From Gammaproteobacteria bacterium (GTDB taxonomy: Bacteria > Pseudomonadota > Gammaproteobacteria > Natronospirales > JAJUFS01): a DNA stretch of 64,000 nucleotides. The notes under the pieces are model-generated. The model searched no databases and was not told where the DNA came from. It was given only the letters and a program-made list of their open reading frames with translations. Positions 1 through 64,000 of this stretch are shown in pieces. Position numbers and translations under genes: made by a program. Numbering within the stretch: the first letter of the stretch is position 1; each line of letters starts with the position of its first letter. The stretch covers positions 785 through 64,784 of the forward strand of contig JAJUFS010000002.1 in assembly GCA_029263725.1 (NCBI GenBank). The letters run 5' to 3'.

Positions 1-2
1 TG

Positions 3-344
3 CTGTTCTGCTGTTCGAACGAAGCCCACTGGAATGCGCTGCCGGAAGAGGAGCGCGACGCCATCATGCGCGAGTATGGCGAATGGATAGAGGCGCGCCG
101 CGCCGACGGCACGTACCTGCGCGGCGGCAAGCTGCATGATACGCCGGCTGCACGCAGCATCCGGCTCGCGGAAGGCGGCACGATCGTGCGTGACGGTCCG
201 TTCGCGGAGACCAAGGAACAGATCGGCGGCTTCCACATCCTCGAGTGCGAAAGCGAGGACCAGGCGCTCGCGCTGGCGGAGATGATCCCCACCCTGCGCG
301 CCGGCGCGGTGGTCGAGGTACGGCCGATGCGCTGGGAACACTGA
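3..344 (+). CDS. YCII-related (YciI/DGPF-like) domain protein, 5' end cut by window edge
   Basis: The frame stays open back to position 3 (LFCCSNEAHWNALPEEERDAIMREYGEW...). The C-terminal part, GPFAETKEQIGGFHILECESEDQALALAEMIP, is typical of YCII-family proteins. A hairpin terminator follows. Confidence 0.75.
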   Translation: MFCCSNEAHWNALPEEERDAIMREYGEWIEARRADGTYLRGGKLHDTPAARSIRLAEGGTIVRDGPFAETKEQIGGFHILECESEDQALALAEMIPTLRAGAVVEVRPMRWEH

Positions 345-365
345 AAAATTTTTCCGGCAAAGGAA

Positions 366-399
366 AACGCCCGCGTTGCCGCGGGCGTTCCCGTTTTTT
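366..399 (+). terminator. Rho-independent terminator, probably bidirectional (convergent YCII gene and acs)
   Basis: A perfect 10-bp stem AACGCCCGCG/CGCGGGCGTT (366-375/380-389) has loop TTGC and is followed by CCCGTTTTTT. On the opposite strand the stem is followed by TTTTCCTTT. Confidence 0.8.
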
Positions 400-437
400 C
401 GGAGTGACGCATCATCCTTGAATCGCGCCGTGCGCCT

Positions 438-2381
<1,944 letters not shown>

Positions 2382-2661
2382 GGAAGTCCTCCCTCGTCTG
2401 CGGGCGACGCATGCTGGTGCAGCGTGGGTTGTGGTTGTCGGCGCACTGCGTCATTTCGACCAAGGCATGATGGCGCGGGCCTGCCTGCTGATCAATGCTT
2501 CCGGCAAACGTCAAATTCCCGCCAGGGATCATGAACAGGCACGGTGAAGGACAGGCGCCCATGTCGGCTTCATGGGCGGGCTGGACGAGCACGCCGCCCC
2601 TGCGATGCGGCGGCGCGCCTCGCTTCCGGTGCGCGCGAAGTGCACGTTCCAGGGACCTCGC

Positions 2662-3324
2662 TCAGCGGCCCGCTTCCGCGGGCCCTTCCTTTTCCATCAG
2701 CTCCACGGGCTGCGGAACAATGTCAGGCTTCGCCGGCGCGAGCACGACATCGTAGTCGGTGTTGTTCACGTAACCCGCTGCACCGTGCATGGAAATGATG
2801 CGCGCTGGCACGCCCACCACCACCGCATTGTCGGGAACGTCCCGGCAGACCAGCGAGTTCGCGCCGATGGCGACATTGTTGCCGACGCGAATCCTGCCGA
2901 TCACCTTCGCGCCCGGACCGATGTAGACGTTGTCGCCGATGACGGGCGCGCCCTGGCGCTTGCCGCGACAGGTCACGCCGATGGTGACATCCTGCGAGAT
3001 GTTGACGTTGCGGCCGATCACCGCCTCGTTGCTGATCCAGATGCCGCCGAAGTGACAGATGTAGAAGCCGGGCCCGATCCTGGCCACGCCCGCGATCATG
3101 ATCCCGTACTTGAAGCCGAGCTGCAGCATCACGAGCTTCATGACGGGCAGGAACAGGATGCGCAGCAGCGTACGCGAGGCGACGAACTGCCGCACCCTCA
3201 GCCAGAAGCCGTACTTGAATCCAGGCTCGATGAAATAGTGGCGCAGGAATGTCCGCGCCGAGACCGTGCCGGCCCGCCGGTAGAGATCCGAACGGACCAG
3301 GAACAAGAGTTCACTGAAAGTCAT
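2662..3324 (-). CDS. hexapeptide-repeat acyltransferase, serine O-acetyltransferase (CysE)-like
   Basis: Left-handed beta-helix repeats are present (IGRNVNISQDVTIG, IGDNVYIGPGAKVIG, VGNNVAIGANSLV). I chose the start at MTFSELLF (ATG 3324) behind a GAGGGGG RBS. The upstream part of the 271-aa ORF has no support. Confidence 0.8.
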   Translation of the reverse strand: MTFSELLFLVRSDLYRRAGTVSARTFLRHYFIEPGFKYGFWLRVRQFVASRTLLRILFLPVMKLVMLQLGFKYGIMIAGVARIGPGFYICHFGGIWISNEAVIGRNVNISQDVTIGVTCRGKRQGAPVIGDNVYIGPGAKVIGRIRVGNNVAIGANSLVCRDVPDNAVVVGVPARIISMHGAAGYVNNTDYDVVLAPAKPDIVPQPVELMEKEGPAEAGR

Positions 3325-3543
3325 TTCCCCCTCTCTCCCTTCTCCCCTGTGCTGCCACCATAGGCCGCCATATCCCGAATCGGTATTGGTGCCAGGCTGT
3401 GTGTTCCCGCACCGTTCCTGATCACCGCTCGCTGTTCTTAGGTGAAAGCCCGGTCGTGTTGTCGCCCGTGCGGCCACCCTTGATTTTCCCTGGCCCGGGC
3501 GCAGTCATCATCCATTCCCCTGCTGTCTTTGCCGGAGCCCGCC

Positions 3544-4761
3544 ATGCGTAACGTCTTCTGCCTGCTCTGCCTGGTGATGACCATTCCGCTCCTTTCCCCG
3601 CCCGTACTGGCCGGCGAGTGCCGGCCGGTCGCCACCGATCCGCCGAACGCGCGCGACCAGGAACCGCACTTCCCGCACCAGGCGCGCGCCTGCGAGAAGA
3701 AGACCAACGTTCCGCTCAAGGTGGAAGTGCTCGCCGAAGGGCTCGAGCATCCCTGGGCCGTGGAGGTGCTCGACGATGACGAAGGCCTGCTGGTGACGGA
3801 ACGCGCCGGCCGGCTGCGCCATGTCAGCCCTGACGGCAAGCTGAGCGAGCCCATACAGGGTTTGCCGGAAGTGTTCGCGCAAGGACAGGGCGGGCTGCTG
3901 GACGTCATTGCCGATGATGACTTCGACGACAACCGCCGCATCTACTGGTCGTTCAGCGAACCGCGCGAGGGCGGCAACACCACCGCGGTGGCGCGCGGCA
4001 CGCTGTCACGCGATTACGCGCGCGTGGAGGACGTCGAGATCATCTTCCGCGCTGAGCCGGTGTACGACGGCGACAAGCATTTCGGCTCGCGCCTGCTCAT
4101 CGATGACGACGACGATCACCTCTACATTACCCTCGGCGAGCGCTCCGACATGCCGATGCGCGAGTACGCGCAGCGGCTGGACTCGCATCTCGGCAGCGTC
4201 CTGCGCGTCACCACGGACGGCAAGCCCGCGCGCGGCAATCCATTCATGAATCGCCAGGACGCGAAACCGGAAATCTGGAGCTACGGCCACCGCAACATCC
4301 AGGCGGCGGCCTTCGACGATGACGACCGGCTATGGGTGATCGAACACGGCGCCAACGGCGGCGACGAACTCAACCTGGTGAAGAAGGGCGCGAACTACGG
4401 CTGGCCGAGGGTTGCCTACGGCATCGAGTACTCCGGTGAACCGATTCGCGGCGCCGTCACACACAAGGAAGGCTTCGAGCCGCCGGTGTATTACTGGGAT
4501 CCGGTGATCGGCCCTTCCGGCGCGCTCTTCCATGACGGCGACATGTTCGAGGAATGGGAAGACGACCTGCTCATCGGCGGGCTCGTCGCCACCGGCATCG
4601 TCCGGCTCGACATCCGCAACAGGAAGGTCGTCGGCGAAGAGCGCCTGCTCACCGAACGCGGCCGCCGCATCCGCGACATCGCCGAAGGCGACGACGGCGA
4701 GCTTTACGTCGTCACCGATGAAGCGAACGGGCAGTTGTGGAAAGTGACGCGTGGAAGGTGA
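3544..4761 (+). CDS. PQQ-dependent sugar dehydrogenase (soluble aldose/sorbosone dehydrogenase, YliI-like), secreted
   Basis: The signal peptide MRNVFCLLCLVMTIPLLSPPVLAG and the motifs GHRNIQAAAFD and GGDELNLVKKGANYGWP are typical of the six-bladed sGDH/YliI family. Confidence 0.88.
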   Translation: MRNVFCLLCLVMTIPLLSPPVLAGECRPVATDPPNARDQEPHFPHQARACEKKTNVPLKVEVLAEGLEHPWAVEVLDDDEGLLVTERAGRLRHVSPDGKLSEPIQGLPEVFAQGQGGLLDVIADDDFDDNRRIYWSFSEPREGGNTTAVARGTLSRDYARVEDVEIIFRAEPVYDGDKHFGSRLLIDDDDDHLYITLGERSDMPMREYAQRLDSHLGSVLRVTTDGKPARGNPFMNRQDAKPEIWSYGHRNIQAAAFDDDDRLWVIEHGANGGDELNLVKKGANYGWPRVAYGIEYSGEPIRGAVTHKEGFEPPVYYWDPVIGPSGALFHDGDMFEEWEDDLLIGGLVATGIVRLDIRNRKVVGEERLLTERGRRIRDIAEGDDGELYVVTDEANGQLWKVTRGR

Positions 4762-4799
4762 ATGGACAGGATCTGCTTTTCGCCGGATTCGCGACGCGA

Positions 4800-5864
4800 C
4801 TACAGCGGCGCGACGCGATCCAGCCAGTTGCCGCTGGCCATGAGTTCCTCGAACTCATCACCGAGGCGCGTGCTGGCGTCGATGACGGCACGCCACAGGC
4901 GAATGCGTTCTTCCTGGGGATAGCGATAGAAGTCCTTGCGGTCGGGAATCCTGCCGCCGGGAAGCGCGGTGACGAATTCCTGCGATGGCGCGAGCAGGAC
5001 AAGGTTGTCGAGGTTGCGGCCGCGAGCGCGCCGCCAGGGCAGCGCCTTGTCGAACCAGCCGGGCACGAGGTGATCGTAGAAATGCGGATAGAGCACGATC
5101 CCGTCATCCATGCCGAAGTCGATGTCGAAGTGATAATCGGTGAGCCCGCCGTCGCGATACTTGCCGCGCGGCGCGCCCGGCACCTCCACGCCTTCCAGCA
5201 CCAGCGGAATGGAACCGGAAGCCAGCAAGGCCGCACGCAGGTTGTCCGCGTCCAGCGGCAGCACGCGGGTGGGCAGGTCGCGCAGCGCCTGGAACGGCGA
5301 GTCGCTGCCGTTGCCGAAGATGACGCGCTCGAACTGCCAGCCAAGGGTTTTCCTGCTGACGGCATTCGCGAAACCCGCGATTGCCATGCTCAAGGCCAGC
5401 GGCAGGCGATTCTCGCTGCAGCTCATGCCACGGCAGCGCACGGTGACGACATGCAGCGCCAGGCGCGCATTCGCAAGGATCTCGCCGATGCCGTCTTCAC
5501 CGAGCACGTGATCGAGCATCACGCGCGCGACGCGTGACACTTCCGCGGCGTCCGGATCGGGATTGTCGTAACGCTGCCGCTCGACGTAGGCCTCTTCCAG
5601 GCGGCGCACGGCGGCAAGCGGATCGGCCTGCGCGGCACAGGCCATGCGCCAGCTGCCTATGGACGAACCAAGCAGGTGCAGCCGCGCCTCCCGCTCCACG
5701 GCTGCAAGCCTCGGGAACAGCACGCGATCGAGGCCCGCGATGGCGAGCCACTTCGGGCCGCCCGAGGCGCCTACCATCATGCGGACATCATCGAGCCTGA
5801 GGCCGCGGTCCCTGATGCGTGCCAGCGCCCGGGGTCCGGCAAGTATCTGCAAGGCGTGCGTCAT
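4800..5864 (-). CDS. patatin-like phospholipase family protein (cytosolic, no signal peptide)
   Basis: It carries a glycine-rich GASGGPKW segment, the GSSIG nucleophile elbow (GxSxG) and a YRDGGLTDY (DGG) catalytic Asp motif. ATG 5864 overlaps the yaiI stop by 4 nt (ATGA). The rest of the 564-aa ORF-track call is read-through in another gene's space. Confidence 0.82.
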
Positions 5865-6319
5865 GATTCTCCCTGTTTGCGTTTCGCGAGCAGCGCGTCG
5901 AGGTGATTCGCGAACGCCTTGCGCTCGGCCTGGCCCATGGCCGGCGGACCGCCGGACTGGATGCCGCTGGCACGCAAGGTGTCCATGAAGTCGCGCATGT
6001 TGAGGCGCTGGCGGATGGTATCCGGCGAGTAGAGTTCGCCGCGCGGGTTGAGCGCATGCGCGCCTTTCTCCATCACCTCGGCGGCCAGCGGAATGTCGGC
6101 GGTGACGACGATGTCGCCCGCTTCCGCGCGGCGGGCGATTTCGTTGTCGGCGACATCGAAGCCCGGCATCACCTGCAGGCTGCGAATGAACGGCGAGCGC
6201 GGCACGCGCACCGTGCGGTTGGCGACCAATGTCACCATCACGCGCGCGCGGTCCGCGGCGCGAAACAGGATTTCGCGAATCGCGACCGGACAGGCGTCTG
6301 CGTCGACCCAGATGTTCAT
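5861..6319 (-). CDS. yaiI: YaiI/YqxD family protein (UPF0178, DUF188)
   Basis: Close full-length resemblance to E. coli YaiI as I recall it ([11 protein letters not shown]..., [42 protein letters not shown]). Its start overlaps the macB stop by 4 nt. Confidence 0.92.
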
Positions 6320-8268
6320 TCCGATGCCAATGCCACGACAGGGTCCAGCGTCGCCGCCTTGCGCGCGGGCAGCCAGCCGAACAGCAGACCGATGATGAAG
6401 GCGGAGGAAAACGCCAGCAGCGCGGGGCCGATGGAGAACACCACGCGCGTGCCCAGCGCTTCCGCCACCATGCCCGCGCCGAAACCGGCGGCAACGCCGA
6501 GCACGCCGCCGATGAGACAGACCACGACCGCCTCGGTACTGAACTGCAGCATGATGTCGCCGGTGCGCGCGCCTACCGCCTTGCGGATGCCGATCTCGCG
6601 CGTCCGCTCCGTCACCGACACCAGCATGATGTTCATCACGCCGATGCCGCCGACCAGCAGCGAGATCGCCGCCACCGAACCGAGCATCACGGTAAGGGTG
6701 TTCTGTGTCGCCTCCACCGCTTCCAGCAGGGATGCGGTGTTGCGCACCTGGAAGTCATCGGCACCGTGGCGGGCGCGCAGCAGGCCGGTGACCGCGGACT
6801 CGATCTCGTCGATGCGCGCCGCATCCGCCACCTGCACCCGCACCGAGTTCAGGAACTGCGCGCCGAACAGGCGCACGAAGCCGGTGGACAGCGGCACCAG
6901 CACGACGTCATCCATGTCGGAGCCGAAGGCGCTCGCGCCCTTCGCCTCCAGTATGCCGATCACCTCGAAGGGCACGTTGCCGATGAGCACGTAACTGCCG
7001 ACGGCGCCGAGCGGACCATCGGGAAAGAGATTCTTCGCGACGGTCTGGCCGAGCACGGCGACGCCGGTGTAGCGGCGCACGTCGTCCTCGTTGATGAAGC
7101 TGCCGCGCACCACGTTCCATTCGCGCACGCTCGCATAGTCCGGCCACACGCCGACCACGCTGGACTGGTAATCGAGCCGGCCGACGCGCAGCGTGGTGCG
7201 CGTGCTGCGTTCCGGCGACACGCCGGTGATGCCGGGAATGTCGCGCAGCGCTTCCGCGTCCGCCGGGACGAGCGTGGCGATTTCCGCAGACCTCACGCCG
7301 CGCCCGCCGGGAAACACCATCAGCACGTTGGTGCCCATGGACTGGATGCGTTCCAGCACTTCCTGCTTGCTGCCGTTGCCGATGGCCATCATCGCCACCA
7401 CCGCGCCCACGCCGATGACGATGCCGAGCAGGGTGAGCAGGGTGCGGAACAGGTTGACGCGCAGCGAGCGGCCGGCCATCGCCACCGCTTCCATGAAGTC
7501 GCCCAGCCAGGCGCTGTAATTCGCGACATGCGAGGCCTCGGCTCGCGTTCGCACGACTTCGTTGACGCGGCCGCTGTCCTCGATGATGCGGCCGTCGAGG
7601 ATGCGGATGACGCGATCGGCATGCGCGGCCACCTGCGGCTCGTGGGTGATCAGCAGCACGGTCTTGCCCTCGGCATGGAACTGCCGCAGCAGCGCCATGA
7701 CTTCCTCGCTGGTCTGGCTGTCCAGTGCGCCGGTGGGCTCGTCGGCGAGGATGATGGCGGGTTCGTTGGCGAGTGCGCGCGCGATGGAGACGCGCTGCTG
7801 CTGTCCGCCGGAAAGCTCGTTGGGACGGTTCGTTTCCTTGCCGCCGAGGCCGAGCTTCTGCAGCAGCTGTCGCGCGCGCGCGGCGCGCGCCTCGCGCGGC
7901 CGCCCGGCGTAGATCTGCGGCAGCTCGACGTTCTCCGCGGCGCTCAGCGCCGGCACCAGGTTGTAGCGCTGGAACACGAAGCCGAAGACGTCGCGGCGCA
8001 GCTCGGCGAGCTCGTCGTCATCCAGCGTGCTCACGTCCTTGCCGTTGACGAAATAGCGGCCTTCGGTGGCGCGATCGAGACAACCGAGGATGTTCATCAG
8101 CGTGGACTTGCCGGAACCCGACTGGCCCATGATGGCGACGAACTCGCCGGGATGGACCTGCAGCGAGACGCCGTCGAGTGCGCGAAACTCGGTCGCGCCG
8201 CTGCGATAGACGCGGCTGACGTTCTCGACCTTGAGCAGCGGCTGGGCGCCGTTCATGGCCTCGCTCAC
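6316..8268 (-). CDS. macB: MacB-type fused ABC ATPase/FtsX-permease (macrolide export family)
   Basis: It has an N-terminal ABC domain ([44 protein letters not shown]), a large periplasmic domain and a C-terminal FtsX-type 4-TM module. GTG 8268 overlaps the macA stop (GTGA); ATG 8256 is an alternative start. Confidence 0.93.
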
Positions 8269-9431
8269 AGCCGCGCCCCGAAGCGCGGCGTGCGCCGCGC
8301 GTCAGCCGCCGCCATGGCCGCCGCAGGCATGAGCACGACATCGCCTTCCTTGAGGCCGGAGCGGACTTCCGCCTCGCTGCGGTTGGCGATGCCGATCTCC
8401 ACCGTGCGCTTCTCGATGCGCTCGCCGACAAGCACCTCGGCCTGGTAGCGGCCGCGCTCGCCCGGCACGGGCACGAGCGCGGCAAGCGGCACCACCGGCA
8501 CGTTCTCGGCGCGCTCCAGCACGAAGAACACCTGCACGGTCATGTCCGGCAGCAGCAGGCGCTCCTCGTTGGCGACGTCGATCAGCGCCTTGTAGAGCAC
8601 CACATCGTTGACGATCTCGGGCGTGGGCTGGATCTGCCGCACGATGCCTTCGAAGCGCCGGTCGGGCATGCCCAGCGTGGTGAAGTACGCCGGCATGCCG
8701 GGGCGGATGCGGTTCACGTCCGCCTCGGCCACTTCCGCCCACACCGTCATGGTGCCGAGATCGGCGATGCGCACGATCTCCGGCGCGGTCTGGGTGGCGT
8801 TCACGGTCTGGCCCTCGACGGCGCTGCGCGAAACCACCGTGCCCTTCATGGGCGCATAGATGCGGGTGTAGCCGAGATTGGCGCGGTCTTCCTCGACGGT
8901 GGCGCGCGCCGAACGGATCTGCGCCTCGGTGGCGCGAATGCCGGCCTGCAGCATGGCGACGTTCGCCTCCTGCTCGTCGACGGCTTCCTTGCTGACCGCG
9001 TTGCTGCCGAGCAGGCGGCGATTGCGCTCGAGACGCAGCTCCGCGAGCCGAAGTTCGGCCTGCTGGCGCGCCTTCTGCGCCTCGAGATTGTCGAGGTTGG
9101 CCTCGTCCTTGCGCAGCCGGGCCTCATAGACGGTGGGATCGATCTCGGCGATCAGCTGGCCCTGCTCGACCTCGTCGCCGATGTCGACATGCATGCGGCG
9201 CAGCTGGCCGGAAACCTGCGTGCCGACGTCGACATATTCCTTGGGCTGCAGCGAGCCCAGCGCCGTGACGGTGTTCTCCACCGTGCCCCGCTCGACCCTG
9301 ACCTGCGGGCGCTGCCGGCTCGCCTCGTCATCGCCGTTGCCGCGCAGGAAATGCCAGGCGATCGCGGCCAGCGCGACGACGAGCAGCGCGACGGGGATCC
9401 AGCGGATTCGCCGGGAGGAAGGACTGGGCAT
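8265..9431 (-). CDS. macA: MacA-type periplasmic adaptor (HlyD/RND MFP family)
   Basis: An N-terminal membrane anchor is followed by a long coiled-coil hairpin (EARLRKDEANLDNLEAQKARQQAELRLAELRLERNRRLL), lipoyl and beta-barrel regions. It is immediately upstream of and coupled to macB. Confidence 0.9.
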   Translation of the reverse strand: MPSPSSRRIRWIPVALLVVALAAIAWHFLRGNGDDEASRQRPQVRVERGTVENTVTALGSLQPKEYVDVGTQVSGQLRRMHVDIGDEVEQGQLIAEIDPTVYEARLRKDEANLDNLEAQKARQQAELRLAELRLERNRRLLGSNAVSKEAVDEQEANVAMLQAGIRATEAQIRSARATVEEDRANLGYTRIYAPMKGTVVSRSAVEGQTVNATQTAPEIVRIADLGTMTVWAEVAEADVNRIRPGMPAYFTTLGMPDRRFEGIVRQIQPTPEIVNDVVLYKALIDVANEERLLLPDMTVQVFFVLERAENVPVVPLAALVPVPGERGRYQAEVLVGERIEKRTVEIGIANRSEAEVRSGLKEGDVVLMPAAAMAAADARRTPRFGARL

Positions 9432-9664
9432 GCATGGACTCCTGCAGGACGGGCCACGGCATTGACTGCGGATGCGGCGCGAAGGTTCAACGTGGCCCCG
9501 GATTTTCGCATGTTGCGGACCGTCGATGCGCCCCTGTCTGTCCCGGCATACACTCCTGACAGGGAATTTTCCTCAGGAAATCCTTCGTGGTTACGCGATC
9601 CCGATTTCGGGATGGCGGCAGAACGCTGTTAACATCGGCGCTTTCCCATCGCCATACCCCCGTC

Positions 9665-10501
9665 ATGCCGAATTTCCGTCGCCAACTTTTCCTGCTTGCG
9701 GCCGTGCTGCTGTCCTCGGCGTGCGCCACCGACGCGCGTCTCGCACGGCTGGAGGAAGCCAGCGCCATGCAGGTCCGCCTGCTGGCAGAACACAACGTCA
9801 TGCTCAACCAGCAGGCCGAGCTCATGGCGCAATTGATCGAAGCGCAGCAGCAGCAGCGCGAGGCCATCTCCGGCCTCGATAGCGCGCTGCAGCGCGAGCG
9901 AGCGCGCCTCGAGAAGGTGGTGCACAAGCTCGACCCGGAAAGCGACACGCCCGAGCCGGAGACGGTGCCCGTGCAGGTGGTCGATCACGAGGGCAAGGCG
10001 GTGGTCGGCCGCAATGAATGGGCCTGGTTCGACCTGCTCGGCCGCAATCTCAAGGCGCGCGTCGATACCGGTGCGCTCACCTCCTCGCTGAACGCCATCG
10101 ACCTGCAGCCCTTCGAGCGCGACGGCCGCCGCTGGATACGCTTCCGCGTGCCCGACCAGGAGCATCCCGACGGCGGCGACGTCTACGAGACCCGGCTGGT
10201 GCGCTACGTGCGCATCAAGCAGGCCTCGGCGGACGGCATGGACCGCCGCCCGGTGGTGAAGCTGCTGGTGCGGGTGGGCGAGCTGGTGGACGAAACCGAG
10301 TTCACGCTCAACAACCGCGAGGACATGCTCTACCCGGTGCTGCTCGGCCGCAGTTTCCTGCGCGATGTCGCCATCGTCGATGTCTCGCGCGTCTTCGTGC
10401 AGCCGAAGTTCCGCCCCGAGGAATCGCCGCCCGCCGTGGCCGAAGCCGAGGCGGACGCCGCGTCAGGCAACGGTGATGAAGCCACGGAGAGCGCCGAATG
10501 A
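9665..10501 (+). CDS. secreted retropepsin-like aspartic protease domain protein (annotated family name: ATP-dependent zinc protease / RimB-like)
   Basis: It has a signal/lipoprotein-like N-terminus (MPNFRRQLFLLAAVLLSSAC), a Q/E/L-rich helical segment, the core GRNEWAWFDLLGRNLKARVDTGALTSSLNA...WIRFRV and an acidic tail. The stop overlaps the next start (ATGA). Confidence 0.8.
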   Translation: MPNFRRQLFLLAAVLLSSACATDARLARLEEASAMQVRLLAEHNVMLNQQAELMAQLIEAQQQQREAISGLDSALQRERARLEKVVHKLDPESDTPEPETVPVQVVDHEGKAVVGRNEWAWFDLLGRNLKARVDTGALTSSLNAIDLQPFERDGRRWIRFRVPDQEHPDGGDVYETRLVRYVRIKQASADGMDRRPVVKLLVRVGELVDETEFTLNNREDMLYPVLLGRSFLRDVAIVDVSRVFVQPKFRPEESPPAVAEAEADAASGNGDEATESAE

Positions 10502-12018
10502 AGAGGCCGAACCGTACCGCGTTCTTCCTGCTGGTGGCGGCCCTGCTCGGCGCCGGCGCCTTCCTGACCTGGTACCGCCACGTCACCTTCGAAGTGCCCT
10601 TCCTGCCCGGCGAACGCCGCCAGGTCTGGTCGGTGGAAGCGCAGATCGACTTCATCGCCATGGGCGAGGCGGTGACCGCCTCGCTGGCCGTGCCCGGCAG
10701 CCAGCCCGGCTTCGAGCTCATCGGCGAACACACCGCCAGCCCGGGCTACGGGCTCGCCTTCGTGGAGAACAACGGCGCGCGCCGCGCCGAATGGTCCATC
10801 CGCCGCGCCGAGGGCCGGCAGACGCTGTATTACCGCGCCGACATGATGGTCGATCCCGAGACCCTGGAGGACAAGGTCGGCGTGCCGCCGCCGATCCGCC
10901 AGGTGGTGCGCGACGGCGGCCCGCAGGCCACGGCCGCGGCGCAGCTGCTGCAGAACGCCGAGGCGCGTTCCGCCAACCCGTACACGCTGGCCCGCGAGCT
11001 CATCCACGAGTTCAACCAGGAAACCCAGACCGCGCGCCTGCTGGAGCAGGAAAAGCCGCGCGGCGAATGGCTGGTGGAGCTGCTCAACCAGGCGGGCGTG
11101 GCGGCGCGCGTGGTGCTGGCGCTGGAACTGGAGGACGGCCGCCGCCGGCAGTCGCCGGTGCAGGTGCTGCAGGTCTTCGACGGCGAGCGCTATGCGCTGT
11201 TCAACATTCGCAGCGGCCGCCAGGGCCAGCGCGCCAACCTGCTCTTGTGGGAGTACCAGTCCGGCTCGCTGCTGGACGTGGTCGGCGGCCGCAACTCGGA
11301 AGTGAACTTCGCGATGATCCTGCAGGAAGTGCCGATCAATCGCATGCTGGAGGCCGGCGTGCTGCCCGCTGCGCAGCACTTCCTGGATTTCTCCATCCAC
11401 AGCCTGCCGCTGTCCGAGCAGACGCTGTTCAAGGGCATCCTGCTGATCCCGGTGGGCGTGCTGATCGTCTGCTTCATGCGCATCTTCGTCGGCCTGCGCA
11501 CTTCCGGCACCTTCATGCCGGTGCTGATCGCGCTCGCCTTCATCCAGACCAGCCTGGTCACCGGCCTGGTCGGCTTCCTGCTGGTGGTGGCCGCGGGCCT
11601 GATGATCCGCTCCTATCTGTCGAAGCTGAACCTGCTGCTGGTGGCGCGAATATCCACGGTGATCATCTCGGTGATCATCATCATCGCGGCGTTCTCGGTG
11701 CTGTCCTTCCAGCTCGGTCTCACCGAGGGGCTGAAGATCACCTTCTTCCCGATGATCATCCTGGCCTGGACCATCGAGCGCATGTCCATCCTCTGGGAAG
11801 AGGAAGGCCCGAAGGAAGTGCTGGTGCAGGGCGGCGGCTCGCTGTTCGTCGCGCTGATCGCCTACGTGGCGATGAGCCACCCGGTGGTGCGGCATCTCAC
11901 CTTCAATTTCCTCGGCCTGCAGCTGGTCATGCTGGCGCTGCTGCTGGTGCTCGGCAATTACACCGGCTATCGCCTGAGCGAGTTCCGCCGCTTCCGGCCG
12001 CTGGTGGAGCGCGGCTGA
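10498..12018 (+). CDS. inactive transglutaminase-like domain fused to 7TM module (UUP1 family membrane protein)
   Basis: The architecture read from the sequence is one N-terminal TM helix, a soluble domain of about 270 aa and a C-terminal block of about seven hydrophobic helices (LLIPVGVLIVCFMRIFVGLRTSGTFMPVLIALAF...). Its position between the protease and the ATP-grasp matches the described family context. Confidence 0.78.
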   Translation: MKRPNRTAFFLLVAALLGAGAFLTWYRHVTFEVPFLPGERRQVWSVEAQIDFIAMGEAVTASLAVPGSQPGFELIGEHTASPGYGLAFVENNGARRAEWSIRRAEGRQTLYYRADMMVDPETLEDKVGVPPPIRQVVRDGGPQATAAAQLLQNAEARSANPYTLARELIHEFNQETQTARLLEQEKPRGEWLVELLNQAGVAARVVLALELEDGRRRQSPVQVLQVFDGERYALFNIRSGRQGQRANLLLWEYQSGSLLDVVGGRNSEVNFAMILQEVPINRMLEAGVLPAAQHFLDFSIHSLPLSEQTLFKGILLIPVGVLIVCFMRIFVGLRTSGTFMPVLIALAFIQTSLVTGLVGFLLVVAAGLMIRSYLSKLNLLLVARISTVIISVIIIIAAFSVLSFQLGLTEGLKITFFPMIILAWTIERMSILWEEEGPKEVLVQGGGSLFVALIAYVAMSHPVVRHLTFNFLGLQLVMLALLLVLGNYTGYRLSEFRRFRPLVERG

Positions 12019-13007
12019 TGCGCGCACTGCTGGACAGGCTGTTCCCGGCGCGCGCGATGAGGGAAATCGGCGTGCTTGGCATGAACGGGCGCAACATCAA
12101 TTACATCAGCCGCTACAACTCGCGGCAGCTGTATCCGCTGGTCGATGACAAGCTGAAGACCAAGCAGCTCGCGCTGGAACATGGCGTGACCACGCCGGAG
12201 CTGATCGGCGTGATCTCGGCGCAGCACGACGTGCGCCGCATCGCCGAGCTGGTGAAGGGCCATGACGGCTTCTGCATCAAGCCCGCCAAGGGTTCGGGCG
12301 GCAAGGGCATCCTGGTGGTGGCGCGCGTCGAGGACGGGCGCTTCTTCCGCACCAATGGCACCGAGATCCCGCTCATCGACCTGCAACGGCATCTTTCCAA
12401 CGTGCTCGCCGGCCTGTTCTCGCTGGGCGGCGCGCCGGATGTCGCCATCATCGAGGCGCTCATCCGTCCCGACGAGGTGTTCCGCGACTATTCCTACGCC
12501 GGCGTGCCGGACATCCGCGTGGTGGTTTTCCAGGGCGTGCCGGTGATGGCCATGGTACGGCTGTCCTGCGCGGCCTCGAACGGCAAGGCCAACCTCCACC
12601 AGGGCGCGGTCGGCGTCGGGCTCGCCATGGACACCGGCCGCGCGGTCTGCGCCGTGCAGCGCAACCGGCCCGTATTCATCCATCCCGATACCGGACATCC
12701 GCTGGACGGCCTCGTCATCCCGCACTGGCATGCGCTGCTGGAACTGTCGTGTGCGTGTGCGGACATGACCGGACTGGGCTATCTTGGCGTGGACCTGGTG
12801 ATGGACCGCGAGCGCGGCCCCATGCTGCTGGAACTGAACGCCCGCCCCGGGCTCGCCATCCAGATGGCGAACGGCACGGGGCTGCTGCCGCGGCTGCGGC
12901 GGGTGGAAGCCGAGCCGCGCATCGTCAAGGCCGGCGTGCGCGAGCGAGCCGCCTTCGCGGCCCGGCATTTCGGCACGCGTCCTGCCGCCATCGCCGCGGT
13001 CGCCTGA
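12018..13007 (+). CDS. alpha-L-glutamate ligase-like (RimK-related) ATP-grasp protein
   Basis: MRALLDRLF...GMNGRNINYISRYN, CIKPAKGSGGKGILVV and LLELNARPGLAIQ are ATP-grasp/RimK-like signatures. ATG 12018 shares one base with the upstream TGA. The long N-terminal part of the 880-aa ORF-track call lies in another gene's space. Confidence 0.85.
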   Translation: MRALLDRLFPARAMREIGVLGMNGRNINYISRYNSRQLYPLVDDKLKTKQLALEHGVTTPELIGVISAQHDVRRIAELVKGHDGFCIKPAKGSGGKGILVVARVEDGRFFRTNGTEIPLIDLQRHLSNVLAGLFSLGGAPDVAIIEALIRPDEVFRDYSYAGVPDIRVVVFQGVPVMAMVRLSCAASNGKANLHQGAVGVGLAMDTGRAVCAVQRNRPVFIHPDTGHPLDGLVIPHWHALLELSCACADMTGLGYLGVDLVMDRERGPMLLELNARPGLAIQMANGTGLLPRLRRVEAEPRIVKAGVRERAAFAARHFGTRPAAIAAVA

Positions 13008-13028
13008 ATTCCAACGGGAGTGACAGCC

Positions 13029-13376
13029 ATGAAATACAAGGGAAGCTGCCATTGCGGCCGCGTCGCCTTCGAGGTCGAGGGCGAGATCGGCACGGTGATC
13101 GACTGCAACTGCTCGATGTGCCAGCGCAAGGGCGCGCTGCTGTGGTTCGTGCCGCGCGCCGATCTCAGGCTCACCACGCCGGAAGAGAACAGCCGCGCGT
13201 ACACCTTCAACACCCACACCATCAAGCATCGCTTCTGCCCCGAGTGCGGCATCCATCCCTATGGCGAGGGCGCGGACCCGCAGGGCAACGAAACTGCCGC
13301 CATCAACGTGCGCTGCCTGGAAGGCGTCGACATCGGCTCGCTGAGCGTGCATCACTACGACGGCCGCTCGCACTGA
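13029..13376 (+). CDS. GFA family (glutathione-dependent formaldehyde-activating/CENP-V-like) Zn-Cys protein
   Basis: MKYKGSCHCGRVAFEV...CNCSMCQRKG...RFCPECG is the characteristic Cys pattern. A GGGAG RBS lies 8 nt upstream of ATG 13029. Confidence 0.88.
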   Translation: MKYKGSCHCGRVAFEVEGEIGTVIDCNCSMCQRKGALLWFVPRADLRLTTPEENSRAYTFNTHTIKHRFCPECGIHPYGEGADPQGNETAAINVRCLEGVDIGSLSVHHYDGRSH

Positions 13377-13492
13377 CGACTGGGCGTTTCCGCTTGCTTG
13401 CCCGGGTGGCGTTCCGCCTCCATTGACACCTCCTGAGGAGGTGCACCGATGGCAAGCGGAACGCCGCGCATGAAGCGCGGCCATGCGTCGCA

Positions 13493-14983
13493 ATGACGGG
13501 CAGGCGCAGGGGACTCAACGCGGTCTTCTGGGACGGCCTGTTCGCGCAGGCGATGGACACGCTCACCACCGGCGTCATCCTGGTCGGCTTCGCGCTCTAT
13601 CTCGGCGCCACGCCCTGGGTGATCGGCATCCTCGGCGCCATTCCCTTCTTCTCCAACCTGTTCCAGCTGCTGTCGATCTCGCTGGTCGAGCGGCTGCGCG
13701 ACCGGCGCCGCATCGTGGTCACGGCCTCGTTGATCGGCCGCAGCGCGCTGGCTCTGGCGCTGCTCATTCCGTGGATGGCGCCGGAATCCGGACTCGTGCT
13801 GCTGGTGTGCGTGATCTGCGTGCGCTACGTGTTCGGCGCGATTTCCGCCGGCGCCTGGACTTCGCTGATGCGCGATCTCGTGCCGCAGCGCCTGCTGGGC
13901 AGCTACTACGCGACGCGCATGCGCTGGATGACCATCGTCGCCGCCATCCTTGGCGTTGCCGGTGCGCTCATCATCGACTACTGGCAGCGGCAATGGGAGG
14001 AATCGGTGGTGTGGGCCTTCGCCGGCATGTACGGCCTCGGCTTTCTCGCCAGCCTCGGCAGCCTCACCATGCTGCTGCGCCTGCCCGAGGTGCCGCTGCC
14101 GCAGCGCGAGAAGAAGGCCTACTCACAGACGCTGGTGCTCGATGCCTTCATCTCGGCGTGGAATCACGTCAACTTCCGGCGGCTGATGATCTTCATGGCG
14201 TCGTGGAATTTCGCCGCCAATCTCGCCGCGCCGTTCTTCGCGCTGTACATGCTGACAGTGCTCAACTACGACCTGACCTTCGTCATGCTGATCACGCTGT
14301 ACAGCCAGGCCATCACCGCGATGGCGCTGCCGCGCTTCGGCGCCTACACCGACCGCTTCGGCAACAAGCCGGTGCTGGGCTTCGCGGCGACGCTGTTCAT
14401 CCTCTGCCTTGTCGGCTGGTCGTTCACCACCCTGCCCTATCCGCATGACTACACCACGCCGCTGCTGGTGCTGCTGCACACGCTGATGGGCATCGCCACC
14501 GCGGGCATCAATCTCGCCAACAACAACGTCGCCTTCCGGCTCGCGCCGCGCAGCGAGGCGACGTCCTTCCTGGTGGCGAACAGCGTGCTGAGCTCGCTGA
14601 CCGCCGGCATGGCGCCGCTGCTCGGCGGCCTGTTCGCCGACTACTTCGCCTTGCGCCAGCTCGCCGTGGAGATCCGCTGGCTCAGCCCCGAGGGCAACGT
14701 GTTCCTGCAGACGCTGAATCTCACCGGCTGGGATTTCTTCTTCGTGGGCGCGGCGATCGTCGGGCTGTATTCGCTGCACCGGCTGTCGCTGATCGAGGAA
14801 GGCCGCAACGACCGGCGCCGCGCGGTGGCGCGCGAGCTGATGCTGGACACCAGCCGCATGCTGCGCGGGATCGCCACGGTCGCGGGGCTGCGCGACATCG
14901 TGACGACGCCGTTCAACATCGTCTACGCGATGGTGAAGCGCACGCCGCCGCAGCGCCCGCCGCGGCGGCGCAGCTCTCAGTGA
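13493..14983 (+). CDS. MFS transporter
   Basis: This 496-aa polytopic protein shows 12-14 hydrophobic helices and an MFS-like loop pattern. The start ATG overlaps the stop of an 8-codon uORF (see findings). Confidence 0.8.
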   Translation: MTGRRRGLNAVFWDGLFAQAMDTLTTGVILVGFALYLGATPWVIGILGAIPFFSNLFQLLSISLVERLRDRRRIVVTASLIGRSALALALLIPWMAPESGLVLLVCVICVRYVFGAISAGAWTSLMRDLVPQRLLGSYYATRMRWMTIVAAILGVAGALIIDYWQRQWEESVVWAFAGMYGLGFLASLGSLTMLLRLPEVPLPQREKKAYSQTLVLDAFISAWNHVNFRRLMIFMASWNFAANLAAPFFALYMLTVLNYDLTFVMLITLYSQAITAMALPRFGAYTDRFGNKPVLGFAATLFILCLVGWSFTTLPYPHDYTTPLLVLLHTLMGIATAGINLANNNVAFRLAPRSEATSFLVANSVLSSLTAGMAPLLGGLFADYFALRQLAVEIRWLSPEGNVFLQTLNLTGWDFFFVGAAIVGLYSLHRLSLIEEGRNDRRRAVARELMLDTSRMLRGIATVAGLRDIVTTPFNIVYAMVKRTPPQRPPRRRSSQ

Positions 14984-16038
14984 CGCTGGCCGGGCCGCCA
15001 GCGCGGGCGGTGGCCCAGCCGCCAGAAGGTGCGCGCGACGCGCCCGGCGATGTCCGCGAGCGCGTCGGGGTCGGAGTCCAGCGTGGCGCGGGTGTACAGG
15101 CTGCGTTCCGCCACGCCGCTGGAACCGCCGAGGCGATAGCTGCCGCGCTCGTCGAGCTCGTCGCCGGGTCCGTGCAGGTTGCAGTGGCCGGTGTCGTAGG
15201 CGGGCGTGTCGGTAAGCTGCAGGTCGAACAGCGTCTCCTGCATCAGCCGCTCGGCGGTGCGCGGTGCGGCGCGCGCCAGCATGGAGGCAAGTTCCGCCGC
15301 GCCGCCGACCACCACCTCGGAGCGCGGCGTCTCGGCGCAGAACAGGATGGCGTCCGCCGCCACGCGCGGCGAATACAGCGGCGGCGGGTTCCTGGGCTGC
15401 ACCGGCAGGTAGTTCTTCGCATGGCGGCAGAACGGCGTGTCGATGCTGGCCGGCTTGACCAGCGTGACCGAGACCGGCGCTTCCTCGCAGGCGAGTTCCA
15501 TGCGCAGCGCGTCGGTGTAGGCCTTCACCGCGTGCTTGGCGGCACTGTAAATTCCCTGCAGGGGGACGGCGTGGTCGCAGGTGACGCTGCCGATGTTGAT
15601 CAGCGCGCCGCCGTGACGACGCAGGTGCTCGACCGCGACGCGCGAGCCATGCACCACGCCCCAGAAGTCGGTGTCGAACAGCCGCCGCTGGTCCTCGAGG
15701 CTGATCTCGGTGAGCGGACCGTATATGGTGACGCCGGCGTTGTTCACCCAGGTATCGAAATTGCCGAAATGCTCGGCCGCGCGCATGGCGATGCGTTTCA
15801 CGTCCTCTTCCCTGCCGACGTCGGCGGGAACGGCGACGGCATCGCAGCCGCGCGTGGCAAGCTCGGTACGCAGGCGCTCAAGCGCCTCCGCGCCGCGCGC
15901 CGCGAGCACCAGCCGCGCGCCGCGCCGGGCAGCCTCGCGCGCCGTTGCCAGCCCTATGCCGCTGGTCGCACCGGTGATGACGATCACCTGGTCGCGCACC
16001 GGCTTGAGTCGCAGCCTGCCGTTGTAGTCTCGCGCCAT
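14977..16038 (-). CDS. SDR family oxidoreductase
   Basis: It has the TGATSGIG cofactor motif, NNAG and the YSAAK catalytic motif, plus a C-terminal extension of about 100 aa. Confidence 0.9.
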   Translation of the reverse strand: MARDYNGRLRLKPVRDQVIVITGATSGIGLATAREAARRGARLVLAARGAEALERLRTELATRGCDAVAVPADVGREEDVKRIAMRAAEHFGNFDTWVNNAGVTIYGPLTEISLEDQRRLFDTDFWGVVHGSRVAVEHLRRHGGALINIGSVTCDHAVPLQGIYSAAKHAVKAYTDALRMELACEEAPVSVTLVKPASIDTPFCRHAKNYLPVQPRNPPPLYSPRVAADAILFCAETPRSEVVVGGAAELASMLARAAPRTAERLMQETLFDLQLTDTPAYDTGHCNLHGPGDELDERGSYRLGGSSGVAERSLYTRATLDSDPDALADIAGRVARTFWRLGHRPRWRPGQRH

Positions 16039-16154
16039 GTTGCACCTCGCTTTGTGAGCCCCCGATGGTTCGCCGAGGCGCGGGATTGCTGCAAGCAGGC
16101 AAAAGCTTCAAGTGGAATGCCGGGTGTGTGCACGCCGGCAGCAGGAGATCGCTG

Positions 16155-16724
16155 ATGAACCGCAACGACCGGCTGTCCCTTGGCGCGCTCGCCGCAATGC
16201 TGGCCATGCTGCTGCTGGTCAGCGTGCAGGGCCGGGGGCTGATGAGCGCGCTGCTCCTGCTGCTGATGGCGCCGAGTCTCTTCGTCTTCCGCTGGCCGCA
16301 CCGCGTGCCGCGCGCTCATGTCGCAGTGTTCGTGCTGGCGATGGCGCTGACCGCGACGCTCTACACGCTCAACCTCTTCGCCCGCATCAGCTGGCTGGAC
16401 AAGGTCGTGCATCTTTACTGCGGCTTCGCGGTGACGCTGGTGTTCGGGCTGATGCTCTATGACCGCGTGCTCGCCGCGCTGGCGCGCGCGCGCCTGCTGC
16501 TCGCCACCAGCATCTTCTGCGTCGGCGCCACCATCGCGGTGCTGTGGGAAATCGGCGAGTGGATACTGGACCGCTACGTCGCCGGGCGCATCGTGCACGG
16601 CCAGTTCGACACCATGACAGATCTTTCCGCGGGCCTGCTGGGGGCGCTGCTTGCGGCAGGACTGGCGACGCACTCTGTACGCCAGCGTACAGACCAAACC
16701 GGAACCAGGGACTACAGTGAGTAG
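16155..16724 (+). CDS. hypothetical integral membrane protein
   Basis: Five to six hydrophobic helices are visible, and an AGGAG RBS lies 7 nt upstream of ATG 16155. I do not recognise a family with confidence. Confidence 0.6.
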   Translation: MNRNDRLSLGALAAMLAMLLLVSVQGRGLMSALLLLLMAPSLFVFRWPHRVPRAHVAVFVLAMALTATLYTLNLFARISWLDKVVHLYCGFAVTLVFGLMLYDRVLAALARARLLLATSIFCVGATIAVLWEIGEWILDRYVAGRIVHGQFDTMTDLSAGLLGALLAAGLATHSVRQRTDQTGTRDYSE

Positions 16725-16813
16725 TATCCCTCACGTGGGAGTTGCATCAGGAAAAAGCGCAGGAACCACGCCGCTCCGACGGGGAGCAGGCGACCAAAGG
16801 AGCGAGCAGGGAC

Positions 16814-17515
16814 ATGCCCTTTCTTAAATCCCCATCCAACCGCCTGCTGGCTGCCCTGCCGATGGCGGAGCGCACCGATCTGTTCCGCCGCACCGTGCCC
16901 GTGGAGCCTCAGCCCGGCACGGTACTCGTCGACAGCGGCGAGCCCTTCCGGCACGTCTACTTCCCCTGCACCAGCGTGGTCTCGGTGGTGGCCACCGCGG
17001 AAGGCCCGGTGGGCCTGGAGGTCGGGCAGGTCGGCAACGAAGGCATGGTCGGCGTGCCGCTCGCGCTCGGCGTGCCGGTCTCGCCCACCCGCAACGTGGT
17101 CCGCGGCGAAGGCACGGCGCTACGCATCAGCGCCGGGGAATTCAACACGGCGCTGACGGTCAGCCCCGGCCTGCGGCGCCTGCTGCATCGCTACGCGCAC
17201 GTGGTCACCGCGCAGCTCGCCCAGGTCGCCATCTGCGCCCACTTCCATGTGCTGGAATCACGGCTCGCGGCGTGGCTGCTCGCCACCCATGACCGCCTCG
17301 GCCGGGACACCTTCCACTACACCCACGAGATGCTTGCGGAAAGCTTCGGCGTGCGGCGCGCAAGCGTCAGCGAGGCGGCCGCGGCGCTGCAGGCGAAAGG
17401 CCTGATCAGCTACGCTCGCGGCGACATCAGCGTGCTGGACCGCGCGGGGCTGGAACAGGCCGCCTGCGACTGCTATCGAAGCTCGCGGCAGATCTACTCC
17501 AGCATCTTCGCCTGA
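16814..17515 (+). CDS. Crp/Fnr family transcriptional regulator
   Basis: An N-terminal cNMP-binding-like beta-barrel (NRLLAALP..., VYFPCTSVVSVV, GNEGMVG) is followed by a C-terminal HTH (TFHYTHEMLAESFGVRRASVSEAAAALQAKGLI). It is a paralogue of 42211-42966. Confidence 0.85.
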   Translation: MPFLKSPSNRLLAALPMAERTDLFRRTVPVEPQPGTVLVDSGEPFRHVYFPCTSVVSVVATAEGPVGLEVGQVGNEGMVGVPLALGVPVSPTRNVVRGEGTALRISAGEFNTALTVSPGLRRLLHRYAHVVTAQLAQVAICAHFHVLESRLAAWLLATHDRLGRDTFHYTHEMLAESFGVRRASVSEAAAALQAKGLISYARGDISVLDRAGLEQAACDCYRSSRQIYSSIFA

Positions 17516-17526
17516 GCTTCAGGCGT

Positions 17527-17898
17527 TCATGACGATCCCTTCGACAGCTGCACGAAGCTGCGGAAGCCGCCCCAGATCATGCGCTTGCCGCCGAAGGGCA
17601 TGTCCTTCATGTCCATGTCGAGGCGCGGGTCCTCCATGACCTTCTTCATGACTTCATCGCGCTTCTCGCGCGATTCGTAGACCGCGTAGGCGAACACCAC
17701 GACCTCGTCCTCCTTGAGCTTGACGCTCAAGGGGAAGGACGTGACCTCGCCGTCCGGCACGTCGTCCGCCACCGCCTCGACGTATTCCAGCGCGCCGTGC
17801 TCCAGCCAGACCTTGCCGGCCAGGTCCGCCATCTCGCGGTACTTCTCCATGTTTGCCCGCGGAATCGTGCAGACGAATCCGTCAACGTAAACTCCCAT
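17527..17898 (-). CDS. DUF1428 family protein
   Basis: MGVYVDGFV.TIPRANMEKYREMA...FGGKRMIWGGF is typical of the DUF1428 family. Confidence 0.85.
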   Translation of the reverse strand: MGVYVDGFVCTIPRANMEKYREMADLAGKVWLEHGALEYVEAVADDVPDGEVTSFPLSVKLKEDEVVVFAYAVYESREKRDEVMKKVMEDPRLDMDMKDMPFGGKRMIWGGFRSFVQLSKGSS

Positions 17899-17925
17899 GC
17901 ATCCTCCTTCACCCGGTTGGGGCCG

Positions 17926-18342
17926 TCAGAATTTCGACCTGCCGCCGTTGATCAGCCAGCTGACGCCGAAGCGGTCGGTCACCATGCCGAAGCGCTCCAC
18001 CCAGAAGGTTTCCTGCATGGACATGGTCACCTCGCCGCCCGCGGCAAAGGCGTCGAACACCTTCTGCGCGCGTTCGACGTCATCGATGGAAAGCGCGATA
18101 TTGCCGTTGGCCACCCCTTCCGGCCCGCAGGTGCCGGGCATGGTGTCCGAGGCCATCAGCACCGCGCCGTCAACGGCGAGATGTGCGTGCATCACCCGAT
18201 CATGCGAACCGGCGGGCATCTCGTCGCGCATCGGCGAGTCGCCGAAGCTCATGATGTCCGGCACGCCGCCGAGCACCTCGCCGTAGAACTGCATGGCCTC
18301 GCGGCAGTTGCCGTCGAAATTGAGATAGGGATTGATCTGCAT
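17926..18342 (-). CDS. VOC (glyoxalase/bleomycin-resistance fold) family protein, PhnB-like
   Basis: MQINPYLNFDGNCREAMQFY...FGMVTDRFGVSWLIN is the PhnB-like VOC signature. Confidence 0.88.
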   Translation of the reverse strand: MQINPYLNFDGNCREAMQFYGEVLGGVPDIMSFGDSPMRDEMPAGSHDRVMHAHLAVDGAVLMASDTMPGTCGPEGVANGNIALSIDDVERAQKVFDAFAAGGEVTMSMQETFWVERFGMVTDRFGVSWLINGGRSKF

Positions 18343-18352
18343 CGTCGATTCC

Positions 18353-18847
18353 TTACTTGAGTGATTCGACCAGCGCCTCGAGGCGGTCGAAGCCGTCCTT
18401 CCAGCCCTGGATCTCGCCGTGGTCGATCTCCAGCGGCTCGTGCCGCACGGTGACCAGCGTGCTGTCGAAGGCGTGCTGCTCGAAGGTCACCTCGATGCGG
18501 GTCTCGCGCGCGAAGCCTTCGCGCTCGGTGATGTTGCCCGCCTCGTCGGAAAAATAATCCAGCCAGACCAGGCGCTCGGGCGGCGTGATTTCCTGGTAGA
18601 TGCCCTTGCACCACACCGTCTGCCCGCCGGCCTCGGCGACCGCGAAGTGCAGCTCGCCGCCGACACGCAGATCGATGCGGCAATGGGGCACGCTGCCGCC
18701 GGCCGGACCGAACCATTGCCGGAAGTGCTCCGGCTTCGTCCAGGCGTCGAACACCAGCTCGCGCGGAGCGTGAAACACGCGCCTCAGGACCAGCACGCCC
18801 TGCCGGTGTTCCACTTCAGTCGGCATCATCACTGCGTTCATGTTCAT
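18353..18847 (-). CDS. SRPBCC (Aha1/BPI-like, activator of Hsp90 ATPase homologue domain) protein
   Basis: LVLRRVFHAPRELVFDAWTKPEHFRQWFGP... is typical of the family. The start was chosen after the arsR stop (ATG 18847; ATG 18841 is an alternative). Confidence 0.82.
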   Translation of the reverse strand: MNMNAVMMPTEVEHRQGVLVLRRVFHAPRELVFDAWTKPEHFRQWFGPAGGSVPHCRIDLRVGGELHFAVAEAGGQTVWCKGIYQEITPPERLVWLDYFSDEAGNITEREGFARETRIEVTFEQHAFDSTLVTVRHEPLEIDHGEIQGWKDGFDRLEALVESLK

Positions 18848-18858
18848 CTCCTTGCCGC

Positions 18859-19236
18859 TCAACGGCGGGTATTGCGCTTCTTTTTCGTCTTGCGTGGCTG
18901 TTCCGCCTGGATCTTCCTCAGGTAGACGTCCAGGCGATCGAAACTCTCCTCCCACAGGCGCCGGTAGTGCTCGATCCACTGCGCGGCGGCATCCAGGGCC
19001 TGCGGCTCGAGCCGCGCCGGGCGCCGCTGGCCTTCGCGGCCGCGCACGATGAGCCCGGCGCCCTCCAGCACCTTGAGGTGCTTGGAGACCGCCGGCAGGC
19101 TCATGTCGAACGGCTCGGCCAGCTCGTTCACAGTCGCCTCGCCCTCGGCGAGGCGGGCCAGCATGGCGCGCCGCGTGGGATCGGCCAGCGCGGCGAACAC
19201 GAGGTTGAGGCTTTCTTCCTGCGCTGCTGCGTTCAT
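18859..19236 (-). CDS. ArsR/SmtB family transcriptional regulator
   Basis: FAALADPTRRAMLARLAEGEATVNELAEPFDMSLPAVSKHLKVLEGAGLI is the winged-HTH signature. It is the first gene of a four-gene minus-strand operon. Confidence 0.92.
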   Translation of the reverse strand: MNAAAQEESLNLVFAALADPTRRAMLARLAEGEATVNELAEPFDMSLPAVSKHLKVLEGAGLIVRGREGQRRPARLEPQALDAAAQWIEHYRRLWEESFDRLDVYLRKIQAEQPRKTKKKRNTRR

Positions 19237-19242
19237 AACCCT

Positions 19243-19259
19243 TCAGTTAATTAACCTGA
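19243..19259. promoter_or_regulatory. candidate ArsR-type operator (near-palindrome around TTAATTAA)
   Basis: TCAGTTAATTAACCTGA is an AT-rich near-palindrome, 7 nt upstream of the arsR start, in the divergent region shared with the ICMT-MFS genes. This is inference only. Confidence 0.4.
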
Positions 19260-19412
19260 TGGTTGAATAATAGCTCCTGCCGGGAAGACTTCAAGGCCGC
19301 CAGGAAGAAATTTCCTCTCCCGGACTACGACGAACGGGACCGGCCCAATTCGACACACGCTGACCGGAAGACGCGTCTCGCGTATGCTGCGCCGGTTCCA
19401 GGGAGAACCCTC

Positions 19413-19859
19413 ATGCCAAGAATTCCGCCGCTGGCACTCGTGGTCGTCTGCGCGGTCCTGATGGCCGCCGTCGACCGCTTCGTGCCCTTCGAGATCGATT
19501 TCCCCGGCCGCCTGGCGCTCGCGGTACTGCTCGCGGCCGGCGCGCTCGTGTTCGCGGCCCTCGCCGCCCTCACCTTCCGCCGCGCCGGCACCACCGTGGA
19601 CCCGCGCGATCCCGCCAGGGCATCGGCGCTGGTGACCGGCGGGCCGTTCCGGCTCTCGCGCAACCCGATGTATGTCGCCTTCGCCGCCGCGCTGCTGGCG
19701 CTCGCGCTGGCGCTGGGCAATCCGCTGGCACTCGCCTTCGTCGTGCTTTTCATCGCTTGGATGGACCGCGTGCAGATTCCCGCGGAAGAGAAGGCATTGC
19801 GGGCAAACTTCGGCGCGGCCTTCGAGGACTACGCCCGCGGCACGCGGAGGTGGCTGTGA
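19413..19859 (+). CDS. isoprenylcysteine carboxyl methyltransferase (ICMT)/phospholipid methyltransferase family membrane protein
   Basis: It is a four-helix membrane protein with a C-terminal NPMYVA...IPAEEKALRANFGAAFEDY motif. A GGGAGA RBS precedes ATG 19413. Confidence 0.82.
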   Translation: MPRIPPLALVVVCAVLMAAVDRFVPFEIDFPGRLALAVLLAAGALVFAALAALTFRRAGTTVDPRDPARASALVTGGPFRLSRNPMYVAFAAALLALALALGNPLALAFVVLFIAWMDRVQIPAEEKALRANFGAAFEDYARGTRRWL

Positions 19860-19861
19860 AC

Positions 19862-21049
19862 ATGCTGGCGCTGTTGCGCATTCCCAACGTGCGCCTGCTG
19901 GTGATCGCGCAGGCGCTGGGCATGTCGGCTTCGTCCTTCGGCGCGCTGCTCGGCGGCATCATCGGCACGCGCATCGCCCCCGACCCGCGCTACGCGACCC
20001 TGCCGGCGGCGCTTGCCATCGTCGGCATCGCGCTGGCTTCCGTACCGGTCGCCCTGATGATGCGCAGGCTGGGCCGGCGCGCCGGTTTCAGCCTCGCCGC
20101 CGCCGTCGCCACCGCCGGCGCGCTGCTTGCGGCCATCGCCGTCCAGCAGGAGAACTTCTGGCTGTTCTCGGCATCGTCGCTGCTGGTGGGCGTGAACCTC
20201 GCCGCCACCCAGCAGTACCGCTTCGCGGTCACCGAAAACGTCAGGGTCGAGGACATGCCACGCGCGGTGTCGCTGGTGCTGATGGGCACGCTCGCGGCCG
20301 CCCTGCTGGGACCATTCCTCGCCAACAACGCGACTGCGGCTGCGGGGCTTTCCCGCGATGCCGCGGCTTACATCTCGCTCGCCGCGGTGCAGGGCATCGC
20401 CATGCTGATGCTGCTCAAGTACCGCGACGTCAAGGAAGTGGAAGCTGCGGTGAAGAAGACGGGACGGCCGTTCCGCGCCATCGTCGGCGATCGCGGTTTC
20501 GTGATCGCCGCGGCCGCCGCCGCGGTGGGCTTCGGCGTGATGACCTTCCTGATGACCGCCACGCCCATCGCCATGCATGTCATGGACGGCCATGCGCTCA
20601 CCCACACCGCCACCGTCATCCAGCTGCACATCGCCGCGATGTACCTGCCGTCACTGTTCTCCGGCGCGCTCATCCGGCGCTTCGGCGAGCTTTGGATGAT
20701 CCGCGCCGGCATCGCGATCACGCTGGGCTGCATCGCGCTGGCCTTCACCGGCCGCGGCGTCATGCATTACGCGCTGGCGCTGGTCCTGCTCGGGCTGGGC
20801 TGGAATTTCCTGTTCGTCGCCGGCACCACCCTGCTGGCGCGCACGCACCGGCCCGAGGAACGCTTCCGCGCCCAGGCGGCGAACGAGTTCGTGGTGTTCG
20901 CCACCAGCGCGGCGGCCTCGCTGGCCGCCGGTTTCGTCGTGCACGCCTCCGGCTGGGAGTTCATGCTGCTGCTCTCGGTCGCACCGCTCGTGCTGCTTCT
21001 CATGCTCACGTTGTTCAACCGCCGCTACCAGTTCGAGACAAGCCACTAG
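19862..21049 (+). CDS. MFS transporter
   Basis: A 395-aa protein with twelve hydrophobic helices that starts 2 nt after the ICMT stop. Confidence 0.82.
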   Translation: MLALLRIPNVRLLVIAQALGMSASSFGALLGGIIGTRIAPDPRYATLPAALAIVGIALASVPVALMMRRLGRRAGFSLAAAVATAGALLAAIAVQQENFWLFSASSLLVGVNLAATQQYRFAVTENVRVEDMPRAVSLVLMGTLAAALLGPFLANNATAAAGLSRDAAAYISLAAVQGIAMLMLLKYRDVKEVEAAVKKTGRPFRAIVGDRGFVIAAAAAAVGFGVMTFLMTATPIAMHVMDGHALTHTATVIQLHIAAMYLPSLFSGALIRRFGELWMIRAGIAITLGCIALAFTGRGVMHYALALVLLGLGWNFLFVAGTTLLARTHRPEERFRAQAANEFVVFATSAAASLAAGFVVHASGWEFMLLLSVAPLVLLLMLTLFNRRYQFETSH

Positions 21050-21108
21050 GGGAAATGCCGCTTGCAAGCCCGTCTGCCCAGCCATAGGAAGGCTGGCAGG
21101 AGGTGCAC

Positions 21109-23658
21109 ATGCCGCAGGCATCCGCGGAACGGCTTTCCGAGTACCGCCGCAAGCGCGACTTCCACAAGACCCCGGAGCCGTCCGGCGACCCGCAGCCGGA
21201 AACGGAGGGTCATCTGTATGTCATGCACAAGCATGCGGCGAGCCACGATCACTTCGACCTGCGGCTGGAACAGGACGGCGTGCTGCGCAGCTGGGCGCTG
21301 CCGAGAGGACCCAGCCTGGAACCCGGCGAGCGGCGACTCGCGGTGGAAGTGGAAGATCATCCGCTGGAGTACGGCGGCTTCGAGGGCGTGATCCCCAAGG
21401 GCGAGTACGGCGGCGGCACGGTCATGCTCTGGGATGCCGGCCGCTGGAAGGTAAACGGCAAGGCGGACGAGAACCACGTCGATTTCATCCTCGAGGGCCG
21501 CAAGCTCAAGGGCGCCTGGACGCTGGTGCGCACCCGCGGCAGCGACAGGAAGAAGAAGCGCGGCGGCCGCAACAACAACTGGCTGCTGATCAAGCGCAGC
21601 GACCACCCGCGACAGCGGCTCGCGCCGGACGACTTCAGCGTCGCCACCGGGCGCAGCATCGAGGAAATCGCCGCCGATCACGACGCGGTCTGGACCCGCG
21701 CCGGCGAGGTGCATGCCGGCACGGGCTTTGACATCGCGAAGCTTCCCGGCGTGAGGAAGGCGCGCGCCGTCGCGATACCGAAGCCACAGCTTGCGACGCT
21801 CGCCGATGCCATTCCGGCGGGCGACGACTGGCTGCACGAGATCAAGTTCGACGGCTACCGCGTGCTGGCCGTCATCGATGACGGCAAGGTGCGGCTCGTC
21901 ACCCGCAACGGCCACGACTGGACCGCACGCTTCCCGAAAATCGCCGCCGCGCTCGGCAGGCTCGATGTGAAGCACGCGGTACTCGATGGCGAAGCCGTCG
22001 CGCTCGCCGCGGACGGCACCACCAGCTTCCGCGCCCTGCAGGAAGCGCTGTCCGCGGAACGCAGCTCACACCTCGTCTACCAGTTGTTCGACGCGCTGCA
22101 GGTGGAGCAGTGGGACATCTCGGGCTCGCCGCTGCTCGATCGCAAGCGCGTCCTGCGCCAGCTGCTGGCGGCGCATCCGGATGACGCGCGCATCCGCTAT
22201 TCCGATCACATCGTGGGTCACGGCGAACAGATGTACCGGCACGCCTGCGAGCTTGGCCTCGAAGGCATCATCAGCAAGCGCTGTGACGGCGCCTACCGCA
22301 GCGGCCGCAATCGCCAGTGGCTGAAGGTGAAATGCACAAAGACCCGCGAGTTCGTGGTCGGCGGTTTTACCAGGGGCGAGCGCGCCGGCTTCGGCGCGCT
22401 GCTGCTGGGCGGCTACGAGGATGGCGACTTCGTGTACGCAGGGCGCGTCGGCAGCGGCTTCAGCGAGCGGCAGATCCGCTCGCTGCGCGAGAGGCTGGAT
22501 GCCCTGCGTCGCGACGATTCGCCGTTCGCCGGTCCCGTGGAGGACGCAAGACAGGCCACCTGGGTGTCGCCGGAGCTGGTGGTCGAAGTGGAATTCACCG
22601 AACGCACCCGCGACGGCCGGCTGCGGCATCCGGTGTTTCGCGGAGTGCGCGAGGACCGCAATGCGGGCGAGATTGGGCTTGGAGGTGACGAGCCCATGCC
22701 GAATGTTGCCGGCACGACCGCAAGCGCGACCCCACGCCGCAGGCTGCGCCGCGACGAGGCATCGGTCGCGGGTGTGCGCATCACGCATCCCGAGCGGGTG
22801 ATGTACCCCGAGACGGGGCTGACCAAGCTGGAGCTGGCGCGCTTCTACGAGGACATCGCCGACTGGATCATGCCGGGCATCGCCGGCCGGCCGCTGTCGC
22901 TGCTGCGCTGCCCGGAAGGCCGCAGCGGCGAATGTTTCTTCCAGAAGCACCTCGGCCGCACGCTGGGCAGGCAGGTGCCGCGCGTCGGCTTCCGCGAAAG
23001 CAGCGGCGTAAAGCAGTACTGCTACGCGGAGTCCATCGAGCATCTCGTCGCGCTGGTGCAGGCGGGCGTGCTGGAATTCCATCCCTTCGGCAGCCGCGTG
23101 GATGATCTCGAGCATCCCGACATCATGGTCTTCGACCTCGATCCTTCTCCCGGCGTGTCCTGGGAACAGTTGCTGCGCACCACCCGCGAGCTGCGCGAAC
23201 GCATCGAAAGCGAGTACGGCCTCGCCTGCTTCCTGCGCACCACCGGCGGCAAGGGCCTGCACATCGTCGTGCCGCTTGAACCGCGCGCCGACTGGGACGA
23301 AGTGAAGGCCTTCGCACAGGCGGTGTCCCGGCAGCATGCCGCGGACGATCCGAAGCGGCACACCACCAGCCTGTCCAAGGCGAAGCGCAAGGGCAGGCTC
23401 TTCATCGATTACCTGCGCAACACGCGTGGCGCGACCGCGATCGCTTCCTATTCCACGCGCGCCCGCGAGAACGCCACCGTCGCCGTGCCGCTGCGCTGGG
23501 ACGAACTCACCTCGTCATTGCGCTCCGATCACTACAACGTCGGCAACCTGCGTCGCCGCCTGATCGCGCTCAAGCAGGATCCCTGGGCAGATTTCACCGC
23601 TGCCGCGAAACCGCTGACGCCCGGGCTGCTCGCGGCCGCCGGCGTGAAGGGAGGCTGA
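21109..23658 (+). CDS. ligD: ATP-dependent DNA ligase D (phosphoesterase-ligase-polymerase order)
   Basis: It has an N-terminal 3'-phosphoesterase domain (YRRKRDFHKTPEP, YVMHKHAASHDHFDLRLE), a central ligase domain (WLHEIKFDGYR adenylation Lys motif) and a C-terminal LigD polymerase/primase domain (FFQKH..., MVFDLDP, RTTGGKGLHIVVPL). GGAGG lies 5 nt upstream of ATG 21109. Confidence 0.96.
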   Translation: MPQASAERLSEYRRKRDFHKTPEPSGDPQPETEGHLYVMHKHAASHDHFDLRLEQDGVLRSWALPRGPSLEPGERRLAVEVEDHPLEYGGFEGVIPKGEYGGGTVMLWDAGRWKVNGKADENHVDFILEGRKLKGAWTLVRTRGSDRKKKRGGRNNNWLLIKRSDHPRQRLAPDDFSVATGRSIEEIAADHDAVWTRAGEVHAGTGFDIAKLPGVRKARAVAIPKPQLATLADAIPAGDDWLHEIKFDGYRVLAVIDDGKVRLVTRNGHDWTARFPKIAAALGRLDVKHAVLDGEAVALAADGTTSFRALQEALSAERSSHLVYQLFDALQVEQWDISGSPLLDRKRVLRQLLAAHPDDARIRYSDHIVGHGEQMYRHACELGLEGIISKRCDGAYRSGRNRQWLKVKCTKTREFVVGGFTRGERAGFGALLLGGYEDGDFVYAGRVGSGFSERQIRSLRERLDALRRDDSPFAGPVEDARQATWVSPELVVEVEFTERTRDGRLRHPVFRGVREDRNAGEIGLGGDEPMPNVAGTTASATPRRRLRRDEASVAGVRITHPERVMYPETGLTKLELARFYEDIADWIMPGIAGRPLSLLRCPEGRSGECFFQKHLGRTLGRQVPRVGFRESSGVKQYCYAESIEHLVALVQAGVLEFHPFGSRVDDLEHPDIMVFDLDPSPGVSWEQLLRTTRELRERIESEYGLACFLRTTGGKGLHIVVPLEPRADWDEVKAFAQAVSRQHAADDPKRHTTSLSKAKRKGRLFIDYLRNTRGATAIASYSTRARENATVAVPLRWDELTSSLRSDHYNVGNLRRRLIALKQDPWADFTAAAKPLTPGLLAAAGVKGG

Positions 23659-23659
23659 C

Positions 23660-24436
23660 ATGGCGGCACGCGCGATGTGGAAAGGCATCATCCGCTTCGG
23701 CGAGGTCCGCGTGCCGGTGAAGATGTATGCCGCCATCCAGGACCGCGACATCCATTTCCGCCTGCTTCATCGCAAGGACCAGGAGCCGGTGAAGCAGGTG
23801 ATGTACAACCCGGACACCGAAAGCGTGGTCTCCGCCGAGGAAGTCGAGCGCGCCTTCATCAATGAGAACGGCAATCTCGTCATCCTGCAGCGCGAGGAGC
23901 TGGAGGCGCTCAAGCCCGAGCCCTCGCGCGACATCGAGGTATTCCGCTTCTTCAGGACGGGCGCCGTCGATCACCGCTGGTACGAGCGGCCCTACTACCT
24001 GGGCCCGGACGGTTCAGGCAGTGACTACGCCGCGCTGGCGAAGGCGATGGCAGACGGCGGCTTCGAGGGACTGGCGCGCTGGACCATGCGCAACAGGGAA
24101 TACATGGGCGTGCTGCGGCTGCATGCGGGCTACCCGATGCTGATGTCCCTGCGCAGCGACGAGGAAGTGATCGCCGTCGAGGACCTTGAGGCGCCGAAGG
24201 GCAAGCCGCTGGATGAGCGCGAGCTCGCCATGGCGCGGCAGCTCATCGGCATGCTGGAGGCGCCCTTCGAACCCGAGAGCTATCACGACGAATACCGCGA
24301 ACGCGTGCAGGAAATGCTCGCCGCCAGGCAGGCAGGCGGCAAGGTGAAGCTGCTGAAGCCGCGCAAGGCAAAGGCCGCGCCCGACATCGCACGTGCGCTG
24401 GAAGCAAGCCTCAAGCAGATGCAGCGGCAGGCATAG
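23660..24436 (+). CDS. ku: Ku protein (NHEJ DNA-end-binding), paralogue 1
   Basis: The gene starts MAARAMWKGIIRFGEVRVPVKMYAA..., the canonical bacterial Ku N-terminus, 1 nt after the ligD stop. Confidence 0.95.
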   Translation: MAARAMWKGIIRFGEVRVPVKMYAAIQDRDIHFRLLHRKDQEPVKQVMYNPDTESVVSAEEVERAFINENGNLVILQREELEALKPEPSRDIEVFRFFRTGAVDHRWYERPYYLGPDGSGSDYAALAKAMADGGFEGLARWTMRNREYMGVLRLHAGYPMLMSLRSDEEVIAVEDLEAPKGKPLDERELAMARQLIGMLEAPFEPESYHDEYRERVQEMLAARQAGGKVKLLKPRKAKAAPDIARALEASLKQMQRQA

Positions 24437-24440
24437 GGCA

Positions 24441-25466
24441 ATGGCGGAAGACGACGAGCAGAACGGGGAAGAGGCGCTGCGGCCAAGGCCGTTCTGGTCG
24501 GGCACGATCGCCTTCGGCCTGGTCAGCCTGCCGGTGAGCCTGTTTCCCGCCAACCGCAAGCGCGGCGTTTCATTGCGCATGGTGGACCGCCAGGGCATGC
24601 CGCTGGCGCGGCGCTACTGCTGCGAGAAGGACAACGAGCTGCTCGAGCGCGAGGACATCGTGCGCGGCTACGAGGTGGACAAGCAGTCCTGGGTGGTAAT
24701 CAAGGACGAGGAACTGGAAGCGCTGGCGCCGGAGAAGTCGCGCGAGATCGACCTGCGCCGTTTCGTGAATCTGGCCGAGATCGATCCCATCTACTTCGAG
24801 CGCGGTTATTTCCTCGTGCCCGAGGAAGGCTCCACCAAGGCCTACCGGCTGCTGGCGCGGGCGATGGAAGAAGAACGGCGCGCCGGCATCGCCACCTTCG
24901 TGATGCGCGGCAAGGAATATCTCGTCGCCATCATCGCCGAGCGCGGCATCCTGCGTGCCGAGACGCTGCGCTTTCATGACGAGATCCGCACGCCCGAATA
25001 CGTCGGCCTGCCGGAACTTGCCGAAGCCGCCGCCGACAGCGTGCGGCAGATGCAGAAGGCGATGCAGGCCTGGTTCGCGAAACGCTTCGATCGCAAGGAG
25101 CTCGTTGACCCGCAGACCGAACGCCTCGAGGCGCTGGTGACACGCAAGTTCAAGGCAGGCAAGGACGTACTCCATGCGCCCGAGGAAATCGCCGAGGAGC
25201 TCGCCGCGGAGAGCAACGTCATCGACCTCATGCAGGTGCTGAAGGAGCGCATGCAGGGCAAGGGCGCGCCGGCTGCGCCGGAAGGCGAGCCGCCCGCCTC
25301 GCGCCGCCGGCGCGGCGGCGGCCAGGCGCATCGCACGCCGGAAGAACCGGCGCGCGAACTCGAGAAACTGTCGCGCGCCGAGCTCTACGCCCGCGCCCAG
25401 GAACGCGACATTCCCGGGCGCAGCCGCATGAGCAAGGAAGAACTCATCGAGGCGCTGCGGCACTGA
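24441..25466 (+). CDS. ku: Ku protein paralogue 2 with C-terminal HeH/Rho_N-like tail
   Basis: The Ku core is RPFWSGTIAFGLVSLPVSLFPA.... After a basic linker (SRRRRGGGQAHR), the C-terminus LEKLSRAELYARAQERDIPGRSRMSKEELIEALRH resembles the Rho N-terminal/SAP-like helix-extension-helix motif. Confidence 0.9.
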   Translation: MAEDDEQNGEEALRPRPFWSGTIAFGLVSLPVSLFPANRKRGVSLRMVDRQGMPLARRYCCEKDNELLEREDIVRGYEVDKQSWVVIKDEELEALAPEKSREIDLRRFVNLAEIDPIYFERGYFLVPEEGSTKAYRLLARAMEEERRAGIATFVMRGKEYLVAIIAERGILRAETLRFHDEIRTPEYVGLPELAEAAADSVRQMQKAMQAWFAKRFDRKELVDPQTERLEALVTRKFKAGKDVLHAPEEIAEELAAESNVIDLMQVLKERMQGKGAPAAPEGEPPASRRRRGGGQAHRTPEEPARELEKLSRAELYARAQERDIPGRSRMSKEELIEALRH

Positions 25467-25528
25467 ACACCTTGCCCTGCGCCATTCCGCCCCCAGTTTC
25501 CAAGGCAGGTGAACGAGGAGCACGAACG

Positions 25529-25882
25529 ATGGCGAGATATGGTCAATCGTCGCTGCTGGCTGCCGCGCTGTGGATGATCGTCGTCAGCCTGCTGCTGTTC
25601 TTCCTGCCCGGCATCAACGGCCTGATCGGCGGCGGCGTGGGCGGCTACAAGGCGGGTTCCGTGGGACGCGGCCTGGGCGCGGCGGTGCTGCCCGCGCTGG
25701 TGGTCGGCCTGCTCGTCTGGGTGCTGCTGGCGATGTTCAACATGCCGGTGATCGGCTTCATCTCCGGCGTCGCGGTCGGCCTGTGGGCGCTGTTCTCCAG
25801 CATCGGGTTGCTGGTCGGCGCGATCATCGGCGGCGCGCTCGCGCCATCGCGGCCGGACATCATCGAGATGCCGCGGCGCTGA
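25529..25882 (+). CDS. hypothetical small membrane protein (Gly-rich, 3-4 TM)
   Basis: A GAGGAG RBS lies 8 nt upstream of the start. The protein has hydrophobic helices with GxxxG-rich segments. I recognise no family. Confidence 0.55.
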   Translation: MARYGQSSLLAAALWMIVVSLLLFFLPGINGLIGGGVGGYKAGSVGRGLGAAVLPALVVGLLVWVLLAMFNMPVIGFISGVAVGLWALFSSIGLLVGAIIGGALAPSRPDIIEMPRR

Positions 25883-27112
25883 TCACTCGTAGCGCAGCGA
25901 TTCGATGGGATCGAGCTGCGCGGCCTTGGCGGCCGGCAGGATGCCGAAGACGATGCCCACCGCCGCCGAGAATCCCACCGACAGCAGGATGGCCCACAAC
26001 GGCACGTGCGCCGGCGGGAAGCCCGGCAGCATCATGGACACCAGCGCGCCCACGCCATAGCCGAAGGCGATGCCGATGATGCCGCCGAGCAGGCACAGCA
26101 CCACCGCCTCGATCAGGAACTGCAGCAGGATGTCGGCGCGGCGCGCACCCAGCGCCTTGAGGATGCCGATCTCGCGGGTACGCTCGGTCACCGATACCAG
26201 CATGATGTTCATGATGCCGATGCCGCCCACCAGCAGCGAGATGCCGACGATGCCGCCGGCCACCGCGGTGATGGTGTTGACGATGGCGTTGAAGGATTCG
26301 GTCAGCTGCTCCGCGGTCTGCACGCGGAAGTCGTCCGCCTCGCCCCGCTTCAGTTCATGCTGCTGACGCAGCAGCCGGCGGATGCGGTCGATGGTCTCGT
26401 CCATGCGCGCAATGTCATCGACCAGCAGCTGGATCTGGATGTCCAGCTCGCGCGATGCGCCGATCAGCCGGTGCATGGTGTTGAACGGCAGCAGGATGTA
26501 ATCGTCCTGCGAGAAGCCGAGCAGCTCGCCGCGCGCTTCCATCACGCCGACGATGCGGCACCAGTCATTGCCGATGCGGATGAACTCGCCGAGCGGCGAG
26601 CCCTTGATCTCCAGGTTCTCCACCACGTCGACGCCGACCAGGCATACCAGCCGCCGCCGCTCGTCGTCGCTGGGCGTGAAGAAGCGGCCCTCGCCGGGAA
26701 ATATCTGGTTCACGTCCATGTAGCTGGCGCCGACGCCGAAGACGCGCGTCGCCGTGGACTTGGCGCGCCAGGTCACCTGCATGGACGGCGATGTGGGGCT
26801 GTAGAGAATCGGCGTGACGTGCGAGATGCCCTCGATGCGATGCCGGATGACGTTGAGGTCCTGCACCGTGAGCCGCGCCAGCCTGCCCTGCATCTGCTGC
26901 TCGAAGGGCGTGAACGAGCGGATGGTGATGGAGTTCGAACCCAGGCCCTGGAACTGCGCATTCACGGTGTGCGACAGGCCCTGCACGATGGACACCACCG
27001 CGATCACCGAGGCCACGCCGATGATGATGCCGAGCGCGGTGAGAAACGAGCGCAGGCCATGCGCGCGGATGGCGGCGAAGGCGGAGCGCAGGCTTTCCAT
27101 GAGCAGGTACAT
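25883..27112 (-). CDS. ABC transporter permease, MacB/FtsX type (separate from its ATPase)
   Basis: TM1 is followed by a large periplasmic domain and a C-terminal FtsX module ([28 protein letters not shown]). The start shares one base with the ATPase stop (TGATG). Confidence 0.9.
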   Translation of the reverse strand: MYLLMESLRSAFAAIRAHGLRSFLTALGIIIGVASVIAVVSIVQGLSHTVNAQFQGLGSNSITIRSFTPFEQQMQGRLARLTVQDLNVIRHRIEGISHVTPILYSPTSPSMQVTWRAKSTATRVFGVGASYMDVNQIFPGEGRFFTPSDDERRRLVCLVGVDVVENLEIKGSPLGEFIRIGNDWCRIVGVMEARGELLGFSQDDYILLPFNTMHRLIGASRELDIQIQLLVDDIARMDETIDRIRRLLRQQHELKRGEADDFRVQTAEQLTESFNAIVNTITAVAGGIVGISLLVGGIGIMNIMLVSVTERTREIGILKALGARRADILLQFLIEAVVLCLLGGIIGIAFGYGVGALVSMMLPGFPPAHVPLWAILLSVGFSAAVGIVFGILPAAKAAQLDPIESLRYE

Positions 27113-27810
27113 CAGGCGTGCTCCCTGCGCTGGTCGGATTCGATGCGCCCGTCGCGGAGGCGGATGACGCGGCGGCAATGCGCGGCGATCTCCGGCTCGT
27201 GCGTGACGATGACGATGGTCTGGCCGGCGCGGTGCAGTTCATCGAACAGCGCCATGATCTCCGCGGTAGTGGCGGAATCGAGATTGCCGGTGGGCTCGTC
27301 GGCGAGCAGGATGGCCGGCCGCCCGACCAGCGCGCGCGCCACCGCGACGCGTTGCCTCTGGCCGCCGGAAAGCTGGTTGGGGAGGTGATCCAGGCGCGCG
27401 CCCAGGCCGACGCGCTCCAGCGCCTCGGTGGCAAGCTCGCGGCGCCTCGCCAATGGCAGCTTGCGGTACACCAGCGGCTGCATGACGTTCTGCAACGCCG
27501 TCGCGCGCGGCAGCAGGTTGAAGCTCTGGAAGATGAAACCGATGTCGCGGTTGCGGACTTCGGCGAGCTCGCTGTCGTTCATGCCGGCGACCATGCGGCC
27601 GTTGAGCTCGTAGCTGCCGGCGGTAGGCCGGTCCAGGCAGCCGATGATGTTCATCATGGTGGACTTGCCGGAGCCGGAAGCGCCGATGATGGCGACGTAC
27701 TCGTTGCGCAGGATGTCGAGATCGACCCCGTCCAGCGCGTGCACCACCTGGTCGCCCATGCGGTACTCGCGGCGCACGCCGCGCAGCCGGATCACGCACT
27801 CGGCGTTCAT
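27112..27810 (-). CDS. ABC transporter ATP-binding protein (MacB/LolD-like)
   Basis: [33 protein letters not shown] and [11 protein letters not shown] are the Walker A, signature and Walker B motifs. There is an ATGA overlap with the upstream adaptor gene. Confidence 0.93.
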
Positions 27811-28982
27811 TCGTCTTCGTTCTCTGCCGTGACGCGCTCGCCGTCGGCGAGCGAACGCAGGGTGCGGAACGGGCCGATGACCACCCGTTCGCCGGCCTCG
27901 ACGCCTTCGACGATTTCAAGATGCGAGTCGGAAGACAGGCCGGTCTTCACCTTGCGCTTCACCGCCTTGCCGTCCTCGACCACGAAGAGATAGGGCTGCT
28001 CGTCCTCGCCCTCCTCCGCGGCCTCGTACAGCACCGCCTGCAGCGGCACGGCCAGCGCATTCTCGCTGGACTCGGTGTAGATCTCCGCGCGACAGCTCAT
28101 GCCGGGCCGCAGCGCCACCTGTTCCGGCTGCAGCAGGCGGATCTTCACCTGGAAGGACAGGTTCTGCTGGCCGGTGGCCTGCTGCGCGGACGCGGCGATG
28201 TGCTCGACCACGGCTTCCAGCGCGGTATCCGGAAACGCGGCGGCAAAGATCGCCGCCTTCTGGCCCAGCGTCACCGCGGCGATGTCGGTTTCATCGACCT
28301 GCACTTCGGCGAGCACCGCGGATGGATCGGCGATGATCGCGAGCGTGGTGCCGGGAATGTTGGTGGTGCCGGCGATCACCGCCTCGCCCGGCTCCACGTC
28401 TAGCATGATGACCACGCCATCGATGGGCGAACGGATCTGCGTGCGGTCGAGATTGTCCTGGGCCTGTGCCAGCGCGGCGCGCGCCTGGGCGAGCGCCTCC
28501 TCGCGGGTGCGCAGATCGACGCGCGCAAGCGCAAGCTCGTTCTCCGCGGCCTCGAAGGCGTTCTGGTCCAGCAGGCCGCGCTTGAACAGTTCGCGCTGCC
28601 GCTCGACCTGGCGTTCCAGGTTCGAAAGCAGCACCTGCTGGCGCTCGATGGCGATCTCCTGCATGCGCACGTTCGCCTGCTGCTGCTCGACCTGGGCGCG
28701 GTACTGCTCGGGATCGAGGGCGATGATCACATCGCCCCTGCGCACGCTGTCACCCTCGCGGACGTTCACCTGCTGTGCCTTGCCGATCACCTCCGAGCGC
28801 AGTTCCACTTCGTCGCGGTAGGCGAGCACGCCCGAGGCGAGGATGGAGCTGCGCACGGCGCGCACCGCCACGGCTTCCGTTTCCACCTGCTTGCCGGTCT
28901 CGCCGCGGCCGAGCTTGGCCAGCATCGGCAGGCCCACGACCACGACAGCGATGCCGGCCAACACCAGCAGCTTGCGATTCAT
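27807..28982 (-). CDS. efflux periplasmic adaptor subunit (HlyD/MFP family)
   Basis: It has an N-terminal anchor, a coiled-coil hairpin and lipoyl/beta-barrel domains, and it is coupled to the downstream ABC genes. Confidence 0.9.
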
Positions 28983-28995
28983 GCGCGCTCCTTGC

Positions 28996-29730
28996 TTACA
29001 GGACGATGAGCAATGCCCAGATGCCGAAGATCAGCGCCCAGGGCGCGACCACGACCGCCACCGACTTGCCCATGGACGATCCCGTCCAGCGCGAGAAGCC
29101 GAGCGCCATCAGGCCCAGCATCCAGAAGTGCACCAGGGTCAGCGAGTTGCCCCAGGTGAACCAGGTCTCGCCCGGCTCGGCGTGCAGCAGCAGGCTGTTG
29201 ATGGACAGCGGGGTGAGATCGTTGGCCGAGAGCTGGTTGGATTCGGCCATGAGGATCACCGCCAGCACGGCGATGGCATTGAAGATGCCGACGAAGGCAG
29301 TCCAGGCCGAGAACGAGAACCACTGGCCGTAGCGGATCCCGGGATCGCCCGTCACGCGGTTGACGATGTGCAGGTAGGCGGACTGGATCGCGTAGATGAG
29401 GAAGGTCATCACCACGATGCCAAAGGCGGTCATGCCGATCTGCACGCCGGGCGACATGAAGGCGCGCATCTGCTGGGCCACGGCGCTCGGGTCCTCGCCC
29501 GGCGGCACCGAGGCGCGCGCCAGGTCGTCGATCATCCAGTCGAAATCGACCCAGCTGTAATAGAAAGCGAACACGGCGATGAAGCTGAGGACGGAAATCG
29601 CCAGCGGCCACCACAGCCAGCGGCTGCGGTGCTTCACCTCGTCCAGCGCCTTGGCCGGCGCGGCGACGATGTCGATGAGCGCGTTGACGACGGAATAGCC
29701 GGCGGCGGCCGGCGCGGCGGTCTCGTTCAT
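28996..29730 (-). CDS. Yip1-domain (YIP1/DUF1282-like) integral membrane protein
   Basis: The soluble N-terminal segment NALIDIVAAPAKALDEVKHRSRW is followed by five hydrophobic helices, as is typical of bacterial Yip1 family proteins. A GAGGGGAGG RBS precedes ATG 29730, and the gene ends 13 nt upstream of the adaptor gene. Confidence 0.72.
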   Translation of the reverse strand: MNETAAPAAAGYSVVNALIDIVAAPAKALDEVKHRSRWLWWPLAISVLSFIAVFAFYYSWVDFDWMIDDLARASVPPGEDPSAVAQQMRAFMSPGVQIGMTAFGIVVMTFLIYAIQSAYLHIVNRVTGDPGIRYGQWFSFSAWTAFVGIFNAIAVLAVILMAESNQLSANDLTPLSINSLLLHAEPGETWFTWGNSLTLVHFWMLGLMALGFSRWTGSSMGKSVAVVVAPWALIFGIWALLIVL

Positions 29731-29819
29731 GGGCCTCCCCTCACTGAATGGTTCTTGTGAGGGCGACTTTACCCCAACGGCCCGCGCGAACGCATGCCTG
29801 ACTCCCGTCACGGACCTGA

Positions 29820-29844
29820 AAAGGCCCGGACATGCCGGGCCTTT
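29820..29844 (-). terminator. Rho-independent terminator after the CMD gene (hairpin usable on both strands)
   Basis: The 10-bp stem AAAGGCCCGG/CCGGGCCTTT has loop ACATG. On the minus-strand transcript it is followed by TTTTCAGG. Confidence 0.7.
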
Positions 29845-29853
29845 CCTGTTCGT

Positions 29854-30240
29854 TCAGCGGCGGGAAGCCAGGTGCCTGCCGACCTCTTCCAGCTCACGAA
29901 TGAAGGTTTCGTGATCGTAGCTCAGGCCGTTGAGGAAGGTGCTCCAGCTGCCGCCGAAACGCGACAGCGCCAGCGTGTCCTGGATCTCGCGGTCGGTGGC
30001 GCCATGGAACTTCGCCAGCGCCGTGTGGAAGTTGACGCAGTAGAAGCACAGCCTCGCCGCCGCGGCGGAAATGCCGATGAGCTCGCGTACCTTCGGCTCC
30101 AGCGGCGAGTCGGTCTCCAGCGTGGCCTTCCTGAACAAGGTCCATTCCGCCTGCAGCGATTCCGCAGGGATGGCGCGGAAGAAGCCCGGAACGATGCCGA
30201 GGGTTTCCTCGATCTCCTTGAAGATGCTTTCCGTGGACAT
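29854..30240 (-). CDS. carboxymuconolactone decarboxylase (AhpD-like) family protein
   Basis: It shows the CMD-domain pattern (LEPKVRELIGISAAAARLCFYCVNFHTALAKFHGAT). Confidence 0.85.
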   Translation of the reverse strand: MSTESIFKEIEETLGIVPGFFRAIPAESLQAEWTLFRKATLETDSPLEPKVRELIGISAAAARLCFYCVNFHTALAKFHGATDREIQDTLALSRFGGSWSTFLNGLSYDHETFIRELEEVGRHLASRR

Positions 30241-30369
30241 GATGACTCCTTTTTTATTGTTTGCCGGCAGCGAATCCGCTGCTCCCTGAGCCCGAGGCTC
30301 GCGGCCACCATACTGGCGCGATGGTGAAGCGTCGTTAAGGCAGAGCCTGAACGGAGTCGGCCAGCCGCC

Positions 30370-31131
30370 TCAGGACTTGAGGCGGTAGCCGGTGCGGAAG
30401 ATCCAGGCGATGGCGGCGAGGCAGGCCAGCATGAAGCCCAGCACCATGCTGACGCTGACCACCACGTTGACGTCGGAGACTCCGTAGAAGCTCCAGCGCA
30501 TGCTGCTGACGAGATACACCACCGGGTTGAGCAGGGAGAGCTTCTCCCACAGCGGCGGCAGCATGCTGATGGAATAGAAGCTGCCGCCGAGGAAGGTCAG
30601 CGGCGTGACCACCATCAGCGGCACCACCTGCAGCTGTTCGAAGCTGTTCGCCCAGATGCCGATGATGAAGCCGAACAGGCTGAAGGTGACCGCGGTCAGC
30701 ACCAGGAAGCACAGCGCCCAGCCCGGATGGGCGATCTGGTAATCCACGAACACGCGCGCGGTGACGAGGATCAGCACGCCGAGGATCAGCGACTTGGTCG
30801 CCGCCGCGCCCACGTAGCCGGTCACCACTTCCAGCGGCGACACCGGCGCGGACAGCACCTCGTAGATGGTGCCGGTGAACTTCGGAAAGTAGATGCCGAA
30901 GGAGGCGTTGGAAATGCTTTCCGTGAGCAGCGAGAGCATCAGCAGGCCGGGGATGATGAAGGCGCCGTAGCTGATGCCGTCGATCTCCACCATGCGCGAG
31001 CCGATGGCCGCGCCGAAGACGATGAAGTACAGCGAGGTGGACAGCACCGGCCAGAGAATGCTCTGCATCAGCGTGCGCCCGGCGCGTGCCATTTCGAAGC
31101 GGTAGATGGCGCGAATGGCGTGGATGTTCAT
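30370..31131 (-). CDS. ABC-2 type transporter permease
   Basis: This 253-aa protein has six hydrophobic helices and an ABC-2 family layout. Its start overlaps the ATPase stop by 4 nt. Confidence 0.88.
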
Positions 31132-32054
31132 GCGCGGCCCCTCACCAGGTTCACGAAGATCTCCTCCAGCGAGCTCTGGCTGGAATTGAGGTCCTTGTAG
31201 TCGATGCCGTGACGGTCCAGGTCGCGGAACAGCTCGGCGATGCCGGTGGCTTCCTGCTGCACGTCGAAGGAATACACCAGCGTGTGGCCGTCGTTGGTGA
31301 GTTCCAGCCGCCAGCCGGCGAGGTCCTCCGGCAGGCGCTCGAGCGGCTGCTGCAGGTGCAGTTCCAGCCGCCGCCGGCCGAGCTTGCGCATCAGCGCGTT
31401 CTTCTCATCCACCACCACCAGCTGGCCGCGATGGATGACGCCGATGCGGTCGGCCATTTCCTCGGCTTCCTCGATGTAGTGCGTGGTGAGAATGATGGTG
31501 ACGCCGGAATCGCGCAGCTCGCGCACCATGTTCCACATGTCCTGGCGCAGCTCCACGTCCACGCCTGCGGTGGGCTCGTCGAGGAACAGGATCTTCGGCT
31601 CGTGCGCCAGCGCCTTGGCAATCATCACGCGGCGCTTCATGCCGCCGGAGAGCGTCATGATGCGCGCATCGCGCTTCTCCCACAGCGACAGGTCGCGCAG
31701 CAGCTTCTCGACGAAGGCGGGATTCGGCGGCAGGCCGAACAGGCCGCGGCTGAAGTTCACCGTCGCCCAGACGCTTTCGAAGGCGTCGGTGGCGAGTTCC
31801 TGCGGCACGAGGCCGATCAGCGAGCGCGCCTTGCGCGCCTCGCGCAGGATATCGTGGCCGCCCGCCTCGATGGTTCCGGCCGTCGGCGTGACCAGCCCGC
31901 AGATGATGCTGATCAGCGTGGTCTTGCCGGCGCCGTTCGGGCCGAGCAGCGCGAATATCTCGCCGCGGGTGATGTCGAGGTCTATGGATTTCAATGCCTG
32001 GTGGCCGGACGCGTAGGTCTTCTCCAGGCCGCGTATGCTGATGACTGGCTGCAT
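31128..32054 (-). CDS. ABC transporter ATP-binding protein (ABC-2/DrrA-like)
   Basis: [32 protein letters not shown] and [11 protein letters not shown] motifs are present, with a C-terminal regulatory extension. Confidence 0.92.
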
Positions 32055-32079
32055 GCTGTTCCCTGGGTGATGGCGCGCG

Positions 32080-32259
32080 CTACGTTACCTGCCGCGGCAG
32101 GTCCTCCACAAGCACGCCGGGATCGGGCTCGGACGACGGCTCATCGATCATCGCCAGCAACAGCCGCGGGCGGGCGGCAAGGTAAGCCGCATCGTCTTCG
32201 TCCTCGTCATGCATCTCGATGTGCCCCGGCGAATGCTCCCCCACCGTGAGTGAGATCAT
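32080..32259 (-). CDS. hypothetical small acidic protein (59 aa; below the ORF-track cut-off)
   Basis: Hand translation gives [60 protein letters not shown] strong SD run GGAGGAGGAGCAGGAG lies directly upstream, and third codon positions are mostly G/C, as in flanking genes. It sits between the OMF gene and the ABC-2 ATPase gene. Confidence 0.5.
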
Positions 32260-32292
32260 CTCCTGCTCCTCCTCCGTACGACGAATGAATGC

Positions 32293-33681
32293 TCAACGCC
32301 CCGCCAGCGCCTCGCCGGCGATTCCCCAGCCGCCGCCCAGCGCGCGGTAGAGATCCACCGTGGCGCGCAGCAGCTCGAGCTCGGCGTCCACCTGCTGCTG
32401 CTCGACGCCGCGCAGCTGGCGCTCGACGTCCAGCAGCTCCAGGTAACCGATGCGCCCGGCGAGATAGCGCGCTTCCGCGGACTCGTATGCCGCCTGCAGG
32501 GCGGCGACGCGCTCGCGCTGGGCGCGCATCACTTCGCGGCTCGCTTCCAGGCTGGAAAGCGCATCGAAGGTCTCGCGGAAGGCGGCCTGGATGGCCTTCA
32601 TGTATTGCGCCTGTGCGGCGGCGTGACGGGCGCGTGCGGCGCGCACGCTTGCGCTGCCACGGCCGAGATCGGTGAGCGGCACGTCGGCGCGGGTTGCGGC
32701 CTGCCAGGCATCGTCCTCGAACAGGCCGGCAAGCGATGCCGACACGCTGCCCGCGAAGGCGGTCAGCGACAGCCGCGGGAACAGGCTCGCCTTTGCCTCG
32801 CCGATGCGCGCATTCGCGGCGACGAGGCGATGTTCGGCGGCGCGCACATCAGGGCGGCGTTCCAGCAGCTCGGAAGGAAGGCCCATGGGCACCTCGGGCG
32901 CGGCCGGCAACGCCGCGTCCGAAATCTCGCGGCGCGCCTGCCACTCGGCGTGCATCTCGCGCGGGCTTGCGCCCCTGAGCACGGCGAGCGCCGTCAATGC
33001 CTGGCTGTGCGCGTTGCGGAGCTGCGCAAGTTCCGCCGCCACCGCCGCGGTCTCGCTGCGCGCCTGCTCGTAGTCGTAGCGCGGTATCAGCCCCGCGGCG
33101 AGGCGCTCGCGCTGCAGCTCGAGGTTGGCCTCGCGCGTTTCCAGCAGGCGCGTGGCAAGCGCGATGCGCCGCTCCAGGGCGCGCGTCTCGAAGTAGGCGT
33201 TCGCCACCGCCGCCGCCACGGCGGCGCGCACGCCATCGCGCAACGCCACGTCGGCTTCCATTTCCGCGAGCGCGGCCTCGTTGGCGCGCCGAATGCGCCC
33301 CCACAGATCGATCTCGTAACTGATGGCGAAGCCCGCGCGATACTCGCCGTGCACGCCGCTGCCATCGAGCTCGCGGCGCTGCGATTCGATCGCACCGTTC
33401 ACCGTCGGCACGTAATCCATGCGGGCGAGATTGAGCCTTGCCGCCGCGGCCTCGATGTTGGCTGCCGCCGCGCGCAGCTCGTGGTTGTGGGCGAGCGCCT
33501 GTTCCACCAGCGCGACCAGGCGCGCATCGCCGAAGGCATGCCACCAGGCATCGACGTCGGCGACGCGCGTTTCCGCTTCGGTCCAGCGCTCCGGCAGCTC
33601 GCTTTCCGGCCGCACGTAATCCGGCCCGGCCGCGCAGCCGGCGAGCAGCAGCGCGGCCAACATCCATGCAAACTTATTCAT
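32293..33681 (-). CDS. efflux outer-membrane factor lipoprotein (NodT/OprM family)
   Basis: It has the lipobox MLAALLLAGCAAGPDY and a two-fold repeated TolC-like coiled-coil/beta-barrel pattern. Its start overlaps the RND gene stop by 8 nt. Confidence 0.92.
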   Translation of the reverse strand: MNKFAWMLAALLLAGCAAGPDYVRPESELPERWTEAETRVADVDAWWHAFGDARLVALVEQALAHNHELRAAAANIEAAAARLNLARMDYVPTVNGAIESQRRELDGSGVHGEYRAGFAISYEIDLWGRIRRANEAALAEMEADVALRDGVRAAVAAAVANAYFETRALERRIALATRLLETREANLELQRERLAAGLIPRYDYEQARSETAAVAAELAQLRNAHSQALTALAVLRGASPREMHAEWQARREISDAALPAAPEVPMGLPSELLERRPDVRAAEHRLVAANARIGEAKASLFPRLSLTAFAGSVSASLAGLFEDDAWQAATRADVPLTDLGRGSASVRAARARHAAAQAQYMKAIQAAFRETFDALSSLEASREVMRAQRERVAALQAAYESAEARYLAGRIGYLELLDVERQLRGVEQQQVDAELELLRATVDLYRALGGGWGIAGEALAGR

Positions 33682-36600
33682 GCACCATCTCCCCGCGCCC
33701 CGCTTCGTCGTTCGCTCGACGCAGGCGGAAGTCCGCGATCAGCTTGAAGAACAGCGGCACGAAGAACACCGCGAGGAAGGTCGCGGCGATCATGCCGCCC
33801 ATCACGCCAGTGCCCACCGACTGCCGCGCCGCGGCGCCGGCGCCGCTGGAGAAAGCCAGCGGCAGCACGCCGAGAATGAACGCCAGCGAGGTCATCAGGA
33901 TGGGACGGAAGCGCAACCGGGCCGCCTCCAGCACGGCGTCCATCGTGCCGAGGCCTTCGTCCTTCTTGATGATCGCGAACTCGACGATGAGGATGGCGTT
34001 GCGCGCGGCCAGGCCAAGCAGCGTGACCAGGCCGATCTGGAAATAGACGTCATTGGTCTTGCCGGCGAGCCACACCGCGAGCAGCGCGCCGAACAGGCCG
34101 AAGGGCACCGACAGCAGCACGGACAGCGGCAGCGACCAGCGTTCGTACTGCGCGGCGAGGATCAGGAACACCATCACTGCCGCCAGCACCAGCGCGAAGC
34201 TGCCCGCGCCGCTGGTCGCCTTCTCCTGGTAGGAGGCGCCCGACCAGTCGTAGCTGAAGTCGGGCGGCAGCACCTCGGCGAGGATCTGCTCGACGCGCTC
34301 GATCGCCTGGCCGGAACTGATGCCCGGCGCACCGCTGCCGAAGATCTTCACCGCCGGCAGGTTGTTGAAGCGATCCATGGTCTCGGGGCCGGAGGAATAT
34401 TCCACCGTGGCGAGCGCGGCCAGCGGCACCTGGCGACCGGACTGCGAGCGCACGTGCACGCTGGCGATGTCGTCGGGACGCCTGCGGTAATCCGGATGCG
34501 CCGACATCAGCACCTGCCAGGTGCGGCCGTAGAGGTTGAAGTCGTTGACGTACCAGGTGCCCAGCGTGCCGGAGAGCGTGTCGAACACCTCGTTGACCGG
34601 CACGCCGAGGACCTTGGCCTTCTCGCGATCGACATCCACGTACAGCTGCGGCGCGTTGGCGCGCCACAGCGTGGCGACGTTGCTGAGCATCGGGTCCTGG
34701 TTGGCGCGCTCGACGAATTTCTGCGTCACTTCATTGAGGCGCGCCGCGCCGCCGTCGCCGCGATTCTGGATGTAGAGCTCGAAGCCGCCGGCGGTGCCGA
34801 GACCGAAGATCGGCGGCGGGTTGAAGGCGAGCACCAGGCCCTCGCGGATGTGCGCGGTCTTCATGAACAGCTCGCCGACCAGCTCCTCGGCGGTGACCTC
34901 GCGTTCATCCCAGTGCTTCTGCGAAACGAAGATGGTCGCGGCCGAGTTGCGGTAGCCGCCGCCGAGGAAATCGAAGCCGGTGAACGCGATGGCGTATTCG
35001 TTCGCCGGATTCGACTTGATCGCCTCGACCACTTCCTCGACCACGGCATCGGTGCGGTCCAGGGTCGCGCCATCCGGCAGCATCACCGCGGCGATGTAGT
35101 AGCCCTGGTCCTCGTCCGGCACCAGCGAGCCGGGGATGAGCTTCCACAGTCCCGCGGTCGCCGCGATCATCGCCACGAACATGGCAAGGCCGATCACGGT
35201 GCGCTTCAGCATCCAGCGCACGCCGTCGGTGTAACGGCGCGTGATGCGCGCGAAGAAATCGTTGAACCAGCTGAAGAAGAGGCCGGTCTTCCGGTGGTCG
35301 TCCCTGAGGATGAGCACGCACAGCGCCGGCGTCAGCGTGATGGCGACGAAACCGGAGATCGCCACGGCAATCGAGATCGACACCGCGAACTGGCGGTACA
35401 GCTCGCCGGCAAGGCCGCCGATGAAGGCGATGGGAATGAAGGCGGCGACCAGCACCAGCACGATGGCGATCACCGGGCTGCTCACCTCTTCCATGGCGCG
35501 CACCGCGGCGTCGCGCGGTCCGAGGCCGTTCTCGCGCATGTTGCGCTCGACGTTCTCCAGCACCACGATGGCGTCGTCCACCACGATGCCGATGGACAGC
35601 ACCAGGCCGAACAGCGTCAGCGTGTTCACCGAGTAGCCGAGCATCTGCAGGCCGGCGAAGGTGCCGATCAGTGACACCGGCACCGCCAGCGAGGGAATCA
35701 GCGTGGCGCGCCAGTTCTGCAGGAACAGGAAGATCACCAGGAACACCAGCACCATGGCCTCGACCAGCGTCTTCACCACCTCGCGTATCGAGACCTTCAC
35801 GAAGCGCGTGGTGTCGTAGACGACGCTGTACTCGAGGCCTTCCGGGAAGCGCGCGGCGAGCTCGGCCATGACCGCGTTCACCTCCTCGGCGACATCCAGC
35901 GCGTTCACGCCGGGCTGCAGGAAGATGCCCACCAGGGTGGCGTTCTCGCCGTTCACGCGGCCGCGGAACTCGTAGTCGCGCGAACCAAGTTCGACGTCGG
36001 CGACGTCCCTGAGGCGCAGGATGGAACCGTCCGGCTCGGTGCGCAGCACGATGTTCTCGAACTCCTCGACGTCCTCCAGCCGGCCCTGGCTGGTGATGGT
36101 GTAGACCAGCTCCTGGCCGTTCGCCGTCGGCGGCTGGCCGATCTTGCCGGGCGCGAACTGTGCGTTCTGCTCGCGGATGGCGCGCGCGACGTCACCCGGC
36201 GTGACGCCGAGGCGCGTGAGCAGATCGGGCTTCAGCCACACGCGCATGGCGTAGTCCTTGGCGCCGAAGATCTGCACGCCGGTCGTGCCGGGCACGCGCT
36301 TGAGGCGATCCAGCACGTTCATGGTCACGTAGTTGCTGATGAACACGTCATCGAAGCGGCCGTCGGGCGCGCGGAAGGCGAGCACCTGCAGGAAGGACGA
36401 GGAGCTCTTCTCTACCGTGACACCCTGGCGGCGCACTTCCTCCGGCAGGCGCGCCTCGGCCTGCTTGACGCGGTTGTTCACGTCCAGCGCCGCCTTGTCC
36501 GGGTCGGCGCCGATGCCGAAGGTCACGTAGATCTCCACCACGCCGTTCGAGGTCGAGGTCGAGTTCATGTAGAGCATGTCCTCGACGCCGTTGATCTGGT

Positions 36601-36802
36601 TCTCCAGCGGTGCGGCGACGGTCGCTTCCAGCACCTCGGCAGACGCGCCCGGGTACATGGCGCGCACCATCACCACTGGCGGCGCGATCTCCGGGTACTG
36701 GGCGACGGGCAGGACGCGCAATGCGGCCAGCCCGGCGATGACGATGAAGGCCGACACCACGGTGGCGAAGATCGGCCGGTCGATGAAGAAACGGGAAAAC
36801 AT
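33674..36802 (-). CDS. RND multidrug efflux permease (HAE-1, AcrB/MexB-like)
   Basis: The 1042-aa protein starts MFSRFFIDRPIFA.V.S..I...G and has a twelve-TM, two-large-loop architecture. Confidence 0.96.
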   Translation of the reverse strand: MFSRFFIDRPIFATVVSAFIVIAGLAALRVLPVAQYPEIAPPVVMVRAMYPGASAEVLEATVAAPLENQINGVEDMLYMNSTSTSNGVVEIYVTFGIGADPDKAALDVNNRVKQAEARLPEEVRRQGVTVEKSSSSFLQVLAFRAPDGRFDDVFISNYVTMNVLDRLKRVPGTTGVQIFGAKDYAMRVWLKPDLLTRLGVTPGDVARAIREQNAQFAPGKIGQPPTANGQELVYTITSQGRLEDVEEFENIVLRTEPDGSILRLRDVADVELGSRDYEFRGRVNGENATLVGIFLQPGVNALDVAEEVNAVMAELAARFPEGLEYSVVYDTTRFVKVSIREVVKTLVEAMVLVFLVIFLFLQNWRATLIPSLAVPVSLIGTFAGLQMLGYSVNTLTLFGLVLSIGIVVDDAIVVLENVERNMRENGLGPRDAAVRAMEEVSSPVIAIVLVLVAAFIPIAFIGGLAGELYRQFAVSISIAVAISGFVAITLTPALCVLILRDDHRKTGLFFSWFNDFFARITRRYTDGVRWMLKRTVIGLAMFVAMIAATAGLWKLIPGSLVPDEDQGYYIAAVMLPDGATLDRTDAVVEEVVEAIKSNPANEYAIAFTGFDFLGGGYRNSAATIFVSQKHWDEREVTAEELVGELFMKTAHIREGLVLAFNPPPIFGLGTAGGFELYIQNRGDGGAARLNEVTQKFVERANQDPMLSNVATLWRANAPQLYVDVDREKAKVLGVPVNEVFDTLSGTLGTWYVNDFNLYGRTWQVLMSAHPDYRRRPDDIASVHVRSQSGRQVPLAALATVEYSSGPETMDRFNNLPAVKIFGSGAPGISSGQAIERVEQILAEVLPPDFSYDWSGASYQEKATSGAGSFALVLAAVMVFLILAAQYERWSLPLSVLLSVPFGLFGALLAVWLAGKTNDVYFQIGLVTLLGLAARNAILIVEFAIIKKDEGLGTMDAVLEAARLRFRPILMTSLAFILGVLPLAFSSGAGAAARQSVGTGVMGGMIAATFLAVFFVPLFFKLIADFRLRRANDEAGRGEMVHE

Positions 36803-36811
36803 GCGGCCTCC

Positions 36812-37999
36812 TCAGCGGTTGCCGGCGACGGCGAGCGTGGCAGCCGGGTCGTTGGCGACATGGGCCACGACCGGCGCGCCGGGAGCGAGCCGCACGAAGT
36901 TGTTGAGAATCACGATGTCGCCGGGGGCCAGCCCCTCGCGCACCACCCACTCGGCGCCGCGCGGCGTGGCCACCCACTCGCCGACCTCCACCGGCCGGAT
37001 CGCGGCGATGGCGGCGCCGGTGTCATCCGTGCCGACCACGAACATGAACTTGCCCTGCGGACCTTCCAGCACCGCCTTCTGCGGCACGGTGATGGCGTTC
37101 GGGCGCTTCGCACCGTTGACCTCGACGCGCACGAACTGCCCGGCCTTCAGCAGGCCATCCGGGTTCGGGAAACGCGCCCGCAGGGCGTAGGTGCCGGTCT
37201 TGGCATCAATGCGCGCGGCGGAGAAGTTGATGTGACCGACGATGTCCGGGACGCTGCCGTCGGCCAGCCGGATGCGCACCTGGCGCTCCTCCTCCTTCGG
37301 CACCTCCAGGCGGCCGGCGGCCTGCTCGCGCCGTTCCGCCAGCCACTCGTTCTCCGAGATGGAGAAATGCACGTCCATGGGATCGGTCTGCACCAGCGTG
37401 GTCAGCAGGCTGTCCTGCCCGGCCGTCACCAGCGCCCCCTCGAACTTGTGGGCGATGCCGGCAATGCCGTCGATGGGCGCGGTGACCACGGTGTACTCCA
37501 GCTGGATGCGCGCGTCGCGCAGCGCGGCCTCGGCGCGGCGCACCTCGGCAGCGGCGAGTTCCGCTTCCGAGGTGGCGTCGTCGATTTCCTTGCGGCTGAC
37601 CGCGTCCCGGGCCGCCAGCGGCTCCAGCCGTTCGCGTTCGCGCTCGGCGCGGGCGAGCTCGGCCCTGGCGCGGGCCAGCGCGGCTTCCGCGGCGGCGACC
37701 TGCACCTCGAAGGGCCTGGGATCGATGCGGAACAGCGGCTGGCCGGCCTTCACGGCCTCGCCTTCCTCGTAGAGGCGCTGTTCGATGATGCCGGTGACGC
37801 GGGCGTGGATCTCGACCTCGCGGGCGCCCATGGTCTGGCCGACGTATTCGCGGGAAACGGGCACGGGCTGCGGCACGACGACCACGGCGTCGACTTCCGG
37901 CGGTGGATAGGACGGCGCCGCTTCCTCTGCCTGGCCCAGGCAGCCGGCCAGCAGAAGCGCCGCGAAAGACAACAGGAATGGCTTGAAATGGCGTGTCAT
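36812..37999 (-). CDS. RND efflux periplasmic adaptor lipoprotein (AcrA/MexA-like)
   Basis: The start is at MTRHFKPFLLSFAALLLAGC (lipobox). The upstream 110 codons of the ORF-track call are unsupported. Typical MFP coiled-coil and beta-barrel regions are present. Confidence 0.9.
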   Translation of the reverse strand: MTRHFKPFLLSFAALLLAGCLGQAEEAAPSYPPPEVDAVVVVPQPVPVSREYVGQTMGAREVEIHARVTGIIEQRLYEEGEAVKAGQPLFRIDPRPFEVQVAAAEAALARARAELARAERERERLEPLAARDAVSRKEIDDATSEAELAAAEVRRAEAALRDARIQLEYTVVTAPIDGIAGIAHKFEGALVTAGQDSLLTTLVQTDPMDVHFSISENEWLAERREQAAGRLEVPKEEERQVRIRLADGSVPDIVGHINFSAARIDAKTGTYALRARFPNPDGLLKAGQFVRVEVNGAKRPNAITVPQKAVLEGPQGKFMFVVGTDDTGAAIAAIRPVEVGEWVATPRGAEWVVREGLAPGDIVILNNFVRLAPGAPVVAHVANDPAATLAVAGNR

Positions 38000-38049
38000 C
38001 ACTAGGCTCCGAAAGGGTTCGGGGAAAACATCCCGACTGCTGCGCAATA

Positions 38050-38073
38050 TACATACATACGCGAATGTTTGTA
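38050..38073. promoter_or_regulatory. AcrR/TetR-type operator, 24-bp inverted repeat
   Basis: TACATACATACGCGAATGTTTGTA has half-sites matching 10/12. It matches about 20/24 positions of the E. coli AcrR operator as I recall it (TACATACATTTGTGAATGTATGTA). It lies in the AT-rich divergent region between the adaptor gene and the TetR gene. Confidence 0.65.
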
Positions 38074-38204
38074 AACTGGTGATAGAATTCCGTATATCAA
38101 GGGGCAGGACGGCTGTACCGCGAAGGCCGCCTACCTTATAAGAGCCCTCCTGACAGCCTTGTGTCAGGAAGGTTGATCCAGGGTGAAACCGAGCGAGTAC
38201 CGGA

Positions 38205-38846
38205 ATGGCGAGGCGAACCAAGGAAGAAGCACAGGCAACCCGCGAGAAGCTGCTCGACGCGGCGGCGCGCATGTTCTGCGCCCGTGGCGTGACGGCCACC
38301 TCGCTGGACGACATCGCCCGCGAGGCCGGCATGACACGCGGCGCGATCTACTGGCACTTCCGCAACAAGCAGGACCTCATCGAGGCGCTCATGGAGCGCA
38401 AGCGCATGCCGCTGGACGAGACCTGGGGCCATTGCCAGCTCGCCGGTGAAAGCGATCCGCTCGGCCGCATCCGCCGCAATGCCATCGAACAGCTGCACCG
38501 CGCCGCCACCGAGCCGGGCGTGCGCCAGGTCTACGAGATCCTGTTCCACAAGTCGGAAAGCGTCGAGGACGGCGGCACCATCATGGAACGCTGCCTCGCC
38601 TCCCGGCACGAGTGCGTGCCGCACATCGAGGCCGCCTTCCGCGCCGCCATCGAGCGCGGCCAGCTGCCCGCGGGCGACGTCCCCACCATGATCGCGGGCT
38701 TCTTCAGCTACCTCGACGGCCTGATCTACAACTCCTTCCTGCATCCCGAGGTCATCCGCCTCGACGAACTCGCCGAGCACTACGTCGACATCTACATCGA
38801 AGGGCTCAAGCGCCTGCCGGTGAAGGCCGCGACCGCCGCGGACTGA
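38205..38846 (+). CDS. TetR/AcrR family transcriptional repressor
   Basis: It has the N-terminal HTH ATREKLLDAAARMFCARGVTATSLDDIAREAGMTRGAIYWHFRNKQDL and is divergent from the RND operon. Confidence 0.92.
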   Translation: MARRTKEEAQATREKLLDAAARMFCARGVTATSLDDIAREAGMTRGAIYWHFRNKQDLIEALMERKRMPLDETWGHCQLAGESDPLGRIRRNAIEQLHRAATEPGVRQVYEILFHKSESVEDGGTIMERCLASRHECVPHIEAAFRAAIERGQLPAGDVPTMIAGFFSYLDGLIYNSFLHPEVIRLDELAEHYVDIYIEGLKRLPVKAATAAD

Positions 38847-38856
38847 TTCCAGCCGC

Positions 38857-40695
38857 CTATTCATTGATCGCCGCCGCCAGTTGCGCTTCCGCGCGCTGCA
38901 TCTGCTGCAGCGTCCACATGCCGGCGTAATGGCCGTCCAGCGCCAGCAGCTCGTCGTGCGTGCCGCGTTCGACCACGCGGCCCTTGTCGAGCACGACGAT
39001 CTCGTGCGCGTGCATGATGGTGGACAGGCGATGCGCGATCACCAGCGTGGTGCGGCCTACCTGGATGCGATCCAGCTCCGCCTGGATGGCCTTCTCCGAG
39101 CGCGAATCCAGCGCCGAGGTCGCCTCGTCGAAGATCAGGATGGCGGGATTCTTGAGCAGCGCGCGCGCAATCGCCACGCGCTGCTTCTCGCCGCCGGAAA
39201 GCTTGAGACCGCGCTCGCCGACCTGCGTCTCGTAGCCATCCGGCAGGCGCGTGATGAAATCGTGGATATGCGCGGCGCGCGCCGCGGCTTCCACTTCCTC
39301 GCGCGTGGCTTCCGGGCGGCCGTACTGGATGTTGTAGAAGATGGTGTCGTTGAACAGCACGGTGTCCTGCGGAACGATGGCGATCGCCCGCCGCAGTGAT
39401 GACTGCGTGACCTCGCGGATGTCCATGCCGTCGATGGTGATGCGCCCGGAATCGACGTCGTAGAAACGGTACAGGAGCCGCGCCAGCGTCGACTTGCCGG
39501 AACCCGAATGCCCCACCACCGCCACCGTGCCGCCGGGCGGAATCTCGATGTCCACCTCATGCAGGATCTGGCGGCGCGGATCGTAGCCGAAGCCGACGTT
39601 CTCGAAGCGTACTCGCGGGCGCGTCACCATGAGCTCCCGCGCCCCGGGCGCGTCCTGCACGTCGAGGTTCTCGTCCAGCAAACCGAACAGCCGCTCCATG
39701 TTGGTGAGCGCCTGCTTCACCTCGCGGTAGACCATGCCGAGCAGGAACAGCGGCGCCGACAGCTGCAGAAGATAGGCGTTCACCAGCACGAGATCGCCGA
39801 CGGTGAGATTGCCGGCGACCACGCCCGCGGCCGCGCGCCACATCATCGCGGTGACACCGGCGGAGACCACCACGGTCTGGCCGACGTCGAGCACGGTGAG
39901 CGTCTTCTGCGCCTTGACGCGCGCATCCTCCAGGTAGCGCAGGCTGTGGTCGTAACGCCGCGCCTCGTGCTCCTCGTTGTTGAAGTACTTCACGGTCTCG
40001 TAGTTGAGCAGCGAATCCACGGCACGCTCGTTGGCGCGCGTGTCCGCCTCCACCGAAGCACGGTAGTAACGCGTGCGCCACTCGGTGACCGCGAAGGTCC
40101 AGGCCGCGTAGGCCATGAGCGTCACCAGCGTGATCAGCGCGAAGACCCAGTCGTAGGCCCACACCAGCACGATGGTGACCAGCAGCACTTCCAGCGCGAT
40201 GGGCAGGATGCTGTAGATGGTCCAGTCGAGGAGATCGGTGATGGCGCTGCCGCCGCGTTCGACATCGCGCGCCACGCCGCCGGTGCGGCGCGCGAGATGG
40301 AACTTCAGGCTGAGCGCGTGCAGGTGGCGAAAGACCTGCAGCGTGACCTGGCGCGAGACGCGCGCCATGACGCGCGCGAACACCACCTGCCGCAGCCCGG
40401 TGAACAGCGTCACGCTCACCCGCGCGGCGCCATAGGCAAGCAGCAGCGCCACCGGCAGCACCAGCAGGTTCGGTTCGACGTTGAGACCATCCACGATGTA
40501 CTTGAGGATGACCGGCACGGTGAGGTTGGCGAGCTTGGACAGCAGGATCAGCGCGAGCGCCAGCAGAATGCGGCCGAGGTAGGGCCGCAGGTAGGGCAGC
40601 AGCGAGCGCATCACGGATATCTCGCTCTGCAGGCGCTCGTCGCGCTTCACGTACAGCGATTCGCCCTGTTGGTTGCCGTTCTGGTCGTTGTTCAT
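38857..40695 (-). CDS. ABC transporter permease/ATP-binding fusion, ABCB Atm1/HMT-like half transporter
   Basis: A six-TM N-terminal domain is followed by an NBD ([40 protein letters not shown]). It resembles Atm1-type exporters overall. Confidence 0.88.
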   Translation of the reverse strand: MNNDQNGNQQGESLYVKRDERLQSEISVMRSLLPYLRPYLGRILLALALILLSKLANLTVPVILKYIVDGLNVEPNLLVLPVALLLAYGAARVSVTLFTGLRQVVFARVMARVSRQVTLQVFRHLHALSLKFHLARRTGGVARDVERGGSAITDLLDWTIYSILPIALEVLLVTIVLVWAYDWVFALITLVTLMAYAAWTFAVTEWRTRYYRASVEADTRANERAVDSLLNYETVKYFNNEEHEARRYDHSLRYLEDARVKAQKTLTVLDVGQTVVVSAGVTAMMWRAAAGVVAGNLTVGDLVLVNAYLLQLSAPLFLLGMVYREVKQALTNMERLFGLLDENLDVQDAPGARELMVTRPRVRFENVGFGYDPRRQILHEVDIEIPPGGTVAVVGHSGSGKSTLARLLYRFYDVDSGRITIDGMDIREVTQSSLRRAIAIVPQDTVLFNDTIFYNIQYGRPEATREEVEAAARAAHIHDFITRLPDGYETQVGERGLKLSGGEKQRVAIARALLKNPAILIFDEATSALDSRSEKAIQAELDRIQVGRTTLVIAHRLSTIMHAHEIVVLDKGRVVERGTHDELLALDGHYAGMWTLQQMQRAEAQLAAAINE

Positions 40696-40729
40696 CGGTG
40701 TTTCCCGTCAAGAGGCCGCGAATGCTGAC

Positions 40730-40749
40730 ACTTCAAGTGCACTTGAAGT
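40730..40749. promoter_or_regulatory. SoxR box (perfect 20-bp palindrome) inside a MerR-type long-spacer promoter facing the ABC exporter gene
   Basis: ACTTCAAGTGCACTTGAAGT is a perfect palindrome, close to the SoxR-box core CTCAAGT..ACTTGAG. On the minus strand, TTGACT (40752-40747) is followed by a 19-nt spacer and then CAGCAT. Confidence 0.75.
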
Positions 40750-40778
40750 CAAGGGGCATGCATGATTGACTGCACGCC

Positions 40779-41225
40779 ATGCACGAGGAACTTGCCATCG
40801 GTGAACTCGCCCGCCGCAGCGGCGTGGCCGCCTCCGCGCTGCGCTTCTACGAGGAGCGCGGCCTGATCCATTCGCTGCGCACGGCCTCCGGCCATCGCCG
40901 CTACCCGCGCGCCATGCTCCGCCGTGTCGCCTTCATCGTGTTCGCGCAGCGCGTCGGGCTCACCCTGGAGGAAATCGGCGCGGAGCTTGCGCGCCTGCCG
41001 CGCGATCGCGTGCCGCAGAAGGCCGACTGGCAGCGGCTGTCGGCGAGCTGGCGCCAGCGCATCGATGAACGCATCGCCGAGCTCGAGCAGCTGCGCGACT
41101 CGCTGGGCGAATGCATAGGCTGCGGCTGCCTGTCGATGAAGCAGTGCCGGCTGGTCAATCCCGGCGATCGTCTCGGCGAGCGGGCTTCAGGGCCGGTGCG
41201 CTGGCTGCAAGGGCGTCGCTCATGA
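40779..41225 (+). CDS. soxR: redox-sensitive MerR-family activator SoxR
   Basis: It has the MerR HTH (IGELARRSGVAASALRFYEERGLI) and the diagnostic 2Fe-2S cluster motif CIGCGCLSMKQC. Confidence 0.95.
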   Translation: MHEELAIGELARRSGVAASALRFYEERGLIHSLRTASGHRRYPRAMLRRVAFIVFAQRVGLTLEEIGAELARLPRDRVPQKADWQRLSASWRQRIDERIAELEQLRDSLGECIGCGCLSMKQCRLVNPGDRLGERASGPVRWLQGRRS

Positions 41226-41891
41226 ACCGTCGGGCTCCAGGCATTCCGGCCCCTGGTGACGGATGCTGTTGACGTAGCTGGACACGGCGCGCAGTGACAG
41301 TTCGCCCGGCCAGGGCCGCAGCAAGGCCTGCAGCGCCTGCCGGTCGGCATCGGGATCCAGCCACGTGCGGCAACCATCGGCATCGAGAATCACCGGCATG
41401 CGGTGATGTATCGGCCGCAGCTGTTCGGATGGCTCGGCGGTGAGCGTGAGAAAGTTCTCTTCCGGCCCGCCCTCCCTGTCATTGCCCACCGTCCACAATC
41501 CGGCAAGGGCAAACGCCGCGAAGCCGGGCATGTGTATCGCCCAGGCCTGCTTGCCGCCGTCCACCGGCTGCCATTCGTACCAGCCGCTCACCGGCACGAG
41601 ACAACGCTGCGCCTTCGCGGCGTGCTGGAACATGCGCTTCTCGAACACCGTCTCGCTGCGCGCGTTGATCTGCGCCTGGCGCGGATCCTTCATCCAGCGC
41701 GGCGCGAATCCCCAGCGCATGCCGCTTTCAATGAACTCGCCTTCTATCAGCCGCAGCACCGGCGCGGTCTGCTGCGGCGAGATGTTGTAGCGAGGCCGCG
41801 CATAGGCCGCGGCGATGGGCGCATCATCGAAGTCAGCGGGATACAGGTTGGCGCCTTCCTCAGGCGCGACGATGAAATAGCGTCCGGGCAT
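41220..41891 (-). CDS. SOS-response-associated peptidase (SRAP/YedK/HMCES) family protein with Pro in place of the catalytic Cys2
   Basis: The N-terminus is MPGRYF..., where the family has MCGRF/Y. Other family blocks are intact: YNISPQQ, RWGFAPRW, INARSETV, CLVPVSGWYEW, LAGLW, PIHHRMPVIL. The start is at ATG 41891, placed by homology. Confidence 0.85.
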   Translation of the reverse strand: MPGRYFIVAPEEGANLYPADFDDAPIAAAYARPRYNISPQQTAPVLRLIEGEFIESGMRWGFAPRWMKDPRQAQINARSETVFEKRMFQHAAKAQRCLVPVSGWYEWQPVDGGKQAWAIHMPGFAAFALAGLWTVGNDREGGPEENFLTLTAEPSEQLRPIHHRMPVILDADGCRTWLDPDADRQALQALLRPWPGELSLRAVSSYVNSIRHQGPECLEPDGS

Positions 41892-42035
41892 TGCATGCTC
41901 TCGCAGTCGAATGGCGGGATGGTAACGCGGCCCGCACCGCCATTGCATTGCAGGCAATGAATGAAATGATCCTCCGCAAATGAAGACGGCGGACGCCGCT
42001 TTCGCGACGCCCGCCGTCTGTCGCTCGCGCGAGCC

Positions 42036-42134
42036 TCAGCGGCTCTGCTGTCCCTGACGCGGCGAGGCCTGCTTGCCTCCCTGCTGTTGCTGCTGCTTGC
42101 CACCCTTCTGCTGCTGCTGCTTGTTGCCAGGCAT
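42036..42134 (-). CDS. hypothetical 32-aa Gln/Lys/Gly-rich peptide
   Basis: The peptide is MPGNKQQQQKGGKQQQQQGGKQASPRQGQQSR. A GAGGAA RBS lies 7 nt upstream of ATG 42134. It is low-complexity, so coding status is uncertain. Confidence 0.4.
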   Translation of the reverse strand: MPGNKQQQQKGGKQQQQQGGKQASPRQGQQSR

Positions 42135-42210
42135 GATGTGTTTCCTCTTCAGGTTGACGAATGCGCGGTCTCCCGCGACAAGAGCGTCTCTCACCCTTGC
42201 GCGACTGACG

Positions 42211-42966
42211 CTACGAGTACCGTGCGACCTGGTCTGTTCGGTTTCGCATAGAGGCATTGTCAAAGCGCGCGAAGCGCTCTTCCTCGCGGCGGATGGCGGC
42301 ATAGCACTCGCAGGCCATTTCCGTGAGCCGCGAGCGGTCCAGCACCACGATGCAGCCGCGGCCGTAATCGACGATGCCGAGCCGCTGCAGCTTCTTCGCC
42401 GCCACCGTCACGCCTTCGCGGCGCACGCCGAGATTGCCGGCAATGCGCTCCTGGGTGGCGAGAATGCGGCTGCCCGGAATGCGGTCCAGCACCTGCAACA
42501 GCCAGCGGCACAGCTGCTGCTCCACGGAGTGATGCTGGTTGCAGGCCGCGCCCTGCGCGACCTGCGCCAGCAGCGTCTGCGCGTAGCGCAACAGGCAGTG
42601 GCGCACGCGCTCGTCGCGCTCCATGGCTTCCGCCAGCAGCGCCGACTTGAGGCGAAAGGCCGCGCCGCCGATCTGCACGCTCGCCTGCCAGGGCATGCCA
42701 CCGCCGCCCAGCACGCGCGAGGCCCCCAGCAGGCCCTCGCTGCCGACCATGGCGACTTCGATGGTCGCGCCGTCATCCAGCAGCATGCCCAGCGAAATCA
42801 CCGCGCCGGCGGGAAACCACACGCCGCTGTGTTCCTCGTCGGGCGCATGCAGCAGCTCGCCGGCTTCCAGTTCGACGGCCTCGAGGCAAGGTTCAAGGCG
42901 GGCAAGCTCGGCGGCAGGCAGCATCGCCAGCAGCTGGTTGTGGAACAGCGGGGCATGTGCGGTCAT
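42211..42966 (-). CDS. Crp/Fnr family transcriptional regulator (paralogue of 16814-17515)
   Basis: NQLLAMLP..., VWFPAGAVISL and GSEGLLG mark the N-terminal domain; the C-terminal HTH is TQERIAGNLGVRREGVTVAAKKLQRLGIV. The start was chosen at MTAHAPLF (ATG 42966). Confidence 0.85.
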   Translation of the reverse strand: MTAHAPLFHNQLLAMLPAAELARLEPCLEAVELEAGELLHAPDEEHSGVWFPAGAVISLGMLLDDGATIEVAMVGSEGLLGASRVLGGGGMPWQASVQIGGAAFRLKSALLAEAMERDERVRHCLLRYAQTLLAQVAQGAACNQHHSVEQQLCRWLLQVLDRIPGSRILATQERIAGNLGVRREGVTVAAKKLQRLGIVDYGRGCIVVLDRSRLTEMACECYAAIRREEERFARFDNASMRNRTDQVARYS

Positions 42967-43085
42967 GTCGCGGCTTATGCCCCCTGCTCTTGCCGGGCCG
43001 CAACCGGGCATGCGCCGCAGGTGGATGCCCCTTGGGAAACGATTCACGGCGTAGAATGGGAAGGCATCCACACCACGAGCCGATC

Positions 43086-43721
43086 ATGCCGCGCATCCTG
43101 CTTTTTCTTCTGTTCATCGCCCTGCCCGTGCATGCCGCCGAGACGCTGCACGGCGAGGTGGTGGCGATCGCCGATGGCGACACGCTGACGCTGCTCACTG
43201 CGGACAAGGTCCGGCATCGCATCCGCCTCGACCAGATTGACACTCCCGAGAAAGGCCAGGCCTTCGGCAACCGCACCCGCCAGGCGCTGGCGGCGCGCGT
43301 CTTCCGCCGCGAAGTCACCGTGGTGGTGCATGACACCGACCGCTATGGCCGGCGGGTGGGCGAGGTGCTGGTGAATGGCGAGTCGGTGAACCGCGCGCTG
43401 GTGCTGGACGGCTTTGCCTGGGCGTACCGGCGTTACCTGCGCGACCAGGATTATCTCGATCTCGAACGGCAGGCCCGCGAAGCAAGGCGCGGCCTGTGGT
43501 CGGAAGCGGATCCGGTACCGCCCTGGGAATGGCGGCGCGGCGTGCGGGAGCGCGCCCCGGGAAAGCCGGAAGAAGCGGGATTCGAATGCGCGCCGCTGAA
43601 GCGTTGCGCGGCCATGCAGTCCTGCGAGGAAGCGCTGTTCCAGCTGCGCGAGTGCGGCGCCGGCCTCATCGATGGCGACGGCGACGGGATTCCCTGCGAG
43701 CGGCTCTGCGCGGGCGGATGA
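43086..43721 (+). CDS. secreted thermonuclease (SNase) family nuclease with C-terminal Excalibur Ca-binding domain
   Basis: After the signal peptide MPRILLFLLFIALPVHA comes the SNase core (VVAIADGDTLTL...IRLDQIDTPEKGQAFG...DRYGRRVGEV) and a C-terminal CAAMQSCEEA...DGDGDGIPCERLC (Excalibur). Confidence 0.88.
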   Translation: MPRILLFLLFIALPVHAAETLHGEVVAIADGDTLTLLTADKVRHRIRLDQIDTPEKGQAFGNRTRQALAARVFRREVTVVVHDTDRYGRRVGEVLVNGESVNRALVLDGFAWAYRRYLRDQDYLDLERQAREARRGLWSEADPVPPWEWRRGVRERAPGKPEEAGFECAPLKRCAAMQSCEEALFQLRECGAGLIDGDGDGIPCERLCAGG

Positions 43722-44198
43722 TCAGGCGGTGAGCAGCCGGCGCAGCTGCTTGAGACCCTCGTGCAGGCGGTCGCGGTCCGCGCCCGGCATGGTGGCGAGC
43801 TGTTCGCCCAGCCGGCGGACGTGCTCGGGGAACACCTGGCGGAACACCTGGTCGCCCTTGTCGGTGAGCACCACGCGAATGCAGCGCCGGTCCTCGGAGC
43901 AGGCGCGCCGCTGCACCAGGCCCTTCTGCTCCAGGCGGTCGACCACGCCGGTGAGCGTGGTCTTGGTGATGAGCGTGTTCTCGCCGATTTCCTTGAAGGT
44001 CATGCCCGGCTGGTTGCCAAGCGTGGCGAGCACATCGAACTCGGGGCTGGTCAGGCCGAAACGCTTGATGTCTGCGGCGCTGAACTCCGAGAACGCCTGG
44101 TAGGCGCGCACCAGCTCGCGGATCACGGCGAGCGCAGGATCACGCGCGCATTCCCTGGTTGGGTCCATGTTTCTTCGATTGTCTGAAATGTCCGACAT
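43722..44198 (-). CDS. MarR family transcriptional regulator
   Basis: It has the winged-HTH pattern (FGLTSPEFDVLATLGNQPGMTFKEIGENTLITKTTLTGVVDRLEQKGLV). Confidence 0.9.
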   Translation of the reverse strand: MSDISDNRRNMDPTRECARDPALAVIRELVRAYQAFSEFSAADIKRFGLTSPEFDVLATLGNQPGMTFKEIGENTLITKTTLTGVVDRLEQKGLVQRRACSEDRRCIRVVLTDKGDQVFRQVFPEHVRRLGEQLATMPGADRDRLHEGLKQLRRLLTA

Positions 44199-44231
44199 TG
44201 ATAAGTCCGGATACCTCGCGAGTCAAGCGCG

Positions 44232-45293
44232 CTACAGCGCGAACGCCACGCCGAAATGGAAGCCGATGTCCGGCGTGTTCTGGAAATTGATGACGTTTTC
44301 GGTCAGCGCGAAGGTGTAGTACACGCCGCCGCGCCGGTGCCGCAGCCCCGCGCTCACCTGGTACTGGTGCGCGGAAAGTTCCGGATCGGTGTCACCCTTG
44401 AACAGGCTGCGCGCCGCGGAAAACTGCAGGATGCCCGTGGTGGCGCTGCCCAGGCGGGTTTCCCAGGCCGCGGTGAAACCGGGAATCTGGCGGTGCACGG
44501 CCTTGCCGAAATCATCCGAACCGCCGAAGAACACGTGGTTCACGCTGAAGTACAGGCCGTGGTTGTCCCACTGCCGCTGCAGTGACAGCTGCGTGCCGAA
44601 ATCGACGTGCCCGGAGGAAAACAGCGGATCATCCGCGCCCCAGGGCAGTTTCAGCGCCGCCTCCAGCACCACGTCCCAGCCATGCCAGGTGTAGCCGCGG
44701 CTGCGCAGGCCGATCACCGGGTCGGCAAGCCCGGTGCTGCGCGGGGCATTCGACATCACCAGCTCCTGGCCGCCTACCTTGAAGTACGCCTGGAACTGGT
44801 CGCGCGCCACCAGCGGCCGGCCGAAGTCCGAGAACCCCGCGGCGTCGTGGAAATCCTCGATGGCCTGGTCCAGCGAACCGCCGTGGTAATGATGGACCGG
44901 CAGGATGCCATAGAAGGCGAGCCGGTCGTTGATGCCGTAGTGGAAGGTGAGATTGAGCACGGCGATGGAGCCGTCGAAATAGAAGGCATCGCCCTCCAGC
45001 TGGCCGAGCGCGGCGAAATCCGCCGCCTCCAGCCGCGCGCGCCGGTTGCGGTCCTGGAGATAACTGCCGACGTTGTCGCTCATGATGAAGGTGTTGGTGA
45101 ACGACGCGTTCGCTTCGACCGCCCAGCCGACGGGATAGCGCGAGGCCGCGCTGGCCGGCAGGAAGTCCAGGCGCTGCAGCGCAAACGGCGTCAGGTCCCG
45201 CAGGCGCAAGGGCCCGAGCATGTCTTCCGACGCCGCCACCGGGGCAGCCAGCAGCGCGGCAAGGAGGAGAATGAACGATCTCATGGTTCGCAT
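44232..45293 (-). CDS. predicted outer-membrane beta-barrel protein (DUF3187-like)
   Basis: It has the signal peptide MRTMRSFILLLAALLAAPVAAS, alternating beta-strand patterns and a C-terminal ...GFHFGVAFAL. The family name is from memory and is tentative. An alternative start is at 45284. Confidence 0.65.
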   Translation of the reverse strand: MRTMRSFILLLAALLAAPVAASEDMLGPLRLRDLTPFALQRLDFLPASAASRYPVGWAVEANASFTNTFIMSDNVGSYLQDRNRRARLEAADFAALGQLEGDAFYFDGSIAVLNLTFHYGINDRLAFYGILPVHHYHGGSLDQAIEDFHDAAGFSDFGRPLVARDQFQAYFKVGGQELVMSNAPRSTGLADPVIGLRSRGYTWHGWDVVLEAALKLPWGADDPLFSSGHVDFGTQLSLQRQWDNHGLYFSVNHVFFGGSDDFGKAVHRQIPGFTAAWETRLGSATTGILQFSAARSLFKGDTDPELSAHQYQVSAGLRHRRGGVYYTFALTENVINFQNTPDIGFHFGVAFAL

Positions 45294-45501
45294 CTGAAAA
45301 ATTCGGTTTCGGACTAAAAGTGCCATGTGCCCCGCGGGACGGAGGGGACAGGGAGGGGGAGCAACCCGCGGGGCACCGGCGACAGGAAGAATTATAGTTC
45401 GTCTTCGGACTTTTTCAACATGTATTTTTATTTTTCGGAATGTCTGAGCATCTGGACATCCCCGGGTCTATGCTTGCCGCCCGCTCTTATCGTCAAACGC
45501 C

Positions 45502-46926
45502 ATGCATTCCCGACCGCTCGCCATCGTCGACCTGGAGACCACCGGCACCCATCCGCGCATCGACCGGATCATCGAGATCGGCGTGGTGCTGGTGGACCCG
45601 GACGGCACGACGCGCGAATGGCAGACGCTGATCGACCCTGAAGTTTCCATTCCGCCGTTCATCGAGAACTTCACCGGCATCTCCGATGCCGACGTCGCCG
45701 CCGCGCCGCGCTTCGCCGACATCGCCGACGAGCTGCTGGAACTGCTGGGCGACCGCATCTTCGTCGCCCACAACGCGCGCTTCGACTACGGCTTCCTGCG
45801 GCACGAGTTCCAGCGCGCGGGCCTGCGCTTCCAGCGCCAGCCGCTGTGCACCGTGAAGCTGTCGCGCAGGCTGTATCCGGCCTACAGCCGTCACAACCTG
45901 GATGCGCTGGTGGGCAGGCACGGGCTCGCGGTGGACGACCGCCACCGCGCGCTGGGCGACGCGCGGCTGGTCCATCGCTTCCTGGAGACCGCGCGGCGCG
46001 AACACGGCGCGGAAGCGCTGGAGGCGGCGATCAACGAACTCATCAAGCGCCCTTCCCTGCCGCCGCATCTTCCCGCCGCGGAGGTCGACGCCCTGCCGGA
46101 GGCGCCGGGCGTGTACCGCTTCTACGACGAGAATGGCCTGCTGCTGTACGTCGGCAAGAGTGTCAACATACGCTCGCGGGTGCTGTCGCATTTCTCCGCG
46201 GATCATTCCAGCGCCAGGGAGATGCGCCTCGCCCAGCAGGTGCGGCACATCGAATGCACCACCACCACGGGCGAGCTCGGCGCACTGCTGCTGGAGAACC
46301 GCGAGATCAAGGAACGCGCGCCGGTGCTCAATCGCCGCCAGCGGCGCGCGGAAAGACTGCACACCTTCCGGCTCGCCGACGATCCCACCGCGGAGCCGGT
46401 GCTCGCCATCGTCGACGTGAACGCCGCGGCGCTCGCCGCCGCCAACCATTACGGCCTGTTCCGCACGAAGCGGCAGGCGGAGAACCTGCTGCGGGAACTC
46501 GCGGCCGAGCACGGCTTCTGCGCGCGCAAGCTGGGGCTGGAGTCACGCGGACGGCGCGGCGATCCCTGTTTCGCGCACCAGCTGAAGAAATGCCGCGGCG
46601 CCTGCACGGGCGTGGAACCGGAAGTAAAGCATCACCTGCGACTCATGCAGGCGCTGGGGAAACTCAGGATCGCCACCTGGCCGTGGCCCGGCCGCATCGG
46701 CGTGCGTGAACGCAATGCCGACGGCCACATCGACATGCACATCATCGAAAACTGGTGCTACCTCGGCACCGTGCGCGAGCGCGACCTGCAAGGCGACCTG
46801 TTCGATTCCGTCACGCTTGAAGGCAGCTTCGAACTCGACACCTATCGCATCCTCGTCCGCCACTTGCTGGATCGGAAAAAGCGGCCGGACATCGTGTTGC
46901 TCGATCGGCAACCGGAAACCGCGTAA
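45502..46926 (+). CDS. DEDDh 3'-5' exonuclease (DnaQ-like) fused to GIY-YIG nuclease (Cho/UvrC-N-like)
   Basis: The N-terminal domain has IVDLETTG, VAHNARFDYGFL and HRALGDA. The central domain has the GIY-YIG motif PGVYRFYDENGLLLYVGKSVNIRSRV...E. Confidence 0.88.
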   Translation: MHSRPLAIVDLETTGTHPRIDRIIEIGVVLVDPDGTTREWQTLIDPEVSIPPFIENFTGISDADVAAAPRFADIADELLELLGDRIFVAHNARFDYGFLRHEFQRAGLRFQRQPLCTVKLSRRLYPAYSRHNLDALVGRHGLAVDDRHRALGDARLVHRFLETARREHGAEALEAAINELIKRPSLPPHLPAAEVDALPEAPGVYRFYDENGLLLYVGKSVNIRSRVLSHFSADHSSAREMRLAQQVRHIECTTTTGELGALLLENREIKERAPVLNRRQRRAERLHTFRLADDPTAEPVLAIVDVNAAALAAANHYGLFRTKRQAENLLRELAAEHGFCARKLGLESRGRRGDPCFAHQLKKCRGACTGVEPEVKHHLRLMQALGKLRIATWPWPGRIGVRERNADGHIDMHIIENWCYLGTVRERDLQGDLFDSVTLEGSFELDTYRILVRHLLDRKKRPDIVLLDRQPETA

Positions 46927-46931
46927 TTTTC

Positions 46932-46965
46932 GGCGGATCACGCGAGCTGCGCTCGCTGATCCGCC
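46932..46965. repeat. REP-like imperfect palindrome with adjacent GTAG/CTAC tetranucleotide
   Basis: The element is GGCGGATCACGCGAGC-TGC-GCTCGCTGATCCGCC followed by CTAC. A 25/26-nt match in inverted orientation occurs at 61757-61782. Confidence 0.6.
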
Positions 46966-47049
46966 CTACGCGCCCGGCCGGAAACCGGAAACACGTAGTT
47001 TCTGTATCCCGGAGGGCGGATCCCGCCGCAAGCGGTGTAATACGCCGTC

Positions 47050-47727
47050 TTATAGATAACCTTTACGACTCGATGAAAGCCGATCCGCGAAACGGATCGG
47101 TTCAGGCAAGCGATAACGCGTGGTGAAACGCAGCACGAATTCCATCGCGCTTTCGATGCCGACACGGTGACCGGTGGAGACGTACAGCGGCTTGACGCGG
47201 TCGCGGGTGCGCACCACGCGGCCGATGACTTCCTCCTTGTCGATGAGCGGCGTCCACGCGCCACGTTTCGTGCCGGGCTCATCGTGCTCGCCGACCAGCC
47301 GCGACTTGCCGACGCCGATGGACGGCAGGTCCAGCCACAGCCCGAGATGCGCGGCCACGCCAAGACGGCGCGGATGCGCGATGCCCTGCCCGTCGCAAAG
47401 CAGGAGGTCGGGCAGCACGCGCAGGGTTTCGAGGGCGTTGATCAATGCGGGCAATTCGCGGAAGGACAGCAGGCCGGGCACGTAGGGAAAGCGCGTCGCT
47501 TCCCGGTGCAGCACCTGCTCGATGACTTCCAGGCTTTCGGCATCGAGCACGACGATGGCGGCGCGCGTGACGCGGCCCTTGTCCTCGAAGCCGACATCCA
47601 CGCCGGCGACGCGGCGGATGTCGCGGAAGTCATCCGTACGCACCACGCGCGGCGCGAGCGTCTTCTGCAGCTCGCGCGCCTCGCCGGGCGCGAGGTTCCA
47701 GTCGTGCAGCGCGCGGAACTTCACCAT
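47050..47727 (-). CDS. nfi: endonuclease V (deoxyinosine 3' endonuclease)
   Basis: VAGVDVGF, FPYVPGLLSFRE, LLCDGQGIAHPRRLGVAAHLG and GVGKSRL are canonical Nfi blocks. Confidence 0.95.
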   Translation of the reverse strand: MVKFRALHDWNLAPGEARELQKTLAPRVVRTDDFRDIRRVAGVDVGFEDKGRVTRAAIVVLDAESLEVIEQVLHREATRFPYVPGLLSFRELPALINALETLRVLPDLLLCDGQGIAHPRRLGVAAHLGLWLDLPSIGVGKSRLVGEHDEPGTKRGAWTPLIDKEEVIGRVVRTRDRVKPLYVSTGHRVGIESAMEFVLRFTTRYRLPEPIRFADRLSSSRKGYL

Positions 47728-48422
47728 TGCAGGCCCGCCAGCCAGTCGCGCAGCAGGCGTTCGCCGGCCTCGCGCAGGCGCGGCGCATGTCGCTCCGCCT
47801 GTTCCCGCAACGCCTGCACGCCTGGGGCACGCGGATCACGCAGCGCTCGGTAGTGGCCCACGTACCAGGTTTCCAGTCCCTGCGCCGTCACCTCGGGATG
47901 GAACTGCACGCCGAGCAGGTTGCGCCCGGCGATCATTGCCTGGTTGGGACAGTCGTCGGTCGATGCCAGCGGCAGGCAATGCTCGGGAAGGTCGAAGACG
48001 TCGCTGTGCCAGTGAAACACCGGCACGCCGTCGAGATGCGCGAGCGGCGTCTGCATGGCAAGTTCGGTAAGCCTGAGCGGCTTCCAGCCGATCTCGGCGC
48101 GATGCCCTTCGGCGACCTTCGCGCCCGCCGCGCGCGCCATCAGCTGCGCGCCGAGGCAGATGCCCAGCGTCGGCAGGTCGCGCTCCAGGCGATGGCGCAA
48201 CAACGCAAGCTCCTCGCCGAGGAAGGGATAATCCGCCTCATCGTTCGCGCCCAGCGGAGCGCCGAGCACGACCAGCAGGTCCGGATCCAGTTTCGCGATC
48301 GAACCCGGTGCGGCTTTCGGCGCATCAATGTGACGCACGTGGAAGCCGGCCTCCTGCAGCGTCTCCTGCCAGTAGCCGAGATCCTCGAACTCAAGATGAC
48401 GTATGGCGATGCATTCGCGCAT
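47721..48422 (-). CDS. class I glutamine amidotransferase-like protein (GATase1, GuaA-N-like)
   Basis: It has the nucleophile elbow GICLGAQL and the later FHPE motif. The 3' end overlaps the nfi start by 7 nt. Confidence 0.85.
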   Translation of the reverse strand: MRECIAIRHLEFEDLGYWQETLQEAGFHVRHIDAPKAAPGSIAKLDPDLLVVLGAPLGANDEADYPFLGEELALLRHRLERDLPTLGICLGAQLMARAAGAKVAEGHRAEIGWKPLRLTELAMQTPLAHLDGVPVFHWHSDVFDLPEHCLPLASTDDCPNQAMIAGRNLLGVQFHPEVTAQGLETWYVGHYRALRDPRAPGVQALREQAERHAPRLREAGERLLRDWLAGLQW

Positions 48423-48445
48423 GGCGACTCCGCGACTGGCTGGAT

Positions 48446-49501
48446 TCAGAACAGGTCGGCCTGGCCGGAAAGGTTCGGCGGGCGGAAGCGTGTTTCATCC
48501 AGCGTGGGCCAGGGCTCTTCGTTCAGTCCGTGGCGGCGGCAGGCGATGCGGAAACGCTTTCTCAGCATCTCGGCGTACTCGCCCTTGCCGCGCATGCGCT
48601 CGCCGAAGTTCGATGAATACTCGCGTCCGTCGCGCGACTGCCTCACCAGCGACATGACATGCGCCGCGCGCATCGGCATGTGCGCCTCCAGCCAGTCCTT
48701 GAACAGCGGCGCGACCTCATGCGGCAGGCGCAGGAAGATGTAGGCGGCCCAGCGCGCGCCGGCATTCGCCACCGCTTCCAGGATGCGTTCAAGCTCGCTG
48801 TCGTTGACCGCGGGAATCACCGGCGCCACCAGCACGGTGACCGGCACGCCCGCCGCGGTCAGCTCGCGGATCACGTTGAGCCGCGCCTGCGGCGAGGCGG
48901 CGCGCGGTTCCAGGGTGCGCTTGAGATTCGCATCCAGCGTGGTGAGGCTGACCGAAACGGACACCAGCCTCTCGCGCGCCATCGCGGCAAGGATGTCGAG
49001 ATCGCGCAGGATGAGACTGCCCTTGGTGATCAGCGTGACGGGATGATGCGTCTCCGCCAGCACTTCGAGGCATTCGCGGGTGACGCGGTATTTCTTCTCG
49101 ATGGGCTGGTAGGGATCGGTGTTCGAGCCGATGTTGATCGGACTGCAGCGGTAGCCCTTCTTCGCGAGGGTTTCGCGCAGCAGCCGCGCCGCGTCCTGCT
49201 TGTAGAACAGGATGCTCTCGAAATCGAGGCCCGGCGACAGATCCACGTAGGCATGCGAAGGGCGCGCATAACAATAAATGCAGCCATGCTCGCAGCCGCG
49301 ATAAGGATTGATGGACTGCTCGAAGGGAATGTCGGGCGAGCGATTGATGGCGATGATGCTCCTGGCACGCTCGGGCCGGACCTCGGTGGCGACACTGTCC
49401 GGCACCGCCTCCAGGTCGCGCTCGACATCGGTGCCGGCAAAGCGCCCGGGAAGGTTCAGTGTTGCGCCGCGGCCGGGGCGTATCTTGCGAGGTTCGCTCA
49501 T
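48446..49501 (-). CDS. PA0069-family radical SAM protein (COG1533, SplB-like)
   Basis: NPYRGCEHGCIYCYAR is the CxxxCxxC radical-SAM cluster motif. The N-terminal GRGATLNLPGRF is typical of this family. Confidence 0.88.
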   Translation of the reverse strand: MSEPRKIRPGRGATLNLPGRFAGTDVERDLEAVPDSVATEVRPERARSIIAINRSPDIPFEQSINPYRGCEHGCIYCYARPSHAYVDLSPGLDFESILFYKQDAARLLRETLAKKGYRCSPINIGSNTDPYQPIEKKYRVTRECLEVLAETHHPVTLITKGSLILRDLDILAAMARERLVSVSVSLTTLDANLKRTLEPRAASPQARLNVIRELTAAGVPVTVLVAPVIPAVNDSELERILEAVANAGARWAAYIFLRLPHEVAPLFKDWLEAHMPMRAAHVMSLVRQSRDGREYSSNFGERMRGKGEYAEMLRKRFRIACRRHGLNEEPWPTLDETRFRPPNLSGQADLF

Positions 49502-49540
49502 GCCGGCATTGTCCGCCCGGCCGTGGCATGCAGCAAGCGG

Positions 49541-50419
49541 CTATGCGGCCGGCAGCTCCGGCAGCAGGTAGCGCTCCCACAACGCGTTCTCGAACTTCGC
49601 GCGGAAGAAGCCGAAATGGCCGATGTGCTTCACGCCCGCATCATCAGGCGAGATGCGCCGGAAGCTCTTCGGCGCGTTGACGTAGAAGGAATGGATGGAT
49701 TCGGTGTTGCGTGCCGACATGTAGTCGTCGTCGGTGAACGACAGGGAAAGCATTGGCGTGCGTACCGCCGCGTACTTCTGCCGTGCCCACTCGCCCTCGA
49801 CGCCGGCCAGGTATTCCGGATGCAGGCACCAGCGCCGCCACTGTTCCATGACACGCCGCGGCAGGTCGCCGACCTTGCGTAACCGGCGCCCCGGAAAGTA
49901 ATCGAACAGCGGCAGCGTCACCGGCACGATGACGTACCACAGCCACCACACCACGCGCTTGAGCCTGGGCGAATTCTCGCGCCAGTAACCGCTGCCGGTG
50001 GCGATGGTGATGATGCGCGCAAGCTCTGCGTGGTTCGGCACGAACGGCACGATCTGCCCGCCCAGGCTGTGACCCAGCCACGTAAGCGGCACTCGCGGCG
50101 CCTGCGCGCGCAGGAATTCGAGCGCGGCCGCGCAGTCACGCCCTGCCCAGTCCTCGATGACGTCGGCGTGGAAGCCGCGCAGGCTGCCCTGGCGCGAAAG
50201 CCCGGTGCCGCGGTAGTCGAAGGTAAGCGCCGCGAAGCCCCTGCGTGCCAGCCAGTCGGCAAGGTCGGCGTAATAGGTCTGGGCGACCCCGAAGGCGGGG
50301 ACGATCAGCACGGCGCCGCGCGGCGCATCGCCAGGTGCGAACAGGCGCGCGACGACGGGATGACCGTCATCGGTGATGAGTCGCTGTTCGGCGTACGGCA
50401 TCGCTGCGCTTCCCGGCAT
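49541..50419 (-). CDS. alpha/beta hydrolase
   Basis: It has the nucleophile elbow GHSLGG and an overall alpha/beta-fold layout. The start is 50419 or 50401. Confidence 0.8.
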   Translation of the reverse strand: MPGSAAMPYAEQRLITDDGHPVVARLFAPGDAPRGAVLIVPAFGVAQTYYADLADWLARRGFAALTFDYRGTGLSRQGSLRGFHADVIEDWAGRDCAAALEFLRAQAPRVPLTWLGHSLGGQIVPFVPNHAELARIITIATGSGYWRENSPRLKRVVWWLWYVIVPVTLPLFDYFPGRRLRKVGDLPRRVMEQWRRWCLHPEYLAGVEGEWARQKYAAVRTPMLSLSFTDDDYMSARNTESIHSFYVNAPKSFRRISPDDAGVKHIGHFGFFRAKFENALWERYLLPELPAA

Positions 50420-50448
50420 GGAAAGCGGCGATTATGCCGCGCCGCGTC

Positions 50449-51033
50449 TCAATGCGTCACGCCGTGCGGCTGCACGCCAGGCGTCGACGGGTGCGATGCG
50501 ATGTCCGCGAAGACCTCGTCCAGCGGCGTGCGGGCGATGTGGTTGACGTAGTTGGAGAGCGTCTTCATCGCGACGATGAAGGCGATGTCGACGATGTTGC
50601 CTTCCTGGAAATCCGCTTCGATGAAGTCACGCACTTCTTCGTCGGAAAGCCGGCCGCGCCGTTCCACCATGCCGGTGACGAAGACCCGCAGCGATTCGAA
50701 GCGTTCGTTGTTCTCGATGGGCTCGCCGTCGCGTATCGCCTGCACGGTTTCCTCATCGAGCCCGGCCCGGCCGGCCTCGGCGGCGTCAGCGGCGAGGCAG
50801 TATTCGCATCCGTTGGCGGCGCTCGCCGCCAGCAGCGCCACGCGCCGTTCCGCCGGCGACATGTCACAGTCCTCCACCAGCTTGTTCATCGCCACAAAGG
50901 CGCGCAGCGCGGAAGGCGAATGCGCCAGCACGCGCAGGAGATTGGACACGCCGCCGTGATCCTCCACGGAGCTCAGCACGTCCCGCGAGCCTTCCGGCGC
51001 CTCGTTCATCTCCAGCGGCTTGAGAAATTCCAT
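50449..51033 (-). CDS. carboxymuconolactone decarboxylase (AhpD-like) family protein
   Basis: It has the CMD domain with a CEYC (CxxC) motif. Confidence 0.85.
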   Translation of the reverse strand: MEFLKPLEMNEAPEGSRDVLSSVEDHGGVSNLLRVLAHSPSALRAFVAMNKLVEDCDMSPAERRVALLAASAANGCEYCLAADAAEAGRAGLDEETVQAIRDGEPIENNERFESLRVFVTGMVERRGRLSDEEVRDFIEADFQEGNIVDIAFIVAMKTLSNYVNHIARTPLDEVFADIASHPSTPGVQPHGVTH

Positions 51034-51113
51034 GATCGTCCCCTCTGTTCAGCCATGAATTGGCGATGACGGCAAAGGACGCGGTTTCAAGACCGGAAAA
51101 ACACCGGCAAGGC

Positions 51114-53321
51114 CTACATGTTGGCGGCGCGCTTGACGCGCACCCGGGGGTTCTCGCTTATCCAGCGGATGTAGTCGGCATTGGACAGCGGCGGGCTGAT
51201 GAGATGGCCCTGCACCTCGTGGCAGCCCTGCCGCGACAGGAAGAACAGCTGCTCCAGCGTCTCCACGCCCTCGCCGATCACTTCCAGGTTGAGCTTGTGG
51301 GCGAGCGCGATGATGGCGCTGGCGATGGCGGCGTCGTTGCCGTCGCTGGTGACGTCGCGCACGAAGCTCTGGTCGATCTTCAGCTTGTGGATGGGGAAGC
51401 GCTTCAGGTAGTTGAGCGAGGAATAACCCACGCCGAAGTCGTCCACCGAGATGGTGATGCCGAGCGCGTTGAGCTTCTCCAGCGTCTTGATGGTGGACTC
51501 GATCTTGGTCGCCAGCGTGCCCTCGGTGATCTCGATGTTGAGGCGCTTCGGATCCAGCCCGGTCTCGTCTAGGATGCGCGCCACGTCGCCGACCAGGTCG
51601 CGCTTGGCGAACTGCCGCGAGGAGAAGTTCACCGCGATGCGCACCGGCGGCAGGCCCAGGCTCTGCCAGCCGACGGCATGCCGGCAGACCTCGCGCAGCA
51701 CCCAGTCGCCGACCTCGACGATCAGCCCGGTTTCCTCCAGCAGCGGGATGAAGCGCTTCGGCCCGACGATGCCTTCCTCGGGATGCTGCCAGCGCAACAG
51801 CGCCTCGACGCCGACCACCTCGGACGTGTCGATGGACACCTGCGGCTGGTAATAGACGACGAACTCGCGCCGCTCCACCGCGCGGCGCAGCTCCTGTTCC
51901 AGCTTGAGGCGGGCGGTGTCTTCCTCGCCTTCGACCTCCGAGTAGAAGCGATAGGTATTCTTGCCGACCTGCTTGGCACGGTACATGGCGCTGTCGGCCT
52001 TGCGCAGCAGGGTGTGCACGTCAGTGCCGTCGCCGGGGAAACGCGCGATGCCAATGGAGCCGGTCACGTACATCTCGCGGCCATCGACCAGGAAGGGCAG
52101 CGACAGCTCGCGCAGCACCTTGCGCGCCACCTTGCCGATGTCGCTCATCGACTGCATGGATTCCAGCACGATGGCGAACTCGTCGCCGCCCAGGCGCGCC
52201 ACCGTGTCGTGATCGCGCACCGTGTTCTGCAGGCGCGCCGCCACCTCGCCGAGAAAGCGGTCGCCGAAGTGATGGCCGACGGTGTCGTTGATGGCCTTGA
52301 AGCCGTCGAGATCAATGAACATCACGCCGACGCTGCGGTTGTCGCGCCGGCCGCGCGACAGCGCCTGCTCGATGCGCTCCATCAGCCGCACGCGATTCGG
52401 CAGGCCGGTGACCGCGTCGTGGTGCGCCATGTACTCCAGCTTTTCCTTGGCCTGGATGCGCTCGGAGATGTCCACGCCGGTGGCGATGAAGTGCGTGATG
52501 CGGCCATGCGCATCCTTGAGCGGCGTGATGGTCTTCTCTTCGTGGTAGACGCCGCCGTCCTTGCGGCGGTTGATGAGTTCGCAGCGGAACACCTCGCCGC
52601 GCTCGATGGCCTTCCACATCGCGGCGAACACTTCCGGGTCCTGCTCGTCGGAGCGCAGCATGTCCGGCGTCTTGCCGATGACCTCCTCGCGGTGGAAGCC
52701 GGTGATGGTCTCGAAGGCCGGGTTCACGTACTCGATGACGCCTTCACGGTTGGTGACCATGACCGAGTCGGCGGCATGGGTGAGCGCGCTGGACAGCTTG
52801 AGCATCTCGGTCTGCGCCTTGCGGCGCCGGTTCACCTCGATGCGCAGCCGGCGGCGTTCCTCGCGCAGCTCCTGCTCGGCGGCGGTGAGCTTCTCCTGCA
52901 GCGCCTCGCGCTGCTCCACCAGCCAGGCCTCGCGCTTGTGCAGGTGCTCGAGGACTTCATCGAAGCGTACATAAAGCTCGCTGAACTCGGCGACCTGGCC
53001 GTGACGCAGGCGGCGGCGGAAGTCGCGGCCCTCGATCAGGTCGCGGATGGAGTCCGCCAGCGCGCCCAGCGGATCGCCCAGCTGGCTGCGCAGGCGCTCG
53101 GCAAGGATGTGCAGCTGCAGGCGAAAGCCCGCCAGCAGCACGACGCCCAGCGTCAGGTAGCCGAGAAAACGGTGGTAGTTTGGGGTATCGGCGTCGAACA
53201 GGTGGAATTCGAGCAGGCAAAAGCCGCCGAAGGCCAGCGCGAAAGCCGCCAGCGCAGTGATCACGACAGCACGGTTGAGGCCGGCAGCGAGTGCCGGCAC
53301 CACTTTTTCCTGCTCGCGCAC
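51114..53321 (-). CDS. membrane sensor with HAMP-like linker, PAS, GGDEF and EAL domains (c-di-GMP turnover)
   Basis: Two N-terminal TM helices are followed by a PAS block ([22 protein letters not shown]), an intact GGDEF ([11 protein letters not shown]), and EALLRW and [16 protein letters not shown] motifs. Confidence 0.93.
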
Positions 53322-53469
53322 GGTAGTCCCCGAACCGCGGAATGGGCATTACGCCCCTCCCCGCGCTCCTCGCTTATACCAAACGCGAGGTAACCGCTCC
53401 AGTAATTCGGGTGAGAAATCCCTCTTCGCGGGGACGATCAGGGCGGCCCGATTCCGGGCCGCCAGGAGA

Positions 53470-54849
53470 TCACTGGTAATCGATCCAGACGCCGATCACC
53501 ACGGCCAGCATGCCGCCCAGCACCAGCTTGACCATCAGCGGCCAGATGAAGCGGAACCAGCGGTCGTACGGGATGCCGGCGAGGCCGAGGATGCCCATGA
53601 GCACGGCGTTGGTGGGCACGATCATGTTCATGAAGCCGTCGCCCATCTGGAAGGCCAGCACCGCCACCTGGCGCGACACGCCGACGAGATCGGAGATCGG
53701 CGCCATCAGCGGCATCATCACGTAGGCCTGGCCTGAACCGGACGGCACGAAGAAGTTCATCACGCTCTGGATCAGCACCATGCCGGCAGCGGAAAGCTCG
53801 GGGCCGACCTTGGCCAGCGGCGAAGCCATGGCGTTGACGATGGTGTGCAGCACCTGGCCGTCTTCGAGGATGAGCGCGATGCCGCGCGCGAAGCCGATCA
53901 GCAGCGCCGTGGTGGCGAGCTCCGACGCGCCATGGCCGAAGATGCGCGCGGTGTCGTCGAACTTCTGCCGGGCGATCACGGCGGCGACGATGGCCAGCGC
54001 CACGAAGATCGCGCCGAGCTCGGTGAAATACCAGCCGTGGCTCGCGATGCCCCAGATCATGAACACCAGCGCGGCCAGCGTGACCAGCAGGATCAGGCGG
54101 CGGCGCAGGTCCAGCGGCGGGTACTCGCTGGGCTGCGGCGGCTGCGCCTCCGGCACGTCGTGCACCACGCTCGCCTCGGGGTTGGCGCGCACCCGGCTGG
54201 CATAGCGCCAGACGTGATGGAAGCCGATGATGAAGAACGGCAGGGAAAGGATGACGCGGTACAGCCAGCCCGAGGTGGGCGGCACCTCCGCCACGCCCTG
54301 CGCGACCAGCACCGTGAACGGGTTGAGCACCGCCACGCCATAACCGATGCCGTAACCCACCACCATGGTGGCCACGGCCGAGACCGTGTCCATGCGCAGC
54401 GCGACGCACAGGCTGATGAGGATCAGCACCAGCGGGATGTACTCCTCGGCCATGCCTATGGTGGAGGAACCCGCCAGGAAAGCCGCCATGCCCATGAAGA
54501 TCAGCAGCGCTGGCCGGTGCGAGAAACGGCTCAGCACCCGGCCAAGCATGGCGTCGATGGCACCCGTGGAACGCAGCACCGCCAGCGAGCCGCCGATCAG
54601 CAACAGGAAGAAGATGATGCCCTGGGCATCCTCGAGCGCGCGCGGGATGGCGGTGAACAAATGCCATGCCGGCAGCTTCGGCTGCTCTTCGAGGTGATGG
54701 AAGGTGCCGGGCACCACCACGGAGCGGCCATGATCATCGACCGCAGTGTCGAAGGCACCGGCCGGCACCAGCCAGGTGGCGACATACGCCAGCACCATCA
54801 TTGAAAACAGCAGCACCAGCGTGTGCGGCACCTTGAAGCTCTTCATCAT
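53470..54849 (-). CDS. YfcC family (DcuC-like C4-dicarboxylate anaerobic carrier superfamily) transporter
   Basis: The N-terminus [31 protein letters not shown] is typical of YfcC. The protein is polytopic and 459 aa long. Confidence 0.85.
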
Positions 54850-54888
54850 TGTCTCCCGCCCCGGCGCCTTTCGCGCCCTTCTCGGAGA

Positions 54889-54918
54889 AACGCCCCTCGG
54901 CGAGGGGCGTTCGTTTTT
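54889..54918. terminator. GC-rich hairpin terminator between the M2 peptidase gene and yfcC
   Basis: The 10-bp stem AACGCCCCTC/GAGGGGCGTT has loop GGC. The plus strand continues CGTTTTT, and the minus-strand transcript continues TTTCTCC. Confidence 0.6.
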
Positions 54919-54920
54919 CT

Positions 54921-54985
54921 GAGGGAGAAGGAAGAAGTGAGAAGGGAGAAGAGAAAATCCTTTCTACCTTCTGCCTTCTACCTTA
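54921..54985. repeat. AGAAGG/CCTTCT purine-pyrimidine hairpin element, copy A (abuts the stop codon of the M2 peptidase gene)
   Basis: The purine arm GAGGGAGAAGGAAGAAGTGAGAAGGGAGAAGAGAAAA faces the pyrimidine arm TCCTTTCTACCTTCTGCCTTCTACCTTA. It shares the core AGGAAGAAG(G/T)GAG with the copies at 61682 and 61899. Confidence 0.6.
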
Positions 54986-56914
54986 CCAGCCGCACTGCCT
55001 GCCCTGATTCTGCTCCTCCAGGTAGCTCATCAGCGGCTGGAAGTACTCGATCATCGGTTCGCCGCTCATCTCGCGCGAGCCGGTGAGTTCGTACAGCGTG
55101 TCCTGCCACGGCTGGCTTGCGCCCTTCTCGAGCATGGCCCAGAAGCGCTTGCCGGCTTCCTCGCTGCCGTAGAAGGAGCACTCGTGCAGCGGGCCTTCGT
55201 GACCGGCGGCTTCGCACAGCGACTTGTAGAACTGGAACTGCAGGATGCGCGCCAGGAAGTAACGCGTGTACGGGGTGTTGCCCGGGATGTGGTACTTCGC
55301 GCCCGGGTCGAAGTGCTCCTCGGTGCGCTCCACCGGCGGCTTGATGCCCTGGTAGGCGGTGCGCAGCTGCCACCAGCCGGCGTTGTAGTTCTCCGGCGTG
55401 ATCTCGCCCGCGAACACCTTCCAGCGCCACTCGTCGATGAGCTTGCCGAACGGCAGGAAGGCGACCTTGTTGAGCGCCATCTTCATCTGGTTGTTGATGG
55501 TGGCGCGCTCGTCCGTGGCGACGTCCTGCACCAGGCCCTGCGAGGCGAGGTAGTCCGGCGTCATCGACAGCTCGATGGTGTCGCCGATGGCCTCATGGAA
55601 GCCGTCGTGGGCGGCGCCCTGGAAGATCGGTTCCTGCTTGTTGTAGGCGAGGTCGTAGTACAGGTGACCGAGCTCGTGGTAGACGGTGGTCAGGTCCTCG
55701 TGCACGGGCTCGATGCACATCTTGATGCGCACGTCGCCCTGCATGTCCATGTCCCAGGCCGAGGCGTGGCAGACCACGTCGCGGTCGCGCGGCTTGAGGA
55801 ACATGGAGTTCTGCCAGAAGGAGGTCGGCAGCTCGCGCAGGCCCATGGAGGTGTAGAAGTTCTCCGCGGACTTCACCATCTCCAGCGCGATCCACTCGTC
55901 CGCCTCGCGGTTGACCTCGACCATCTCCTCGGCGGACAGCTGGCCGCCGCGGGTGGCGATCAGCTCGCCCAGCTTCTGGTCGCGGCGCGCCTTCAGCGTC
56001 CTGCTGACGTCCAGGTCGGAGACGCCTTCGAAGGGCTCGACCAGCGGATAGATGTTGGCCCACTCCTGCGACCACATGTTGCCGAGCAGGTGCGCCGGGA
56101 TCGGTCCCTGGCGCGGCACCACGTCCTCGCCGTAGTGATCGGCGAGCCGGTCACGCACGTAGCAGTGCAGCGCGTCGTACAGCGGCTTGACGTCTTCCCA
56201 CAGCTGGTTGCTGACCTGGGTGAACTCTTCCGGGCTCATGTCGTAGGCGGAACGCCACAGCGCACCGGTGTCGCTGAAGCCGAGTTCCTTCGCGCCCTCG
56301 TTGGTCAGCTCGACGAAGCGCTGGTAGTCCTTGCGCATCGGCATGGAAATGGTGCGCCAGCCGACCCAGGCTTCCAGCTTGTCCTGCGGGCTCGCCTCGG
56401 GGTCATCGATGATGTTCTCCAGCTCGGTGAGGCTGTAGCACTTGCCGCCCTCGTCCTCGGGGCAGTACTTGCCGGCGCCGTACATGGCTTCCATGGAAGC
56501 CGCCAGCTGCGCGAGCTCGGCGACCTTCTGCGGATCCGAGGGCGCCGGCATGGAGGTGCCGGTCTGGATCAGCTTGATTGCGCGGGCCGTCTGCGGCGAC
56601 AGCTCAAGGTCGGTGAAGCGCTTCGAGGCTTCCACCGTGCGCGCCATCCAGTTGAGGAAGTTTTCGTTGGATTTCGCCGCCAGGAACTGGCTGTCCGGCG
56701 TGATGTAGGTGGAGGCGATCCAGGCCGACTTGGACAGCTCCGGCGACATCCGGCGCAGATCCTGGTTGATGCCGGCGACGAACTTGTCGGCGTCGGCCGG
56801 AGTGACGGCAGCCTGCCCGGCGTCGTCGCGCGCCTGGCGGTCGCCGTTGTCGCCGCAGGCGGCCAGCAGCAGGCCGGCGGCGGCCAGGGTGGTGATGCGG
56901 ATGATGTGTTTCAT
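54983..56914 (-). CDS. M2 family metallopeptidase (angiotensin-converting-enzyme-like peptidyl-dipeptidase), lipoprotein/secreted
   Basis: It has the zinc motif HELGHLYY plus a downstream HEAIGD. The signal/lipobox is MKHIIRITTLAAAGLLLAAC. The start was chosen at ATG 56914. Confidence 0.92.
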   Translation of the reverse strand: MKHIIRITTLAAAGLLLAACGDNGDRQARDDAGQAAVTPADADKFVAGINQDLRRMSPELSKSAWIASTYITPDSQFLAAKSNENFLNWMARTVEASKRFTDLELSPQTARAIKLIQTGTSMPAPSDPQKVAELAQLAASMEAMYGAGKYCPEDEGGKCYSLTELENIIDDPEASPQDKLEAWVGWRTISMPMRKDYQRFVELTNEGAKELGFSDTGALWRSAYDMSPEEFTQVSNQLWEDVKPLYDALHCYVRDRLADHYGEDVVPRQGPIPAHLLGNMWSQEWANIYPLVEPFEGVSDLDVSRTLKARRDQKLGELIATRGGQLSAEEMVEVNREADEWIALEMVKSAENFYTSMGLRELPTSFWQNSMFLKPRDRDVVCHASAWDMDMQGDVRIKMCIEPVHEDLTTVYHELGHLYYDLAYNKQEPIFQGAAHDGFHEAIGDTIELSMTPDYLASQGLVQDVATDERATINNQMKMALNKVAFLPFGKLIDEWRWKVFAGEITPENYNAGWWQLRTAYQGIKPPVERTEEHFDPGAKYHIPGNTPYTRYFLARILQFQFYKSLCEAAGHEGPLHECSFYGSEEAGKRFWAMLEKGASQPWQDTLYELTGSREMSGEPMIEYFQPLMSYLEEQNQGRQCGW

Positions 56915-56964
56915 GTTCGGATTCCTGTTTCGGTGACCCGGGGTGGTCCCGAGTTTATTGCATC

Positions 56965-57005
56965 GGAAAACGGAAAACGAAGACCGCCCGTTACGGGCGG
57001 TCTTC
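56965..57005 (-). terminator. Rho-independent terminator after the POT transporter gene
   Basis: On the minus-strand transcript, GAAGACCGCCC-GTAAC-GGGCGGTCTTC (an 11-bp stem) is followed by GTTTTCCGTTTTCC. Confidence 0.85.
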
Positions 57006-57021
57006 ATGGAACATCAGTCGT

Positions 57022-58524
57022 TTACCGGGCGTCGCCGGTCATCTTCTTCAGCCACGGCGTCAGCGCCAGCATGATGATGCCGGCGACCACGCCCCACCAC
57101 ATGACGGACATGAACTTCTCCGACATGGAAGCGGGATCGGCCGCGCCGACCTCGCCGCCGAAGCGGCCGGCGATCAGGTTGCCGAGCGACACGCCCATGA
57201 ACCAGGTGCCCATCATCATGCCGACGAAGCGGCGCGGCGCCAGCTTGGTGATGTTGGACAGGCCGATCGGGCTGAGGCACAGCTCCGCGGTGGTGTGCAG
57301 CAGGTAGGTCAGCAGCAGCCAGCTCGGCGCGACCGTCTGGTCGATGGCAAGCTTCGCGGCGAAGGCGATCACGCCGAAGCCGAGGCCCATCTGCACGAGG
57401 CCGAGCGCGAACTTGCCCGGCGCGGACGGCTCGAGGTTGCGCTTCGCCAGCCACACCCACAGCCAGGCGAACATCGGCGACAGCACGATGATCATGATCG
57501 GGTTGATCGACTGGTACCACGCCGCCGGATGCTCGCCGGAGCTGAAGAAGCTGCCGAGGAAGCTGCGGTCGGTGTAGTCGCGGGCGAACAGGTTGAGCGA
57601 GGAGCCCGCCTGCTCGAAGCCGGAGAAGAACACCGCCGCGGCCACGAAGAACACCGCGATCACGCCGACGCGCTTCTTCTCCTCGCGGTTGAGGCCGCCA
57701 AGCAGCAGCACGTAGATGAAGAAGGCGACCGCCATGATGACGATGGCGTTGCCGGTGATGTCGGCCAGCTGCTCCGCGTTCACCGGGATGACGCCGAACA
57801 GCATCAGCATGCCGATCAGGGTGACGATCACGGCGCTGATCCAGAAGGCCTTGCGGACGCGATCGCGCTCCGGTCCGGGCGCGGTGGTCGGGTGCAGCCC
57901 GGCCTCGCCGAGGTAGCGCGAGGTGAACTTGAACTGGAAGGTGCCGAGCGCAATGGCCACGCCGGCAACCGCGAACGCGGCGCGGTAGCCGAATTCGGCC
58001 GCCACCCAGCCGGTGATCAGCGGCGCGATCAGGGCGCCGATGTTGATGCCCATGTAGAAGATCGAGAAGCCCGCATCGCGGCGCGCGCCGGAGTCGTTGA
58101 CGTACAGCTCGCCGACGATGGTGGAGACATTGGGCTTCAGCAGGCCGGTGCCGACCGCGATCAGCGCGAGACCGAGATAGAAGAACTCGGTCAGCGGCAC
58201 GGCCAGCGAGAAATTGCCCGCGGCAATGACGAGGCCGCCCCAGAAGATGGACGACTGCTGGCCGAGCAGGCGGTCAGCCACCCAGCCGCCCCACAGCGCC
58301 AGCAGGTAGACGGCGCCAGTGTACAGGCCGTAGATCGCGCCCGCCTCGATGGCGGAAAGCTCGAGACCGCCGTCGACGATGGCCGCGGTCATGAAAAGCA
58401 TCAGCAGCGCACGGATGCCGTAGTAGCTGAAGCGCTCCCACATTTCGGTCATGAAGGCGGTGAACAGACCTTTGGGGTGCCCAAACCAGGTCTCCGCCGG
58501 CGGGTTGGTTCCGGCCGTATTCAT
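57022..58524 (-). CDS. proton-dependent oligopeptide transporter (POT/PTR2, DtpA-like di/tripeptide permease)
   Basis: It carries the POT signature GLFTAFMTEMWERFSYYGIRALLMLFM and is 500 aa with 14 TM helices. Confidence 0.93.
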   Translation of the reverse strand: MNTAGTNPPAETWFGHPKGLFTAFMTEMWERFSYYGIRALLMLFMTAAIVDGGLELSAIEAGAIYGLYTGAVYLLALWGGWVADRLLGQQSSIFWGGLVIAAGNFSLAVPLTEFFYLGLALIAVGTGLLKPNVSTIVGELYVNDSGARRDAGFSIFYMGINIGALIAPLITGWVAAEFGYRAAFAVAGVAIALGTFQFKFTSRYLGEAGLHPTTAPGPERDRVRKAFWISAVIVTLIGMLMLFGVIPVNAEQLADITGNAIVIMAVAFFIYVLLLGGLNREEKKRVGVIAVFFVAAAVFFSGFEQAGSSLNLFARDYTDRSFLGSFFSSGEHPAAWYQSINPIMIIVLSPMFAWLWVWLAKRNLEPSAPGKFALGLVQMGLGFGVIAFAAKLAIDQTVAPSWLLLTYLLHTTAELCLSPIGLSNITKLAPRRFVGMMMGTWFMGVSLGNLIAGRFGGEVGAADPASMSEKFMSVMWWGVVAGIIMLALTPWLKKMTGDAR

Positions 58525-58721
58525 TATTTATGTCCCCTGAATCATGGTGAATGGATACCGCTCCGAAAAAGCGACGCCCAAGGATTCCCGCTTCGAATGG
58601 CGGCGTCAACCGCGTTTCCCGCAGCATTTGGGCAGAATTTGACCAATACGGCCTTGTGAAAAGCGGAAGCGGCCATTTATAAAGAGTGACTTTCCATCCA
58701 CTCGCTTCGCGGAGAACTCCC

Positions 58722-61673
<2,952 letters not shown>

Positions 61674-61681
61674 GATGAACA

Positions 61682-61729
61682 GGCAGAAGGAAGAAGGGAG
61701 GAGAAAGGAGCCTTCCTCCCACCTCTGCC
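61682..61729. repeat. AGAAGG/CCTTCT purine-pyrimidine hairpin element, copy B (8 nt after the M16 stop codon)
   Basis: GGCAGAAGGAAGAAGGGAGGAGAAAGGAG faces CCTTCCTCCCACCTCTGCC. The pairings GGCAGA/TCTGCC and GGGAGGA/TCCTCCC are visible. Confidence 0.6.
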
Positions 61730-61756
61730 TTCACGCCAACCGCTGCAGGGCCGATT

Positions 61757-61782
61757 GGCGAGCGCAGCTCGCGTAATCCGCC
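61757..61782. repeat. second copy (inverted orientation) of the REP-like element at 46932
   Basis: GGCGAGCGCAGCTCGCGTAATCCGCC matches the reverse complement of 46932-46965 at 25/26 positions. The left arm is degenerate. Confidence 0.5.
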
Positions 61783-61802
61783 GAAACTGCGTCCGCAAAA
61801 CC

Positions 61803-61831
61803 ACTGCCCGCCGCAAGGCGGGCAGTTTTTC
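61803..61831 (+). terminator. Rho-independent terminator of the M16 peptidase gene
   Basis: ACTGCCCGCC-GCAA-GGCGGGCAGT is a perfect 10-bp stem with a GNRA-like loop, followed by TTTTT. Confidence 0.88.
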
Positions 61832-61898
61832 ATGGACGTGGCTTGAACTCGCCCGCCTTTCTTGTGGGATCGCATCGAAGCGGTGGAGGGATTCTGTT

Positions 61899-61944
61899 GG
61901 GAGGAAGAAGGGAGAAGATTCGCGGTCTTTTCTCCCTTCTCCTC
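61899..61944. repeat. AGAAGG/CCTTCT purine-pyrimidine hairpin element, copy C (overlaps the stop codon of the MBL gene)
   Basis: GGGAGGAAGAAGGGAGAAGA-TTCGCGG-TCTTTTCTCCCTTCTCCTC pairs at about 17 positions with two small bulges. Confidence 0.65.
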
Positions 61945-62854
61945 AATGCCTCGTCTCGCTGCCGCGAAACCGGTCGCGCGGCGAATGCGTGGCGTGCATT
62001 TTCGTGGCGGGGCGGCGGGACGGACGGCCGGAGGCGAGTTCGAACTCGGCGACGTCATGCGAGCAGCAGACTTCGACCTCTCCGCCGTGCATGCTCTTCA
62101 GCTCGCGCAGGCGCTGCTGGTTCCACAGTCGCGCGCGGCGATTCTTTTCCATCATGGCCTGGTAGAAGCGCAAGCCGGGCGGGCACTGCGGCTCATGCGG
62201 ATCCATTTCGTCCTGGTGAAAGTAGGCATCACCCGCGAGCAACAGCCAGCGCGCCTCGCCGCGCACCGCGACACCGGCATGACCGTGCGTGTGGCCTGCG
62301 AGCGGCACCAGCGCCACTTCATCGGCCAGCGCGGCGATCGGACGCACGCTATCGAAGCCGTACCACGTTTCCCCTTCGCCTGCCTGGTAGACCTGCCAGC
62401 GATCACGGCTGCCCCATTGCTGCGGACGGAAGCGCTGCCGGTCCAGCCATGTGCGCTGCTCCAGCGCGTAATCGCGTTCGCGCTGCATCATGTGCACGAT
62501 CGCGTTGGGGAAGTCATCCAGCCCGCCGGCATGATCGAAATCGAGATGGGTCAGGATGATGTGGCGCACATCGGCGGCATGAAAACCCATCGCTTCGATC
62601 TGCCGCGCCGCGGTCATCTCGGCGCGAAAGTCCGGCGACACCAGGGCGAGAAAGAAGGTGCTGAGCCGTGCGCGCGGATGGGCGACATCACGCAGGCCGA
62701 GCCCCGTGTCGACCAGCACCAGGCCGGCATCCGTTTCCAGCAACAGGCAATGGCAGGCAAGCTCGCCGCGATGCACGAGGCTGTGCGTGCGGCCATCCAT
62801 GAGCCGTCCGCCCAGTGGGCAGGTGGAAATGGCATTGAGATGATGGACGCGCAT
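61943..62854 (-). CDS. MBL-fold metallo-hydrolase
   Basis: LLLETDAGLVLVDTGLG and ILTHLDFDHAGG (an HxDxDH-type motif) are present. Confidence 0.88.
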   Translation of the reverse strand: MRVHHLNAISTCPLGGRLMDGRTHSLVHRGELACHCLLLETDAGLVLVDTGLGLRDVAHPRARLSTFFLALVSPDFRAEMTAARQIEAMGFHAADVRHIILTHLDFDHAGGLDDFPNAIVHMMQRERDYALEQRTWLDRQRFRPQQWGSRDRWQVYQAGEGETWYGFDSVRPIAALADEVALVPLAGHTHGHAGVAVRGEARWLLLAGDAYFHQDEMDPHEPQCPPGLRFYQAMMEKNRRARLWNQQRLRELKSMHGGEVEVCCSHDVAEFELASGRPSRRPATKMHATHSPRDRFRGSETRH

Positions 62855-63018
62855 GCTTCCGAGATGGGTGCATGGGCGGGGGGCTCAAGAGGCGGGAGAA
62901 GAACAGGGAGACGCAAGACGTGAGACGACGTTTCACTTCAAGCGTCGTCTTACGTCACGAACCGGATCCCCCGCCGCTTCGCGGCGACCCCTTTGAAAGG
63001 GGGTGATTGTCCTGGCCC

Positions 63019-63780
63019 TTACCTCTTCCCCCTCTCCGCCCGCTGCGCTTCGACTTCCTTCCAGCCGCGCAGGAACACGCGGCTCATGACGATGCCCGCT
63101 TCATAGAGCAGGTACATCGGCACGGCGAGCAGGGTCTGGGAGATGACGTCGGGCGGGGTGAGGAACATTCCGATCACGAAGCAGCCGAGCAGCACGTACT
63201 GGCGTTTTTCGGCGAGCGCGCCAGGCGTGGTGAAGCCGGCCCATACCAGCAGCACGGTGGCCACCGGCACCTCGAAGGCCAGGCCGAAGGCAAAGAACAG
63301 CGTCAGCACGAAATCGAGGTACTCGTTGATGTCCGTCATGATCGCCACGCCTTCCGGCGCCACCGCGACGAGAAAACCGAAGATCAGCGGGAACACCACG
63401 AAGAACGCGAACGCCATGCCGGCGTAGAACAGCAGCACGCTGGTGACGAACAGCGGCGCGAACAGGCGCTTTTCCTGCTGGTACAGCCCCGGCGCGATGA
63501 ACGCCCAGGCCTGGTAGAGCATGAAGGGCATGGCGATGAACACGGCGGTAAAGAAGGCGAGCTTGAACGGCGCGAGAAAGGGTGTGGCCACCTGAGTCGC
63601 GATCATGGTCGCGCCTTCCGGCAGGCGCTCCAGCAGCGGCGTGGCCACCCAGGTGTAAAGCCGCTGCGCGAACGGCACCAGCACGATGAACACCACGATC
63701 ACCGCGATGAAGCTGCGCAACAGGCGCGTGCGCAGCTCCAGCAGGTGATCGAGCAGGCCCTGGCGGCGCAAGGTGCTCAT
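63019..63780 (-). CDS. tatC: twin-arginine translocase subunit TatC
   Basis: LLDHLLELRTRLLRSFIAVIVVF... and a six-TM layout are typical of TatC. The start overlaps the tatB stop (ATGA). Confidence 0.95.
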   Translation of the reverse strand: MSTLRRQGLLDHLLELRTRLLRSFIAVIVVFIVLVPFAQRLYTWVATPLLERLPEGATMIATQVATPFLAPFKLAFFTAVFIAMPFMLYQAWAFIAPGLYQQEKRLFAPLFVTSVLLFYAGMAFAFFVVFPLIFGFLVAVAPEGVAIMTDINEYLDFVLTLFFAFGLAFEVPVATVLLVWAGFTTPGALAEKRQYVLLGCFVIGMFLTPPDVISQTLLAVPMYLLYEAGIVMSRVFLRGWKEVEAQRAERGKR

Positions 63781-63998
63781 CCGTCACCGTCCCTGTCGTC
63801 GCCCTCCCCGGCGTCCTTGCGCTGCTCGGCGCGCTCGACCTCGCGCTCGAGCTCCGTGCGCAGCACGGCCACCGTGGCGCGCGCGCGCCCTGCAAGCCGC
63901 CCGAGGGTGCGCATGATGCCGGGCAGGCGCTCGGGCCCCGCGATGACGAGCGCGAGCACGGCGATCAGCACCAGCTCGCTGAAGCCGACGTCGAACAT
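63777..63998 (-). CDS. tatB: twin-arginine translocase subunit TatB (short, 73 aa)
   Basis: It starts MFDVGFSELVLIAVLALVIAGPERLP, the TatA/B N-terminal TM helix plus hinge, followed by an amphipathic helix and an acidic tail. Confidence 0.85.
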   Translation of the reverse strand: MFDVGFSELVLIAVLALVIAGPERLPGIMRTLGRLAGRARATVAVLRTELEREVERAEQRKDAGEGDDRDGDG

Positions 63999-64000
63999 CT

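Follow-up and report, generated by a model that had tools for sequence, protein, structure and literature searches.

In one uncultured gammaproteobacterial species, the slot downstream of macB, which in most relatives holds an outer-membrane factor (OMF) gene, appears to have been taken by yaiI and a gene for an orphan hydrolase of the patatin fold. The link between the pump and these two genes is best explained, with a probability of about 0.6, as a lineage-specific operon fusion, which we infer to have arisen by local rearrangement and in which an ordinary MacAB pair was joined to two unrelated cytoplasmic genes. The four-gene link is suggestive of a side effect of gene rearrangement and not of a new lipid-export machine.

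The window, that is, the whole stretch of 64,000 nucleotides analysed, contains four consecutive minus-strand open reading frames (ORFs), macA, macB, yaiI and a patatin-like gene, all with a strong coding signal (GC3 of 0.82-0.91). The identities, order, strand and coordinates of these genes in the first-pass annotation are borne out. The features are as follows.

9432..9664, no strand: divergent intergenic region of 233 nt between macA and the operon encoding RimB-like, 7TM-transglutaminase and ATP-grasp proteins, mapped from gene calls
8265..9431, minus strand: macA, periplasmic adaptor (388 aa) anchored in the membrane by its N-terminus; ATG start codon at 9431-9429, AGGAG upstream at 9443-9439
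8265..8268, minus strand: GTGA, macA stop and possible macB GTG start; the alternative macB ATG at 8256-8254 lies 8 nt after the macA stop
6316..8268, minus strand: macB, fused ABC ATPase/permease of 650 aa (GTG at 8268) or 646 aa (ATG at 8256)
6316..6319, minus strand: ATGA, overlap of the macB stop and the yaiI start
5861..6319, minus strand: yaiI (DUF188/UPF0178), cytoplasmic protein of 152 aa, putative NYN/PIN-like nuclease
5861..5864, minus strand: ATGA, overlap of the yaiI stop and the start of the patatin-like gene
4800..5864, minus strand: patatin-like gene, putative cytoplasmic Ser-Asp acyl hydrolase of 354 aa; AGGGAG at 5874-5869, 4 nt before the ATG
5751..5771, minus strand: patatin block I, glycine-rich oxyanion hole, GASGGPK (residues 32-38); A33, S34, G35, G36 and K38 invariant among 29 homologues
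5655..5669, minus strand: patatin block II, GSSIG (66-70) with the nucleophile Ser68; G66, S67, S68 and G70 invariant
5205..5222, minus strand: patatin block III, ASGSIP (215-220); A215, S216, I219 and P220 invariant
5145..5153, minus strand: patatin block IV, DGG (238-240) with the catalytic Asp238; D238, G239 and G240 invariant

The starts within the two ATGA overlaps are the only sensible ones because the N-termini of YaiI and of the patatin-like protein align with those of their homologues. The macA/macB overlap is ambiguous because public gene calls for contigs of the same species place the macB start at the ATG at 8256, which yields a protein of 646 aa and leaves an 8-nt gap after macA. 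The earlier claim that every junction is a 4-nt overlap thus holds for the two ATGA junctions; between macA and macB, a GTGA overlap and an 8-nt gap are the two alternatives. Reading these overlaps as the signature of obligate co-expression overstates their meaning because such overlaps are common elsewhere in the window: a rough survey of approximately 20 tightly spaced, co-directional gene pairs in the window revealed three further ATGA overlaps, at 10501, 27807 and 31128, as well as two overlaps of 1 nt, at 12018 and 27112. Four-nucleotide overlaps are frequent here, and those in the four-gene operon are not unusual for this window.

Given that there is no intergenic space between the genes, the macA promoter most probably also drives transcription of yaiI and the patatin-like gene, and the region 9432..9664 would be the sole non-coding space for this promoter; neither a match to the sigma-70 consensus nor a match to Rfam was detected in this region. 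A convincing Shine-Dalgarno sequence is absent upstream of yaiI, so that translation of this gene may have to be coupled to the termination of macB. Translation of yaiI and the patatin-like gene is probably coupled, by termination-reinitiation in the case of yaiI, with the patatin-like gene being translated from its own AGGGAG site. The tight packing, together with a C-terminus of MacB that is perfectly kept at full length, shows that this junction is no recent scar, which counts against the fusion.

The pump itself is readily recognizable. MacA matches HlyD_D23 (77 bits) and TIGR01730 (RND_mfp; 181 bits, above the cut-off of 94.9) and narrowly misses the cut-off of the MacA equivalog model NF008606 (325 against 342 bits); the 388-aa gene call recurs in L088-L092. 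MacB contains the ABC_tran (PF00005, 118 bits, residues 31-179), MacB_PCD (PF12704, 165 bits, 276-494) and FtsX (PF02687, 75 bits, 531-643) domains, all above the gathering scores, along with a Walker motif, the signature LSGGQQQR and the Walker B motif ILADEPT. The match to the MacB equivalog model NF007826 extends over the full length (686 bits) and is below the curated cut-off of 966. The protein has the MacB architecture, as judged from these domains and motifs, yet is no equivalog of Escherichia coli MacB. The gene for the cognate adaptor is immediately upstream, at most 8 nt away.

The context of macB was compared across 80 loci from GTDB species representatives, with 41-60% identity to the window macB, 78 of which include enough downstream DNA to be informative. 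In 70 of the 80, macA is directly upstream. An OMF gene, on the same strand and within 600 nt downstream, directly follows macB in 46 of the 78, contrary to the earlier statement that MacAB operons normally contain only the adaptor and the ABC/FtsX fusion. The window operon does lack an OMF gene, as had been noted; an OEP-family gene is present in the same window at 32293-33738, inside an RND operon. None of the 80 loci contains this patatin, and in none is yaiI or the gene for this patatin adjacent to macB; the sole macB relative accompanied by yaiI, at a distance of 4.4 kb, is found in Brenneria.

The YaiI sequence matches PF02639 (163.3 bits; gathering score 24.3) and NF001095 (194.5 bits; cut-off 139) over the full length. 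The tentative suggestion that DUF188 groups with PIN-like folds is supported by the literature, which assigns this functionally uncharacterised family, with acidic residues following the core strands S1, S3 and S4, to the NYN-like group of the PIN-like superfamily (PMC5499597). The pattern in the window protein agrees with this description: the invariant acidic residues are D6, D8, D55, D58, D69 and D75, of which D6 and D8 follow the strand 2-6, D55 and D58 follow the strand 45-49, and D75 follows the strand 70-72. A Foldseek search with the AF2 model (pLDDT 83) produced no match at E <= 1e-3; the NYN RNase Rae1/YacP ranked second (E 8.7e-3, TM 0.39), a weak match among generic Rossmann-like folds. 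Bacillus subtilis YqxD was recovered only in an RNA-binding proteome (PMC12456014), and no biochemical data were found for DUF188 members. YaiI is a putative NYN/PIN-like ribonuclease.

The PF01734 match of the patatin-like protein (26.0 bits, E 1.2e-5) is below the gathering score of 27.7, and precomputed Pfam hits of its homologues range from strong to 'faint'; no NCBIfam model and no sequence-level PDB relative were detected. The assignment nevertheless stands because the motifs and the fold rescue it. An alignment of 29 sequences from several phyla was searched for the GGxR/K oxyanion hole, the GxSxG nucleophile elbow, ASxxxP and DG[AG]; all four blocks are present, and the Ser-Asp dyad is invariant in all 29 sequences. 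Alignment and model agree with the first-pass annotation that the GxSxG and DGG motifs are kept and that a signal peptide is absent. The AF2 model is of high confidence (pLDDT 91, pTM 0.92), and its top 25 Foldseek matches in the PDB are all patatin-fold lipases (CapV, CapE, ExoU, patatin, VipD, cPLA2 and iPLA2-beta). The intact motifs suggest a lipid acyl hydrolase. More than 4,500 homologues were counted, and the large, uncharacterised subfamily to which the protein belongs has a conserved C-terminal region (YPHF...PGWFDK...WR...IPDRxDF). The members show 55-60% identity across phyla and are mostly encoded by stand-alone genes.

The best structural matches, CapV and CapE of CBASS (E about 1e-5, TM about 0.47-0.49), are similar in size (~300-345 aa), as would be expected if the patatin-like protein were a signal-activated, membrane-degrading effector of an abortive-infection or toxin system, with YaiI and/or MacAB as a partner or immunity component. 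We consider this scenario hardly credible: the identity to CapV and CapE is only 11-13%, ExoU, patatin and cPLA2 match as well, and the high conservation and usual stand-alone occurrence of the family are unlike those of fast-evolving defence genes. Furthermore, PADLOC recognizes neither the patatin-like protein nor YaiI, and genes for a CD-NTase or another signal-generating enzyme are absent from the window operon and from every context examined. Membership in CBASS is rejected, with neither a defence-model match nor a neighbouring cyclase in the window or at any of the related loci examined.

Only same-species contigs with a DNA identity of 99.2% or more to the window showed the four-gene layout, in a sample without relatives of ~64-99% identity; each contig of the species that was sampled carries the four genes intact. 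MacA and MacB are missing from the flanks of all 89 other patatin-family loci, and clustering of the patatin neighbours revealed no universal partner, the largest cluster being a 4HBT thioesterase (16 of 90 loci). The relatives of yaiI are also found in unrelated contexts (five examined, namely four that are 67-77% identical and the E. coli gene). The gene is stand-alone in E. coli, as had been stated, where it is located between proC and aroL, and in loci L098 and L181; elsewhere, the upstream gene encodes a YgjP-like peptidase (Methylomagnum), a membrane protein (L180), a GNAT family protein (L087) or the patatin (L182). The yaiI start overlaps the stop codons of four different upstream genes, as is typical of a gene that joins operon tails promiscuously.

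These comparisons bear directly on the original proposal of a four-gene module in which the patatin-like protein would make or detoxify lipids or lysolipids, MacAB would export them, and YaiI would be an accessory or regulatory component of an envelope-stress or lipid-export system. Such a link is not absurd a priori because the MacB family includes lipid- and lipoprotein-handling transporters, such as LolCDE, and amphipathic and lipidic substrates are known for MacB-type transporters of other systems. The tight packing with overlapping stop and start codons, the apparently intact catalytic site and the preservation of all genes across the sampled contigs of the species are compatible with it as well. 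Nevertheless, a functional tie of the pump to YaiI and the patatin-like protein is very unlikely: neither the 80 macB loci nor the 89 further patatin loci nor the five other yaiI contexts show conservation of the pump link, the normal occupant of the slot after macB is an OMF gene, overlaps are common in this genome, and the predicted targets of YaiI are nucleic acids and not lipids (PMC5499597, PMC12456014). As far as the pump is concerned, this is the lack of conservation that the first-pass annotation had itself named as grounds for refutation.

The association between yaiI and the patatin-like gene has a wider distribution. In two other lineages, yaiI is found within ~0.5 kb of a patatin gene whose product is only 62% identical to that in the window, and the gene order differs each time: yaiI precedes the patatin gene in the window, with an ATGA overlap; the patatin gene precedes yaiI in L182, again with an ATGA overlap; and in L087, a GNAT gene is followed by yaiI, a reversed gene for a small secreted protein and then the patatin gene. 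This neighbourhood therefore appears to be older than the fusion with the pump, and its persistence in three lineages despite rearrangement suggests that the pair may be selected as a unit. Within the respective gammaproteobacterial subclade, yaiI is adjacent in two of the five non-window contexts, compared to none of the 84 other loci (Fisher p ~0.003). A genuine functional pair, with YaiI in a regulatory or processing role for the hydrolase or with both joining a common stress response, and with MacAB as an incidental supplier of the upstream promoter, is accordingly conceivable, if on balance unlikely. The lineages are, however, relatives with common local synteny (L087 and L182 both have the X|patatin pair), so that a single inherited neighbourhood with small inversions, instead of independent events, might account for the pattern. 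The pairing is absent from the sister subclade (L001, L085 and L179), the two genes are 66-70 kb apart on Pseudoalteromonas chromids, and no fused DUF188-patatin protein was found among the database hits. The YaiI proteins from the linked loci do not stand out among the orthologues, being 72-73% identical to the window protein, much like the unlinked ones, and no mechanistic precedent is known for the combination of an NYN-like protein with a lipase. Under the preferred scenario of operon fusion, the pump would function independently of YaiI and the patatin-like protein and would rely on an OMF whose gene is located elsewhere, such as the OEP-family protein.

Compared with known systems, YaiI shows a clear family likeness to YaiI/YqxD proteins, scoring above both curated cut-offs and having the invariant acidic residues; it also shares a pair of long C-terminal helices with NYN_YacP/Rae1. 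The context is distinct: unlike its stand-alone E. coli counterpart, the window yaiI overlaps macB upstream and the patatin-like gene downstream, and it is located between these genes instead of in the dnaG-sigA operon that harbours the DUF188 gene in Firmicutes (PMC5499597). The patatin-like protein shares the alpha/beta fold, the four blocks and the Ser-Asp dyad with bacterial patatin-like phospholipases (CapV/CapE, ExoU, VipD and PlpD) and plant patatin but is only 10-14% identical to the solved structures (TM about 0.4-0.5). It differs from these proteins in the atypical block I (ASGGxKW) and the family-specific conserved C-terminal region, and lacks a CD-NTase partner, a secretion signal and any autotransporter or toxin-delivery domain. 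The pump resembles E. coli MacAB(-TolC) and the three-gene macA-macB-OMF operons that occur in Pseudomonas and further Proteobacteria, which are type VII ABC tripartite efflux pumps, in the anchored MacA-type adaptor and in the combination of the nucleotide-binding domain, the MacB periplasmic core and FtsX, with intact ATPase motifs. As in E. coli, the operon lacks an OMF gene; in contrast to the majority of the related loci, yaiI and the patatin-like gene fill the slot after macB.

All four consecutive ORFs that the first-pass annotation reported on the minus strand at 4800-9431 are present, and their GC3 values (0.91 for macA, 0.90 for macB, 0.84 for yaiI and 0.82 for the patatin-like gene) show the bias expected of genuine genes where, as in this window, GC is 67%. 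The genes of the operon and the gene at its downstream border are as follows:

3529-4761 (+), PQQ-type glucose/sorbosone dehydrogenase gene, convergent, downstream border of the operon
4800-5864 (-), patatin-like gene, 354-aa ORF
5861-6319 (-), yaiI, 152-aa ORF
6316-8268 (-), macB, 650 aa counted from the GTG start
8265-9431 (-), macA, 388-aa ORF

On the upstream side, an intergenic region of 233 nt separates macA from a divergent operon (9665-13007, +). Its products are a putative zinc protease resembling RimB (PF05618), an inactive transglutaminase in fusion with 7 TM helices (PF14400 + PF14402) and an ATP-grasp_ST enzyme. This neighbor, with one 4-nt and one 1-nt overlap at its junctions, looks like a conserved three-gene system of the peptide-modification type. 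For yaiI and the patatin-like gene, GC3 and codon-usage scores fall inside the range of the window (the patatin-like gene is ~1.5 sd low), with no clear signal of horizontal transfer that would indicate foreign origin.

The tetranucleotides GTGA (8265-8268), ATGA (6316-6319) and ATGA (5861-5864) are all found at the positions originally reported. Both ATGA sites are unambiguous stop/start overlaps, and the N-termini of YaiI and the patatin-like protein match those of their homologs residue for residue in alignments. The GTGA overlap is one option only; public gene calls on near-identical contigs place the macB start at the ATG at 8256, which yields a 646-aa protein and an 8-nt gap after macA. 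Short overlaps of this type form the most frequent overlap class in bacteria, above all in TGA-rich, high-GC genomes. In a rough gene map based on GC3, the window has ~20 closely spaced co-directional pairs, including further ATGA overlaps at 10501, 27807 and 31128 and 1-nt overlaps at 12018 and 27112. The overlaps had been taken as a signature of obligate co-expression; similar ones occur elsewhere in the window, and they are silent on function. Because the overlaps leave no space for intergenic promoters or terminators, co-transcription of the four genes from the macA promoter is likeliest; promoters inside macB are compatible with the overlaps as well. There is no convincing Shine-Dalgarno sequence for yaiI, so coupling of its translation to macB termination is plausible, whereas AGGGAG, four nt before the patatin-like ATG, is probably a ribosome site. 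An Rfam scan of 4300-10000 (E<=1) detected no RNA element. At 67% GC, the other signal scans are uninformative: no sigma-70 consensus sites were found, terminator-like matches are no more frequent than in shuffled sequences and lie inside coding sequence, and the hairpin after the patatin-like stop is not significant (z 0.18).

Samples in JGI, ENA, NCBI and Logan contain many contigs that encode the identical YaiI protein, one source being NCBI assembly GCA_035305905.1 (Gammaproteobacteria bacterium), and the gene order is the same in 10 of the 10 contigs inspected, five of which cover all four genes. At the DNA level, these same-species contigs share 99.2-100% identity with the window and have no indels; they are too alike for measuring selection and testify solely to intact genes within one population. 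Among the closest macB genes found, in 80 loci from GTDB species representatives (41-60% identity), this patatin is absent from all 80 and yaiI is present once, in Brenneria, 4.4 kb off. Given that macA lies directly upstream of macB in 70 of the 80 loci and that an outer-membrane factor (OMF) gene directly follows macB (same strand, <=600 nt) in 46 of the 78 with enough downstream DNA, macA-macB-OMF is the usual layout in this branch. Neither MacA nor MacB is encoded in the flanks (up to 6-8 kb) of 89 other patatin loci, comprising 80 metagenome loci, seven look-ups and two Pseudoalteromonas chromids, and the contexts of yaiI in E. coli and in four relatives (67-77% identical to the window YaiI) are unrelated to that in the window. 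The first-pass annotation tied the pump genetically to both proteins and allowed that an arrangement unique to one strain would be chance juxtaposition; since the macB, patatin and yaiI loci examined all lack the arrangement, a functional link to the pump is not supported, with the caveat that no relatives between ~64% and 99% identity were found in the databases searched. The four genes are probably co-expressed, yet a module of all four dedicated to lipid export, one of the readings initially considered, is very improbable in light of these comparisons.

The components themselves are ordinary members of known families. MacA exceeds the cut-offs for HlyD_D23 and the RND_mfp subfamily and narrowly misses that of the MacA equivalog model (325 vs. 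342 bits), and MacB has the complete ABC_tran + MacB_PCD + FtsX architecture, with 686 bits against the E. coli MacB equivalog model (cut-off 966). The window also encodes a second, split MacB-type system (25883-29853, -), joined by ATGA and TGATG overlaps, and an RND tripartite efflux operon (32293-38347, -), which is adjoined by an ABC-2 exporter pair (30370-32084):

25883-27238 (-), MacB_PCD+FtsX permease, split MacB-type system
27115-27810 (-), separate ABC ATPase, split MacB-type system
27807-29030 (-), HlyD adaptor, split MacB-type system
28999-29853 (-), Yip1-domain membrane protein gene preceding the split system
32293-33738 (-), OEP-family OMF, RND operon
33674-36811 (-), AcrB-family pump, RND operon
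36812-38347 (-), adaptor, RND operon

The MacAB pump, which has no OMF gene in its operon, might use the OEP protein as its partner. A non-homologous end-joining cluster (21088-25466, +) consists of a full LigD (856 aa; phosphoesterase, ligase and primase-polymerase) followed by two Ku paralogs, the second with a Rho_N-like C-terminal tail.

YaiI is a clear member of the DUF188/YaiI-YqxD family that exceeds the cut-offs in both Pfam and NCBIfam. This widespread bacterial family of unknown function is assigned to the NYN-like group of the PIN domain-like superfamily, with NYN_YacP as the nearest relative (Matelska et al., 2017, PMC5499597), so that the PIN-like grouping mentioned in the first-pass annotation was right; Bacillus subtilis YqxD turned up in an RNA-binding proteome (PMC12456014). 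In the AF2 model of YaiI (pLDDT 83), the acidic residues following three core strands are invariant. Foldseek returned no match at E<=1e-3; the second match, NYN RNase Rae1/YacP (E 8.7e-3), is weak but consistent with the literature.

The patatin-like protein scores slightly under the Pfam gathering threshold (26.0 vs. 27.7 bits) and has no NCBIfam match. Nevertheless, the four patatin blocks, GASGGPK, GSSIG (Ser68), ASGSIP and DGG (Asp238), are all present in an alignment of 29 homologs and invariant at their key residues, in agreement with the catalytic motifs noted at the outset. The first strand begins at residue 5, leaving room for neither a membrane anchor nor a signal peptide, the latter as previously surmised. 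With pLDDT 91 and pTM 0.92, the AF2 model is of high confidence, and every one of its top 25 PDB matches is a patatin-fold lipase; CapV and CapE rank first (E ~1e-5, TM ~0.47), ahead of ExoU, patatin, VipD and cPLA2. Although the closest folds, CapV and CapE, are CBASS effectors, a role as a CapV-like defense effector is extremely improbable: no cyclase is found among the neighbors in the window or in the related loci examined, and PADLOC gave no match for YaiI or the patatin-like protein and only generic ABC matches for MacB. The subfamily has >4,500 matches, with 55-60% identity across Gammaproteobacteria, Gemmatimonadota and Myxococcota. A family-profile search of PDB sequences found no significant relative; BurrH repeats, the top match (E 0.024), were discarded as a short compositional resemblance, and PlpD was at E 0.24. 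Lacking a curated model or a solved relative, this subfamily is a well-defined target for characterization. Clustering of neighboring ORFs revealed no universal partner, the commonest being a 4HBT (hotdog) thioesterase (16 of 90 loci), encoded downstream of the patatin gene in 16 marine or sediment loci (e.g., L150, 4203-4628). In the relative locus L001 (9230-10988), a patatin member is found beside genes for inositol-1-phosphate synthase and a CDP-alcohol phosphatidyltransferase. Such neighbors are not universal but are compatible with an acyl-lipid role.

Outside the window, five contexts are available for its patatin subclade, and in two of them yaiI is located near the patatin gene. In L182, whose patatin is 62% identical to the window protein and its neighbor-joining sister, the order is reversed (patatin, then yaiI), again with an ATGA overlap. 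In L087 (patatin 62% identical), yaiI overlaps a GNAT gene upstream of it, and between yaiI and the patatin gene lies, in reverse orientation, a gene whose product is a small secreted protein. Homologous small secreted proteins (46% identity) indicate that the two loci share ancestry; the gene is divergent from the adjoining patatin gene in both loci, is absent from the window and has no Pfam match:

L087 3172-3597 (-) and L182 48-491 (-), small secreted protein gene, 141-147 aa, signal peptide

Loci of the sister subclade (L001, L085 and L179) have a divergent GNAT and no yaiI. These GNATs (176-181 aa, ~70% identical among L001, L085/L086 and L179), encoded upstream of the patatin gene, are distant from that of L087 (28-34% identity over part of the length). 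There is no yaiI at 84 more distant patatin loci; pairing on a plasmid or chromid was rejected, as both genes of Pseudoalteromonas are on one replicon yet 66-70 kb apart; and searching with YaiI and patatin joined into one query retrieved no fusion (best coverage 71%, no score above stand-alone patatins). On all these counts, the pairing is clade-restricted and could reflect either inherited synteny shuffled by small inversions or weak evidence of a functional pair. In four loci, the yaiI start overlaps the stop codon of the preceding gene, and these four genes are unrelated:

Window 6316-6319, macB
L087 2716-2719, GNAT gene
L182 1678-1681, patatin gene
L180 (yaiI-relative locus) 143-146, membrane-protein gene

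This suggests that, in these lineages, yaiI is habitually a promoter-less operon-tail gene carried on the transcripts of its neighbors. A real functional pair of YaiI and the patatin-like protein, with the pump incidental, would account for their recurrent proximity and is rather unlikely considering the restricted distribution. Decidedly unlikely is a more elaborate proposal, in which DUF188 proteins would be partnered with this uncharacterized cytoplasmic patatin clade, the adjacency having survived rearrangement in three or more gammaproteobacterial lineages and being ATGA-coupled twice in opposite orders, and the MacAB promoter would here co-induce RNA- and lipid-directed enzymes with the efflux pump. 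The proximity in three lineages is a modest, testable hint for two large uncharacterized families.

Altogether, the operon is best interpreted, with a probability of about 0.6, as an ordinary MacAB pump followed by a rearranged yaiI-patatin pair that is co-expressed but independent. MacA and MacB would form an ATP-driven tripartite pump with an OMF borrowed from elsewhere; a local rearrangement may have placed the pre-existing pair straight after macB; and the putative NYN-type nuclease and Ser-Asp acyl hydrolase, both cytoplasmic, would function independently of the pump. If functional, the link to the pump would connect cytoplasmic lipid hydrolysis with a MacB-type exporter and provide the first functional context for DUF188. 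Because the comparative evidence goes against such a link, the practical value of the locus is chiefly cautionary: in a high-GC genome, stop/start overlaps are no evidence for a functional module. The architecture is unusual yet species-specific, and rearrangement is its simplest explanation. Compared with E. coli, where yaiI is a stand-alone gene, yaiI in these lineages overlaps upstream genes, and the pump is of the MacB type but, with both proteins under the equivalog cut-offs, not a strict ortholog of MacAB. In contrast to the related macA-macB-OMF loci, the OMF position is occupied here by yaiI and the patatin-like gene.

Follow-up and report, generated by a model that had tools for sequence, protein, structure and literature searches.

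What are the three tightly linked genes at positions 9665-13007 of this window (the whole 64,000-nucleotide stretch of DNA that was analyzed), and what might their products do together? The three genes are a real, conserved operon and a new copy of the already known rloABC system. All of them, like the features described below, lie on the plus strand. The rloA-like gene (9665-10501; 278 aa, ATG at 9665, stop at 10499-10501) encodes a secreted retropepsin-like aspartic protease, the rloB-like gene (10498-12018; 506 aa) an inactive-transglutaminase/7TM inner-membrane protein, and the rloC-like gene (12018-13007; 329 aa) a cytoplasmic ATP-grasp ligase ('alpha-L-glutamate ligase-like'). Direct reading of the sequence showed that rloA and rloB overlap by ATGA (10498-10501) and rloB and rloC by TGATG (12016-12020), with GGAG located 8-11 nt upstream of both rloB and rloC, each within the preceding gene. 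In a neighbourhood census, all 80 of the 80 related genomes had the genes in A-B-C order with tiny gaps (for A/B mostly -4 to +24 nt, for B/C mostly -8 to +20 nt), and a relative in Legionella, with an RloB that is 36% identical, keeps this order too. Both the single operon with coupled translation, which the initial annotation had proposed from the overlaps, and the strict co-occurrence of the triad were supported. No RloB-RloC fusion proteins were found, the apparent fusions being frameshift artefacts.

A GFA/CENP-V-type Zn-Cys gene (13029-13376; PF04828, 1.1e-16) is a neighbour outside the system. It starts 21 nt past the rloC stop with GGGAG upstream, and is probably co-transcribed with the triad in this genome. 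Its suggested role as a fourth member did not hold, since none of the 80 related loci carry a GFA gene within 6 kb of the operon, and it is not considered an operon member. The 80-locus census revealed no further fourth gene conserved across clades, and neither RloA paralogues nor RimBK were detected within the 64-kb window.

Profile searches placed all three products far beyond chance in the families to which they had been assigned (PF05618, PF14400/PF14402 and ATP-grasp models). RloA matches PF05618 (3.2e-38 over aa 113-248), and its PDB relatives are 9g59 (1.9e-20), 9g58 and 2pma. The best NCBIfam match is RloA3 (113.8 bits, under the 210-bit cut-off), and the operon-linked RloA1 model scored lower (66.8 bits). 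An independent gene caller likewise gave 278 aa in further assemblies of this organism; translation could also begin at GTG 9587 and give a longer protein, but a proper signal peptide results only from the start at 9665. As read from the sequence, this signal peptide (MPNFRRQLFLLAAVLLSSAC; 9665-9724) ends in a lipobox (LSSA-C20), and RloA is predicted to be a lipoprotein; the lipobox Cys is kept by 90% or more of 76 operon-linked homologues, and Asp occupies the +2 position in 0 of 62. It is followed by a helical Q/E/L/A-rich stalk (aa 21-88) and a Pro/Glu-rich linker (aa 89-105), together spanning 9725-9979. The stalk has a hydrophobic periodicity of 3.5 residues (z=3.8) and a single Pro/Gly in its first 70 residues, and in 62 homologues at 36% mean identity, the Cys and the catalytic Asp are always 106-132 residues apart. 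The same form (lipoprotein, stalk, without the disulfide pair) is present in Vibrio, Aeromonas and Methylophaga, and the stalk is missing from the short forms of Pseudomonas and Legionella (model lengths 159-178).

The retropepsin domain of RloA (9980-10414) has its catalytic residues at D134-T135-G136-A137 and a basic channel that is conserved. Homologues keep DTGA at a level of 90% or more, and the same holds for K/R at ten positions (132, 152, 180, 185, 194, 195, 218, 229, 233 and 242), of which those in K/R-x-D, RPV and (D/N)R can be aligned to the Pseudomonas RloA proteins that have been crystallised. No function was inferred for the acidic C-terminal tail (10415-10498; 9 D/E among the last 35 aa), because it is not conserved, the tails of homologues being mostly basic or absent. 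All elements described for this gene by the initial annotation (signal/lipoprotein-like N-terminus, Q/E/L-rich helical stretch, retropepsin-like core and acidic tail) were verified, and the motifs that it had listed for the locus (LLAAVLLSSAC, ARVDTGALTSSLNA, the DEATESAE tail, CIKPAKGSGGKGILVV and LLELNARPGLAIQ) were all found in the sequence.

RloB matches PF14400 (7.3e-54) and PF14402 (3.7e-108), and the NCBIfam RloB model matches it over its full length with 322 bits, under the 900-bit 'exception' cut-off. The proposed topology of one N-terminal TM helix, an extracytoplasmic region of about 270 aa and seven C-terminal TM helices agrees with the AlphaFold2 model (mean pLDDT 82.8) and with the positive-inside rule. 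The periplasmic beta-sandwich and transglutaminase-like domain (aa 32-304; 10591-11409) resembles PDB 3isr, a transglutaminase-like putative Cys protease from Cytophaga hutchinsonii (Foldseek, 5.4e-8), but differs from it in being fused to a 7TM domain and in having no cysteine. Because no cysteine is present in aa 32-304, and no conserved one in the alignment, thiol catalysis is impossible there. Two segments of the protein, ASPGYGL (80-86) and EDGRRRQ (212-218), are invariant within the clade of the window.

Within the operon, conservation is highest in the seven-helix membrane domain (aa 305-487; 11410-11958), with mean top-residue frequencies of 0.77-0.97 per helix, above the periplasmic domain. 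The highest value (0.97) belongs to TM6 (FFPMIILAWTIERMSILW), in which E427-R428 lie inside the membrane. The domain has no significant fold match in the PDB (Foldseek) and matches no other Pfam family; with its conservation and its buried, invariant charges, it resembles the core of a transporter or an enzyme more than the transducer of a sensor. On the cytoplasmic side, a W-E-E-E-G loop is invariant in the clade and the proximal C-tail is highly conserved. However, the periplasmic RRR and the EEE of this loop are lost in distant family members and therefore cannot be general mechanistic elements. As for nomenclature, 'UUP1 family membrane protein', previously taken as the name in use, was absent from the current libraries and source names searched, which call the family 'inactive transglutaminase family protein' or RloB.

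RloC passes TIGR02291 (435.7 bits, above the 314.2 cut-off), and its best Pfam match, over the full length, is ATPgrasp_ST (PF14397, 'sugar-transfer associated ATP-grasp'; 6e-98); the Pfam RimK model matches only a 43-residue stretch (2.7e-10). The original assignment to the ATP-grasp ligases was correct. The motifs KPAKGSGGKGI and SxGKANLHQGA and residues D259/E272/N274/R276 are invariant. In the AF2 model (pLDDT 87.8), the best solved folds are RimK structures (4iwx/5zk6/5zct/7qys; about 2e-11, TM about 0.5), followed by LysX/ArgX, Ddl and cyanophycin synthetase. Identity to RimK is 17-20%, and orthology to RimK was rejected, with 20.3 bits against the 331-bit cut-off of the S6-glutamate ligase model and 45.1 bits against the 143.4 cut-off of rimK_fam. 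The usual pre-ATP-grasp domain is replaced by an N-terminal motif (aa 18-44, GxxGMNxRNxxYIxxYNxRxxxPLVDxKLxTK; 12069-12149); the first beta-strand begins at residue 62, and residue 98 of RimK aligns with residue 43 of RloC. This motif is more conserved than the catalytic core (0.83 vs 0.74), has a pLDDT of only 61-78, and may serve as a docking surface. Taken together, the split of the three products between periplasm, membrane and cytoplasm had been drawn correctly.

The triad is very probably orthologous to the rloABC operon that was named and studied experimentally in Pseudomonas aeruginosa (PA14_41700-41730; PA1768-PA1767-PA1766) by Lormand et al. (mBio 2025; PMC12239564). In both, the order on one strand is a PF05618 retropepsin with a signal peptide, a membrane protein with PF14400 and PF14402, and an ATP-grasp protein of TIGR02291, and both share the DTGA active site, the basic channel and the compartment split; the product name of PA1766 (RloC), 'alpha-L-glutamate ligase-like', is also that of the family that the window RloC passes. 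An earlier statement that no substrate, product or phenotype had been identified is outdated. The Pseudomonas RloA proteases cut runs of 8 or more Glu in vitro, and a triple rloA mutant dies in low osmolarity (salt-free LB) and is rescued by deletion of rloB or rloC (PMC12239564). Biofilm, beta-lactam sensitivity and cell-shape defects were also described, and a possible link to peptidoglycan homeostasis was favoured (PMC12239564). In addition, PA1768-67-66 were hits of a P. aeruginosa suppressor screen (PMC7314104).

Several differences mark the window copy as a divergent orthologue; its host is an uncultured gammaproteobacterium of about 67% GC. Its RloA is a predicted lipoprotein with a helical stalk of ~85 aa, is closest to RloA3 rather than to the operon-linked RloA1, and lacks a disulfide because it has only one Cys, whereas a disulfide was reported to be conserved in periplasmic orthologues (PMC12239564). 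The Vibrio loci of the census share this RloA form, and the V. cholerae operon is counted as orthologous (PMC12239564). As the window RloA and RloB score well under the NCBIfam Pseudomonas cut-offs, transfer of the phenotypes is an extrapolation over roughly 35-40% identity.

In the Rim system, too, an ATP-grasp ligase is found together with a retropepsin-like endopeptidase of PF05618 acting on poly-alpha-glutamate, RimB and RimK forming a cytoplasmic protease/ligase pair (PMC11957791), and rimB shows no genetic interaction with rloA (PMC12239564). RimK is the best solved structural match of RloC; however, the Rim system of Pseudomonas and E. coli (with RimA) works wholly in the cytoplasm, without a membrane partner, and uses the RpsF C-terminus as acceptor. 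RloC, for its part, scores below the cut-offs of the RimK models and has no pre-ATP-grasp N-domain, and RloA differs from RimB in its export signal. A logic analogous to the scheme proposed below, with no homology claimed, is found in Bacillus PgsBCA(E) with PgdS/CapD, in which membrane proteins that bind a cytoplasm-facing amide ligase extrude an anionic poly-Glu, which is then trimmed by an extracellular hydrolase. PgsB is, however, of the Mur-ligase type and not ATP-grasp, the linkage is gamma and not alpha, the hosts are Gram-positive and the protein families are unrelated.

As a tentative reading, RloC and RloB may make and export a glutamate-rich polyanion that is trimmed by tethered RloA. 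RloC, lacking an acceptor-binding N-domain, would dock on the conserved cytoplasmic face of RloB via its N-terminal motif and build a Glu-rich polyanionic peptide or glutamylated carrier; glutamate is proposed by analogy, its closest solved relative RimK being a poly-alpha-L-glutamate synthetase. The seven-helix domain of RloB would pass the product across the inner membrane, a step that is a guess because the domain has no recognisable transporter fold, and the catalytically dead transglutaminase-like domain might hold it in the periplasm. RloA, a retropepsin that forms a homodimer and has a basic substrate channel, would then cut the polyanion; its poly-Glu cleavage is suggested by the conserved residues, the in vitro activity being that of the Pseudomonas enzymes. 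In the clade of the window, the length-conserved stalk may set a fixed distance between the protease and its membrane anchor.

A signalling device, in which the dead transglutaminase domain senses a ligand in the periplasm or the state of the envelope, the 7TM domain relays it and RloC is switched on to modify a cytoplasmic target, is a less probable alternative; RloA would clear or process the periplasmic signal, and without it the ligase would be locked on and toxic. The compartment split is real, the conserved, low-confidence N-terminal motif of RloC could be a regulated docking site in the absence of an acceptor-binding N-domain, suppression of the triple rloA deletion by rloB or rloC deletion fits equally well as with export, and the cell-wall-damage system VxrAB reportedly induces the V. 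cholerae operon (PMC12239564). Nevertheless, the origin of extracytoplasmic poly-Glu is left unexplained, although RloA needs 8 or more consecutive Glu: no genome-encoded poly-Glu substrate was found in the 64-kb window, and the P. aeruginosa genome encodes none either (PMC12239564). Moreover, highly conserved 7TM helices with invariant buried E/R are unusual for a transducer, and no conserved cytoplasmic target gene adjoins the operon.

Somewhat less probable still is that RloC couples one or a few amino acids to the carboxylate of a lipid-linked sugar or of a muropeptide precursor, which RloB flips or presents and from which RloA strips the modification in the periplasm, so that cell-wall or surface-polymer chemistry is tuned. 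The 'sugar-transfer associated' Pfam match, the D-Ala-D-Ala ligases among the fold matches, the hypervesiculation of Shewanella upon disruption of its RloB homologue (PMC12096838), and the P. aeruginosa phenotypes, which resemble those of cell-wall defects (sensitivity to beta-lactams, abnormal shape and lysis at low osmolarity) and for which the authors raise a peptidoglycan link, all point this way. Yet the 80 loci show no conserved glycosyltransferase, Mur or flippase gene beside the operon, Ddl comes after RimK in the fold search, and RloA is an endopeptidase requiring 8 or more Glu, not a single-residue amidase. It is very improbable that RloB itself is the target, its acidic cytoplasmic loops or tail being glutamylated by RloC to set its activity in a TTLL/tubulin-like manner while its periplasmic domain recruits or regulates RloA to act on other envelope proteins. 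The clade-invariant W-E-E-E-G loop and the conserved proximal C-tail would suit such a role, and the gene overlaps suggest fixed stoichiometry and a complex; but the EEE becomes DEK/DER in distant members, none of the three proteins has conserved final residues, which leaves no RpsF-like C-terminal acceptor, and the poly-Glu specificity of RloA is not accounted for, since a periplasmic protease cannot reach a cytoplasmic modification.

If RloC and RloB do produce and export a glutamate-rich polyanion, loss of RloA would let their product build up and damage the envelope, and loss of either rloB or rloC would consequently rescue a protease-less mutant, as in the genetics of P. aeruginosa.

The three plus-strand genes that the initial annotation had presented as an uncharacterised association are a divergent orthologue of rloABC, an operon named and studied experimentally in Pseudomonas aeruginosa (PA1768-PA1767-PA1766; Lormand et al., mBio 2025, PMC12239564) and present in hundreds of species, and a fourth gene is excluded. 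All three of its domain calls proved right in Pfam and NCBIfam searches. The first gene, coding for a retropepsin-like protease, matches PF05618 (3.2e-38), renamed 'RimB-like' in the newest Pfam; the second, coding for an inactive-transglutaminase/7TM protein, matches PF14400 (7.3e-54) and PF14402 (3.7e-108); and the third, coding for an ATP-grasp ligase, matches PF14397 (ATPgrasp_ST, 6.1e-98). Shared with the Pseudomonas operon are an exported PF05618 protease with a D-T-G-A active site (RloA), a membrane protein combining PF14400 and PF14402 (RloB), a cytoplasmic ATP-grasp protein (RloC), and the A-B-C order within one operon. In contrast, RloA and RloB of the window score below the cut-offs of the NCBIfam models, which were built on Pseudomonas proteins. 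RloA obtains its best score with RloA3 (113.8 bits, cut-off 210) and also misses RloA2 (91.6, cut-off 250) and RloA1 (66.8, cut-off 280), and RloB aligns over its full length with the 'osmotic stress tolerance membrane protein' model at 322.3 bits, far under a narrow cut-off of 900. Both are divergent orthologues rather than Pseudomonas isoforms. The ligase passes TIGR02291, the 'alpha-L-glutamate ligase-like' family (435.7 bits, cut-off 314.2), which is also the product name of PA1766. The protease differs from RimB, a cytoplasmic protein encoded beside rimK, in that it fails the RimB equivalog model NF052261 (76.1 bits, cut-off 200), carries an export signal and has a neighbouring ligase that is not RimK.

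Considerable genetic and biochemical information is available for the Pseudomonas operon. RloA, like its two paralogues, is a retropepsin-like protease that is exported and dimeric; the channel of these enzymes is positively charged, and they cut runs of at least eight Glu residues in vitro (PMC12239564). A triple protease mutant does not grow in salt-free LB and has additional defects in biofilm, beta-lactam response and cell shape, while removing rloB or rloC, or the two together, fully rescues hypo-osmotic growth and partly rescues the other defects (PMC12239564). The same study reported wide conservation of rloABC in Gammaproteobacteria and its induction by VxrAB in V. cholerae (PMC12239564). 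In addition, transposon insertions in an RloB homologue of Shewanella vesiculosa cause hypervesiculation (PMC12096838), and PA1768-67-66 was a recurrent hit in a suppressor screen of P. aeruginosa (PMC7314104). The initial annotation had stated that no substrate, product or phenotype was known for this association; these studies overturn the statement with regard to phenotype, whereas it stands for the product. No later literature on the mechanism of rloABC was found.

The rloA-like gene lies at 9665-10501 (plus strand, 278 aa ORF), the rloB-like gene at 10498-12018 (plus strand, 506 aa ORF) and the rloC-like gene at 12018-13007 (plus strand, 329 aa ORF). These ORFs, together with all peptide motifs quoted for them in the initial annotation, are present in the window sequence, and an independent gene caller gave lengths of 278, 506, 329 and 115 aa, the last for the downstream GFA gene, in other assemblies of the same organism. 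Consecutive genes overlap (ATGA at 10498-10501; TGATG at 12016-12020), and a GGAG is found 8-11 nt 5' of the start codons of both rloB and rloC, within the preceding gene; overlaps and internal GGAG are the usual arrangement for translational coupling. No Shine-Dalgarno match precedes the rloA ATG at 9665 (9645-9664 searched). An alternative start is available at GTG 9587; a proper export signal (MPNFRRQLFLLAAVLLSSAC) is obtained from ATG 9665 only. Within 9300-13700, no sigma-70-like promoter was found, and a search for RNA elements, promoters and terminators gave nothing beyond chance. An antisense ORF opposite rloB (10330-12027, minus strand, 565 aa) was rejected as a high-GC artefact because of the overwhelming family support for the plus-strand gene. 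GC content is approximately 0.67 and flat over the window, giving no signal of horizontal transfer.

The distribution of the operon was investigated by a species-level scan (one genome per species), which detected RloB in at least 591 genomes. The best 80 of these loci (53-74% identical) were examined, including Thiohalomonas, Cellvibrionaceae, Methylophaga, Aeromonas, Oceanisphaera, Zobellella, Photobacterium and Vibrio. In every one of the 80 an RloA homologue lies directly 5' and an RloC homologue directly 3' of RloB on the same strand, with junctions of -8 to +24 nt in nearly all, and the same order and tight junctions extend to a Legionella adelaidensis plasmid (RloB 36% identical; genes 2 nt apart at one junction and overlapping by 4 nt at the other), so the co-conservation of the triad is well established. 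The family is large: RloB accounts for more than 4666 clusters at 90% identity in a protein collection, and a search with just the 7TM domain gave 1461 at 50%; among the best 150 proteins with this domain, nearly all are ~500-535 aa long and share the same architecture. The exact RloB protein of the window is known from metagenomes only, and its next relative is 73% identical. Two apparent fusions of the 7TM and ATP-grasp proteins (P0308 and P0320) were dismissed as frameshift-merged rloB and rloC calls from low-quality assemblies; these merged calls confirm the adjacency of the two genes in distant relatives. No RloB homologue was present in the phage collection, the plasmid matches comprised only one mislabelled Aeromonas chromosome and the Legionella plasmid, and none of the four proteins, GFA included, matched a PADLOC defence-system model at E <=0.01. 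An association with defence systems, phages or plasmids was thereby rejected, and the rloABC copy in the window is a chromosomal operon of housekeeping type. Neither paralogues of RloA or RloC nor RimBK were found within the window.

Several database annotations in this family are misleading. On plasmid 5 of L. adelaidensis (NZ_LR134414.1, locus L085, 3414-3926), the retropepsin of the triad is mislabelled as a 'RimK/LysX family protein', and its annotated start cuts off the signal peptide, the longer ORF beginning with MRLVLFFIFSWTFLCGS; immediately 3' of this triad are two genes for C1-family peptidases, in convergent orientation. Several Methylophaga RloB homologues (P0079, P0080 and P0101) bear the clearly spurious name 'Gonadoliberin III' in UniRef and NCBI.

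The GFA gene (PF04828, 1.1e-16), which also has a GGAG 8-11 nt upstream, had been proposed as a possible fourth member. This proposal did not survive the census, in which no homologue was found within 6 kb of any of the 80 loci; the gene stands beside the triad solely in assemblies of the same organism. No other neighbour was conserved across clades in these loci, and downstream nothing was conserved. Two conserved same-strand genes occur directly 5' of rloA in 46-47 of the 80 (Aeromonas, Vibrio, Oceanisphaera and others), ~250-2300 nt from it, and beyond them lies an aspartyl-tRNA-synthetase-like gene. The N-termini of the two suggest cmoA and cmoB. Such cmoA/cmoB/aspS synteny is lineage-specific, being confined to Aeromonas/Vibrio relatives, and cmoA/cmoB synteny is absent from the window. 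There, the region upstream of rloA contains a divergent pair on the minus strand, a MacB-type ABC exporter (ABC_tran, MacB_PCD and FtsX; 6316-8268) and its HlyD/MFP partner (8265-9431), which overlap by 4 nt and are separated from rloA by a 233-bp intergenic region; other genomes do not keep this pair beside the triad. An MFS transporter (13493-14983, plus strand) and a short-chain dehydrogenase (14977-16038, minus strand) follow downstream of the GFA gene and overlap convergently by 7 nt, the latter being called as 269 aa rather than 353 aa in one other assembly (L081). No genome-encoded poly-Glu substrate was found in the window. The sole acidic run of at least six residues in any frame is DEDEDD at 32191-32208 (minus strand).

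An alignment of 76 operon-linked RloA homologues revealed that D134-T135-G136-A137 and ten K/R positions (132, 152, 180, 185, 194, 195, 218, 229, 233 and 242) are at least 90% conserved. R132, R195 (part of 'RPV') and R218 have basic counterparts in the crystallised Pseudomonas proteins 9g59 and 9g58 and in Legionella 2pma. In RloA of P. aeruginosa, K46, R114 and R137 matter for poly-Glu cleavage (PMC12239564), and judging by spacing, R132, R195 and R218 probably correspond to them. This match of conserved basic channel residues suggests that the window protease may likewise cleave runs of at least eight Glu.

RloA of the window differs from its Pseudomonas counterpart in its N-terminal part. 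A signal peptide and lipobox occupy aa 1-20 (MPNFRRQLFLLAAVLL-SSA-C20), C20 is at least 90% conserved among the 76 homologues, and the lipobox pattern (basic n-region, hydrophobic h-region, [LVI..][ASTG..][AGS]-C) fits the window protein and 62 homologues, from which the former is predicted to be a lipoprotein and a substrate of SPase II. The residue at +2 is never Asp in these 62 homologues, suggesting, if the E. coli sorting rule applies, an outer-membrane anchor. Between this site and the protease domain lies a helical Q/E/L/A-rich segment of ~85 residues followed by a Pro/Glu linker. Although the sequence of this stalk is poorly conserved (36% mean identity), its length is maintained, with 106-132 residues (median 117.5) between the lipobox Cys and the catalytic Asp. 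Hydrophobic periodicity is strong in the window stalk, with a period of 3.5 residues (z=3.8). A disulfide-forming Cys pair has been reported to be conserved in periplasmic RloA orthologues (PMC12239564), whereas C20 is the single Cys of the window protein, which therefore has no such pair. The Pseudomonas RloA models are 159-178 positions long with matches starting at ~17-21, implying that Pseudomonas RloA has no stalk, and the Legionella protein is also short (170 aa including the signal peptide). Outside Pseudomonas and Legionella, the operon protease is usually a predicted lipoprotein with a fixed-length stalk, a clade-wide variant that is absent from Lormand et al. 2025. The acidic C-terminal tail singled out in the initial annotation is not a conserved feature; the tails of homologues are variable and mostly basic, and a role for it as pseudo-substrate or ligase acceptor was rejected.

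In an AF2 model of RloB (pLDDT 82.8), a first transmembrane helix (aa 7-31) is followed by a beta-sandwich (aa 40-118), an alpha/beta domain (aa 142-279) and seven helices between aa 305 and 487, a topology that agrees with the family description of RloB. The periplasmic part matches 3isr (5.4e-8), a putative cysteine protease of transglutaminase-like type. No Cys occurs at aa 32-304, nor is any Cys conserved in 65 homologues, and 'inactive' therefore holds as far as thiol chemistry is concerned; an active transglutaminase-like cysteine protease was rejected, the fold being kept and the catalytic Cys missing. For the membrane part, neither a meaningful PDB match nor any other Pfam relationship was found. 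The positive-inside rule places in the cytoplasm the N-terminus, the Arg-rich C-terminal tail and three short loops (GLRTSGT, SKLNLL and EEEGPKE). The membrane helices are the most conserved element of rloABC, with a top-residue frequency of 0.77-0.97 compared with 0.70-0.76 in the periplasmic domains, the maximum being reached in TM6 (FFPMIILAWTIERMSILW, 0.97), whose E427-R428 are buried in the membrane. This pattern suggests that the helices may form a transport or catalytic core. WEEEG and EDGRRRQ were weakened as candidate general mechanistic elements since these motifs, invariant within the clade, are altered in distant members and in Legionella.

The nearest solved fold of RloC (AF2 model, pLDDT 87.8) is RimK of E. 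coli and Pseudomonas (~2e-11, TM ~0.5, 17-20% identity), with ArgX/LysX, Ddl and cyanophycin synthetase next in order. No variation is seen in the ATP-grasp motifs, among them the loop with K88/K96, the 'GKANLHQGA' loop at S187-G201, and D259/E272/N274/R276. Orthology with RimK, considered in the initial annotation, is contradicted by failure in both RimK models (TIGR00768, 45.1 bits against 143.4; NF007764, 20.3 against 331) and by the lack of the N-terminal domain and of the three-domain ATP-grasp architecture; the RimK Pfam model covers only a 43-residue stretch (2.7e-10). RloC has no pre-ATP-grasp alpha/beta domain and is helical there instead; its residue 43 is the counterpart of RimK residue 98, and its first strand is at 62. 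A motif within this N-terminus (aa 18-44) is more conserved than the catalytic core (0.83 vs 0.74), and its low-confidence model is typical of a segment that becomes ordered on a partner. An acceptor resembling the C-terminal Glu of RpsF was rejected for RloA, RloB and RloC alike, as their last residues vary.

Both the census and the gene overlaps define rloABC as a conserved, tightly coupled three-gene unit, in which the protease acts genetically against rloB and rloC (PMC12239564). A tentative reading, plausible though short of probable as a whole, is that RloC docks on the cytoplasmic face of RloB and builds a Glu-rich polyanion, which RloB would carry into the periplasm and which RloA, tethered in this clade on its fixed-length stalk, would degrade; in protease-null cells, the accumulated product of RloB and RloC would then be lethal in dilute medium. 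A signalling device, for which we see rather little likelihood, would be consistent with the epistasis but leaves the extracytoplasmic poly-Glu requirement unaccounted for. The ATPgrasp_ST assignment of RloC and the cell-wall phenotypes would suit modification of a glycan or peptidoglycan precursor, yet the specificity of the protease speaks against it, as does the fact that no glycan genes are conserved near the operon, making this option improbable. That RloB is itself the target of the ligase appears very unlikely.

If a polyanion is indeed made and exported, a bolder and rather doubtful proposal is that RloC and RloB form a new synthase-coupled exporter, which would thread a non-ribosomal poly-alpha-glutamate-like polymer to the periplasm through a 7TM fold without known structural relatives. 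The polyanion could serve as an envelope charge or osmotic buffer, in a role like that of osmoregulated periplasmic glucans, and the length-conserved coiled-coil stalk of the lipoprotein protease in the clade of Vibrio, Aeromonas, Methylophaga and the window organism might act as a molecular ruler positioning the protease relative to the exporter.

In P. aeruginosa the operon influences survival under hypo-osmotic conditions, the formation of biofilms and the tolerance of beta-lactams, and its chemistry is of medical relevance. The window adds one further divergent copy and is not in itself an entry to that chemistry. Work on the mechanism may profit from four details: the stalked lipoprotein form of the protease, the strong conservation of the RloB membrane helices, the absence of a fourth gene from rloABC, and an RloC that has, in place of the normal acceptor-binding domain, a very conserved N-terminal motif.

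Follow-up and report, generated by a model that had tools for sequence, protein, structure and literature searches.

SRAP proteins are defined by their N-terminal cysteine, whose thiazolidine cross-link shields abasic (AP) sites in single-stranded DNA (ssDNA), and they are thought to prevent double-strand breaks at replication forks. The founding description of the family termed this Cys2 "absolutely conserved" (PMC3765255). In YedK, the pocket around the thiazolidine ring is made up of Trp103, Ile147, Thr149, and Pro164, and Asp161 reaches O4' of the AP site via water (PMC6821365). The THF abasic analogue is bound by YedK without covalent chemistry, with a Kd of 0.17 uM, and loss of either Glu105 or His160 alone improves DNA binding (PMC6821365), the gain for E105A being 18-fold (PMC6821365, Table 3).

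Thiol-free SRAP active sites that keep Glu and His are known from engineered YedK. The C2A and C2S variants form no DPC; their N-terminal amine gives a Schiff base that borohydride can trap, and lyase products arise in a Glu105-dependent manner. YedK with Cys2 blocked by formaldehyde as an N-terminal thiazolidine ring shows strand cleavage that needs Glu105 and His160 (PMC9436759; PDB 8D2M). The lyase rate of C2A is 0.05, against 19.7 min-1 for wild-type cross-linking, and YedK also reacts with 3'-PUA ends (PMC9436759). The formaldehyde adduct places a secondary amine within a five-membered ring at the N-terminus and is a near mimic of proline. No Pro-for-Cys construct has been assayed, and a natural SRAP with an N-terminal proline was not mentioned in the literature that we searched.

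N-terminal proline is well established as the nucleophile that forms the Schiff base in Fpg (cited in PMC9436759), and among mycobacterial enzymes Nei2 is specialized as a beta-lyase for AP sites in ssDNA (PMC11323726). In Fpg/Nei the proline, freed by Met removal, attacks C1' of the damaged sugar with a nearby glutamate as the acid/base, and Nei2 works on ssDNA. A proline exposed by Met removal is likewise the catalytic amine of tautomerases (4-oxalocrotonate tautomerase, MIF), in whose superfamily it serves diverse carbonyl chemistry. Secondary-amine iminium ions undergo beta-elimination more readily than neutral imines, as known from organocatalysis and Fpg/Nei.

We analyzed a window of 64,000 nucleotides from a gammaproteobacterial contig (JAJUFS010000002.1) and identified 1 SRAP gene, with no other SRAP gene found in the window:

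41220..41891, minus strand: complete coding sequence of the Pro2 SRAP, 223 amino acids plus stop, matching PF02586
41222..41220, minus strand: stop codon of this gene, from the reading of the open reading frame

The minus strand reads ATG CCC GGA CGC TAT TTC from 41891 to 41874, and the protein begins MPGRYF. A first-pass annotation, made from the letters alone, had called the product an SRAP/YedK homologue with Cys2 replaced by Pro and the other catalytic residues retained, and each part of this description held. SRAP was the sole Pfam family reported for the protein (PF02586, E = 4e-55, with a score of 187 bits where 27.1 is the cut-off, over profile positions 1-213 of 214), and a profile of the window clade aligned over its full length with E. 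coli YedK in a PDB profile search (1-220 to 1-220, E = 1e-25), establishing homology from end to end. M1-P2-G3-R4 of the clade profile pairs with M1-C2-G3-R4 of YedK, so that the N-terminal block is homologous to the MCGR motif, as had been assumed, and the Cys2 column is occupied by a Pro whose codon, CCC, is 2 positions away from TGY. The motif pairs INARSET/INARVET (YedK Asn75), GWYEW/GWFEW (Glu105), and IHHRMP/IHDRRP (His160) identify the retained residues as Asn76, Glu106, and His162.

The AlphaFold2 model of the protein (pLDDT 96.1, pTM 0.93) was compared with the PDB by Foldseek, where each of the best 21 matches was an SRAP structure (highest TM 0.82), the best being the SRAP structure of HMCES (6oeb, E = 1e-20, TM 0.82) and YedK (6nua, TM 0.81). 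In fold (TM 0.81-0.82), full-length sequence, and the Asn/Glu/His set, the window protein is thus like YedK/HMCES, and unlike them it has Pro for Cys2, Thr for Ile147, and His for Asp161. The gene is an intact, selectively maintained member of the SRAP/YedK family. Although its N-terminal Met-Pro is like that of Fpg/Nei, with a nucleophile role for the Pro only inferred, its product lacks an H2TH motif and a zinc finger, and Foldseek gave SRAP structures only; the likeness is one of predicted mechanism, and is convergence, not membership. Nor was a tautomerase fold matched in Pfam or Foldseek, the tautomerases having, unlike this protein, a beta-alpha-beta fold, small-molecule substrates, and no DNA binding.

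The first-pass annotation had recognized that translation from an upstream ATG at 41948 would bury the proline. The features around the start are as follows:

41889..41891, minus strand: ATG start codon (Met1), at the start of the Pfam profile, with removal by methionine aminopeptidase expected
41886..41888, minus strand: codon 2, CCC (Pro2), which alignment to YedK places at the position of the SRAP nucleophile Cys2
41898..41902, minus strand: GAGAG, a weak Shine-Dalgarno-like element 6 nt 5' of the ATG
41892..41957, minus strand: in-frame upstream extension of 22 codons, with TTG at 41957 and ATG at 41948, most likely untranslated
41986..41999, minus strand: terminator-like hairpin followed by a T-run, closing the transcript of an upstream small ORF and lying 5' of the alternative starts

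These in-frame starts (ATG 41948, TTG 41957) and the weakness of GAGAG lend some support to the view that the locus encodes no functional Pro2 protein, whether because the sequence or its assembly is wrong, because the gene is a pseudogene in decay, or because an upstream start makes the Pro internal. However, the extension is not conserved among relatives and is outside the Pfam alignment, which opens at the Met of MPGRYF (profile positions 1-213 corresponding to residues 23-231 of the TTG-started ORF), and in 5 relatives of the window clade, as in the Planctomycetes locus L174, an in-frame stop is met upstream before any alternative start. Across the 16 loci compared, the start codon at Met-Pro is ATG, except for GTG in L002, and nearly all related loci have a GGAG/GGAGG-type ribosome-binding site at equal spacing before it. 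In-frame GC3 is 0.81 in the gene versus 0.55 in the extension, and the sequence of the hairpin recurs in L168, the locus of the closest relative of the window protein (74% identity). Because of the unconserved extension, the relatives without upstream starts, the ribosome-binding sites, the drop in GC3, and the hairpin, we take Met-Pro as the true start, which establishes the N-terminal position of Pro2 and makes initiation at ATG 41948 or TTG 41957 unlikely. Methionine aminopeptidase is known to remove Met before a small second residue, Pro included; the exposure of Pro2 is inferred from this specificity and, like the pKa of Pro2, is assumed.

Fourteen other distinct proteins (63-99% identical) also begin MPGRYFI; they come from uncultured Gammaproteobacteria, in more than 15 independent assemblies, and approximately 80 contigs in the 90% cluster have the same N-terminus. 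All of CCC, CCT, CCA, and CCG are in use at codon 2 across the clade, and the median dN/dS of 0.18, at dS of about 0.9-1.5, demonstrates purifying selection. With column 2 left out of the alignment, the window clade, of 14 distinct proteins at 63-74% identity, was monophyletic in 99/100 bootstraps, which answers the question, raised by the first-pass annotation, of whether Pro2 variants form a clade. Since Pro2 recurs in independent assemblies, is encoded by 4 Pro codons, and stands in a gene with dN/dS of approximately 0.18, a sequencing error, the other concern raised at that stage, is excluded. These same observations, with the intact predicted fold (pLDDT 96), also rule out a pseudogene, leaving the view that there is no functional Pro2 protein close to refuted.

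Residue 2 was Cys in 430, Pro in 23, and Val in 1 of 454 pooled SRAPs; PF02586 as a family comprises 23,099 clusters at 50% identity (E<=1e-3). No single-nucleotide replacement of the Cys codon TGY was found at this residue among the 454, and the two-step replacement by Pro was found in 3-4 lineages, including a second Pro2 clade of 8 Planctomycetes proteins beginning MPGRLIQ and 2 Pro2 singletons. Each of the 2 clades was monophyletic in 60/60 bootstraps, and they were sisters in 0/60. As judged from these alignments and trees, the replacement is conserved and arose more than once, independently.

The active-site and pocket codons of the window gene are as follows:

41664..41666, minus strand: Asn76 (YedK Asn75), invariant in 23/23 Pro2 proteins
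41574..41576, minus strand: Glu106 (YedK Glu105), invariant in all Pro2 proteins, with its role as in PMC9436759
41406..41408, minus strand: His162 (YedK His160), invariant in all Pro2 proteins
41403..41405, minus strand: His163 (YedK Asp161), His in 23/23 Pro2 versus 59/430 Cys2 proteins
41445..41447, minus strand: Thr149 (YedK Ile147), in the thiazolidine-ring pocket, a clade-specific change

Thr149 was present in 13/13 members of the window clade versus 0/430 Cys2 proteins, 378 of which have Ile. In the three other Pro2 lineages, YedK Pro164 is replaced by Gly (Gly166), a residue found there in none of the 430 Cys2 proteins (Pro in 429/430). At the level of the alignment, every Pro2 lineage alters a thiazolidine-pocket residue together with residue 2, and this co-variation is firmly documented. 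The ssDNA anchors shared with YedK/HMCES (Arg4, Pro39/40, Arg77/78, Thr80/81, Trp106/107, Thr149/151, Arg162/164) are kept, the anchor and stacking residues in the window protein being Arg4, Pro39, Arg78, Thr81, Trp107, Thr151, and Arg164. An early suspicion that A154P is a shared Pro2 change was not upheld in a larger alignment scan. Neither the second Pro2 clade nor the co-varying pocket residues had been foreseen in the first-pass annotation, and both strengthen the case.

N-terminal Pro is versatile in the carbonyl chemistry of the tautomerase superfamily, and the pocket residues are unlike those of canonical SRAPs. Both points would fit a change of substrate, either to another DNA aldehyde or end (3'-PUA, 5'-dRP, oxidised abasic sites, formyl bases), of which YedK already handles 3'-PUA ends (PMC9436759), or to a tautomerase-like non-DNA carbonyl. 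However, conservation extends over the entire ssDNA-binding surface, as well as the phosphate anchor (Arg78, Thr151, Arg164), which speaks for the same kind of DNA substrate, and no metabolic-pathway link was found in the neighbourhoods of the Pro2 loci; we consider a changed substrate distinctly improbable.

Without a 1,2-aminothiol, a thiazolidine DPC is chemically impossible for a Pro2 SRAP. Imine/lyase chemistry in its place is predicted for the window protein with strong support from the published work, there being no assay on this protein. Because C2A, C2S, and formaldehyde-blocked YedK cleave AP-DNA instead of cross-linking, we favor the reading that the window protein is an ssDNA AP lyase or ring-opening enzyme acting through its N-terminal proline, with a rough probability of 0.55; this function is inferred, biochemical data on Pro2 SRAPs being absent. 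The engineered proteins have an unadapted pocket, whereas the window Pro2 is natural and under purifying selection, with an altered pocket. Since Pro2 is conserved, recurrent, and accompanied by pocket changes, the protein probably cuts or transiently binds damaged ssDNA and does not cross-link to it.

In the proposed mechanism, the Pro2 protein would bind ssDNA and flip the AP site into the active site via the kept anchors, and Glu106 and His162 would open the deoxyribose ring. In the absence of a thiol, no stable thiazolidine cross-link of the YedK/HMCES kind could form, and the secondary amine of Pro2 would most likely attack C1' to give an iminium ion, which may drive beta-elimination as in Fpg/Nei and cut the strand 3' of the lesion. 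Alternatively, the enzyme-opened aldehyde might eliminate unaided, without attack by Pro2. Either route would lead to AP-site cleavage in ssDNA or at most to a short-lived adduct, not to long-lived shielding. Iminium formation, the lyase outcome, and the biological role are all inferred.

Retention of all DNA-anchoring residues would also suit a protein that shields AP sites without cleaving them, by non-covalent binding or a freely reversible iminium, and thus gives transient protection with neither a long-lived DPC nor beta-elimination. Such reversibility would spare both toxic DPCs and fork breakage, and the remodelled pocket (Thr149, Gly166, His163) could suppress elimination, although a secondary-amine iminium is more prone to beta-elimination than a neutral imine. 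Tight binding without a covalent bond has a precedent in YedK and the THF analogue (Kd 0.17 uM; PMC6821365). Yet Glu106 and His162 are invariant although removal of either improves YedK binding (PMC6821365), and the retention of Glu106 despite the improved binding of E105A argues for catalysis, not mere binding. Strand cleavage was, moreover, the outcome for each of the tested YedK forms engineered to lack Cys2 or to have it blocked (PMC9436759). Shielding without cleavage is therefore unlikely in our judgment, if still a serious competitor.

The lyase reading has difficulties of its own. Cleavage of AP sites in ssDNA at forks would create the very double-strand breaks that SRAPs supposedly prevent, so the physiological rationale of a lyase is unclear, and the C2A rate is slow (0.05 versus 19.7 min-1). 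The genes around the Pro2 loci are not conserved and offer no clue to function, and a search of the 200 nt upstream of the gene at 14 loci gave no E. coli-type LexA box (CTG-N10-CAG), the motif used by LexA in these uncultured lineages being unknown.

We tentatively extend the lyase reading, at slightly under even odds, to the Pro2-SRAPs as a whole, which may be a recurrent, unrecognized class in which a suicide AP-site shield has become a turnover ssDNA AP lyase that works by an N-terminal-proline iminium, convergent with Fpg/Nei. The enabling pocket remodelling would be the change of YedK Pro164 to Gly, or of Ile147 to Thr, plus that of Asp161 to His. If so, one residue and the pocket around it would set whether a single scaffold protects abasic ssDNA or cuts it. 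The natural, conserved, independent Pro2 lineages with their pocket changes suggest that a second chemistry has been explored on the SRAP scaffold in the course of evolution. AP lyase activity, if confirmed, would make them a new family of enzymes that process AP sites in ssDNA, a clear example of convergence on N-terminal proline, and a natural test of the reasons for which most cells shield such lesions rather than cut them. The pocket substitutions also predict mutations that would make an efficient lyase of YedK or HMCES.

The neighbours of the Pro2 loci vary and include peptidase M4, hemerythrin, cupredoxin, and HipA, among others. No SOS or translesion-synthesis genes were found next to these loci, PADLOC gave no match that would link them to a defence system, and a search of IMG/VR for signs of a phage origin gave no member of the clade. 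The order MarR, Crp-like, small ORF, SRAP, and convergent SoxR is common only to the window and L168. A sigma-70 promoter scan upstream of the window gene gave no consensus match, and a TAnnnT hexamer recurs approximately 30-35 nt 5' of the ATG in related loci.

The SRAP gene of the window encodes a protein that is an unambiguous member of the SRAP family: it matches Pfam PF02586 (E=4e-55), and the first position of that profile falls on the Met of MPGRYF. A profile of the window protein and its close relatives aligned with E. coli YedK over the full length, placing M-P-G-R on M-C-G-R, INARSET on INARVET (Asn75), GWYEW on GWFEW (Glu105), and IHHRMP on IHDRRP (His160). The AlphaFold2 model (80 sequences; pLDDT 96.1, pTM 0.93) matched only SRAP structures in the PDB, including HMCES 6oeb (E=1e-20, TM 0.82), the YedK cross-link 6nua (TM 0.81), and the YedK C2A Schiff-base complex 8d2m. 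The first-pass annotation had read the gene as a SRAP/YedK homologue with proline in the Cys2 column and the catalytic Asn, Glu, and His retained, and these matches and columns bear it out in every detail. The features bearing on its start are as follows.

41220..41891, minus strand: Pro2 SRAP open reading frame, 223 aa, stop codon at 41222..41220
41891..41874, minus strand: N-terminal codons ATG CCC GGA CGC TAT TTC, read from the window
Upstream of 41891, minus strand: 22-codon in-frame extension with TTG 41957 and ATG 41948
41999..41986, minus strand: terminator-like hairpin that closes the upstream transcript

According to the founding SRAP paper (PMC3765255), the cysteine shows absolute conservation and is residue 2 in every case. 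No mention of a natural SRAP with proline for Cys2 was found in the searchable literature, and databases annotate Pro2 proteins plainly as "SOS response-associated peptidase." The window protein belongs to the SRAP superfamily by sequence and fold but lacks its defining catalytic feature, Cys2; it should be named a Pro2 SRAP variant and not be called an orthologue of YedK. A Pro2 SRAP is unexpected for specialists, has support from both convergent evolution and co-variation in the pocket, and is immediately testable; the finding is solid at the level of sequence, while its chemistry and biological role are unproven.

Among 5.8 billion protein clusters searched, one protein matched at 99% identity and fourteen others at 63-74%, all beginning MPGRYF(I) (including one truncated 153-aa fragment and one gene call with four extra residues before the motif), and the next-best matches, at 52% identity and below, started MCGRY. 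The 90%-identity cluster of the window protein had 15 members on ~80 contigs, all starting MPGRYFIVAPE. DNA was compared at 16 loci, all of them from assemblies independent of one another (MAGs of uncultured Gammaproteobacteria at NCBI, plus JGI, ENA, and Logan), where codon 2 was CCC, CCT, CCA, or CCG, the start codon was ATG except for GTG in one locus, and a GGAG-type ribosome-binding site lay 6-10 nt 5' of the Met-Pro start in nearly all. A sequencing error at codon 2 was rejected, since the same MPGRYF start recurs in independent assemblies with four different Pro codons. Translation from ATG 41948, which would make the proline internal, was also rejected as unlikely: in-frame sequence upstream of Met-Pro is not conserved across the 16 loci, five loci (L001, L162, L167, L170, and L171) lack any ATG, GTG, or TTG between the preceding in-frame stop and Met-Pro, GC3 falls to 0.55 in the extension vs 0.81 in the gene (0.68-0.95 across its 22-codon blocks), and the terminator-like hairpin lies upstream. 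Pairwise Nei-Gojobori estimates for 14 clade genes gave a median dN/dS of 0.18 (maximum 0.33) at dS of ~0.9-1.5, which indicates long-lasting purifying selection with Pro in place and rules against a pseudogene. Taken together, these comparisons leave effectively no room for an error, a pseudogene, or an internal Pro.

The suggested check on whether Pro2 variants form a clade came out positive: they were monophyletic in 99/100 bootstraps of a neighbour-joining tree of 117 relatives (column 2 excluded), nested among Cys2 proteins, with Cys at residue 2 in all 103 others. A second search, this time against 50%-identity representatives (1.84 billion), yielded 23,099 SRAP clusters at E<=1e-3, with the window's clade reduced to one representative (P0013); among the best 150 of these, Pro2 was also found in P0151 (VPGRFAQ, GTG start) and P0177 (MPGRLIQ). 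The latter belongs to clade B (P0177 and P0401-P0407), eight full-length Pro2 proteins from Planctomycetes MAGs that are 67-85% identical, begin MPGRL[IV]QDP, and have nearest Cys2 relatives at 46-51% identity. The clade B gene at locus L174 (8001-8699) starts at ATG CCC behind a GGAG box, and no other start codon lies between the upstream stop and this ATG. The clade B motif is HHRMG, and at L174 an AbiEii/DUF6036 gene lies upstream on the opposite strand. Two singletons, P0151 and P0276 (MPQRFAQ), are placed beside MCARFTQ proteins and combine Pro2 with HHRMG, and P0349 (MVARLTQ) has Val2 with canonical HNRMP; all three come from short metagenome contigs with one member each in their 90% cluster.

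Since the window's clade and clade B were each monophyletic in 60/60 bootstraps and sisters in 0/60, Cys is inferred to have been replaced by Pro on no fewer than two occasions, with three or four being probable. Of 454 pooled full-length SRAPs, a pool enriched in Pro2 by searches seeded with Pro2 queries, 430 had Cys at residue 2, 23 had Pro, and one had Val, and the replacements one step from TGY (Arg, Ser, Gly, Tyr, Phe, and Trp) occurred in 0/454. Recurrence of a two-step proline without any one-step replacement points to selection for proline specifically, not loss of function.

Arg4, Pro39, Asn76, Arg78, Glu106, Trp107, Thr151, His162, and Arg164 are kept in 23/23 Pro2 proteins; their YedK counterparts serve in ssDNA binding, AP-site phosphate anchoring, and catalysis (PMC6821365; PMC9436759). 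The YedK thiazolidine ring sits in a pocket of Trp103, Ile147, Thr149, and Pro164, and Asp161 contacts the AP-site O4' via water (PMC6821365). An unbiased comparison of Pro2 with Cys2 proteins (n=430), run over every alignment column, placed the Pro2-linked changes at exactly these pocket and O4'-contact sites.

Window 149 (YedK Ile147): Ile 378, Leu 25, Val 24, and Thr 0 in Cys2 proteins; Thr in 13/13 of the window's clade
Window 163 (YedK Asp161): His in 59 Cys2 proteins; His in 23/23 Pro2 proteins
Window 166 (YedK Pro164): Pro 429, Ala 1, and Gly 0 in Cys2 proteins; Gly in clade B, P0151, and P0276 (HHRMG), Pro in the window's clade

Trp104 (YedK Trp103) is common to both Pro2 clades and found in only 54/430 Cys2 proteins. 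Sister Cys2 proteins of clade B and of the singletons have Asp, Glu, or Thr at position 163; in the window's clade some Cys2 sisters already carry His163, so there it may be a permissive background, not a later adaptation. Each Pro2 lineage has thus changed a residue, near-invariant elsewhere, in the pocket around residue 2, as one would predict for a pocket that had to fit and tune a pyrrolidine ring. One clade member (P0012, locus L173) has a 13-residue insertion, KQRTPDAKQRPAS, directly following the GWYEWQP strand, within the hairpin that is the counterpart of the YedK beta-thumb.

Met-Pro-Gly is a good methionine aminopeptidase substrate. In YedK, Glu105 and His160 open the AP sugar, the Cys2 alpha-amine forms a Schiff base at C1', and the thiol then closes the thiazolidine (PMC9436759). 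The C2A and C2S variants form no DNA-protein cross-link (DPC), borohydride traps their Schiff base (structure 8D2M), and thiol-less YedK cuts DNA by Glu105-dependent beta-elimination (0.05 for C2A, 0.002 for C2A/E105Q) (PMC9436759). Formaldehyde converts Cys2 to a five-membered N-terminal thiazolidine ring, a thioproline-like secondary amine, with the DPC abolished and strand cleavage requiring Glu105 and His160 (PMC9436759). N-terminal proline is the established Fpg nucleophile according to a reference cited in PMC9436759, and the mycobacterial enzyme Nei2 acts as an AP beta-lyase on ssDNA (PMC11323726). Together with the predicted Met removal, this enzymology makes AP-site cleavage in ssDNA the likeliest activity by analogy (probability roughly 0.55): Pro2 would form an iminium with the AP site, leading to strand cleavage, or, without an iminium, enzyme-catalysed ring opening would be followed by elimination. 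The window protein would thus be like Fpg/Nei in predicted mechanism, although the fold is not shared. The main difficulty for cleavage is physiological, as SRAPs are thought to prevent ssDNA cutting at forks, and a transient AP-site shield that does not cut is a serious, if less probable, rival; Glu106 is nevertheless retained although E105A raises YedK DNA affinity 18-fold (PMC6821365), which argues against a purely binding role. A shifted substrate is possible, at a lower probability still. For AP-site cleavage, the gene neighbourhood, listed below, offers no explanation of when cutting would be useful.

38857..40695, minus strand: ATM1-like ABC transporter, divergent from soxR
40779-41225, plus strand: soxR (TIGR01950, 196 bits), with the CIGCGCLSMKQC cluster motif
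42036-42134, minus strand: small ORF upstream of SRAP, 32-35 aa Lys/Gln/Gly-rich peptide (MPGNKQQQQKGGKQQQQQGGKQASPRQGQQSR)
42211-43071, minus strand: Crp-like regulator ORF, adjoining and nominally overlapping the next
42957-43721, plus strand: staphylococcal-nuclease-like (SNase) ORF with an apparent signal sequence
43722..44198, minus strand: MarR regulator gene

The SRAP gene stands alone in its surroundings. It is convergent with soxR, their 3' ends overlapping by 6 bp, and the soxR target is more plausibly the divergent transporter gene than SRAP. The first-pass annotation had suggested checking the neighbours of Pro2 variants, and only the closest relative, L168, has the same SRAP/SoxR arrangement; no conserved neighbourhood was found, the other clade members having unrelated neighbours. 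The small ORF, also present in L168 (L168:1712-1819), lies between the Crp-like regulator and SRAP genes, is followed by the hairpin, and had no family match. The mechanical ORFs of the SNase and Crp-like genes probably extend beyond the true starts. We found no E. coli-type LexA box (CTG-N10-CAG) within 200 nt upstream at 14 loci (the lineages' own LexA motif is unknown), no PADLOC match to a defence system, no viral copies of the clade in IMG/VR, and no second SRAP within the 64-kb window.

A consensus promoter scan upstream of the window SRAP found nothing. A TAnnnT hexamer (TACCAT, TATCAT, TACACT, TACAAT, or TATACT) recurs ~30-35 nt upstream of the SRAP ATG, at ~41920-41925 in the window and at L001, L002, L082, L162, L164, L166-L168, L170, and L173, and may be a -10 promoter element. 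At L161, L166, and L167 (encoding P0010, P0014, and P0013), SRAP lies near genes for large secreted M4 (thermolysin-like) peptidases, with a GAF/PAS sensor gene nearby in two of the three, and this synteny is only local, limited to one sub-branch of the window's clade.
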